From: Oxynema sp. CENA135
Lineage (GTDB): Bacteria; Cyanobacteriota; Cyanobacteriia; Cyanobacteriales; Laspinemataceae
NCBI RefSeq assembly: GCF_016632315.1
Contig: NZ_JAEOXH010000002.1
Span: forward strand, 1-32,159
DNA length: 32,159 nucleotides
Reading direction: 5' to 3'
Of the stretch, positions 1-32,159 are shown piece after piece. Below the pieces are notes generated by a model. That model ran no database searches, was not told the DNA's origin, and saw nothing but the letters and a program-made list of their open reading frames with translations. How positions within the stretch are numbered: position 1 is the first letter of the stretch; the number at the start of each line of letters is the position of its first letter. The translations under genes and the position numbers were made by a program.

Positions 1-290
1 CCTTCTCCACCGTCTAGGGTGTCGTTGTCGTTACCGCCGTCGAGGCTGTCGTCGCCAACGCCTCCGTTGAGGATGTCATTGCTGTCGCCACCGGAAATCG
101 TATCGTTACCGTCGTTTCCGGAGAGACTGTCGTCACCTGCATTGCCGACGATCGCATCGTCATTGTCACTACCCGCGATCGTGTCGTCCTCATTATCTCC
201 GATGAAGGGCGCAATGACATTCAAGTTAAAGGGCGTGCTAACCGTAGCGTTGTTCGGATCCGTTGCCACAATCAGCAGGGCAAGGGTTCC

Positions 291-480
291 GACATCCCCT
301 TCGGCGGGGGTGCCGCTAAAGGCTCCCGTTGCCGGGTCGAAGGTCAGCCAACTGGGTAAGGGATCGCCGTTGGCTAAGGTCGCCGTATAGGTGAGCGGGT
401 CGCCGTCGGGATCGCTGAAGGTTCCGGCTGGGATGGCGAAGTTAAATGCTTCTTCGGCTGTGGCTGAAGTATCGGCGATC
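291..480 (-). repeat. Copy 1 of a 190-bp tandem duplication with 300-bp period. It encodes the repeated cadherin-like domain segment.
   Basis: 291-480 is base-for-base identical to 591-780 (gacatccccttcggcgggggtgccgctaaaggctcccgttgccgggtcgaaggtcagcc...tggctgaagtatcggcgatc). Divergence resumes immediately outside (481 ggggttgcga versus 781 gcgctatcga). Confidence 0.9.
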
Positions 481-590
481 GGGGTTGCGACCACAGGGGA
501 TTCGTTGGGAACGTCGCTGACATTCAGGGTGAAGTTGTCACTGACTGAATCAGTCCCGTCGGAGGCAGTGACGAGAATATCGAGACTGCC

Positions 591-780
591 GACATCCCCT
601 TCGGCGGGGGTGCCGCTAAAGGCTCCCGTTGCCGGGTCGAAGGTCAGCCAACTGGGTAAGGGATCGCCGTTGGCTAAGGTCGCCGTATAGGTGAGCGGGT
701 CGCCGTCGGGATCGCTGAAGGTTCCGGCTGGGATGGCGAAGTTAAATGCTTCTTCGGCTGTGGCTGAAGTATCGGCGATC
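591..780 (-). repeat. Copy 2 of the 190-bp perfect tandem duplication inside the adhesin gene.
   Basis: Identical to 291-480. The spacing of 300 bp corresponds to one ~100-aa domain unit. Confidence 0.9.
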
Positions 781-1510
781 GCGCTATCGAGAGTGGGTGG
801 ATCTTGAGCCGGATCGATCGTAATCGTGAAGGTTTGAGCTGCCGAGGTATCGACCCCACCATTCGCCGTCCCGCCACTGTCTTGCACGACCACATCAAAA
901 GTAGCCGTACCGGAAGCATCTGCAGCAGGGGTGTACGTCAGGTTGCCACTCGCATCAATTGCCGGAGTGACGTCAAACAAACTGGGGTCGCTGATATTGC
1001 TGACCGTATAGGTAGCGGTTTGGGTCGCTTCGTCTGTCGGTCCGGGGTTGAAGGCGGTGACCCAACCATTGACTGTTTGTGCGCCAGCATCTTCGGTGAT
1101 GGTCGGTGGATCGGTTGCCGTGAAACTCGGTTGGTCGTTAACCGGATTGATATTAATGATTGCATTGGCGGTTGCAGTTTCGACGGCGTTGTTTTGAACC
1201 GAAACCGTCAACGTTTGTGATGCGGGGGGTGTATCGGAAGTGTTCTCGTACTGGAGCTTCTGGGCAATGCTAGAAATATGGGTGTCATCGACAATCGCAG
1301 GCGGCGGCACTGCCTGGGTGACCACCACATCATCAATGAAGAGCTGAGCTCCTGCGACTGTACCCCCACTAAAGTCAAAGGTACCGGAAACGAAGACAAA
1401 CTTATACTGACCTTGCTGGGTAATAGTCACCGTCTCCGTCGCCCAAGTAGTGGAGGCAGCACCACTATCGCCAGTTTCGTCGAGAATGGTGAGGATATCC
1501 GCTAGATAAA

Positions 1511-2878
1511 ACTTACCCAAACTTACCCATCAAGTCTGAAAGCTTGATGAACAATACGTTTGAGTCGATTTTACTTCCTGCTTCTACCAAGGGAGTTGGC
1601 TCGCTCTTGTCCACAGGCGTTAATTTGGCCGTAGCTCGACCTATTTTTTCCAGATTTTTGGCTGCGTTTAAATCTCTGTCTATTTTGAGATGACAATGGT
1701 CGCAACCAAACAGTCTTTCTGATAAGAGTAATGAGTCTTTAATGCTTCCACAATTAGAACAGATTTTACTAGATGGATAAAATCTGTCTACGATTATTAG
1801 TTGTGACCCATATATTTGGCTCTTATATTCCATCTGCCGTCGGAATTCATAAAACCCCATATCGGCGATAGATTTAGCTAGTTTATGATTGGCCATCATG
1901 CCTGATACGTTTAAGTCTTCTATCACATTAACGGCGTGGTTCTTGCATAATTGTGAGGTCAACTTATGTAACGTATCTTTTCTGAGATTAGCGATTTTCC
2001 GATGGAGTTTTTGGACTTGAAGCTGGGACTTTTTTCGATTGGCAGAGCCGAGACTTTTTCGGCTAACTTGTCTTTGGAGTCTAGCTAGTTTATTTGAATG
2101 CTTTTTATATGCTTTTATTCCTTCTATACTTACTCCCGTTGATAAGGTGGCAAGCGCTTTTATCCCCAAATCTATCCCCACTACATCTGTTTTCTTATCG
2201 GTGGGGGTCACGTTGACATCTATTTTAAACGAAATAAACCAGCGATCTGCCTCTCGACTAATCGTCACATTTTTGGGTTGATAATTCCCCGATAATCTTT
2301 CATAAGTTTTCAGAATTCCAATGACAGGAACCTGAATTTTATTTTCAGATAATATTTTTATGGTTCCATCTAGAGTAAAGCTGTCTTGTCTGCCTTTTTT
2401 CTTAAATTTAGGTCTAGATTTCTTTTTTTTAAAGCAATCTTGCCACGCCTGGGCGAGATGTCTGAGAGCGTATTGAGGGGCACACTTAGAAACTTCGTAA
2501 TACCACAGATTCTCTGGTTTTACTAACTTATTTAACCACTTATGTAAGTCAATAGCTGTGGGAAATTTGATTTTTTCATCGGGACTACAATCGGCATTAT
2601 GTGATAAAATTCCTAAACACAACCCGTGACCCCAATTGTAAGCATGACGCGCCACTCCCGCATGACGAGCGAGTTTTTGTCGTTGGGTAAGATTAACTTT
2701 AAGTTGTGTTTTAAACCCTAATAACATGGAGTTAAATGCTCTACGCTACCAATGGCGCCTAACTAGAGCTAATTTTACCACCACTGATGACTTTATTAAC
2801 AATTCAGTTTCTAGAAATATTGGTCAATGCTCCGGGAATTTCTCACGATTTGAGTAAGATTGGGTAAGATTGGGTAAG
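1511..2878 (-). mobile_element. IS200/IS605-family insertion sequence of the TnpB-only (IS1341-like) type. Boundaries are approximate.
   Basis: The segment contains a single TnpB ORF. The ~115 bp between the tnpB start (2727) and the flank is too short for a tnpA. It is strongly AT-rich (e.g. ttttatatgcttttattccttctatac) and lacks GCGATCGC sites, whereas the flanking host DNA is GC-rich and HIP1-dense. The flanks carry imperfect inverted copies of CTTACCCAA(A/T)CTTACCC: 1511-1529 acttacccaaacttaccca and 2854-2878 gtaagattgggtaagattgggtaag. The flank adjacent to the LE reads ...aatcTTAC, which is an IS608-like TTAC target/TAM. Confidence 0.7.
1513..2727 (-). CDS. tnpB: TnpB (OrfB_IS605), an RNA-guided RuvC-like nuclease of the IS200/IS605 family.
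   Basis: 404-aa ORF. RuvC-I is [15 protein letters not shown], RuvC-II Glu lies in [11 protein letters not shown], the zinc finger is CSNCGS...CDHCH, and RuvC-III is [10 protein letters not shown]. It has a Lys/Arg-rich linker. The composition is atypical for this genome. Confidence 0.9.
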
Positions 2879-3754
2879 TTTTCGGCTTCTGTAGTTAACC
2901 CCCAAGCTGAATTCGATAAAGCCGCCCTGATAGTTCGTCCCGCCAGAAAAGGTGATATCGCTGTCTACGATCGTGGCGGGGTCTTGTTCGTTGTAAGACG
3001 AATCATCGAGACTGGTAATCGTCGGCGCAAACGCACCCGCATAAGCATTGAGGGTGGGTTCGTCGAAGGCTAAAGCTGCCTTCAACAAACGGCGAGTTGT
3101 ATTGACAACGGTCTCTAGCTGCCAGTTGGCACCGCGTTGCTGACTCCCGACTCGGGTCTGAGACGCGGCCACGGCAGCTCCAGTGAACTGGGCGAATTGC
3201 CCGACAAACTTGGAACCGAGAACCCCGGCAGCGACGTTACAACCGTAGAGGAGAATGTTGTCGGCTTTCCACTGTTGTAGATCGGTGGCATAGCGGTTGA
3301 GGTTGCCTAAACTCAGTTCGCTATTGCCGAGATAGAGGGTGCCTGGGCTACCGTGGGAGACGATGTGGAGGGATTCGAGATCGGGGATATCACGCAGGAT
3401 CTCGGTAATCTGTTCGACTCCATCGCGGTTGCGATCGAGGATGACTACTTGGGTTCCAGGAACGACCCCTGCAGCGAGCATCTGGCAATCGTCAACCGTA
3501 GGATCGAGGATTGCGAGTTGATGACGGGAAGTAGCACGTACCGATTGACTGAGAATGCTCTTTTCGATGAATTCTTCTTGCATTGGTTGAACTATGACTT
3601 GAGAAAGGGTTTGTGTTGCGTGCGATCGCCCTAAACTCAACCCCAAGGAAAAATTCGCAGACTTAGCAATCCTGTCTTTCATGAAGTCAGGAAGTGCTTT
3701 AAAGAAAATCAACAATTCACAGCGAAAAACTTCCACAAACTCATCCGTCAACAA
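2843..3754 (-). CDS. DUF4347-domain N-terminal portion of the giant adhesin-like protein, truncated by a stop inside the IS flank repeat. The start is uncertain: TTG at 3754, or ATG at 3682 or 3583.
   Basis: Translation contains HQLAILDPTVDDCQMLAAGVVPGTQVVILDRNRDGVEQITEILRDIPDLESLHIVSHGSPGTLYLGNSELSLGNLNRYATDLQQWKADNILLYGCNVAAG. This is the characteristic DUF4347 N-terminal domain of very large cyanobacterial cadherin/RTX proteins. The ORF ends ...KLTQSYPILLKS*, and the stop lies within the cttacccaat repeats at the IS boundary. Confidence 0.7.
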   Translation of the reverse strand: MLTDEFVEVFRCELLIFFKALPDFMKDRIAKSANFSLGLSLGRSHATQTLSQVIVQPMQEEFIEKSILSQSVRATSRHQLAILDPTVDDCQMLAAGVVPGTQVVILDRNRDGVEQITEILRDIPDLESLHIVSHGSPGTLYLGNSELSLGNLNRYATDLQQWKADNILLYGCNVAAGVLGSKFVGQFAQFTGAAVAASQTRVGSQQRGANWQLETVVNTTRRLLKAALAFDEPTLNAYAGAFAPTITSLDDSSYNEQDPATIVDSDITFSGGTNYQGGFIEFSLGVNYRSRKLTQSYPILLKS

Positions 3755-4899
3755 ATGAAGCCCTAGTTAACGGTGAAGGCTATTAGAAGGTTGGCTATGG
3801 TTGGGGAACCATTTACAATAAAAGAGCAGTCTAATTGCGAAAGCTTTAAGTTGGCAAAACACTTAAATCTTACAAAACAGATGACTCAAGATAGGAGCGT
3901 CAACAAACGAGAATACTACAATGAAAGTCTTCAGTCAAGAGTAACTAAAGAGTTCGATCTTATCCCTGTAAGATCGCACCAACTTTAAATCGACATCACT
4001 CAACTTGTAACAACGAAACTGACCTCTGTTCATTGAGTTAGGTTTGGATAGATTTGGTGCTTTTACAATCATCAAACCAGATTTTGGTCTACCCCATCGA
4101 TTTAACTAGTAAGTTATGTGTTGCTGAGAGGATGCAACATTTACTTTCGCTTCCGATTCCCACTTGAGATAGCGGGCAATCAATCGCGACCTCGTTCATT
4201 CTACTGAGGCAATTAAGACAGTCACCTCAGTAAATCTACGTAAATCTTTCAAAAATTCTTCCTGTCAAGGGATTCAATAACACTAAAATGCATTTTTTTA
4301 AAATAAACAAATAAAAGATTTAGATCGTCAAAACCAGCAAAGCCAAATAGCTTTTACCCATTCTACCATAACGCAATAGATTATTTTACGATTGCAAATT
4401 ATATGCAAAAATATTTTTTGTCGATCGGTTTTTACAAAAAAATCATCTAAACTTTATTAAATTTTTAAATATTTAGTTGATTTTTGATAGTGTTTATGAA
4501 TTGCCTTGTACTGTAGGGGGTAACCCCCTAATGATGGTGCAGTTCACCTGTATCTGGCAAAGATATCTATAGCCATCCTCAATTGGTTGTAAAATATAAG
4601 GGTTTTAGGGACACGGGAATGCCTTGTCTTTAAAGGAATTTGGCGATTTTCCAAAATCGATCTCAGATTCAACAGATTGAGGACGGCTATAGATCGATTC
4701 AATGGCTATAGTAATCTTATTTTACTGATAGTATAAATAAATACAAAGTATTAATAACTAAGTTTACCATTTCAATCCACCAATTTAACCTATCGTTCCT
4801 GGGGAAATGAGAATTTACTCACCGAATCTCATACTTTGGCTTACTAGAGAATTCAATGTAACTTTCGATCCCGTTATTATTTGGACGAATTTAAAAGGA

Positions 4900-5556
4900 T
4901 TATATATCTTCCGATCGCTCCTTTTCTAATACCTCCAGCAAACAACGTAAAATTAAATAAGTAGAAGTCGCACCGGGGTCTTGATGTCCCGCACTTCTTT
5001 CGCCGAGGTAACTGGCTCGTCCTTTTTTAGCCACGAGCACAATCGTCTTTTTCATCCCTTCTTCTGTGGCTAAAACGGCTTCGCGCAAGGCATCTACGAG
5101 ACTGCGATTTTGGGCGATCGCCGTCGTGTAAGTTTCCACGGCTGGAGACAAGGCATCGAGCATTGTTTTATCGCCGAGATTGGCTTTTCCTCGTTGAATG
5201 ACGCCGTCTTTTCCCGCTTGTAGTAAGTTGGCTAAATCTTGAGCCGTCAGTTCTTGTTTTCCGGCTACTGCACTACTGGCTCGTAAAAATAAGGTACCGT
5301 ACAACGGGCCACTCGCTCCACCGACGGAAGAAATGAGGGTCATGGCGATGGTTTTTAAAAGAGTGCCAATGTCACTATTCCGATTTTGAACAAGTTGGGC
5401 GATCGCCTTTTTAAAACCGCGATCCATATTGATACCGTGGTCTGCATCTCCGATCGCCGCATCGAGTTCGGTTAAATAGTCCTTGTTTTCTTCGATCGTT
5501 TCGGCAATTTTTTTAAACCAGTCAATAATTTGAATTTGAGTAACTTTTTCTTCCAT
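4900..5556 (-). CDS. dhaL: Dihydroxyacetone kinase subunit L (ADP-binding subunit).
   Basis: 218-aa protein with LDAAIGDADHGINMDRGF (the DhaL nucleotide-binding motif) and an all-helical DAK2-like sequence. It lies 77 bp downstream of dhaK on the same strand. Confidence 0.85.
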   Translation of the reverse strand: MEEKVTQIQIIDWFKKIAETIEENKDYLTELDAAIGDADHGINMDRGFKKAIAQLVQNRNSDIGTLLKTIAMTLISSVGGASGPLYGTLFLRASSAVAGKQELTAQDLANLLQAGKDGVIQRGKANLGDKTMLDALSPAVETYTTAIAQNRSLVDALREAVLATEEGMKKTIVLVAKKGRASYLGERSAGHQDPGATSTYLILRCLLEVLEKERSEDI

Positions 5557-5633
5557 ATTCTAGTAAGATGTATGAGTAACATTGATAATTTATGCCGCAC
5601 AATTCACGATGGTTCACAAGGCGATCGTCCGGT

Positions 5634-6701
5634 TTACCAATGCAATCCCGCCGTTTTGACGGGAGCATCCCAAAGATCGACCATTTCTTCATCGACTTTA
5701 AGCAAAGTAATCGAGCATCCTTGCATGTCCAAAGAGGTAATATAAGGACCGATCAAATTGCGAACGATCGCGATTCCTTTGGCTTCGCAAATTGCGGCGA
5801 GTTTGCGATAAACGACGTACAATTCCGATAGCGGCGTACCTCCCATACTGTTGACGAAGGCGATCGCGCGATCGCCCTTTTCTAACGGCGGATCGGTTAA
5901 TTGAATTTCGCTCCATTCTCCGCGATCGAGATCCCATTCTCGAACGGTACGCCGATAATTACGATCTTCGAGAATAGAAAGGGTCAGTAATTCGGTAATT
6001 TCATCGGCGGATTTGAGCGCCATCCGTTCCCGTCCCGGTTCTCCATGAATCCCGATCCCCAGTTCCATTTCTCCCTCGCCGAGTTGGAAGGTCGGGGAGC
6101 CTTTCGCCGGAACCGTACACGAAGTGAGAGCGATGCCCATGCTGCGTCCGTTGAGATTGACTTTGCGGCACAAATTGGCCAATTGTGAGAGATTGTAGCC
6201 GCGATCGGCTGCCGCACCGCAAATCTTTTCCGCTAACACCGTCGTTCCCACCCCGCGCCGTCCTTGGGTATAGAGGGAATCTTTCACCGCTACATCGTCA
6301 TCGATGAGGAGATTGAGAACGGGTATATTTTCGGCGATCGCCAATTCCGCAGCCATCTCGAAATTCATCACGTCGCCGCTATAGTTTTTCACGATATTCA
6401 GGACTCCAGCGCCGCCATTGACCATTTTTGCCGCCTCTAGCATCTGGTCTGGCGTCGGCGAGGTAAACACTTCCCCCGGACACGCCGCATCGAGCATTCC
6501 CGGACCGACAAATCCGGCGTGCATCGGTTCGTGTCCGCTTCCCCCGCCAGAGACCAGCGCGACTTTACCCCGCACCGGAGCGTCGGCGCGGTAAACAAAG
6601 TGTGGCTCGAAACGAACGCGAATCAGGTCGCGGTGAGCCAGCGCCATCCCTTCCAAGCTCTCACGTACGAAGTCATCCGGGTTGTTAATCAGCTTTTTCA
6701 T
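5634..6701 (-). CDS. dhaK: Dihydroxyacetone kinase subunit K (Dha-binding subunit).
   Basis: 355-aa protein with [20 protein letters not shown], the DhaK/DAK1 substrate-binding motif, including the His that forms a hemiaminal with Dha. Its length and order relative to dhaL are typical. Confidence 0.9.
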
Positions 6702-6855
6702 ATGTCTTGGATTTAGTGAAACAATCGTCGTTTTATTTTTGAAAATTTTATTAACTTCTTAATATAGCAAATTTTGACTAAATTGCCTAGAAACTTATCC
6801 CTTTATCCCCCGAGATACTATTTTTGATGAAAGAGCGATAAAATAAAAAAAATCT

Positions 6856-7866
6856 TCATGCAAGATTGTTGTAAAAACAAAGATTTAAGTAATTCTTAAC
6901 TTCGGTTGCTAATCTTTTTGCGAATAACGGCGGGACGGCATTGCCAATTTGATTGTATTGATTTTCCTCAGAACCTTGGAACCTAAACCAATCGGGGAAA
7001 CTTTGCAGGCGCGCGCCTTCGCGAACGGTGAGGCGGCGGCGGCGTCCGTCGGGTAAACGAATTCTGAGCATGTCTCCCGTGGCGGCGCCGAGGTTGCGAC
7101 AGGTGACCGTTCGTGCGGGACGATCTAAATGCAGATCGCGGGGTCGGACACAGTTCGAGGCGCGTTCGTATTTTTCGATATATCGGTCCATGCTGGAGGT
7201 GAGAAATTTGGCATTTTTAGGAATGGTTAACGTTAAGTTTCCCAAGGCTTCGCCAGCCGTGTAGGGATGGCGATCGTGGCTTTTTGACGGCCATTGCCAA
7301 CCGCCTCTATGCGCAATACAAAAAAGTCTTTGGCGGCGTTGGGGAACGCCGTAATCGCTGGCGGTTAAGACTTGATATTCGACTTGATAATCTAATTGTT
7401 TGAGAGTTTGTACGATTTCTTGAAAGTAAGTTTTATTGCGATAAAGCATTCCTCTAACATTTTCAAAAATCGCAATGTTTGGGCGATCGCGCCGAACGGC
7501 ATTGAGAAAAATGGGGAAGCCGTCGCGGCTATCTTTGAGTCCTTTTTGATGTCCGCTTACACTAAATGGTTGACAGGGTGGACCGCCGATAATGACGGTC
7601 GCTCCCGATTGTAATTCGGTTTCGGGCGTGAGTGTTATTTGATGACAAGGACGGTTTAAATTATGACGGTAAGTTTGACAGGCTTCGGCAGATCTTTCGT
7701 AACCGATGGTTTGAAATCCGGCAGCTTCAAATCCGAGGGCAAATCCGCCACATCCGGCGAATAAGTCAATAACTAAAGCTTGAGAGTTGCCAGGCGGAGG
7801 AAGGGTTAATTCTGTTTCGAGATAGTCCAGATAATTTAGGCGAGTTAGGGAGATGCTGGAGGTCAT
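6856..7866 (-). CDS. DNA (cytosine-5)-methyltransferase of the Dcm/M.HpaII-like family. The longest ORF extends to 7947, but the likely start is the ATG at 7866.
   Basis: Motif I is DLFAGCGGFALGF. Motif IV is GGPPCQPFSVSG (catalytic Cys). Motif VI is IFENV. Motif VIII is QRRQRLFCIA. Motif X is QIGNAVPPL. The 27 extra N-terminal residues in the long ORF (MRDRPRCPTLKL...) look like read-through from upstream. Confidence 0.85.
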   Translation of the reverse strand: MTSSISLTRLNYLDYLETELTLPPPGNSQALVIDLFAGCGGFALGFEAAGFQTIGYERSAEACQTYRHNLNRPCHQITLTPETELQSGATVIIGGPPCQPFSVSGHQKGLKDSRDGFPIFLNAVRRDRPNIAIFENVRGMLYRNKTYFQEIVQTLKQLDYQVEYQVLTASDYGVPQRRQRLFCIAHRGGWQWPSKSHDRHPYTAGEALGNLTLTIPKNAKFLTSSMDRYIEKYERASNCVRPRDLHLDRPARTVTCRNLGAATGDMLRIRLPDGRRRRLTVREGARLQSFPDWFRFQGSEENQYNQIGNAVPPLFAKRLATEVKNYLNLCFYNNLA

Positions 7867-8519
7867 AAATAGACGATAATAGACAAGGACAGTAAACGAC
7901 GATCGCAGGTCTAGTTTTAGGGTAGGGCAACGGGGGCGATCGCGCAATTGTCGGCCATAAAAAAGCTCGCCGCAGCGAGCTGTAACTTAGACCAATTAAA
8001 GGAGTTGCACGAGGAAGAAGCAAAAAATTAAACCTTGGCGGTTAATGTTTCTAATGCGGCTAATTTTCGATCGAGATCGAGGCGTTGGTTGTAGTCCGTT
8101 TCGACGAAAGCTCCAATAATCTTTCGGTGGCGAACTATACCACAGGTTACCGGAATCGGTGATTCAAAGCTGGTATCGCCGTTATCTTCAGTTAAGTTCA
8201 GTCCGAATTGTTCGGTTTGACTTTACTCTAAATATCAAGTTAACGCTCAAAGCTTAAAAAAGAATAATTTTAAGCTAAAATTCATCTGAGAAAATCCTGA
8301 GATTTTGCTGAGTGAGACGGTCGGAGGCATTTTCGTTAACAACTGAAGTACGATCGCACTTAAGCGGGCGAGATCTACGTCCTGTTAATAATTGCTAAAA
8401 TTTGGCGTGTCATGACGATCGCAACGACTACAATTGACCTAGATGGGTAAAACTCCATATAAATAAGGACGATCCCGGGTAAAGAAAGGGATGAAAAGCA
8501 GCAAAAGGGGTTGTAAACA

Positions 8520-11393
8520 ATGAAAGTTTTGTCTTTGGCGATCGCGGGAATCTATTTATGGTTAGAAGTGGGGGCGTCTGCTAGCGCCCGCACCTTTCGC
8601 GAAGGGGAATCGCCGCGCTTTGAGGTTCCGATAGAACTGGCTGAAAATACGGAATCTTCGCCATCTGAAACGGAAGAAGAATCTGAGGAGGAATCTCCGT
8701 TAAAACCCTTCGATGAAGTGACGAAGGACTTAGAAAAGATTGAGGGCTTATTAACCTTTTATCGAAATGTAGAAAAAGAAGAGATCTATTTAGAAATTCA
8801 ACCGGAACAGCTCGATCGCAACTTCCTGGCGATCGCGACGATCTCTTCGGGAATTGGTTCGCTCGGACTCTATCGTGGCTTACCCCTTTCCGATTTTATC
8901 TTTCAATTTAAACGCAGAAATTATAAAATTGATGTCGTCGTTCCCAATACCTTATTTCGTACCCAAGCGGGGGATCCGCAATGGCGATCGCGCGATCGCT
9001 CGTTCAGCGATTCGCCGATTTACACCTTACCTTTAACTAGTATTCATCCGGAACGAAACAGCCTATTAGTCGATTTCAAACCCTTTTTGATGGGAGAGGG
9101 GGGCAGTTTGAGCACGGCGATCGCCTGGAGCTTAGGAGATCTGTATACATTAAATAACGAGACCTCCTATCTCGATCGCGTCCAAGGTTTCCCCGAAAAT
9201 GCCGAAATCGAGACGGTCTACGGCTTTTCCGGTCCGATGTCCTGGTTGGGTCCGGCGACGGTTCCCGACCCGCGCGCCTTCCAATTAAAAATTCGCACGA
9301 GTTTATCGCTCTTACCGACGAACAACGGTTATCGTCCGCGTTTGGCGGACGATCGCCTCGGCTATTTTCTCACGACTTATCAAAATCTCTCCAATTCTCG
9401 CAAACCGGATCCGTTCGTCAACTATATCAATCGCTGGCACTTAGAAAAACAAAACCCCAGCGCGCCCCTGTCGCCGCCAAAACAGCCGATCGTCTTTTGG
9501 ATAGACAACGCGGTTCCCCTCGCCTATCGCGACGCCATCCGCGAGGGCATTTTAATGTGGAATGACGCTTTCGAGCAAGCGGGATTTATCGGGGCGATCG
9601 AGGCGCGACAAATGCCCGATCGCCCGGACTGGGATCCGGCAGACGTGCGATACAACGTTATCGTCTGGTCGAATACTCTCGACTCCTGGTTTGCGGGGAT
9701 CGGGCCGTCGCGGGTCAACCCGTTAACGGGGGAAATCTTGGACGCCGACGTCATTTTAGATGGGGGAATCGTGCGCCAGATCCGGGAACAATACGGGGCC
9801 TTAGCCGATGGCGATCGCGCCCTCGTCAATCCCCTCACCTGCGAATTGGGGGCAGAAATTTCTCACTTCATCGATCGCCAGCTTCCGAGTCCGATCGCCG
9901 CCCAACTGCAACAATCCAACCCGGCGTCCCTCTCCCAACTGCGCGCCCTGGCGCAAATTCGAGGCGATCGTCGTCCTTGCTTCGCCCTCGCCGCGACCAA
10001 CCAAGCCCGTTTCGGCGCCTTAGCCCTGAGTACCTTACACGACGTGCTACCGAATCAGGACGAAATGGAACTGTACGTGCATCAGTTCGTGCGCTGGCTG
10101 ACCGCTCACGAGGTCGGTCACGTGTTGGGATTGCGCCACAACTTCCAAGGTAGCACCTGGCGTATGCCGGAAGACTTGAACAACGTGCTACTGACGCGCA
10201 ACGAGGGCATGGTCGGCTCGGTGATGGACTACGTGGCGGTCAACATCGCCCCGGAAGGAGTGGAACAAGGGGACTACTTCCCGGTTATCGTCGGTCCTTA
10301 CGATCGCTGGGCGGTGGAATACGGCTATCGGCCCATCGACGCCCCCACGCCGGAATTAGAACGGGATGTGCTGCAAGAGATCGCCCGCCGCGCGCCGCAA
10401 CCGGGCTTAGAGTATGCTACCGACGAAGACAGCATGGATTTAGTCTATCCCGATAGTAACTTGTGGGATTTGAGCGGCGATCCGTTGCGCTATTCCCAAT
10501 GGCAAATGGATAACGCCCGCCAAGTGTGGGACAAATTGGACCGAAGATACCCCCTTCCGGGAGAAAGTTACAGCGAACTGCGCGATCGCTTCCACATGGT
10601 CTTAAATTACTATTTCGGTTACGCTTACGACCTCACGCGCTATATCGGCGGTCAACGTTTCCACCGCCACCATGCGGGAGATCCGGGGGCGAAAGCGCCG
10701 TTTGAAGCGATCGCCGTGGAACGACAACGGGAAGCCCTGGCAGCGATCGGCGATCGCGTGTTTGCGGAAGATGCCTTTAACTTTTCCCCGGAAACGATCG
10801 CCCGTTTGGCGCCGGATCGCTGGGATCATTGGGGCAATTGGATCGTCTGGGAACGTTTGGACTATCCCTTGTTCGATCGCCTCTTAGGACACCAAACCTT
10901 AATTTTGAGTAACTTACTCTCTGCGGATCGGCTCAATCGCTTGCGCGACGCGGAACTGAGCAATCCCCATGGGGACAGTCTGCGCTTGGGAGAACTGTTC
11001 GAGACCTTGCGGGGGCAAATTTGGAGCGAACTGTCCGACGATCGCGATCCGCGTCGGGAAATTACGGTGTTGCGGCGCGGTTTGCAACGGGAACACTTGA
11101 ATATACTGCTGCACATGGCCTTGCGAACGAATATCGAGGCGGCAATGGAGGCGACCAGCTTTTTAGATTTGATAATCGCCTTACGCACCCTCGATCCGCC
11201 GGAAGATGCCCGGGCTTTGGCGCGCTACCAATTGCGAGACCTGCACGCGGCGATCGATCGCCGTTTGGATAAGGAGGGCAAACGGCTGGACTTGCAAACT
11301 CGGGCCCATTTAGAAGAAGCACGCGATCGCATTGCCAAAGCACTAGAAGCGCCGATGCGGGCGAAAGAGGTCGCGCACAAACCTGCTAACTGA
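8520..11393 (+). CDS. Secreted zinc-dependent metalloprotease (zincin HExxH; DUF5117/DUF4953-type large metallopeptidase).
   Basis: 957 aa. The N-terminal signal peptide is MKVLSLAIAGIYLWLEVGASASA. An acidic linker follows. The zincin active site is HEVGHVLGLRHNF (HExxHxxGxxH). A GGGG RBS lies ~10 nt upstream of the ATG. Confidence 0.8.
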   Translation: MKVLSLAIAGIYLWLEVGASASARTFREGESPRFEVPIELAENTESSPSETEEESEEESPLKPFDEVTKDLEKIEGLLTFYRNVEKEEIYLEIQPEQLDRNFLAIATISSGIGSLGLYRGLPLSDFIFQFKRRNYKIDVVVPNTLFRTQAGDPQWRSRDRSFSDSPIYTLPLTSIHPERNSLLVDFKPFLMGEGGSLSTAIAWSLGDLYTLNNETSYLDRVQGFPENAEIETVYGFSGPMSWLGPATVPDPRAFQLKIRTSLSLLPTNNGYRPRLADDRLGYFLTTYQNLSNSRKPDPFVNYINRWHLEKQNPSAPLSPPKQPIVFWIDNAVPLAYRDAIREGILMWNDAFEQAGFIGAIEARQMPDRPDWDPADVRYNVIVWSNTLDSWFAGIGPSRVNPLTGEILDADVILDGGIVRQIREQYGALADGDRALVNPLTCELGAEISHFIDRQLPSPIAAQLQQSNPASLSQLRALAQIRGDRRPCFALAATNQARFGALALSTLHDVLPNQDEMELYVHQFVRWLTAHEVGHVLGLRHNFQGSTWRMPEDLNNVLLTRNEGMVGSVMDYVAVNIAPEGVEQGDYFPVIVGPYDRWAVEYGYRPIDAPTPELERDVLQEIARRAPQPGLEYATDEDSMDLVYPDSNLWDLSGDPLRYSQWQMDNARQVWDKLDRRYPLPGESYSELRDRFHMVLNYYFGYAYDLTRYIGGQRFHRHHAGDPGAKAPFEAIAVERQREALAAIGDRVFAEDAFNFSPETIARLAPDRWDHWGNWIVWERLDYPLFDRLLGHQTLILSNLLSADRLNRLRDAELSNPHGDSLRLGELFETLRGQIWSELSDDRDPRREITVLRRGLQREHLNILLHMALRTNIEAAMEATSFLDLIIALRTLDPPEDARALARYQLRDLHAAIDRRLDKEGKRLDLQTRAHLEEARDRIAKALEAPMRAKEVAHKPAN

Positions 11394-13854
11394 GGGCGGA
11401 ACACTGCTGCTGGAGGAAGTTGCGAACGGCTTCGGCAGAATCGAGTTGCAAGGCGGTGGCGGCGATCGCCTCGGCTTCGGGAACGCTAAAACGGGCGATC
11501 GCGGCTTTGACGGCGGCGATCGCCCGGGGGTTGAGGCTCAATTCGGCGATGCCCAAACCGACGAGAAGGGGGACCGCCGCCGGATTGGAAGCCAACTCGC
11601 CGCAGACGGCGACGGGAACCCCTACAGCCCCGGCGGCGCGGGTGGTCTGGGCGATCGCGCGCAACACGGACGGTTCGAGGACGTTGGCGAAAGGAGACAC
11701 TTGAGGGTTGGTGCGATCGGCGGCGAGATAATATTGGGTCAGATCGTTGGTTCCGATACTGAAAAAGTCTACCTCGGCGGCGAAGCGATCGGCGATCGCC
11801 ACGGCGGCGGGAATTTCGACCATCATCCCCACGGCGATCGCCCGGTTGTACGCCCGGTCTTCCCCGTCGAGTTCGGCTTTGGCGCGATCGAGCAGGGCTT
11901 TGGCGGCGCGCCATTCGGCTAAGGTGGCGACGGTGGGAAACATCACTTTAATTTGGCGTCCGTGACTGGCTTTTAAAATTGCGCGCAACTGAGTTTTAAA
12001 CAGATCCGGGCGATCGAGGAGCAGGCGGATACCGCGCAAGCCCAAAAAGGGGTTATTTTCCGGCGGTAACTGCAACCAGGGTAAAGGTTTGTCCCCGCCG
12101 ACATCTAGGGTGCGAATCACCGTGGGCCGATTTTTAAAAATATCGGCGATCGCCCGATAGACTTGTGCTTGTTCTTCTTCGCCCGGGGGAATCGGGCGAT
12201 CGAAATAAAAAAACTCGGTTCGCAACAGGCCCACCCCTTCGGCGCCGCTATTGCGCGCCAGTTGGGCATCGGGGATCCCCATTACGTTAGCGAGGAGGGT
12301 AACGCGCCGTCCGTCGCGGGTTTGGGTCGGCGAGGGGGCGATCGCCCGAGGTTCGCTCACCTGTCGTTTGGCGGCGAGGGTGCGACGGCGATCGCGATCG
12401 GGTTCGACCCACACTTCTCCCGTGTCGCCGTCGAGGGCGATTTCGGTGCCGTCGGCAACCCCCGCGAGGCGATCGCCGAGTCCCATCACCGTCGGAATGC
12501 CGAGGTTTCGGGCTAAAATCGCGCTGTGAGAATTGGCACTGCCTCCGGTGGTGCAGATGCCTAAAATCACTTTGGGATCGAGTTGGGCGACTTCGGAAGG
12601 GGTCAGGTCTCCCGTCAGCAAAATCCCCGGATCCCTCAGTTCGAGGCGGACGCTACTATTGCCGGATAAGGCGCGCAAAACGCGAATGCCGATATCGTTT
12701 AAATCGCTCGATCGCGCCTGGAGATAGGGGTCGTCGAGAGTTTGATAGCGCCTTACGGTCTCGTCGATCGCCCGCTTCCACGCCGCGATCGCCCCGTATT
12801 TTTCCACAAAAATATCGTGACGGATCCCTTTCCAGAGGTAGGGATCTTGCAAGTATAACTGATGGGCCTCGAAAATCGCCCCAGTTTCCGGGGAAGACAT
12901 GGCATTAGCGAGCATCTGCATTTGACGGCGGGCATTTTGTACCGCCAATTGCAACGTATCCCACTCACTTTCCGGGTCTTCTGCCATCCCTTCGCGCACT
13001 TCCGGCAGTACGGGGTGATAGCGAACGAGTGGCCCGAGGGCGACTCCCGGCGAGGCGGCGATCCCCTGGACGCCTTCCCCGGTCGGGGCGATCGGCGCGC
13101 TGGTGGCGGCTTCCGGGGCGTCGGCGTTCCCTTCGTGAAAGTTGCACTGGATCAGTTCTTTCAAAGCTTGCACGGCGTTCCCGGCGTCGATTCCCCGGGC
13201 GGCGATCGCGATTTCGTCCCCCTGACGCACCCCCAAGGTCATCAGTTGGATGATACTTTTCCCGTCGATCGCCTCGGACGAGCGCCTGAGATTGCTGACG
13301 GCGATCGACGCGGTAAATTGTGAGGCGATTTGGACGAACAGGGCGGCGGGTCGGGCGTGAATGCCGAGGCGGTTGCAGACCGTGAGACGCAGTTGTGAGG
13401 TCGGCTCCCCCGTCGTGGCGTTGGGCGCGGGTCGGGACGCGGTTTCGATTCCGAGTTGGGAGGCTTTCGGGGTCAGGGCGCTGCGGGCTTCGGCGATCGC
13501 GCGATCGAGGTCCGCCCCGGTGGAGACCGCCACGGCGGCGGCGATCGCCCCTTCGACTAAAGGAGCTTCGCACAATCGCACCCGGGAACGGCGATCGGCC
13601 TCTAAAAATTCTAAGGCCATTTCCGCACTCATCACCGCACTGCCCAAGTCCATTAACAGCAACACCCCCTCGCCGCGATCTGCCGCTTCGATCGCCGCCA
13701 GCACGCGCATCGGGTCGGTTCCAAAGGGATTTTCCGGGTCGTCTATCCCCGCCGCGATCGCGATCTCTACCGCCGATCCGACCATTTGCCGTGCCAGTTC
13801 TCGCACGGCGGCAGCTAATTTCTCGCTGTGAGAAACAATAACAATTCCAACCAT
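11386..13854 (-). CDS. dhaM: Multiphosphoryl transfer protein DhaM. It is an EIIA(Man)-like DhaM domain + HPr domain + PTS Enzyme I domain fusion, and is the PEP-dependent phosphoryl donor for DhaK/DhaL.
   Basis: The N-terminus MVGIVIVSHSEKLA is the DhaM/EIIA-Man fold with a phospho-His region. The central HPr-like LTVCNRLGIHARPAALFV has the His15-equivalent GIHARP. The C-terminal Enzyme I part has GGSANSHSAILARNLGIPTV (phospho-His), IGTNDLTQY and AVCGELAS. The ATG is at 13854. Confidence 0.85.
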   Translation of the reverse strand: MVGIVIVSHSEKLAAAVRELARQMVGSAVEIAIAAGIDDPENPFGTDPMRVLAAIEAADRGEGVLLLMDLGSAVMSAEMALEFLEADRRSRVRLCEAPLVEGAIAAAVAVSTGADLDRAIAEARSALTPKASQLGIETASRPAPNATTGEPTSQLRLTVCNRLGIHARPAALFVQIASQFTASIAVSNLRRSSEAIDGKSIIQLMTLGVRQGDEIAIAARGIDAGNAVQALKELIQCNFHEGNADAPEAATSAPIAPTGEGVQGIAASPGVALGPLVRYHPVLPEVREGMAEDPESEWDTLQLAVQNARRQMQMLANAMSSPETGAIFEAHQLYLQDPYLWKGIRHDIFVEKYGAIAAWKRAIDETVRRYQTLDDPYLQARSSDLNDIGIRVLRALSGNSSVRLELRDPGILLTGDLTPSEVAQLDPKVILGICTTGGSANSHSAILARNLGIPTVMGLGDRLAGVADGTEIALDGDTGEVWVEPDRDRRRTLAAKRQVSEPRAIAPSPTQTRDGRRVTLLANVMGIPDAQLARNSGAEGVGLLRTEFFYFDRPIPPGEEEQAQVYRAIADIFKNRPTVIRTLDVGGDKPLPWLQLPPENNPFLGLRGIRLLLDRPDLFKTQLRAILKASHGRQIKVMFPTVATLAEWRAAKALLDRAKAELDGEDRAYNRAIAVGMMVEIPAAVAIADRFAAEVDFFSIGTNDLTQYYLAADRTNPQVSPFANVLEPSVLRAIAQTTRAAGAVGVPVAVCGELASNPAAVPLLVGLGIAELSLNPRAIAAVKAAIARFSVPEAEAIAATALQLDSAEAVRNFLQQQCSALS

Positions 13855-13924
13855 AACCCTGTTGTGCTATCAGTCTGCCGATCGCCATCTGCCGAGTGGA
13901 TGTTCGCGGCAGAAGATCGCTCCT

Positions 13925-15376
13925 TCAGTCCTCTCCTTCATTCAAGGCGTCGAATTGGTCGCGATCGATCCGACCGAGATCGTATAAAGTTTTGACAATC
14001 TCCGAAATCGACAACACCGAATGAGCGCGATATCCCGCCTGTTGCAAGCGGTCTTTCACCCCTTTTTCGTGGTCGATAAACACGACGATATCTTCCACCT
14101 TCAACCCCGTCGATTCTAACTTTTGCGCTCCTTCGATCGCGCTTTTTCCCGAAATTAAAATATCGTCAATCACCACTACGGTTTCTCCTGGGTTGAAATT
14201 CCCCTCGACCAGACGCCGCGTTCCGTGAGCTTTGACCTCTTTGCGCGGAAAAATCATCGGATGATTTAACTTTAGCGCCAATCCCGTTGCCGTCGGCAAG
14301 GCGCCGTAAGGAATTCCGGCGATCCGATCGAACTTTAACCCTCGGACGATTTCGGCATAAGCATTAATAATTTTATCAAAAATTTGGGGATTCGAGATAA
14401 TTTTTCTCAAGTCGATATAGTAAGGAAAAATCGATCCCGAAGCTTGTACGTATTCGCCAAATAAAATACAACCAATATCGTACAGTTGTAAGATCAAATC
14501 CGCGTGGGGATGGCGATCGCCCGGCGGCAGATCCGGCAACCAGACCGGACAGGCTTGCACCTCGTGAGGGAGGCGAATTCGCACTTGATTGACCGTTTCG
14601 CGCAATCCGGCGACCAACGCCTTCAAATTCGGACTGGCGAGCCAATCTTGGGGGATCGGCACGATCGCCCCGGCCCCGGTCGCGTTCAAGCCTGCGGCTA
14701 AAATCTGCTCTAAATTGCTCCCTTCCGCCCAAATACTGCGAAGTAACAGGGGCCTTTCCGGGGCGATCGCCCGTACCCGCGCCAATGCTTCCGGTTGCGC
14801 CGTCCCCACTTCTAACGCCACTTGTTCCGGGGTTCCCCAGGTTTGCACTTCTGCGACCAAATGCAGGTAAAAGGGGGATTGAGGACGGGGAAACTCCTGC
14901 AGGGAGACCGCCGCCGGGTTCGAGGTGTGACAGAGGACGAAAATTGCCTTATCCGGGTAGAGGAGAAACGGCGCCGCTAAATCCTGTCCGGGATAGGGAC
15001 TTAAGGTCACTGCATCGACCTGCCAGCGATCGAAAATCGTGCGTGCGAATAGGGTGCTACTGTTGAGATCGCCGTGTTTCGCGTCTAGAATCACCGGAAT
15101 TTCCGAGGGAATCCGGCTTAGAATGCGTTCGAGTAAGGCCATTCCCGGCGGCCCCAAAGCGGTGTAAAATCCCAAGGTCGGCTTGTAGGCGCAAACCGCA
15201 TCTTTCGTGTGAGCGATCGCCTCTTTCAACCAAATTTCGCACTTTTGTACTAACTCGTCGAGATCCCGAGGGGAACCGAAGCGAGACGGTAATGTTTCCG
15301 CACTCGGATCGAGTCCGACGCACAACAGGCTTTGATTGCAGTCAATGGCGGTTTGTAATTTTTCAGCAAAATTCAT
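13925..15376 (-). CDS. pyrFE: Bifunctional orotidine-5'-phosphate decarboxylase / orotate phosphoribosyltransferase (PyrF-PyrE fusion).
   Basis: The N-terminal half has LCVGLDP...ILDAKHGDLNSST, a type-2 OMP decarboxylase. The C-terminal half has the PRPP-binding motif VVVIDDILISGKSA of the OPRTase. 483 aa. Confidence 0.85.
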   Translation of the reverse strand: MNFAEKLQTAIDCNQSLLCVGLDPSAETLPSRFGSPRDLDELVQKCEIWLKEAIAHTKDAVCAYKPTLGFYTALGPPGMALLERILSRIPSEIPVILDAKHGDLNSSTLFARTIFDRWQVDAVTLSPYPGQDLAAPFLLYPDKAIFVLCHTSNPAAVSLQEFPRPQSPFYLHLVAEVQTWGTPEQVALEVGTAQPEALARVRAIAPERPLLLRSIWAEGSNLEQILAAGLNATGAGAIVPIPQDWLASPNLKALVAGLRETVNQVRIRLPHEVQACPVWLPDLPPGDRHPHADLILQLYDIGCILFGEYVQASGSIFPYYIDLRKIISNPQIFDKIINAYAEIVRGLKFDRIAGIPYGALPTATGLALKLNHPMIFPRKEVKAHGTRRLVEGNFNPGETVVVIDDILISGKSAIEGAQKLESTGLKVEDIVVFIDHEKGVKDRLQQAGYRAHSVLSISEIVKTLYDLGRIDRDQFDALNEGED

Positions 15377-15579
15377 CGCGATTTAGGTGAGAGGGAATGA
15401 GAGAGGGCTTCTCAACGCCAGGGCGTTCGCGAAGCGGCTCCCTTGGAGCATCGCCTCGCCGTCGATCGGACTTCATTGTACTTAAAGGGTCGATGTTGAT
15501 AGAATACCCCCCAATGGGTAGATTTCGATCCAATGTGAAGCCGCGATCGTCGGATACGAAACCTCCAACAAAAGAACCA

Positions 15580-17502
15580 CTAAGCTGACAGTTGACGACC
15601 CGATTGTTGTTCTTTAATCCGTTCCAAACTCCCTGTAGGAATCGAATCGATCAACGATCGCGTATAGGTTTGTTGCGGTTGGCGATAAATTTGTTCCGCC
15701 GGGCCGATTTCCTCAATTTTCCCCTGATTCATCACCATAATGCGATCGCTCATAAACTTGACCACACTTAAATCGTGGGAAATGAAGATATAAGTTAACT
15801 CGAACTCCCGTTGCAACTCTTTTAATAAATTCAGCACCTGGGCTTGCACCGAAACATCCAACGCCGAAACCGACTCGTCGCAGATAATAAACTTCGGATT
15901 TAATGCCAAAGCCCGCGCAATGCAAACCCGTTGCCGTTGACCGCCCGAAAACTCGTGAGGATAGCGGTTCATCAACTCAGGATTTAAACCGACTCGTTCC
16001 AACAAATAGGCGGCGCGATCGCGGTGAGTGGCCTTTTTCTGCTTGGGAAAATGAATCCGCAACGGTTCCATCACCAACGCGCCGATATTCATACGCGGAT
16101 TGAGCGAACCGAAGGGATTTTGAAAGATAATTTGCATTTGTTGGCGCACTTGGCGCAGGGATAACCCCTCTAAATCGATTACATTTTTGCCGTCAAAAAT
16201 GACCTCGCCTCCCGTCGGTTCTACCAAGCGCAACAAACTGCGGGCTAAGGTAGTTTTGCCACAACCGGACTCGCCGACTAAACCGAGAGTTTCGCCCAAA
16301 TAGACCTCGAACGAAACCCCTTTGACCGCCATAAAATAGCGTTGCGTTTCGCCGAAAATGCCGCGAATGGGAAAGGCGACTTGCAAGTTATTCGCCGAGA
16401 GTAACACCCCGCGTTCTTGTAATTGATTCAAACGGCGATCGCTCTCGACAGCACTGATTTCTGTAGGGGGGGCTTCTGTAGGGGTTGCCCCTGCTGCCGC
16501 CGCTTCCGGGGTCGGCGATCGATCGGGGGATTTCGATCGCATTTCCACTTCCCCGGAGTCGTCGGTTACCTCTTCCATAAAATCGGCCACCGTGGGCAGG
16601 TAAACCAGGCGTTTGTCCGGTTGGGGACGACAGGCTAACAGTCCTTTTGTATAAGGATGTTGGGGATGGGCAAAAATATCGAACACCGAACCGGACTCGA
16701 CAATTTTGCCGCGATACATCACCGCCACGCGATCGGCAATTTCCGCAATCACGCCCAAATCGTGGGTAATAAAGATCATCGACATGCCCCGGGCGTCGCG
16801 CAACTCCCGCAATAATTGGAGAATCGAGGCTTGAACCGTCACATCTAAGGCGGTGGTCGGTTCGTCGGCTATTAATAGGGTAGGATTGCAAGCGATCGCC
16901 ATGGCAATCGTCACGCGCTGAATTTGACCGCCGGAGAGTTCGTGGGGATAGCGTTTGAGAATGGCGAGTTTGCGATCGTTAATGGCGCTGGCGATCTCGC
17001 GTTCGGTCATGCCCTCACCCCCGTCGAGACGGTCGCGCAACTGTTCGTCACTCGGGAGGAGTTTGACCTCTTGCAAGCGCGCCACCGCTTGTCTGCGGGC
17101 TTCCGAGACCGAGACCTTTTGGTGCATTAAAATGGCTTCGGTCATTTGGAAACCGATATCGTAGACCGGATTGAGGGCGCTCATCGGTTCCTGAAAAATC
17201 ATCGAAATCCGACTGCCGCGATAGGGTTGTTTTTCTTCCCGTGACAGGCGTTGCAAGTTCACCGGGTCGGCGGCGGCGTCGTCGCGAAACCAGATTTCGC
17301 CGTCGGCGACTTGACCGGGATTGGGGACCAATCCCATCACCGCTAAGGAGGTCACCGATTTTCCGGAACCGGACTCGCCGACAATGCCGAGGGTTTGACC
17401 GCGCCGAACCTCGAATGAAATCCCGTTAACGGCGGTAACGAGTTTTTCGTCGGTTTCAAATTGAACCTGCAAATTGCGAACGTCTAAAACCGTGTCACTC
17501 AT
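15580..17502 (-). CDS. Fused double ABC transporter ATP-binding protein (Dpp/Opp-type, GsiA/YejF-like tandem ATPase).
   Basis: It has two Walker A sites (GESGSGKSV and GESGCGKTT), two signature motifs (LSGGQIQR and FSGGQRQR), two Walker B sites ([12 protein letters not shown] and [12 protein letters not shown]), and Opp-type C-terminal extensions. No permease gene is adjacent in the window. Confidence 0.85.
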
Positions 17503-17843
17503 GAAGTGTATGCGGGTGGATTTGAGAGGATTTTAGCAAAATCAGGGAGTCCCCCGTCCGTAGGGCGGGCATCCGAACCGCTTGCCCAGCCCATCTCAAC
17601 TCTAAAATCTCAACGACACCGTGGGATCTACGGGGGCGCTCTCGATCGCCCAATTCTCTACCCACAGATAGATTCTCCAATAAAATCGTAGATCCGAGGG
17701 GACTTTTGATATAAAATTCTATCGTAATGTTGGAAAGCTGCCGCCGCGAGCGATCGCGCGCCGCTTGCCAACGCCGGACGAAGCCAAACTGCCCCGCGCA
17801 GATCGTCCCGCCTAAAGAGACTGGTTAGAGAGGATCGAACACT

Positions 17844-18446
17844 ATGGCTTACCAATTACCCGCCTTACCTTACGACTACACTGCCCTCGAACCCCATATT
17901 TCCAAGAGCACCTTGGAATTCCACCACGACAAGCACCACGCGGCTTACGTCAACAAATACAACGCCGCGATCGAAGGGACCGCTCACGCCAACCAGGCGA
18001 TCGAAGATGTCATTAAAGCCATCTACAACGACGAGTCCAAAGCTGGGCTGTTCAACAACGCCGCTCAAGCTTGGAACCACAGCTTTTACTGGAATTGCAT
18101 GAAACCCGGTGGCGGTGGCGAACCCACGGGCGCCCTGGCTGACAAAATCAAAGCCGATTTCGGGAGCTTCGACAAATTCAAAGAAGAACTCAAAAACGCC
18201 GCCGCCACCCAGTTCGGTAGTGGTTGGGCTTGGTTAGTACTCGACAACGGCACCCTCAAAGTCACCAAGACCCCCAACGCCGTCACCCCCATCGCCACGG
18301 GTCAAACTCCCTTGTTGACGATCGACGTTTGGGAACACGCTTACTATCTCGACTACCAGAACAAGCGTCCCGACTACATCGACACCTTCCTCAACAATCT
18401 GGTCAACTGGGATTTCGTCGCCGAACAACTGAAAGCCGCGATGTAA
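17844..18446 (+). CDS. sodB: Iron superoxide dismutase.
   Basis: 200 aa. It has HHDKHH, FNNAAQAWNHSFYW (the Gln/Ala pattern typical of Fe-SOD) and DVWEHAYYLDYQNKRPDY. Confidence 0.9.
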   Translation: MAYQLPALPYDYTALEPHISKSTLEFHHDKHHAAYVNKYNAAIEGTAHANQAIEDVIKAIYNDESKAGLFNNAAQAWNHSFYWNCMKPGGGGEPTGALADKIKADFGSFDKFKEELKNAAATQFGSGWAWLVLDNGTLKVTKTPNAVTPIATGQTPLLTIDVWEHAYYLDYQNKRPDYIDTFLNNLVNWDFVAEQLKAAM

Positions 18447-18482
18447 TCGTCATTTTGCTCGTCGAAGAGTCTTCGATTTCCA

Positions 18483-18510
18483 GTCCGCCGATTGAGGCGG
18501 GCTTTTTTTT
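18483..18510 (+). terminator. Rho-independent terminator of sodB.
   Basis: A GC stem ccgcc (18485-18489) / ggcgg (18496-18500), extendable to 7 bp, with a 6-nt loop gattga. It is followed by T8 (18503-18510). Confidence 0.7.
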
Positions 18511-18617
18511 GGGTTTTAGATTTTTTAGATTTTAGTGTCGGTAGGGAATTCCCGGCGAACGAGATAGGATTGAACGAAACGAATCTCGATGTGCGTTGAA
18601 TCAGTGGAGCAGGTGCG

Positions 18618-20153
18618 ATGAGCGGTGAAAAACGGCGTTACGTGCGCGTTGAAGAGTCTCAATGGCGGCGGTTGCAAGAACAAGACAGCCGCCTACGATC
18701 GCTGCAATCCGACTTACCGGAGCGCTTGAATTTGCTGCGATCGCACTCCCAGCAAGCGTTCGAGCGGCAGTTACTCCCCCTGCAGCAACGGGCGCTCCAT
18801 CAAGCCCAACTCGCCGATCGCTTGAGGACGAATTTAGCCGATCTCGAACGGGAAAACGCCCGCCGCCTGGAACGACAGCAACAGGAGTTTCGCTCGACGG
18901 TAGAACGGCTTCAAACTCAACAGGCGCAAGCTCTCCAGCTCCAAGCCGATCGCCTCGACGCCACGGCGCGCCTCGGTTTGGAACGGCAGCGTCAGGAATA
19001 TTTGCAACTGCACCGACAGCAGCGCCAGGAATGGCTGAGGACGGTGCAACAGCGCGATCGCGCTTTCCAGGAGGCGATCGCCACGGAACGAGCCGCGAGA
19101 GAAGCTACCGAAGCCAAGTTAACGGGACAACTCAACGCGATCGTACGGGGGATCGAGGCGGAAAAAAGCCGGAAAATCGAACTCGCCGAGTCCTTGTGGG
19201 CCGATGTGGACGCTATCTGGCAACAAACCGATCGCCAGTACCGCCACGAACAGTTCGCGCCGGGACAGTTAAGCGTTTTACGGCGCCAGTTGGATCTGGC
19301 GCGGGACAATCTGACGGCGGGACTCGGCGAAGCGGCGATCGCCACGACTCAGAAAACTTATCTAGAATTGAATCAACTGCGGCTCGACCTGGAACGCCAA
19401 GAACAACAATGGCTGTTACTCTATCACGCGATTTCGACGGATTTAGGCGAATTGCTCGCTCAAGTCAAAGCCCACCGCGAGTGCGAACTCGAAATCGGCG
19501 AGGGAACGGAGGCGGAACGCTTTAAGGTCGAGGTGGATTATTGGTCGAAAGGGGCGTTAAGCGAGTACGAAGGGGAACTCGCGACGCTCGAAACGGAGTT
19601 AAAACAAGGGGAACGAACCCTCACGACGGCCCGACTCGAAGCGATCGCCGATCGCCTCGAAAGCTTGCAACCCCGTTTCGATGAAATTGTCGCGGCGGCG
19701 AAATTGGCGATTCTCAGTTCGCAAATGCGCGCCGAAATTGCCGATTGTGTGGTCGAAGTTCTCGGATCTTTGGGTTATACTCTGGTCAATCCCGAAACCG
19801 ATGCGTGTTATCAGACGGGCGATCGCCGCGAAGCCTATGCGGTGAAAGTGAAAAATATCGCCGGGGATGAGGTGGTCACGGTGATTGCACCGGATCGCGA
19901 CTTTGGCGCCAATTCGATCTCGATTAACAGTTTCAGTCCCACCCTGATCGACGAAACCGCCACTCGGGAGAACGCGCGGGCAATTTTCCAACTGTTGGAC
20001 GAGGCGGGAGTAGAGGCGATCGGCGAGTTGGAATGTTACGATCGCCCTCGCGAAGAATATCGCCGTCTGTGGGGCGATCGACCGTCGGGAAGCGAGAGTC
20101 GGGAGTCGGGAATCGGGAGTCGGGGATCCCGTCGCGATCGGATTGAAGAATAA
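18618..20153 (+). CDS. Long coiled-coil protein (Q/R/E/L-rich) with a C-terminal Ser/Arg-rich tail. Function unknown. It is the first gene of the co-directional cluster.
   Basis: 511-aa ORF dominated by heptad-like RLERQQQEF...LQLQADRLDATARLGLERQRQEYLQL. The tail is GSESRESGIGSRGSRRDRIEE. The alternative-frame ORF 18662-19525 is Arg/Pro-rich junk. Confidence 0.6.
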   Translation: MSGEKRRYVRVEESQWRRLQEQDSRLRSLQSDLPERLNLLRSHSQQAFERQLLPLQQRALHQAQLADRLRTNLADLERENARRLERQQQEFRSTVERLQTQQAQALQLQADRLDATARLGLERQRQEYLQLHRQQRQEWLRTVQQRDRAFQEAIATERAAREATEAKLTGQLNAIVRGIEAEKSRKIELAESLWADVDAIWQQTDRQYRHEQFAPGQLSVLRRQLDLARDNLTAGLGEAAIATTQKTYLELNQLRLDLERQEQQWLLLYHAISTDLGELLAQVKAHRECELEIGEGTEAERFKVEVDYWSKGALSEYEGELATLETELKQGERTLTTARLEAIADRLESLQPRFDEIVAAAKLAILSSQMRAEIADCVVEVLGSLGYTLVNPETDACYQTGDRREAYAVKVKNIAGDEVVTVIAPDRDFGANSISINSFSPTLIDETATRENARAIFQLLDEAGVEAIGELECYDRPREEYRRLWGDRPSGSESRESGIGSRGSRRDRIEE

Positions 20154-20414
20154 GCGCGATCGCCCGTCTTTGACGAGGGGGCGGCGATGGGTTTCACCGA
20201 ACCATTCAAGACCCCCTCGACGGCGATCGCTCCTCTGAAAAATCCCCTCTCAAGTTTCGCCATTGCCAGCGATCGAAGCCATAGACGCGATCGAAACAGA
20301 AAACGGATTCGAGTAATTTTCCTAACATTTCCCCGGCGATCGAATTGATAAACTAAAAGAAGCTTTCAAGCACTTTTCAAACCATAAAATTTATCTCTAA
20401 AATACCCAATCCCC

Positions 20415-20455
20415 AATCTAAAATCTAAAATCTAAAATCTAAAATCTAAAATTCC
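20415..20455. repeat. STRR-like heptamer tandem repeat (TCTAAAA/AATCTAA) x5.
   Basis: ccccaatctaaaatctaaaatctaaaatctaaaatctaaaattcccc, directly upstream of the first WD40 gene. Confidence 0.85.
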
Positions 20456-20521
20456 CCAATCTGCTCGAAAGTTTCCCTTAATAGAACGGGTTTCAGGGTG
20501 AATCTGAGAGTGAATAAGGCC

Positions 20522-22378
20522 ATGTCTGAATGTCCGGTATGTCGAACCGAGTATGTCGAAGGAGAGCAGAGCATCTGCTCGAATTGCGGGTGGGATTTAA
20601 GCCCCGAACCGCCTCAACTTGCTGAAAATTTGACGGAAATCTATCTCGAAAAAGAGCGAGCTAAGTTAAAATGGGCGCGCAAAATTTGGGCAGAAACGAC
20701 CGACCAAGGTAAATCGGTCAAAGAATTAGAGTGGAAATTGGCCGATATTGAAGGACAACTCTCGAAAGTTTGGGGTCGCTTCGATCTCGCGGCGAAAGAA
20801 CGAGTTCACATTCAAGAACAAGTCAGTCAACTGTTCGCCTGGTTGGATGAAGTCAGCCAAGACCGCAATCATTTTAAGGAGGAGTTAGAGCGCGATCGCC
20901 TCTTTCACGAAACCCAATCCGAACATTTCGAGAATCAGATCGGCCTGATTTTCTCCAAATTAGAACAAAGTGACACCGAGCGATCGCAGGTTCAAACCCA
21001 ACTCAGTCGTATTTGGTCCCATATCGAAGCCCCGAGACCATCCCCAACGACTGCTCCTTCCGATGGCGATCGCGTAGGGGCGACCGAGGAGAATCGCGCC
21101 GCCGATTCCCCAGATGGCACTTCTTCCGTCGGCAAAGAAGCCGAAATCGCCGCCTTACAAGCCCAAATTAGCGAGCTAAAAGCCAAATTAGAACAGTCCG
21201 ATCGCGAACGGTTGGAATTGCAATCGCAAATTCACAGCGAACGGCGCCAAGTCAGCAGCTTGCAAAGCCAACTCGAAAAAACCCGCGAGAGTCTGGAAAA
21301 AACGAACGAAAATCTCACCCACACTCACGCCGAATCTCATACCGTCGAATTGCTGATCGATGCGTTAGGCGATCGCTCCGAAGCCATCCAAGAATTTGCC
21401 TACGCCATTCTCAAGCGAACTCGTTCCCCCCGAGCCCGTCAAGCCCTCGAACAGTACAAACCCTATCGCCTGTTTCGCTGCGTGCGCACCTTAAAACATG
21501 ACGACGCCGTGCGATCGGTGGCGATCGCCCCTCAAGGCAATATTTTAGTCAGTGGCAGTAATGACAAAACCGTTAAAATTTGGGATCTAGAAAGCGGTCA
21601 GCCGATGCGAACCTTACGCGGACACCTCGGATCGGCGATCGCCGTCGCCATTTCCGCCGACGGCAAAACGATCGCCAGTGGAAGCGGCGACAACACCATC
21701 AAAATCTGGGACTTACAAAGCGGCGAACTGCTGACCACCCTCCACGGTCATGGCGGTTGGGTCAACACTGTCGCCTTCTCTCCCAAAGGACGCACCCTCG
21801 CCAGTGGCGCCGCCGACAAAACCATCAAACTCTGGAACCTCGACACCCAAGAACTCCTCGCCACCTTCTACGGACACAGTACCGCCGTGCGTTCCGTCGT
21901 CATCTCCCCCCAAGGAAACGTCCTCGCCAGTGGCAGTAACGACAACACCATCAAAATCCGCAATCTTCTCACCGGAGAACTCATCCATACCCTCACCGAA
22001 CATAGCGGTTCCGTCTGTTCCGTCGCCGTCAACTACGATGGCAGCATTCTCGCCAGTGGAAGCAACGACAACACGATCAAACTCTGGAATCTCGGCACCG
22101 GAAAACTCCTGCACACCCTTTCCGAACATTCCGGTCCGGTCAGTTCCGTCACCATCAGTTCTCAACATACCCTCGCCAGTGGTTCCGACGACGGAACCAT
22201 TAAAATTTGGCATCTCGAAAGCGGTCGCCTCATTCACACGATCCCCGGCGTCAAAACCCCCGGATACGGTCACGAAGGCTATGTTTTATGTACCGCCATC
22301 AATCAAGATGGCAATACGATCGTTAGTGGCTCCGATGATGGCACAATCAAGATATGGGGTGTTTCTGCAGTGGAGTAG
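20522..22378 (+). CDS. Zinc-ribbon + coiled-coil + WD40-repeat protein. The frame is open from a GTG at 20498, but the likely start is the ATG at 20522.
   Basis: The N-terminus MSECPVCRTEYVEGEQSICSNCGWDL is a CxxC-x12-CxxC ribbon, followed by EKERAKLKWARKIW. A coiled coil with LEQSDRERLELQSQIHSE follows. Then come ≥8 WD40 blades (GH...SGSxDxTIKIW/LW...). Confidence 0.8.
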   Translation: MSECPVCRTEYVEGEQSICSNCGWDLSPEPPQLAENLTEIYLEKERAKLKWARKIWAETTDQGKSVKELEWKLADIEGQLSKVWGRFDLAAKERVHIQEQVSQLFAWLDEVSQDRNHFKEELERDRLFHETQSEHFENQIGLIFSKLEQSDTERSQVQTQLSRIWSHIEAPRPSPTTAPSDGDRVGATEENRAADSPDGTSSVGKEAEIAALQAQISELKAKLEQSDRERLELQSQIHSERRQVSSLQSQLEKTRESLEKTNENLTHTHAESHTVELLIDALGDRSEAIQEFAYAILKRTRSPRARQALEQYKPYRLFRCVRTLKHDDAVRSVAIAPQGNILVSGSNDKTVKIWDLESGQPMRTLRGHLGSAIAVAISADGKTIASGSGDNTIKIWDLQSGELLTTLHGHGGWVNTVAFSPKGRTLASGAADKTIKLWNLDTQELLATFYGHSTAVRSVVISPQGNVLASGSNDNTIKIRNLLTGELIHTLTEHSGSVCSVAVNYDGSILASGSNDNTIKLWNLGTGKLLHTLSEHSGPVSSVTISSQHTLASGSDDGTIKIWHLESGRLIHTIPGVKTPGYGHEGYVLCTAINQDGNTIVSGSDDGTIKIWGVSAVE

Positions 22379-22424
22379 GGTAGGTCTATTGTCGGCCTGG
22401 AAGTTGTTCCCAATTCCCTACAGC

Positions 22425-22465
22425 ATCAATCTAAACTCTAAACTCTAAAGTCTACAATCTCAACC
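22425..22465. repeat. STRR-like heptamer tandem repeat (CTCTAAA/AATCTAA variants).
   Basis: atcaatctaaactctaaactctaaagtctacaatctcaacc, lying between the two WD40 genes. A related motif, atctcaactctaaaatctcaac, occurs at 17590-17612. Confidence 0.8.
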
Positions 22466-22469
22466 CCTC

Positions 22470-23570
22470 ATGGTATCCGATAACTTTTCCTTCTTAGAAA
22501 AGAAAATCAAGAGCCTAGAAGAACGCTTGCAACAAAGCGAACGAGAACGAGAACAACTGCGATCTCAACTGCAAACTTTAGGCGATCGCGCCCGCAGCCA
22601 AGCCCACCAACTCGCCCGTCTGGATCGCTATATCGAAGAATTTTTAAAATATCAACTGATTGAATGCGAAAGTACCTTAATCGGTCATACCAACTCCGTC
22701 AGTCAAGTCGCCATTGCTCCGGACGGTCAAACCTTGGCCAGCAGCAGTTACGATAAAACTGTAAAAATCTGGGATCTACACACCCGATCCGAACGCCATA
22801 CCCTAAACGGACATTCTAAATCCGTCAGTTGTCTCGCGATCGCCCCTGACAGCCAAACGATCGCCACCGGGAGTGATGACAAAACCATCAAAATTTGGAA
22901 CCTCCAAACTGGAGAACTCCTGCGCACTTTAAGCGGACATTCCGATTACCTTCGCGACCTCATTTATGGAGAAATCGGCGACAATTCGATTTCTATCCCC
23001 ATTTTAATCAGTGCCAGCGACGACACCACGATTAAATTTTGGAATGGGCACACTGGGGAACTCCTTCGCACCCTCACCGGACACGATGACTACGTTCACT
23101 CGTTAGCCCTCAGTCCCGACGGTCGTACTTTAGCCAGTGGTAGTGCAGATAACACGATTAAATTGTGGGATTTACAAAAGGGCGAAGCAATCCGCACCTT
23201 TGCCGGACATTCCCACTCAATTTACTCCCTCGTTTTCACGCCGGACGGTCAGATTTTAGTCAGTGCGAGTTTGGACAAAACGATTAAATTGTGGCACTTG
23301 GAAACGGGAACGAATTTTCAAACCTTAATCGGTCATTCGGACTTTATTAATGACATTGCTATCAGCCCGGATGGACGCACGATCGCGAGTGCCAGTTCTG
23401 ACAATACCATTAAACTCTGGAACCTCAAAACGGGTCAAGAAATTTGCAATTTAACCGGACATGCCAATACCGTATATTCGGTGATTTTTAGTCCGGATGG
23501 CTGCCGTTTAATGAGCAGCAGTGGCGATCGCACCCTTAAAATTTGGCGCTGGTTAGTCGAGGAACAATAA
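22470..23570 (+). CDS. Coiled-coil + WD40-repeat protein (7 blades).
   Basis: The N-terminal coiled coil LEERLQQSEREREQLRSQLQTL echoes the RERLELQ motif of the neighbouring genes. Seven WD40 repeats with GH...D.TIKIW/LW follow. 366 aa. Confidence 0.8.
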   Translation: MVSDNFSFLEKKIKSLEERLQQSEREREQLRSQLQTLGDRARSQAHQLARLDRYIEEFLKYQLIECESTLIGHTNSVSQVAIAPDGQTLASSSYDKTVKIWDLHTRSERHTLNGHSKSVSCLAIAPDSQTIATGSDDKTIKIWNLQTGELLRTLSGHSDYLRDLIYGEIGDNSISIPILISASDDTTIKFWNGHTGELLRTLTGHDDYVHSLALSPDGRTLASGSADNTIKLWDLQKGEAIRTFAGHSHSIYSLVFTPDGQILVSASLDKTIKLWHLETGTNFQTLIGHSDFINDIAISPDGRTIASASSDNTIKLWNLKTGQEICNLTGHANTVYSVIFSPDGCRLMSSSGDRTLKIWRWLVEEQ

Positions 23571-23697
23571 GAAGTCAAAACTCCTAAATATGGTGCGGGT
23601 ATCCCACCCGCCCTTTTAAAAAAAGTTAATTTCAAACTCTTTCAATTAGAACAAACTTAGTTTAGAATAATCTAAAAATAAAACAAACCAATCGATT

Positions 23698-26256
23698 GTG
23701 GTAGAACGAGTAACGTCGGGGTTAAATTTACACGCAGGCGATCGCTTTTTCGTGCTGTACGGAACGCAAACCAGCGATAGTTTCTGCACGAAAGATCTCG
23801 TTTTACAAGATATTGAAAGCATTCTCCATCACTATTTAAAGTCACGAGGATACGATCGCATCGTCTTCTATTCCGGCGTTAAAAAACTCTATTTCCTCGA
23901 TCGCCAATCGCGCGATCGCACGCGGTTGCAAGCTTCAGCAGACCCCTCCAACGCCCCGCCACCCGACCGACCGATGCAAGTCACTCCCGGTCCTCTCGGA
24001 CGCAAACGCCGCTTGTTAGGAAAGCAAACTGCATCGCCAAATCCCGCCGCATCGCCCAGTCCGGCGCCCTCAACCGAAGTAAGACCGCCCCAACGCCTGC
24101 AAGATGTCCAAATTTTGCCGTATTTTGAAACGTTAATGCAGGATACTCGCCAAAAATCGGCGATCGTTTTTGCCAATGCGGAAGATTTGGCGAACTTCGA
24201 CAACCGCCGCGAACTGTTCGGTCGTACTTTAGAATGGTCGCGTCTTCCCCCGAGTAATCGCAATCTGTGTATTTTTATTTTTCACCACGAAACGATCGAT
24301 CGCCTGCAAGAGTTTTGTCAGCAAGTCGGCTTTACTTTTTTGTCAAATTATGCAATAAATCGGCAGCAGGGCGATCGCCGCAGTTGTAATTTAGTGCGAC
24401 TAGCAGCCCCTAGCGCAAAAGAAATAGAGGCGTTAAGCGATTATTTTCGACTGAAGTTCGGCAAAGCCATCTCGTGGGAAAATCGTGCAAAGTTAATGCA
24501 ATGGATGGCGGCGGAAAATCGATCGCTCAATACCTGGTACGATCGCTTTAATGAAAGTGAGGAAATCTCGCTGAAAGCGGCGCGATCGCGGCGTTGGTTG
24601 ACGGGGGATGTCAGCGAAACCCCTGCCCTACAACGGTTAGAGGCGGCGATCGGCTTGCAAAACGTCAAAGAAACGATCCGCCGTCGGGCGCGATCGCTGC
24701 AAGTGCAACAAGAACGGGCGAAGCAGGGAAAGGCGATCGATCCGCCCCGATTGCATCTGGTGTTTAAAGGCAATCCGGGAACGGGAAAAACGACCGTCGC
24801 GCGCTTAATCGGCGAAATTTACCGAGATTTGGGGTTATTACAGCGCGGTCATCTGGTAGAAGTCGGCGGACGCGATTTAGTGGCGGGTTATGTCGGACAA
24901 ACCCATTTACGCACGAATGAAACGATCGATCGCGCGATCGATGGCGTCTTGTTTGTAGATGAGGCGTATGGATTGACCGAAGGCGGGGACGGGGATTTCG
25001 GACGGGAGGCGATCGAAACGTTACTCAAACGTCTGGAGGACGATCGCGATCGATTCGCGGCGATCGTGGCGGGATATCCGGCGAAAATGGACGCCTTTCT
25101 CGATGCGAATCCCGGTTTGCGCCGTCGGTTCCCCACGGAAATAGTTTTTGTAGATTACACGCCTGATGAGTTGTTGGGGATTCTACGGCAGCGCGTCGCC
25201 GCCGTCGCCGCCGACTTGTCCCCGGATCTAGAGGGGACTTTGTTGGATGTATTCGGGCAATTGTACGCCGAACGCGACGAAAACTTTGGCAATGCGGGAT
25301 TGGTGGAAAATCTGTTTCAGGAACTCGACGAACGGCGATCGCTCCGAGTTATCGAAACGGGTACGGATCCGGTACACTCGCCGTTCGAGCTTGCAGATTT
25401 ACCGCAAAAATATCGGGAGTTGGCCGATCGCGGCAAGGGCGATCGCGAGACGTTGGAAACATTGTTAGCGCAACTCGATCGCCTGGCGGGACTGCGATCG
25501 GTGAAAGTGGCGATCGCAGAATTAGTCGAAACCCAACTCGCCAACCGCCGCCTGCGAGAAGCGGGGTTAGACCCGGAGGGCGAATCTCACACCTATCACA
25601 TGGTTTTTACTGGCAATCCGGGAACGGGAAAAACGACCGTGGCGCGGTTGGTCGGCAAAATTTTTAAAGCCCTGGGATTATTGAAAAAAGGGGACTTTCA
25701 CGAAGTCGGACGCCCGGATTTAGTCGCGGGATACGTGGGACAAACGGCGGCGAAAACCGTAGGGGCGATCGATCGCGCGATCGATGGGGTATTATTTATC
25801 GATGAAGCCTACGCCCTGTCCCGAGGTCACGCCACGGATTTCGGACGGGAGGCGATCGATACTTTAGTCCCGTATTTGGAAAATTACCGCGATCGCCTCG
25901 TGGTCATTTTCGCCGGATATTCCCGAGAAATGGCCGAATTTTTAGCCGCCAATTCCGGGTTAACCTCTCGCATCGCCTATCAGATCGAATTCCCCGATTA
26001 CAATCCCGACGAATTACATCAAATATTCCTGAGTTTATGCGAACAGTCCCGGCGCATTTGTCCGCCAGAAGTCTCGGAAAAAGTTAGAGACTGGTGTCAA
26101 GATTTATATGCCAATCGACCGTCCAATTTCGGCAACGGTCGCGAGATTCGCAATTTTTACGAGGGGATGGTGAAGCGTCAAAAAAGCCGAATCGTCAGGG
26201 AAAATTTAAGTGGGGAAGCGATGTTAAGGTTCGCGATCGCCGATCTTCCGAAATAG
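23698..26256 (+). CDS. Tandem AAA+ ATPase of the CbbX/SpoVK/EccA type (two ATPase modules) with a ~330-aa N-terminal domain of unknown function. GTG start.
   Basis: Two near-identical modules: [24 protein letters not shown]...[10 protein letters not shown]...[20 protein letters not shown], and [24 protein letters not shown]...[10 protein letters not shown]...[20 protein letters not shown]. The N-terminal region ([45 protein letters not shown]..., with a Pro/Ala/Ser linker) is not recognisable to me. Confidence 0.85.
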
Positions 26257-26436
26257 AGGGAAAACTTCGGATGGGGGAACGGGTCAGTGTGGCTTTGTTT
26301 CCCCAATGTTAGCGATCGCGGCGAAAAGCGCCAGTTCCACTCGCCATCACGGTAAATCTAGCCCCTGGGGACTTGACTCTTCTCCGAAAACGGTTAAAAA
26401 GTGATAAGTTGCGAGATAATCTCTCAGGGGGAAGCA

Positions 26437-28515
26437 ATGGCGATGAAGATGTTTGCCCGTGACGACCGACCAACACAGGAGTACACCGCTTTGACCGTAG
26501 CGCATTGTCCCGTTTGTCAGACCCAGTATGCGGAAGGACAGGTCAAAACTTGTTCGACTTGCGGCTGGGATTTGACGCCGTATCCCCTGAGTTTGGGGCG
26601 CATTCCCGAGGGATTTCTCAGGAAGGAACGGGCGCAATTGATGTGGGCCCGCCAGCAGTGGGAGCAAACCCAGAAGCGTTTGAAGGGGGCGACGGAGGAA
26701 GAGGCGGCGCCCCAGCAGATGGAACGATCGCAACTCAAAACCCAACTCGAACTCGCCGAACAGGAGCGATCGGAGTTAGAATCCCTATTCAAGCAAACGG
26801 AAGAGGCATACTGGCAACTTCACCAACAGTACGAAACGTTAGAAAAAGAACATAAAAGCGCCCTCAAAGAGCGATCGCAACTCCAATCTTTTTTAAAAGA
26901 AGCGGAACAAGCTTACGAAGATCTGCAACAGCAGCTCGAACAAACTCAACAACAACTCGAAGATATCGACCGGGAAAATCAAACTTTTAAATCGCAAATT
27001 CACGAAGCGGCAACGGCTTACTGGCGCTTGCAGGATAAATTAGAATTGACGGAAAAAGCGCTATCTGCCCGGGAAAAAGCACTCAAAGAAGTCGAACCGA
27101 AATTACAAGAAGCCGAAGCAAAAAATGCCTTGCGCGAAGCCTCGCTCAAACAAGTACAAGGACAACTACAACATACGAAAAAACAACTGATTGCTTCTCA
27201 ACAGAAGCGATCGCAACTGCACGCCGAATTAGAGAAAACCAAATCGGAATTAGCGGCGTGCAGCCAAGAACTCGGCGACCTCCAACCGCAGTTACAACAA
27301 GCCGCAACGGCTTACTGGCAATTACAAACCGAACTCGCCGAAGCCCGGGGTCAACTCGAAACGGCACAAGTCGAAACCAGTCAGCCGAATCAGTTCGAGC
27401 AAATGTTGGCTGAAATGAGCGATCGCGCCCAAGAAGAACTCGATCGCGCCAACGCAGAAATCAATCAATTGCACTTGCAAATTAACGATCTCGAAAGCCA
27501 ACTGAGTAATAGCCAACAACAAACCCAAAGCCAAGAATCTCGACTTTCTTGGGTCAACGAAGAACGCAGCCAATTGCAAAGCAAACTCGATCGCGCCGAC
27601 CGCGAACGCCTCGAACTGCAACATCAACTTTCTCAAACCCAATGGCAGCTTGAAGTTGCCAATCAAGAAAACTCCCGCTTGCTCGATTCGGCGTTTACGA
27701 CCTCGCGAACCAGTCGCTGGGGGAATGCGTTTAAAACCTCGGTGGTTTTCCTCTTATTACTCGCGTCGATCAGTCCGTTTTTTATTATCTTGCTCAATCC
27801 CAAACTTTCCCAACCTTTATTTAATATGGCTTTGCGGAAAGGCTATATCAAAAATGCCACCAGTCGGGATTTGTCGAAACTAAATTTTGCGGGATTAAAT
27901 TTGGATCGCGTCAACTTTAGCGACGCCAAACTGAATAACGCCGATCTCGAAGACAGCAGCTTGATCGAGGCCAATTTTCAAGGGTCGAACCTCAATGGGA
28001 GTAACTTGCAAAATGCCAATTTAAGCGGCGCCATGCTGATGAATGCGAGCTTGGATTGGGCGAATTTGAAGAATGCGAATTTGCAATTTGCGAACTTAGC
28101 GAGTGCGAATTTAGTCCGCGCGAATTTAAGTGATGCCAACCTTGCGGGAGCGAATTTATTAGATGCGGATATCGATATTAATACGACGAAAATCGATCCG
28201 GAAGATTTGCTCAATTGGAAAATTGTTAATTTGCCGCGTCGTAACCGCCAGTTAGCGGGATTGAATTTGACGGATTTTAATTTAAGTTCGGCGAGTTTAG
28301 TCGAGGCAAATTTGCAAAATGCGACGATGAGAAATGTCAACTTAACTGATGCAGATTTGCGCGGGGCGAAGTTAACGGGAGCGGATTTAACGGGGGCGGA
28401 TTTGAGCGGTGCTAAACTCGCTGGTGCCGACTTTACGAATAGCGTTCTGATGCGGGTGAAGACGAACAATTTGACGATTTGCCCGAATGGAAGAACGGGG
28501 CCGTGTAGTTTTTAA
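26437..28515 (+). CDS. Zinc-ribbon + long coiled-coil + single TM helix + C-terminal pentapeptide-repeat protein. The frame is open from a GTG at 26401. The ATG at 26437 has a GGGGGA RBS.
   Basis: The N-terminus CPVCQTQYAEGQVKTCSTCGWDLTPYP followed by RKERAQLMWARQQW is paralogous to the N-terminus of the 20522 gene. The coiled coil has recurrent AATAYWQLQ and DRERLELQHQL motifs. The TM segment is VVFLLLLASISPFFIILL. It is followed by ~45 pentapeptide repeats (ANLSGAMLMNASLDWANLKNANLQFANLASANL...). Confidence 0.75.
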   Translation: MAMKMFARDDRPTQEYTALTVAHCPVCQTQYAEGQVKTCSTCGWDLTPYPLSLGRIPEGFLRKERAQLMWARQQWEQTQKRLKGATEEEAAPQQMERSQLKTQLELAEQERSELESLFKQTEEAYWQLHQQYETLEKEHKSALKERSQLQSFLKEAEQAYEDLQQQLEQTQQQLEDIDRENQTFKSQIHEAATAYWRLQDKLELTEKALSAREKALKEVEPKLQEAEAKNALREASLKQVQGQLQHTKKQLIASQQKRSQLHAELEKTKSELAACSQELGDLQPQLQQAATAYWQLQTELAEARGQLETAQVETSQPNQFEQMLAEMSDRAQEELDRANAEINQLHLQINDLESQLSNSQQQTQSQESRLSWVNEERSQLQSKLDRADRERLELQHQLSQTQWQLEVANQENSRLLDSAFTTSRTSRWGNAFKTSVVFLLLLASISPFFIILLNPKLSQPLFNMALRKGYIKNATSRDLSKLNFAGLNLDRVNFSDAKLNNADLEDSSLIEANFQGSNLNGSNLQNANLSGAMLMNASLDWANLKNANLQFANLASANLVRANLSDANLAGANLLDADIDINTTKIDPEDLLNWKIVNLPRRNRQLAGLNLTDFNLSSASLVEANLQNATMRNVNLTDADLRGAKLTGADLTGADLSGAKLAGADFTNSVLMRVKTNNLTICPNGRTGPCSF

Positions 28516-28520
28516 CTTTT

Positions 28521-28850
28521 GAGGGGTTCGGGGAGCTATAAGTCCCGCGCTGTATGCGAAGCATCAGCGTCGGGATCCATGGACTCCCCGAGCTGGTCTC
28601 ATCCCCACCCTACGGGAAGGGCCAAGCCCTACGATGGGGATGAGACCAGCATTTACAGGCAGCTATAGCCTTTGGTAAACTCCGGCCATGCTGACCTGTC
28701 AAGTCGGTCTGTCGGGGGTCTATGACCTAGATCGGTGGCGTGGGGCAGGAACACCCAATCGTGAGGCTGGGAAGCCCGCGCTGTAATCTTTGATTCAGCG
28801 TCGGGAGGATGTCACGTTGGGGAATCGAGTAGAATCAGTTAGGGGATCGA
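28521..28850. repeat. Hairpin-dense non-coding element (REP/MITE-like or structured RNA).
   Basis: It has a perfect 15-bp inverted repeat ctggtctcatcccca (28592-28606) / tggggatgagaccag (28634-28648) with a 27-nt loop. It also has two copies of a cccgcgctgta...cagcgtcggga dyad unit (28542-28575 and 28774-28808), and smaller cggggag/ctccccg and gctatag pairs. Confidence 0.6.
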
Positions 28851-28863
28851 ATAGGATGGAGAA

Positions 28864-29961
28864 TTAGCGTCCGACGATTCCCGGGGCTAACGGTTTGAGG
28901 CGAAAGATGTAGAAGGGCGATCGCGATCGATCGTCCCCTGCATTGAACGCCGGGGCGTGTTGGAGTTGGTTGGCGATCGCGTAGAGATAGCCGTCGGGGC
29001 CGAAACTGAAGGCATCGGGCCAGGAGAGGCGATCGGAGGTGACGAGGAGTTGATAGCGACGATCGCCCGTAATGACACCGATCGCGTTAGCCGCCAAATC
29101 GGTAATGTAGATGTTGCCCTCGCGATCGATCGAGATCCCATCGCAAATGGGTTTGTCGCTGTAGCGTTCGACGCGGGCGGACAATTCGGCATCGGCGAGG
29201 GCGCGATCGCGCAAATCCGAAGTTCGCACTCGATATAAACTAGTGCCGTGCATCGGGCCGAAATACAGCCACTCGTCCGCCCCATCGAGGGCGATCGGAT
29301 TGACGCCGACCCGAGGACTGACGACGGTTCCATCCGGGCGCGTTTGGGTCAGGGGAACGCCATCGATCGCCAATTGGACATCTTCCGCCACTACCGAGCG
29401 ATCGCCCTGGAGGACGCGCCGAGAAACCCCGGTACTCAGATCTACCACAATTAACGCGGCGCGATCGCCGGGTGCCGGATCGGCAATGTAAATATAATTG
29501 TGAGTTAAGTCTACCGCCAAATCGTTGACAAACGAGCCGTCAACCGTGACCGGAGGGGGCAGGTAAATGACGCGGTCGAGGCGATCGCCGCGCGTATCCC
29601 AAGCCACCAACTTCGGCGTTAGCTGCCCTCTCATGCCATTGTCGAGCATCCAGACCCGACCTTGGGGATCCGCTTGAATGCCTAAAACCGTATCGAGCAT
29701 CGCGCTTTCGCCGGAAGTGCGATCGTTCCAGGCGCGATCGGGAAACGGCAGCAGCTCCCCGGATTCTCGCACTTCCACCACCGCTTGTGCGGGGTCGAAC
29801 AGTTGGTGCAAACTAGTGACGATCGCCCCATCCGGCGTCACCGTAATATTTCCCGGCGCGATCTCCATTTCGGCGACCACTTCTAAGAGCGATCTCACTT
29901 GAGCGAGAACGGGTTGGCTGGCGAAACAAATGATACTGATGCTGGCGAAGAGGTGACGCAT
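28864..29961 (-). CDS. Secreted six-bladed beta-propeller protein (major royal jelly/yellow-like or SMP-30/gluconolactonase-like family).
   Basis: The signal peptide is MRHLFASISIICFASQPVLAQ. It has recurring blade motifs (NYIYIADPAPGD, GNIYITDLAANAIGVI, DGYLYAIANQ). The family assignment from sequence alone is tentative. Confidence 0.55.
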   Translation of the reverse strand: MRHLFASISIICFASQPVLAQVRSLLEVVAEMEIAPGNITVTPDGAIVTSLHQLFDPAQAVVEVRESGELLPFPDRAWNDRTSGESAMLDTVLGIQADPQGRVWMLDNGMRGQLTPKLVAWDTRGDRLDRVIYLPPPVTVDGSFVNDLAVDLTHNYIYIADPAPGDRAALIVVDLSTGVSRRVLQGDRSVVAEDVQLAIDGVPLTQTRPDGTVVSPRVGVNPIALDGADEWLYFGPMHGTSLYRVRTSDLRDRALADAELSARVERYSDKPICDGISIDREGNIYITDLAANAIGVITGDRRYQLLVTSDRLSWPDAFSFGPDGYLYAIANQLQHAPAFNAGDDRSRSPFYIFRLKPLAPGIVGR

Positions 29962-29995
29962 GGGATTTTAGATTTGAGAGTTTAGATTTGAGAGT
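29962..29995. repeat. STRR-like tandem repeat, 2 x tttagatttgagag.
   Basis: gggattttagatttgagagtttagatttgagagtttcgag. Its complement contains the same AATCTAA core seen at 20415 and 22425. Confidence 0.75.
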
Positions 29996-30094
29996 TTCGA
30001 GAATCTGTGCGGGGGGCTTGATGCACTGTAGGATTGGAAAAGAGCGAGCATCGAACGGGCTACTATTATCAATTGATGAGTGAAGGGAAAATAA

Positions 30095-30282
30095 CCATGG
30101 ACGAACAGAGCTTAAAAGAGCGGATCGAGGCGATCGAGAGCAAGCGGGAATCGCTGTTGCGGTTGTTGGAAAAACCAGATTTGGGAACCTTGCGGATCGA
30201 TGTCAATCAGGCGATCGAAGAAATGGACGATCTGATCGAAGAATTCAAACGCACCTTTCCCGATTCTGCCAGCCAGAATTAA
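30095..30282 (+). CDS. Small acidic helical hypothetical protein (61 aa from the ATG at 30095; the longest ORF runs from 30034).
   Basis: MDEQSLKERIEAIESKRESLLRLLEKPDLGTLRIDVNQAIEEMDDLIEEFKRTFPDSASQN. GAAGGG lies ~10 nt upstream of the ATG. A strong hairpin follows. There is no homology signal I can recognise. Confidence 0.35.
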
Positions 30283-30311
30283 ACCAATTCATTCCCAGAC
30301 CGGATTGGAGA

Positions 30312-30349
30312 CCAACCCGGTTTCTCTGTCATGCAGAAACCGGGTTGGG
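30312..30349. terminator. Bidirectional terminator-like hairpin between the convergent small ORF and ppk.
   Basis: A perfect 14-bp stem ccaacccggtttct (30312-30325) / agaaaccgggttgg (30335-30348) with a 9-nt loop. There is no U-tract on either side, which is common for cyanobacterial terminators. Confidence 0.45.
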
Positions 30350-30370
30350 CGACGGGGATGGAAATCTTGC

Positions 30371-32159
30371 CTACTGTAACGCCATCTCCATCAGAATTCT
30401 CTGAGAACTTTGCTCGTCAGTGCCATTGGGCGATCGCCGTTGTACGTAAGACCCATCCGACTGCAAATCCCAGGCTTGACGGTTATCCGCCAGCAAGATC
30501 CCGAGAATTTCTTGTAAATCCTTAGCCAAATCCGGGTCTTCCACCGGAGTAATCGCTTCCACGCGACGGTTGAGATTGCGAGGCATCCAATCCGCACTGC
30601 CGATAAACACCTCTTCCTCGCCGCAATTGTGGAAATAGAAAATGCGCGAATGTTCCAAAAAACGCCCGACAATACTGACAATGCGGATATTGTCGCTGAT
30701 ACCGGGAACCCCCGGTCGCAGACAGCAAATGCCGCGCACCACTAAATCAATTTGTACCCCCGCTTGAGACGCTTCGTAAAGCAAAGCGATAATCTTGGGA
30801 TCGACCAAAGAATTCATTTTGGCAACGATGCGACCGCTATAGCCATTGCGGGAATGTTCGATTTCCCGTTGAATCAGCGAACTCATGCGATCGCGCATAT
30901 TTACCGGAGCCACTAACAACTTACGATAAGAACGCTGGCGGGAATAACCCGTCAAAAAATTGAACAAATCCGTCAGATCCGCGCCCAAATCTTCACGACA
31001 GGTCAACAAACCCAAATCCGTGTACAACTTCGCCGTTTTCGGGTTGTAATTGCCCGTCCCGATATGGACGTAACGGCGGATCCCTTCATCTTCCCGGCGC
31101 ACCACCATCGCGATTTTGGTATGAGTTTTGAGTCCGACCAACCCGTAAACCACGTGAACGCCGACTTTTTCTAACTTACGGGCCCAGAGGATATTATTTT
31201 CCTCGTCGAAACGGGCTTTGAGTTCGACCAACACCGCCACTTGCTTGCCATTTTCGGCGGCGGCAATCAAAGCATTGACGATCGGCGAATCTCCCGAAGT
31301 GCGATAAAGAGTCATTTTAATCGCCAAAACCGCCGGATCGTAAGCCGCTTGGGTGATGAAACGCTGCACCGTGGCGGCGAACGACTGATAGGGATGGTGG
31401 AGGAGTAAATCCCGTTGGCGGATCAACCCAAAAATATCTTCCGCTTCTTCGCCGTCGCGTTGGGACGGGTCGATTTCCACCTCTCCCAAGCGGCGGAAAC
31501 GCGGGGGAACCACCGCCGACCAGGGGGGATCTTTGAGGTCGGGAAGGGGTAAATCCATAAACCCCATCAAGTCTCGCAAGTTGAGGAGTCCCTCGACTTC
31601 GTAAATATCCTTATCGTCGAGGGACATTTCCCGGGCGACCATGTCGCGGACGGGTTCGGGCATGTCGGACTGAATTTCCATGCGCACGACCGAACCGCCA
31701 AAACGGCGTTTGCGCAGTTCTTGTTCGATCGCCAGTAAGAGATCGTCCGCTTCGTCTTCTTCGACCTCTAGGGAAGCGTTGCGGGTAATGCGGAAGGGGT
31801 GGTATTCGAGAATATTCATGCCCGGAAACAGGGCTTCGAGATTGTGGGCGATCACCTGTTCCAAAGCGACCCAGTACCACTGTTTTTGTTTGTTCGAGGA
31901 ATTGCCCGTGGCGTTGCGATCGCGAGGCGAGTCCGTTCGCGAAGCGACTCCAAAGGAGTCAGACGTATCGCATTGTTGTTCGGGGATGGCGACGAAACGG
32001 GGCAGCACTTTCGGGACTTTGACCCGGGCGAATAGTTCTTCGTCGGTTTCCGGGTCTTTGATGACCACGGCTAAATTGAGGCTGAGATTGGAGATATAGG
32101 GGAAAGGATGGCCCGGATCGACGGCGAGGGGGGTGAGAACCGGGAAAATTTGCTCTTCA
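30371..32159 (-). CDS. ppk: Polyphosphate kinase 1. It is 5'-partial and continues beyond the window end.
   Basis: It has HTKIAMVVRREDEGIRRYVHIGTGNYN (phospho-His region) and GRFLEHSRIFYF, which are PPK1 C-terminal PLD-like domains. The frame stays open upstream of the listed GTG at 32068 through FPVLTPLAVDPGHPFPYISNLSLNLAVVIKDP, the PPK1 N-domain motif, to the window edge. Confidence 0.9.
   Translation of the reverse strand, partial: EEQIFPVLTPLAVDPGHPFPYISNLSLNLAVVIKDPETDEELFARVKVPKVLPRFVAIPEQQCDTSDSFGVASRTDSPRDRNATGNSSNKQKQWYWVALEQVIAHNLEALFPGMNILEYHPFRITRNASLEVEEDEADDLLLAIEQELRKRRFGGSVVRMEIQSDMPEPVRDMVAREMSLDDKDIYEVEGLLNLRDLMGFMDLPLPDLKDPPWSAVVPPRFRRLGEVEIDPSQRDGEEAEDIFGLIRQRDLLLHHPYQSFAATVQRFITQAAYDPAVLAIKMTLYRTSGDSPIVNALIAAAENGKQVAVLVELKARFDEENNILWARKLEKVGVHVVYGLVGLKTHTKIAMVVRREDEGIRRYVHIGTGNYNPKTAKLYTDLGLLTCREDLGADLTDLFNFLTGYSRQRSYRKLLVAPVNMRDRMSSLIQREIEHSRNGYSGRIVAKMNSLVDPKIIALLYEASQAGVQIDLVVRGICCLRPGVPGISDNIRIVSIVGRFLEHSRIFYFHNCGEEEVFIGSADWMPRNLNRRVEAITPVEDPDLAKDLQEILGILLADNRQAWDLQSDGSYVQRRSPNGTDEQSSQRILMEMALQ

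What the first reader, a model, noticed from the sequence alone, without database searches (positions are those of the whole stretch)
1..3754. Giant DUF4347/cadherin-like/RTX adhesin gene split in two by a TnpB-only IS200/IS605 element
The DUF4347 N-terminal ORF at 2843-3754 terminates inside the element flank. A 509-codon start-less frame at 1-1529 carries exactly the domains that normally follow DUF4347 in these giant proteins: dystroglycan-type cadherin-like repeats, then RTX GGxGxDxL repeats. The two pieces are on the same strand, in the correct N-to-C order, and separated only by the IS. This looks like a recent insertional inactivation of a surface adhesin/S-layer-type gene.
Basis: partly seen in the sequence, partly recalled or inferred. 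Interest (0 to 1): 0.6.

Follow-up and report, generated by a model that had tools for sequence, protein, structure and literature searches.

The report
Transposon-split, partly deleted adhesin gene
A large cyanobacterial surface-protein gene is broken by a 1.4-kb TnpB-carrying insertion sequence that sits exactly where about 600 bases of the gene are missing, so this is an ordinary dead gene rather than a clean, reversible insertion.

Summary
The coordinates and domains hold. On the minus strand there is a DUF4347 ORF (3754-2843), a 404-aa TnpB gene (2727-1513), and an open start-less frame (1529-1) with tandem-95/He_PIG/RTX repeats. Both gene pieces match the same homologues in N-to-C order, so they are one gene.

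Three points need correcting.
- **Element limits.** The element is 1499-2901 (1403 bp), defined by 98% identical copies in Oxynema aestuarii and a related genome. It is not 1511-2878.
- **Family.** It is a tnpA-less derivative of the IS607 (serine-recombinase) family, not a classical IS200/IS605 element. It has GGG...CGG termini, no target duplication and 10-nt subterminal repeats. In 14 of 83 relatives an IS607-type tnpA sits directly upstream of tnpB.
- **Not a clean insertion.** All ten homologues that span the junction carry about 200 further residues (about 598 bp in the closest one) between the two pieces. The missing stretch removes one small domain and about 70% of a CBM-like beta-sandwich.

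Removing 1403 or 1400 bp does, and 1401 bp does not, but the product would still lack those residues.

Verdict: an IS-interrupted pseudogene with an IS-associated 0.6-kb deletion. Ordinary, low novelty.

The parts
2902..3583 (-). 5' fragment of the surface-protein gene. The likely true start is the ATG at 3583 (M58 of the listed ORF), followed by the DUF4347 domain and a linker ending ...GGTNYQGGFIEFSL(G). The mechanically listed ORF starts at the TTG at 3754 and runs on into the element to the TGA at 2845-2843.
   Evidence: Pfam DUF4347 E 2e-50. Homologues start at the position equivalent to M58. blastn gives 73% nt identity to L081 6066-6656, and homology is readable up to the junction.
1499..2901 (-). 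Insertion sequence of 1403 bp: GGGTTAAC...ATCTAGCGG. It is a tnpA-less (TnpB-only) derivative of the IS607 family. If the leading GG or GGG is target-derived, as in IS607, the DNA actually added is 1401 or 1400 bp (to 2899 or 2898).
   Evidence: These exact 1403 bp are shared without gaps at 98.1-98.6% with three copies at unrelated loci: L160 in Oxynema aestuarii CP051167, and L161 and L162. Ends are homologous in 84%- and 62-79%-related copies. GC is 0.39 against 0.54-0.57 in the flanks.
2848..2882 (-). Left-end subterminal repeats: AAAA CTTACCCAAT CTTACCCAAT CTTACTCAAAT, three direct 10-11-nt units. The first 22 nt form the left arm of the apparent terminal inverted repeat.
   Evidence: the repeat finder families D2, I1 and I4; sequence read. 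The equivalent repeats occur in relatives.
1508..1531 (-). Right-end subterminal repeats: GATGGGTAAGTTTGGGTAAGTTTT, two units in inverted orientation relative to the left end. They overlap the last tnpB codons and the 3' part of the predicted guide-RNA scaffold.
   Evidence: Inverted repeat I1, 22 nt, 95% complementary. Conserved in all relatives.
1513..2727 (-). tnpB, 404 aa, apparently intact. It has RuvC-type acidic motifs at GIDLG (D186), IEDLN (E270) and DRDLNAA (350-352), and two CxxC pairs (C323/C326, C342/C345).
   Evidence: Pfam OrfB_IS605 E 5e-28, Cas12f1-like_TNB E 1e-21, HTH_OrfB_IS605. phmmer hit to ISDra2 TnpB (8bf8, 8exa, 8h1j) at E 2e-40 over residues 7-365. 98% identical to Oxynema aestuarii TnpB P0151. 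Motif positions.
1499..1666 (-). Predicted guide-RNA (omega RNA) scaffold at the 3' end of the element, overlapping the end of tnpB.
   Evidence: RNAalifold on 11 family members gave 38 pairs. With one further hairpin, 44 pairs were counted: 96.4% of cells paired, 11 pairs with changes on both sides, 0 of 500 shuffles reaching this, and slid controls at 28-45% paired. No Rfam family matched. The identification as omega RNA is by analogy, not tested.
1483..1498 (-). Inferred guide-specifying flank (ATATCCTCACCATTCT), immediately 3' of the right end. It is also the first gene-derived bases of the 3' fragment.
   Evidence: Inference from the published TnpB/omega-RNA arrangement, where the donor joint is TAM plus target (bioRxiv 10.1101/2023.11.20.567912). 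Homology to L081 begins at the first base after the right end.
1..1498 (-). 3' fragment of the same gene, open to the window edge. In order it holds the last ~57 residues of a CBM-like beta-sandwich, tandem-95/cadherin-like repeats, two near-identical He_PIG repeats, then RTX nonapeptide repeats. The gene continues beyond position 1.
   Evidence: Translation; Pfam. 71% nt identity to L081 7284-7947. P0004, an Oxynema sp. CENA135 'partial' protein, is essentially identical.
1498..2902 (.). Deletion junction. About 598 bp (about 200 codons) present in all homologues between ...EFS(L/V) and I(E/V)TIL... are absent, and the element occupies exactly this point.
   Evidence: The flanks map to L081 ~6685 and 7284. 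The protein alignment shows a 204-column gap. The segment is present in P0104, P0059, P0022, P0121, P0123, P0124, P0125, L081, L082 and L083. It is not found elsewhere in the window.

Best explanation
One gene for a large DUF4347-headed, repeat-rich, RTX-type surface or secreted protein has been inactivated. A 1.4-kb TnpB-only insertion sequence of the IS607 lineage sits in it in the same orientation, exactly at the junction of a ~0.6-kb deletion of coding sequence.

**Shown**
- The two fragments are collinear parts of one gene type.
- The element's exact limits.
- Its kinship with IS607-type elements.
- The absence of about 200 codons.
- The absence truncates a CBM-like beta-sandwich domain.

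**Inferred**
- The element inserted at a (R)GGG/GG target by a serine transposase supplied in trans, since it has no tnpA of its own.
- The adjacent 0.6 kb was then lost in an element-associated event. This could be homologous recombination between two nearby direct copies, or an aberrant one-ended recombination.
- TnpB and the 3' guide RNA serve only the element's own maintenance.

**Consequence**
- The upstream piece can at most give a ~246-residue DUF4347 stub with an 18-20-residue element-encoded tail.
- The downstream piece has no native start.
- Even precise excision would not rebuild the original protein.
For: **One gene**
- The N flank matches L081 6066-6656 at 73% and the C flank matches L081 7284-7947 at 71%. 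Both are on the same strand and in the same order.
- L082, L083 and P0104 carry both parts in single uninterrupted ORFs.

**Element limits**
- The 1403 bp are shared at 98% with three copies at unrelated loci.
- Conserved ends GGG...CGG occur in 21 copies.

**IS607 kinship**
- A MerR-HTH plus Resolvase tnpA lies directly upstream of tnpB in 14 of 83 relatives.
- Those elements have homologous termini.
- Published IS607 behaviour is a GG target, GG termini, no duplication and subterminal repeats (PMC6188088). A TGGG target that doubles as the TAM is published for a related element (bioRxiv 10.1101/2023.11.20.567912).

**Deletion**
- 10 of 10 junction-spanning homologues have the extra ~200 residues.
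- The ~195-residue module also occurs as a unit inside Halieaceae flagellins at 48% identity.
- It models as a CBM4/CBM22-like beta-sandwich. The window keeps only its last ~57 residues.

**Element intact**
- The TnpB ORF is full length with the acidic triad and zinc-finger cysteines.
- The 3' RNA structure is supported by covariation.
Against: - No allele from the same or a sister species was available, neither an empty site nor an undeleted gene. The deletion is therefore inferred from homologues of at most 73% nt identity.
- Removing 1403 or 1400 bp leaves the two pieces in frame. That would also fit a pre-existing in-frame shorter allele, although an in-frame result has a one-in-three chance anyway.
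- The left flank has G, not the A seen before GGG in 18 of 20 other copies.
- The mechanism of the deletion is not shown.
- I could not check reads, so an assembly collapse of two copies is not excluded.
- The gene's 3' end is outside the window.
Confidence: 0.78

Rival explanations
1. Clean, recent insertion. The element simply dropped into an otherwise intact gene, and removing it restores the full-length adhesin.
For: Both fragments are free of further stops. Removing the family-defined 1403 or 1400 bp gives one open frame of 783/784 codons.
Against: All ten homologues spanning the junction have ~200 residues here that the window lacks. The break falls inside a beta-sandwich domain.
Confidence: 0.03
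2. The Oxynema lineage already carried a shorter in-frame allele lacking the ~200 residues. The element later happened to insert at that junction, which contains a G-run that IS607-type elements favour.
For: The flanks are in frame after removing 1400 or 1403 bp. The junction would read TTGGGGG|AT, which is a (G)GG target.
Against: It needs the element to land exactly on an older deletion junction among many G-run sites. The deletion leaves a 57-residue remnant of a ~195-residue domain, which is unlikely to be a maintained variant.
Confidence: 0.06
3. Assembly artefact. The real genome has two copies of the 1.4-kb element flanking the 0.6-kb segment, and the assembler collapsed them into one copy and dropped the segment.
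For: The element is multi-copy in related genomes: the P0151 cluster has 20 member sequences, and two loci occur in one JGI genome. The source contig appears to end in the RTX repeats just beyond position 1, since P0004 is 'partial'. That suggests the assembly breaks at repeats.
Against: The missing segment was not found in any protein attributed to Oxynema, although pseudogene pieces would not be translated. The contig passes through the element instead of breaking at it. I could not examine any read data.
Confidence: 0.08
4. The two fragments come from different genes: either two adjacent genes, or two paralogues joined by recombination between element copies.
For: Such giant-protein genes are often multi-copy. 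The rest of the genome was not searchable here.
Against: Both fragments best match the same homologous genes, in order, on one strand, only ~598 bp apart in L081. Their identities are similar, at 73% and 71%. DUF4347 homologues do not end at ~300 aa.
Confidence: 0.04

Closest known systems
IS607 family insertion sequences (IS607, IS1535, and the Clostridium botulinum IStron element), which carry a serine-recombinase TnpA plus TnpB
   Same: GG at both termini and a G-run at the target. No target-site duplication. Several short subterminal repeats at both ends. tnpB followed by a structured 3' RNA reaching the right end. Relatives of this TnpB (62-67% identical) carry a MerR-HTH/Resolvase tnpA directly upstream and have homologous termini.
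   Different: This copy and its closest relatives (75-98%) have no tnpA, so it cannot move by itself. The subterminal repeats at the two ends form a 22-nt, 95% inverted repeat, whereas IS607 elements are described as lacking terminal inverted repeats. It has no group I intron. The apparent target/TAM is (A/G)GGG rather than TGGG.
IS1341-type TnpB-only elements, filed under IS200/IS605 in ISfinder. NCBI uses the label 'IS200/IS605 family accessory protein TnpB'.
   Same: A single tnpB gene of ~400 aa in a ~1.4-kb element, multi-copy in cyanobacteria.
   Different: The IS200/IS605 hallmarks were not found here or in relatives: a Y1 HUH transposase, and subterminal hairpins recognised as single strands. 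The ends are of IS607 type instead. What I say about IS1341 rests on my own knowledge, not on a tool result.
ISDra2 TnpB, the structurally characterised RNA-guided nuclease (PDB 8bf8, 8exa, 8h1j)
   Same: Homologous over residues 7-365 (E 2e-40). The RuvC acidic motifs and zinc-finger cysteines are conserved.
   Different: ISDra2 belongs to an IS605-type element with a Y1 TnpA and a TTGAT target. Nuclease activity, TAM and guide of the window protein are untested.
DUF4347-headed giant 'tandem-95 repeat'/RTX surface proteins of cyanobacteria and other bacteria
   Same: The same order of parts as L082, L083, P0104 and L081: DUF4347, linker, CBM-like beta-sandwich, tandem-95 repeats, then further repeats.
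   Different: The window copy lacks ~200 residues, is interrupted by the element, and is truncated by the window edge. No function has been shown for this protein family.

Membership tests
IS607 family | Serine-recombinase TnpA (N-terminal MerR-like HTH, Resolvase catalytic domain) encoded in the element | tested here: not met
   Only tnpB lies between the ends, and tblastn with a relative's TnpA finds nothing in the window. tnpA is present directly upstream of tnpB in 14 of 83 related loci. This copy is therefore a non-autonomous derivative, not a complete member.
IS607 family | GG dinucleotide at both transposon termini and at the target, with no target-site duplication | tested here: met
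   The left end starts GGG and the right end finishes CGG in the window and in 20 other copies. The flanks share no duplication. Criterion taken from PMC6188088.
IS607 family | Multiple subterminal repeats at the ends (TnpA binding sites) | tested here: met
   Three direct 10-11-nt units at the left end and two inverted units at the right end. Binding by a TnpA was not tested.
IS607 family | Transposition through a circular double-stranded intermediate made by TnpA | not testable with these tools
   This needs an excision or integration assay with a cognate TnpA.
IS200/IS605 family (classical, Y1 transposase) | Y1 HUH transposase TnpA in the element or in close relatives | tested here: not met
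   No tnpA in the window element. A motif scan for the IS200-type signature in six frames of 83 related loci and the window found none. This is a crude test.
IS200/IS605 family (classical, Y1 transposase) | Subterminal imperfect hairpins at both ends instead of repeats, and a conserved 4-5-nt target 5' of the left end | tested here: inconclusive
   The ends are built of direct and inverted 10-nt repeats. The only conserved hairpin lies inside the predicted RNA scaffold. A conserved (A/G)GGG does precede the element, but that fits IS607 equally well.
TnpB / OMEGA RNA-guided nucleases | RuvC-like domain with D-E-D residues, a zinc-finger insertion, and homology to characterised TnpB | tested here: met
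   Pfam OrfB_IS605 and Cas12f1-like_TNB. ISDra2 TnpB at E 2e-40. D186, E270, DRD350-352 and two CxxC pairs.
TnpB / OMEGA RNA-guided nucleases | Structured guide RNA encoded at the 3' end, reaching the right end, with the guide read from the flank | tested here: inconclusive
   A conserved structure with covariation spans 1666-1499. There is no Rfam match. Transcription, processing and guide use are untested.
DUF4347 giant repeat/RTX surface proteins | N-terminal DUF4347 followed in the same polypeptide by cadherin-like/tandem-95 repeats and RTX repeats | tested here: met
   Met for the gene as reconstructed from its two fragments and for uninterrupted homologues. The window copy itself is interrupted and incomplete.

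The most novel reading that the evidence does not exclude
The 0.6-kb loss is a direct product of the element's own machinery. It could be a one-ended or intramolecular GG-to-GG recombination by an IS607-type serine transposase acting in trans, or faulty repair after TnpB cleavage. This locus would then be a natural footprint of 'adjacent deletion' by IS607/TnpB elements, a reaction not described for this family. The in-frame outcome would leave an excisable, domain-deleted adhesin variant.
Probability: 0.1. Interest if true: 0.45.

Novelty: new member of a known kind. Interest (0 to 1): 0.2.

Why it matters
It matters mainly for annotation.
- The DUF4347 ORF and the 'partial Ig domain protein' here are two remnants of one dead gene. 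They should not be counted as functional adhesins.
- The element should be filed with IS607-type TnpB-only derivatives rather than IS200/IS605.
- The locus gives exact ends, an (A/G)GGG target motif and a covariation-supported 3' RNA for a cyanobacterial TnpB family. That is useful to anyone mining TnpB/guide-RNA pairs.
- It shows that 'remove the IS and check the frame' can pass while a domain is still missing.

None of this changes current understanding of these systems.

Tried and rejected
- **Exact-protein look-ups.** Look-ups of the window's TnpB, DhaL and P0004 in the contig index found nothing. I could not see the source genome beyond the window, its other element copies, or the rest of the gene.
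- **TIR as element limits.** I first took the 22-nt inverted repeat (1508-2882, 1375 bp) as the limits. Related copies share 19 more nt on the left and 9 more on the right, and removing 1375 bp leaves a stop.
Removing 1511-2878 leaves a stop after 294 codons.
- **Search for a same-species allele.** I looked for an empty site or an undeleted gene. Protein searches and the one metagenome scan gave nothing closer than 68-70% amino-acid identity. The protein database appears to list only proteins up to about 815 aa, so an intact giant orthologue, for example in O. aestuarii, could have been missed.
- **Empty/filled site pair.** I looked for such a pair among the 83 fetched loci, to fix the boundary to the base. 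None was found. The added DNA therefore remains 1400, 1401 or 1403 bp.
- **Missing segment elsewhere.** It is not elsewhere in the window or in an Oxynema protein.
- **IStron idea.** A group I intron would make the insertion harmless, because the element is co-oriented with the gene. Rfam gave no intron at gathering or at E<=1, and there are only ~170 nt between the left end and tnpB.
- **Y1 transposase.** A motif scan found none in relatives.
Full report
**1. What is in the sequence**

All relevant features are on the minus strand.
- ORF listing gives a 303-codon ORF at 3754-2843 and a 404-codon ORF at 2727-1513.
- The frame 1529-1 is open for all 509 codons and runs off the window. The other two frames are full of stops.
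- Pfam assigns DUF4347 to the first ORF (E 2e-50, residues 80-240).
- The second ORF hits OrfB_IS605, Cas12f1-like_TNB and HTH_OrfB_IS605, so it is TnpB.
- The start-less frame hits He_PIG (two copies, E 5e-42), Big_9, Cadherin_4/5 and RTX HemolysinCabind.
- GC content is 0.39 between the gene pieces and 0.54 and 0.57 in them.

Homologues start at the position of M58, so the true start is probably the ATG at 3583.

**2. Exact limits of the element**

The ends first looked like a 22-nt, 95% terminal inverted repeat (1508-1529 and 2861-2882) built of 10-nt CTTACCCAAT-type units. Related copies show that the element is longer.
- A genome scan with TnpB returned 345 relatives, of which 80 were kept.
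- Copies in an Oscillatoriales MAG (84% aa) and in Crocosphaera (75-79%) share 19 more nt at the left (GGGTTAACnACAGAAGCCG) and 9 more at the right (ATCTAGCGG). Beyond those points their flanks differ.
- The last protein search found TnpBs 96-98% identical in Oxynema aestuarii and in a 6.3-Mb JGI genome.
- Their loci share exactly 1403 bp with the window (1499-2901) at 98.1-98.6% identity without gaps. One copy carries a 54-bp insertion.

The element is therefore GGGTTAAC...ATCTAGCGG at 1499-2901. The DUF4347 ORF ends 54-59 nt inside it. The first ten codons of the downstream frame, including the TTG that NCBI used as the start of P0004, are element sequence.

**3. What kind of element**

- The window copy has no transposase gene.
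- In 14 of 83 related loci (TnpB 52-67% related) a ~200-aa ORF lies directly upstream of tnpB. It has MerR-type HTH and Resolvase domains, which is the IS607-type serine transposase.
- Five identical copies in Scytonema tolypothrichoides define the ends of such a complete element: GGGCTGACAACAGAAG...AAGTTTTGTAGAGCGG. These are visibly homologous to the window's ends.
- Published work states that IS607 inserts at a GG, has GG at its termini, makes no target duplication and carries multiple subterminal repeats (PMC6188088).
- For a clostridial IS607-type element, the transposase target TGGG is also the TnpB TAM, and the exact boundary is ambiguous between adjacent GGs (bioRxiv 10.1101/2023.11.20.567912).
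- In this family the base before GGG is A in 18 of 20 other copies. It is G in the window and in L001.
- A crude motif scan found no Y1 (IS200-type) transposase in any related locus.

I conclude that this is a non-autonomous, TnpB-only derivative of the IS607 lineage. The label 'IS200/IS605' is the usual database name for TnpB, but it does not describe this element's ends.

TnpB itself looks intact.
- It aligns with ISDra2 TnpB over residues 7-365 (E 2e-40).
- It keeps the acidic motifs (D186, E270, DRD350-352) and two CxxC pairs.
- The last ~170 nt of the element fold into a conserved structure across 11 family members. 44 pairs were counted, with 96.4% of cells paired, 11 pairs changed on both sides, 0 of 500 shuffles as good, and slid controls at 28-45%.
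- This fits a guide-RNA scaffold ending at the right end, but transcription and function are untested and Rfam has no match.
- There is no group I intron, so the element is not an IStron that could splice out of the host mRNA.

**4. One gene or two**

- A search with an in-silico joined query found P0004 from Oxynema sp. CENA135, essentially identical to the downstream fragment and annotated 'partial'.
- It also found homologues carrying both parts in one polypeptide: P0104, P0059 and P0022.
- The closest homologue (L081, 68-70% aa) is called as two proteins, P0023 and P0015. Its DNA shows a single frameshift in a G-run, most likely an assembly error, and is otherwise continuous.
- Two metagenomic loci, L082 and L083, have the whole architecture in uninterrupted ORFs of more than 800 codons.
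- At the DNA level the window's N flank matches L081 6066-6656 (73%) and the C flank matches L081 7284-7947 (71%), on the same strand and in the same order.

DUF4347 proteins of this type do not stop at ~300 aa, and the fragments match the same gene.

**5. Not a clean insertion**

- In the alignment, every homologue spanning the junction has about 200 residues between ...EFS(L/V) and I(E/V)TILxxTG that the window lacks. This holds for P0104, P0059, P0022, P0121, P0123, P0124, P0125, L081, L082 and L083.
- In L081 the gap is about 598 bp.
- Homology resumes at the very first base after the right end, and is readable up to the last bases before the left end.
- The missing part is not elsewhere in the window. 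No protein attributed to Oxynema contains it.
- The missing stretch is not a dispensable linker. Residues equivalent to F(P/E)NG(N/D)F...[10 protein letters not shown] form a ~195-residue module that also occurs, at 48% identity, as the central insert of Luminiphilus/Halieaceae flagellins.
- An AlphaFold model of P0121 (mean pLDDT 75, mostly above 80 across this module) shows a beta-sandwich there. Foldseek matches it to CBM4, CBM22, CBM11 and CBM16 modules, a hyaluronan-binding module and a spirochaete flagellar sheath protein.
- The window retains only the last ~57 residues of this module, meaning the strands from about residue 251 of P0121. It also lacks the small domain before it.

**6. 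The frame test**

| Bases removed | Coordinates | Result |
|---|---|---|
| 1368 | 1511-2878 (reader) | stop codon after 294 codons |
| 1375 | 1508-2882 (inverted repeat only) | stop codon |
| 1403 | 1499-2901 (whole shared element) | one open frame, ...FSLDILTIL... |
| 1400 | 1499-2898 (GGG treated as target/TAM, by analogy with the TGGG case) | one open frame, ...FSLGDILTIL... |
| 1401 | 1499-2899 (crossover at the first two Gs) | stop codon |

I found no empty/filled pair to settle the last base. An in-frame result has a one-in-three chance, and either way the product would lack the ~200 residues.

**7. Most likely history**

- The element sits exactly on the deletion junction. This is what an element-associated deletion predicts, and it would be a coincidence otherwise.
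- I therefore favour insertion at a G-run by a serine transposase supplied in trans, followed by loss of the adjacent 0.6 kb. The loss could come from recombination between two nearby direct copies or from an aberrant recombination event.
- These steps are inferred, not shown.
- Alternatives are a pre-existing short allele, an assembly collapse of two copies, and a paralogue chimera. They are listed with the results that would decide between them.
- Recency is plausible, because neither fragment has further stops, but it is untested.

**8. Verdict**

The finding is real, and its core reading is right: one surface-protein gene interrupted by a TnpB-only insertion sequence. It is wrong on three points: the element limits, the family assignment, and the claim that only the element separates the pieces. 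The locus is an ordinary IS-disrupted, partly deleted pseudogene. Its modest value lies in better annotation and in a well-delimited cyanobacterial IS607-type TnpB element with a supported 3' RNA structure.

Noticed in passing
window 289-490 and 589-790: Two He_PIG repeat units of the 3' gene fragment are 98% identical over 202 nt, spaced 300 bp apart. This suggests a very recent tandem duplication or gene conversion within the repeat array.
   Followed up: no
P0126-P0144, P0129; query residues 97-291: The ~195-residue CBM-like beta-sandwich of these cyanobacterial DUF4347 proteins also forms the central insert of ~470-aa flagellins of Luminiphilus/Halieaceae (Gammaproteobacteria), at about 48% identity. 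A surface-exposed module appears to be shared between an adhesin-like protein and flagellin.
   Followed up: partly
L162 2631-2684; L001 ~1900-2010; L007 ~3700-3760: Three related element copies carry small insertions (54 to ~110 bp) at the same spot, the loop of a predicted guide-RNA hairpin (GAGCC|GACTCC) near the 3' end of tnpB. Those in L162 and L001 are G-rich, contain CTCTACTTGGGGAGACCCCAAGACCGC, and share sequence with each other. This may be a small mobile repeat that targets this hairpin.
   Followed up: no
L008 (Crocosphaera watsonii WH 8501), 3587-5108: This copy's tnpB match stops at residue 362, and the right end lies ~1.4 kb further on than in sister copies. Another insertion probably sits inside the element.
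   Followed up: no
L081 ~7050-7100: The closest homologue is annotated as several separate proteins (403, 469, 207, 736... aa). At least the first split is a single frameshift in a G-run of an otherwise continuous gene, which looks like a long-read assembly error.
   Followed up: partly
window 3755-4899: A 1.1-kb AT-rich stretch (GC 0.26-0.41) lies between the adhesin gene start and the dhaL/dhaK-like genes (4900-6701, minus strand). It has no ORF over ~70 codons and no Rfam hit at gathering threshold.
   Followed up: no
one search hit table: All 120 listed homologues of this giant-protein query are 815 aa or shorter. The protein search therefore seems not to return very long proteins, and an intact orthologue in a sister genome could have been missed.
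   Followed up: no

Follow-up and report, generated by a model that had tools for sequence, protein, structure and literature searches.

Closest described systems and how the locus compares

Multicellular bacteria carry vWA-MoxR (VMAP/iSTAND) ternary conflict systems, in which an AAA+ chaperone core is combined with a conserved partner and highly variable domains (Kaur, Burroughs, Iyer & Aravind 2020, PMC7159879). The variable repertoire of the cyanobacterial versions comprises FGE-sulfatase/FGS, GUN4, WD40, TPR and pentapeptide domains (PMC7159879). The same study describes GTPase-centric DO-GTPase systems, some with HSP70, in which zinc ribbons are common; a DO-GTPase together with GAP1 defines these systems, and cyanobacteria are said to lack them almost entirely (Kaur et al. 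2020). CbbX, SpoVK and tandem AAA+ proteins are nowhere mentioned in that study (PMC7159879). CbbX, EccA and SpoVK belong to the SpoVK-EccA-like clade of classical AAA+ ATPases, narrow-substrate chaperones known for dedicated substrates and for variable N-terminal recruiting domains (PMC11513918).

We analysed a 32,159-nucleotide stretch of Oxynema sp. CENA135 DNA (the window), in which five genes, P1 to P5, include a tandem AAA+ ATPase (P4), its conserved partner P1, and proteins carrying an N-terminal zinc-ribbon-helix (ZnR-helix) module. Like vWA-MoxR, the P1/P4 system has an AAA+ chaperone core, a conserved partner and highly variable domains, its ZnR proteins bear the same variable repertoire as the cyanobacterial vWA-MoxR versions, and it is sporadic, mobile and enriched in filamentous taxa. 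In contrast to vWA-MoxR, P1/P4 loci are without MoxR, vWA or VMAP proteins, P4 is a tandem AAA+ protein of the CbbX/SpoVK/EccA clade, the variable domains sit on a ZnR-helix-coiled-coil module instead of on vWA, and enzymatic death effectors were not found among the ZnR-module proteins. By sequence, both AAA+ modules of P4 (D1 and D2) belong to the SpoVK-EccA-like clade. Unlike other clade members, P4 has two modules, both predicted to be active, in tandem, and a ~330-aa N-domain that in the searches run was confined to the P4 family; the partners conserved with it, P1 and ZnR proteins, bear no likeness to the Rubisco, T7SS substrates and MurG of that clade. The locus also recalls DO-GTPase systems, since DO-GTPase2-like and Hsp70-like genes occur at P1/P4 loci and zinc ribbons in the ZnR proteins; however, no GAP1 domain was detected at P1/P4 loci, and the window holds neither DO-GTPase2-like nor Hsp70-like genes.

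The five-gene cluster and its core proteins

As the initial annotation described, five co-directional genes occupy positions 18618-28515, and all five plus-strand ORFs are present, with lengths of 511 (P1), 626 (P2), 366 (P3), 852 (P4) and 704 (P5) aa and intergenic gaps, in order from P1 through P5, of 345, 92, 128 and 145 nt. The upstream boundary of the cluster is an intrinsic-terminator-like hairpin 3' of the SOD gene (18482..18503, + strand; 8-bp stem with 6 GC pairs, then a T7 run), and no comparable plus-strand terminator was found between the five genes. The genes flanking the cluster are ordinary metabolic or housekeeping genes, with no defence island.

P1 (18618..20153, + strand), the first component of the invariant core, had no family match in Pfam, NCBIfam, PADLOC or the PDB, and its own family numbers 121 clusters or more, with proteins of ~500 aa that are without exception annotated 'hypothetical'. 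The AF2 model of this helical scaffold protein (pLDDT 80, pTM 0.73) consists mostly of long helices, with a small C-terminal alpha/beta domain at residues ~396-474 (19803..20039, + strand).

P4 (23698-26256, + strand) had been read as a double AAA+ ATPase with a novel N-domain, and our searches bear this out: it contains two AAA plus AAA_lid_6 modules, while its first ~330 aa (23698..24687, + strand) are without any match. This N-domain, unique to the P4 family, matched nothing in Pfam, NCBIfam, PADLOC or the PDB, did not align significantly with P4's own AAA modules by hhalign, and gave a poor AF2 model (pLDDT 46); it is conserved in distant loci down to 27-31% identity, and we regard it as a candidate adaptor- or substrate-recognition domain. 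The nearest solved structures to the AAA+ modules are EccA1 for D1 (24688..25467, + strand; 9lur, E=1.1e-47) and CbbX for D2 (25468..26253, + strand; 3zuh/3syl, E=1.5e-50), and the two modules align with each other at E=2.5e-82 (hhalign). The Walker A (GNPGTGKT), Walker B (DEAY) and pore-loop (GYVGQT) motifs of D1 are kept in 33 homologues, as are the same motifs in D2, and AAA_lid_6, AGY sensor-1 and NxGL(R) motifs are also present. From these motifs both modules are predicted to be catalytically intact, and P4 presumably forms a double-ring hexamer.

Conservation of the gene neighbourhood

Gene-neighbourhood conservation, the check that had been proposed for this cluster, was scored in the 21 loci with enough upstream flank to be informative. 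In 18 of the 21, across more than 10 cyanobacterial genera, P1 is the gene immediately upstream of P4, and 16 contain at least one gene with the ~60-aa N-terminal ZnR-helix module, usually 3-35 nt from the start or stop of P4 or overlapping it. These recurring P1-P4-ZnR loci, the opposite of the scattered orthologues that would have counted against it, support the initial proposal of a modular multi-protein system in which an N-module on varied scaffolds accompanies a dedicated AAA+ protein. Pairwise identities of P1 and P4 co-vary (r=0.93 overall, 0.68 within cyanobacteria), and the slot between them may hold a WD40, GUN4, FGE-sulfatase or dynamin protein or be empty while the core is still 50-65% identical. 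When the search started instead from the ZnR module and nothing else, P1 and/or P4 turned up in at least 11 of 31 metagenome loci. Distant P1 homologues (28-30% identity; L029 and L031) again stand upstream of a protein with an N-domain and multiple AAA+ modules, and ZnR-helix fusions to Lcl_C or Sel1 lie on the flanks (HMM E=3e-9 to 2e-4); at this P1 identity of ~28-30%, the trio probably extends outside cyanobacteria.

The ZnR-helix module and the putative adaptor genes of the window

P2 and P5 do share an N-module (BLASTP E=2e-19, 39% identity over 103 aa), a putative docking module located at 20522..20695 in P2 (+ strand; CPVC...CSNCGWDL...KERAKLKWARKIW) and at 26497..26676 in P5 (+ strand). 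Four Cys and one Trp are invariant in its alignment, it is nearly always found from residue 1 and within residues 1-80, and no Pfam model reaches threshold on it, nor does any NCBIfam, PADLOC or PDB match give it a name. The opposing case, a generic zinc ribbon, was not what we obtained: by HMM the module stands out as a separate family, N-terminal in position and comprising 315 clusters. Its exchangeable C-termini include WD40, TPR, pentapeptide, GUN4, FGE-sulfatase, dynamin, Lcl_C and Sel1, with GUN4 (24), FGE-sulfatase (16) and WD40 (11) counted among 120, and with TPR, dynamin and GUN4 as further C-termini within P4 loci; the logic of one module on different scaffolds therefore holds far more broadly than for WD40 and pentapeptide repeats. 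Across the ~180 ZnR-module proteins examined, fusions were to binding repeats, SepF (2), dynamin, PP2C and FtsK, and none was to a toxic effector (nuclease, protease or TIR). The module is absent from P1 and P4 and no Rosetta-stone fusion was found, so its docking partner is a guess. A coiled-coil signature had also been attributed to P2, P3 and P5. The P2 and P5 stretches are indeed locally similar (AKLEQSDRERLELQSQI vs SKLDRADRERLELQHQL), but the P3 version is not significant (E=0.065), and as a family feature the signature fails, occurring in just 3 of 68 ZnR proteins from the loci, of which two come from the window itself, and in ~5 of 143 representatives.

P2 (20498..22378, + strand; true start probably ATG 20522), the slot A adaptor, consists of the ZnR-helix module, a coiled coil and a 7-bladed WD40 beta-propeller (21458..22375, + strand; Pfam WD40 E=2.4e-80, 7 repeats), and has a full-length orthologue of 51% identity (L004_6840) at the same position in its locus. 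P3 (22470..23570, + strand) has a short coiled coil and seven WD40 repeats without the ZnR module. Its best relatives (L037_60 at 58% identity, L033_182 and L004_8732) are all ZnR-bearing, the alignment begins at their residue ~63-65, and no ZnR remnant was found upstream; judged from these alignments, P3 is a truncated or decayed ZnR-coiled-coil-WD40 paralogue that has lost its ZnR module. P5 (26401..28515, + strand; start probably ATG 26437), the slot B adaptor, combines the ZnR-helix module with a long coiled coil, one predicted transmembrane segment (27730..27795, + strand; hydrophobic stretch FKTSVVFLLLLASISPFFIILL in a crude hydrophobicity scan) and a pentapeptide-repeat domain (27841..28512, + strand; Pfam Pentapeptide E=2.2e-41). 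Full-length P5 orthologues of 44% identity (L038, L043) are solo genes elsewhere, and several ZnR proteins, P5 orthologues included, have no P1 or P4 within 10 kb; the pairing of WD40 with pentapeptide proteins is not conserved in other loci.

Distribution and extra partners

A scan of 185,579 species-representative genomes with two peptide patterns, which gives only a minimum count, detected the system in 26, and the host genera are mostly filamentous. A mobilizable plasmid of Calothrix PCC 6303 carries the system together with DO-GTPase2-like and Hsp70-like genes, and some loci hold frameshifted, truncated or pseudogenised copies. Genes often found alongside encode an Hsp70-like ATPase, an NrdG-like radical-SAM enzyme, a coiled-coil protein (family C) and DO-GTPases; Hsp70-like genes adjoin P1/P4 in 22 loci and DO-GTPase2-like genes in 8. 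No Hsp70-like, radical-SAM, family C or DO-GTPase gene is present in the window, and its copy may therefore be incomplete or inactive.

Alternative explanations and proposed role

The cluster could be a chance neighbourhood, in which WD40 and pentapeptide proteins, abundant in cyanobacteria, happen to lie beside an unrelated AAA+ ATPase with no functional link. The solo occurrence of P5 orthologues and of several ZnR-WD40 and ZnR-GUN4 genes, the lack of a ZnR module in P3 and the WD40-pentapeptide pairing unseen in other loci would agree with this, but the trio recurs in 16-18 of the 21 loci, probably across phyla, and on a plasmid, with genes tightly spaced or overlapping. Moreover, at least 35% of the ZnR-seeded loci have the core, against ~0.3%, a rough estimate of how often a gene picked at random would fall within 10 kb of one locus in a genome of ~7 Mb. 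We consider chance very improbable, and for the core it is already largely refuted. It is hardly credible that P4 performs a known job of its clade (Rubisco activation as CbbX, type VII secretion chaperoning as EccA, or spore-cortex control as SpoVK) beside incidental neighbours. It matches CbbX and EccA1 strongly in the PDB, and its composite NCBIfam scores are strong too (SpoVK 497 bits, EccA 416, CbbX 377), but the scores for CbbX and EccA are under their curated cut-offs, and that for SpoVK is above its cut-off because two modules are summed and would not pass otherwise. P4 is further set apart by its unique N-domain and tandem architecture, SpoVK is reported to be specific to sporulating Bacillota (PMC11513918), neither the window nor any related locus contains rbcLS, T7SS or sporulation genes, and the conserved linkage of P4 is with P1 and ZnR proteins, not with rbc or ecc genes.

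A more serious contender, though in our judgement an unlikely one, is that the genes belong together but serve cell-biological housekeeping, as a dedicated chaperone machine that would build or take apart coiled-coil structures of the cytoskeleton, the division apparatus or the membrane, mostly in filamentous cyanobacteria; the adaptors would direct this machine to particular sites, for example the membrane, the lumen side of the thylakoid or the divisome. Members of the SpoVK/CbbX/EccA clade are described as chaperones specialised for assembly or activation, without peptidase links (PMC11513918), coiled coil is abundant in all partners, SepF, a dynamin-like GTPase and TM anchors are among the fusions of the ZnR module, toxic effectors are absent from the ZnR-module proteins examined, housekeeping genes flank the cluster in the window, and the hosts are mostly filamentous genera. 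Against it stand the sporadic distribution, the lack of any standard model strain among the named P1-family matches, the plasmid-borne Calothrix copy, the pseudogenised copies, the hypervariable adaptor slot, the co-occurrence of DO-GTPases, and a sensor repertoire (FGE-sulfatase, GUN4, TPR, WD40) already described in conflict systems.

We favour, with moderate confidence, the reading that the five genes are a local, reduced version of a conserved, horizontally mobile multi-gene system of hub and adaptors, which appears to be undescribed so far and had no match in PADLOC. It builds on four observations: which genes are present, that the trio is conserved, that the module forms a family and that the ATPase motifs are intact. 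In this hub-and-adaptor system, P1 and P4 would form the invariant core, and the variable arm would consist of adaptors built from the ZnR-helix module, a coiled coil and an exchangeable binding or targeting domain, which in the window would be the WD40 propeller of P2 and the membrane-anchored pentapeptide-repeat domain of P5. We infer that each adaptor attaches to the core by its ZnR-helix module, at the P4 N-domain or at P1, and that P4, through ATP and its pore loops, may remodel or disassemble coiled-coil assemblies of P1 and the adaptors, which would set the timing of C-terminal domain engagement. The p97/Cdc48-cofactor and NSF-SNAP-SNARE machineries are double-ring AAA+ proteins with an N-domain, served by many adaptors that share a small docking motif and differ in their targeting domains, and acting on coiled-coil substrates; their likeness to P4 is an analogy only, without sequence or structural relationship. 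The plasmid copy, sparse distribution, broken copies, C-terminal repertoire and nearby DO-GTPase genes fit an accessory system of the conflict type, a term used here by resemblance. The biological role of the system would most likely be regulated surveillance or signalling of a conflict or stress type.

The five genes of the cluster

The five plus-strand open reading frames called in the initial annotation are present: P1, a helical protein (18618-20153, +; 511 aa); P2, which joins a zinc ribbon, a coiled coil and WD40 repeats (20498-22378, +; 626 aa); P3, a coiled coil with WD40 repeats (22470-23570, +; 366 aa); P4, an N-domain followed by two tandem AAA+ modules, D1 and D2 (23698-26256, +; 852 aa); and P5, made of a zinc ribbon, a coiled coil, one predicted transmembrane (TM) segment and pentapeptide repeats (26401-28515, +; 704 aa). 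From P1 to P5 the intergenic gaps measure 345, 92, 128 and 145 nt, and between the five genes we found no plus-strand terminator comparable to the strong terminator-like hairpin at 18482-18503, which lies 3' of the upstream SOD gene. The flanks of the window consist of ordinary genes (Dha kinase, PTS, PyrFE, ABC ATPase, SOD, MRJP and Ppk), with a TnpB gene and a C5 methylase gene farther upstream of the cluster, and an Rfam search of the window returned no RNA family.

Several further features of the window were recorded. The P1-P2 spacer carries a heptanucleotide tandem repeat, (AATCTAA)x5.4, at 20415-20452, and the P2-P3 spacer a related one, (TCTAAAC)x3.6, at 22430-22454; just 5' of P1 (18505-18535) there are TTTTAGATT repeats, in which AATCTAA is present as its reverse complement, and HIP1-like GCGATCGC sites are frequent as well. 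The TnpB/IS605 OrfB-type gene (1513-2727, -; OrfB_IS605 and Cas12f1-like TNB domains) adjoins a low-GC stretch (2001-5000; GC 0.35-0.40 versus ~0.55 elsewhere), and no restriction partner is evident in the open reading frames next to the C-5 cytosine DNA methyltransferase gene (6856-7947, -). DhaL and DhaK genes (4900-6701, -) near a gene for an 822-aa DhaM-like PTS fusion of EIIA-man, HPr and enzyme I domains (11386-13854, -) look like a PEP-dependent dihydroxyacetone kinase system, and a 483-aa reading frame (13925-15376, -) appears from its translation to encode a fusion of PyrF (OMP decarboxylase) and PyrE (orotate phosphoribosyltransferase).

P4 and P1, the core proteins

Pfam and NCBIfam assigned to P4 two AAA plus AAA_lid_6 modules of the SpoVK/EccA/CbbX type (AAA, 3e-30; AAA_lid_6, 8.5e-21), with SpoVK, EccA and CbbX as the top NCBIfam matches, and the nearest solved structures in the PDB were CbbX (E=1.5e-50) and EccA1 (E=1.1e-47). 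[quoted passage not shown] Walker A (GNPGTGKT), Walker B (DEAY) and the pore loop (GYVGQT) are kept in both modules across 33 homologues, a conservation that would fit a translocating double ring.

The first ~330 aa of P4 had been claimed to be novel; they had no counterpart in Pfam, NCBIfam or PADLOC even when thresholds were relaxed, and nor did P1 in the same searches. The N-domain also had no match in phage. That it might be a degenerate third AAA+ module, an idea prompted by reading the sequence, found no support and stays a lead: hhalign against D1 and D2 of the P4 family produced no more than a trivial match at the boundary (E=0.15), compared with E=2.5e-82 for D1 against D2. The AF2 model of the N-domain was left out of the fold search because of its pLDDT of 46 and an alignment of only 8 sequences. 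The model of P1 was good (pLDDT 80, pTM 0.73) and shows, from N to C terminus, a beta-hairpin with a near-invariant MSG start, long helices and a small alpha/beta domain. No convincing structural relative of P1 was found, and its identification as a PspA/ESCRT-III protein was unsupported in family and structure comparisons.

The zinc-ribbon-helix module and its carriers

The N-terminal module that the initial annotation had seen in both P2 and P5 is real (BLASTP E=2e-19, 39% over 103 aa). Of the coiled-coil signature also ascribed to P2, P3 and P5, the local similarity between P2 and P5 stood, but the P3 version was not significant (E=0.065); we rejected the signature as a second shared module, the motif being rare in the wider zinc-ribbon family. 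Alignment of 30 locus copies delimited the ribbon module, hereafter ZnR-helix (residues 9-66 of P2 and 33-92 of P5), to ~60 aa with four invariant Cys, an invariant Trp and the consensus CP[VI]CxTEYxEx5CxxCGWDLTPYPxxFxxIPxxFLxKExxKLxWAKxxW. No generic zinc ribbon reached its Pfam threshold in this module (DZR_2, 18.1 bits, cut-off 27; Zn_Ribbon_1, 15.9 bits, cut-off 25), and these sub-threshold matches cover the ribbon part only. The 4-Cys ribbon is visible, and together with the PYP linker and the KExxKLxWAKxxW helix it makes up a distinct family without a Pfam model. Searching by indexed words with 63 aa of the module had yielded short fragments only, and we used instead an exhaustive HMM search over 1.84 billion representatives, which gave 315 clusters with E<=1e-3 (153 with E<=1e-10), the module being almost always within residues 1-80. 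Its N-terminal placement and the sub-threshold Pfam matches mark it as a specific family and not a ubiquitous zinc ribbon.

The module is followed by a coiled coil, which leads into a domain that varies. The C-termini of 120 representatives included GUN4 (24), FGE-sulfatase (16) and WD40 (11), to which the P4 loci add TPR, dynamin-like GTPase and coiled-coil-only proteins; the unclassified module proteins held a few SepF, FtsK, PP2C and SH3 fusions, and no nuclease, protease or TIR fusion. A minority of module proteins have TM segments, and no Rosetta-stone fusion of the module to P1 or P4 occurred in 143 representatives.

P2 and P3 have seven WD40 repeats each (Pfam, 262 and 272 bits, cut-off 27). 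P2, which has a full-length orthologue at 51% identity (L004_6840), is a standard adaptor of the P1-P4 gap, which we call slot A. The best relatives of P3 all bear the ZnR-helix module, and their alignment to P3 does not begin until their own residue ~63-65, which makes P3 a paralogue truncated at its N-terminus. P5, with its module and pentapeptide repeats (Pfam, 139 bits, cut-off 20.2), occupies slot B, 3' of P4. Full-length orthologues of P5 (44% identity) are solo genes elsewhere, and its putative tie to the core rests on module and position, not on conserved synteny.

Conservation of the gene neighbourhood

The P4 N-domain is rare: 7 matches turned up among 5.8 billion proteins searched by indexed words, and a scan with its alignment of 185,579 genomes, each standing for one species, yielded 26 loci, a lower bound. 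About 35 homologues of it were collected here. Their hosts are nearly all filamentous cyanobacteria, including Oscillatoriales, Trichodesmium (among them T. erythraeum IMS101), Stigonema, Calothrix, Tychonema, Microcoleus, Lyngbya PCC 8106, Aetokthonos and Aerosakkonema, together with a few unicellular ones (Prochloron, Crocosphaera) and two Chloroflexi. We mapped the neighbourhoods by domain-wise tblastn and blastp at the 21 loci where 2.5 kb or more of sequence lay 5' of P4. A full-length P1 homologue (41-58% identity) lay upstream of P4 on the same strand in 18 of the 21, and one to five genes with the ZnR-helix module were present in 16, typically ending or starting 3-35 nt from P4 or overlapping it. 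Pairwise identities of P1 and P4 co-vary over 28 loci (r=0.93 overall, 0.68 within cyanobacteria), which could come in part from common descent alone. Core identity is 50-65% across loci while slot A varies, holding a WD40, GUN4, FGE-sulfatase or dynamin protein, a short protein or nothing.

In the converse test, a metagenome scan seeded on the ZnR-helix module alone, P1 and/or P4 were found in at least 11 of 31 loci; solo module loci with full 10-kb flanks encoded GUN4 (L055, L058), WD40 (L045) or P5-orthologous (L038, L043) proteins. The probably non-cyanobacterial loci L029-L032 carry distant P1 homologues of 28-30% identity (P0135, P0139), directly followed 3' by a homologous N-domain (E~1e-20) with two or three AAA modules. 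The neighbours there include ZnR-helix modules fused to Sel1 repeats or to Lcl_C (HMM E=3e-9 to 2e-4), a domain of C-type-lectin-like fold.

The conserved unit, as judged from these comparisons, is P1, P4 and the ZnR-helix proteins, presumably acting together. The initial annotation had proposed a modular system of WD40 and pentapeptide scaffolds with a dedicated AAA+ protein, to be checked by neighbourhood conservation, and had named scattered orthologues and a generic ribbon as outcomes that would speak against it. The orthologues proved to be co-localised and the module a discrete family of 315 clusters, so that the modular interpretation is supported; the particular pairing of WD40 with pentapeptide proteins is not the conserved part.

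Some loci deviate. In L002 and L024 (Prochloron-type), P4 is split into 3-4 reading frames; in L001 it is 578 aa long with a single AAA module; L025 has a truncated P1 beside a P4 with an altered N-terminus; and L020 likewise has a decayed-looking P4. These copies may be pseudogenes or assembly errors. A metagenomic protein of 217 aa (P0006) has a P1-like N-terminus, MSGETLKLVKVEEIELRQLR, which runs straight into the N-domain of P4 near residue 145, and could be a P1-P4 deletion fusion or a chimeric assembly. Both P4 loci that lack P1 (L001, L003) have a ~242-aa TPR-like reading frame 5' of P4, whose product may serve as a different partner in a subtype without P1.

Recurrent partners and a complete plasmid copy

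Clustering the unassigned neighbours of the related loci revealed recurrent partner families. Hsp70-like ATPases (~535-587 aa) are encoded in 22 loci; coiled-coil proteins termed family C (~340-360 aa) and NrdG-like radical-SAM enzymes with a Fer4_12 domain (~200 aa) in 12 loci each; and convergent DO-GTPase2-like genes are present in 8. The first three recur beside P1 and P4 in L005-L026, L029, L031 and L064. None of the four is encoded anywhere in the 32-kb window, whose copy is without these partners frequent in other loci.

Calothrix sp. PCC 6303 has a complete set on its mobilizable 56-kb MOBP plasmid, pCAL6303.02 (L064; NC_019728.1, record 103-17330), where the cluster runs from WP_015173951 to WP_015173945. 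The 5' part encodes an Hsp70-family protein, a P-loop/TPR protein with a C-terminal family-C domain and a 4Fe-4S/radical-SAM protein; P1, the AAA ATPase and a ZnR-coiled-coil protein starting 3 nt past the P4 stop follow, and then convergent GTPase genes, all under generic RefSeq names. The protein bearing the family-C domain is STAND-like and 1316 aa long, and the convergent genes comprise three DO-GTPase-like and two 'family F' genes.

Comparison with known systems

P4 scored below the cut-offs for CbbX proper (TIGR02880, 376.6 bits versus 459.25) and for EccA (TIGR03922, 415.9 versus 466.65). CbbX is a single ~300-aa AAA module linked to rbcLS, whereas P4 is a tandem with an N-domain; EccA has an N-terminal TPR and an ESX locus, whereas the P4 N-domain lacks TPR. 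The window and the related loci hold no rbc or T7SS genes. For SpoVK (TIGR02881) P4 reached 497 bits against a cut-off of 423, a score that sums two matched stretches. SpoVK is described in PMC11513918 as specific to sporulating Bacillota, and the hosts of P4 are cyanobacteria; P4 is best regarded as a paralogous clade member and not an orthologue.

Among modular conflict systems, the vWA-MoxR ternary systems combine a MoxR AAA+, a vWA protein and a third component (VMAP, iSTAND, FtsH or beta-propeller; Kaur et al. 2020, PMC7159879); no MoxR, vWA or VMAP was found in the five proteins or among related-locus neighbours. In the EAD-coupled systems of Kaur et al. (2020, 2021), EADs sit on NTPase or core and effectors alike and couple them homotypically, whereas the ZnR-helix module is common only to the variable proteins; because P1 and P4 lack it, the system departs from the strict EAD principle. 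DO-GTPase+GAP1 systems are, according to Kaur et al. 2020 (PMC7159879), nearly absent from cyanobacteria. The window encodes neither DO-GTPase nor GAP1; in related loci the DO-GTPase2 matches are weak (3.9e-6, 27.2 bits versus cut-off 27) and no GAP1 domain was detected. The PspA/Vipp1/ESCRT-III plus AAA+ systems pair a PspA/Snf7-fold protein with a double AAA+ whose N-terminal copy is inactive (PMC11237479); P1 is not PspA-like. PADLOC-DB v2, used for known anti-phage defence, holds no model for any component and gave generic matches only (IetA, 2e-14, on the AAA core; LmuB/JetC on coiled coil); neither PADLOC nor NCBIfam named a component more specifically. CbbX, SpoVK and a tandem AAA+ of the P4 type go unmentioned in both Kaur et al. 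papers (2020, 2021). We found no description of the system in open-access papers and bioRxiv, with the possible exception of the operons with a 'ZnBd' protein in Fig. 3A of PMC11513918.

Proposed role of the system

We place the system among modular systems that are built around an NTPase and use exchangeable domains; the function proposed for it is inferred. The design would be that of a hub with adaptors: an invariant core of the P1 scaffold and a double-ring AAA+ with a recognition N-domain would serve interchangeable adaptors through one common docking module, and the abundant coiled coils could form assemblies for P4 to remodel. Members of the SpoVK/EccA/CbbX clade, according to PMC11513918, are narrow-substrate chaperones whose variable N-domains recruit clients and which have no peptidase links, so remodelling would fit P4 better than degradation.

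What such remodelling serves can be read in two ways. The sporadic, mobile distribution, the hypervariable adaptor slot, a C-terminal repertoire that matches that of cyanobacterial ternary systems (Kaur et al. 2020, PMC7159879) and the nearby DO-GTPases point to a conflict or surveillance role. A cell-biological role is a serious rival: a toxic effector was looked for and none found, the module is fused to SepF and dynamin, and the flanks of the window are housekeeping genes. It is quite possible, though short of probable, that these loci represent an undescribed, phylum-spanning and plasmid-borne supramolecular system centred on AAA+, in which ZnR-helix is a universal docking tag for a P1/double-ring unfoldase hub, a prokaryotic equivalent of p97 and its cofactors or, in multicellular bacteria, an immune 'signalosome' of a new kind. 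WD40, TPR, pentapeptide, GUN4, C-type-lectin-like, dynamin and SepF domains would plug into this hub as exchangeable parts for sensing or targeting, and the Hsp70-like and glycyl-radical-activase-like enzymes would assist it.

If the hub design is right, a common functional context is gained for four so far uncharacterised components, namely the family of P1, the N-domain of P4, the ZnR-helix module and the domain of family C, and the tandem CbbX/SpoVK/EccA-clade AAA+ would be a fourth NTPase core among the modular conflict and signalling systems of multicellular bacteria. The complete copy on the 56-kb plasmid of the cultured Calothrix sp. PCC 6303 makes the proposal directly testable. The design would also account for the common zinc ribbon at the start of many proteins of cyanobacteria whose annotation goes no further than 'GUN4 domain-containing', 'WD40' or 'FGE-sulfatase', and would extend a poorly understood AAA+ clade from studied members with a single dedicated client each to a hub with many adaptors.
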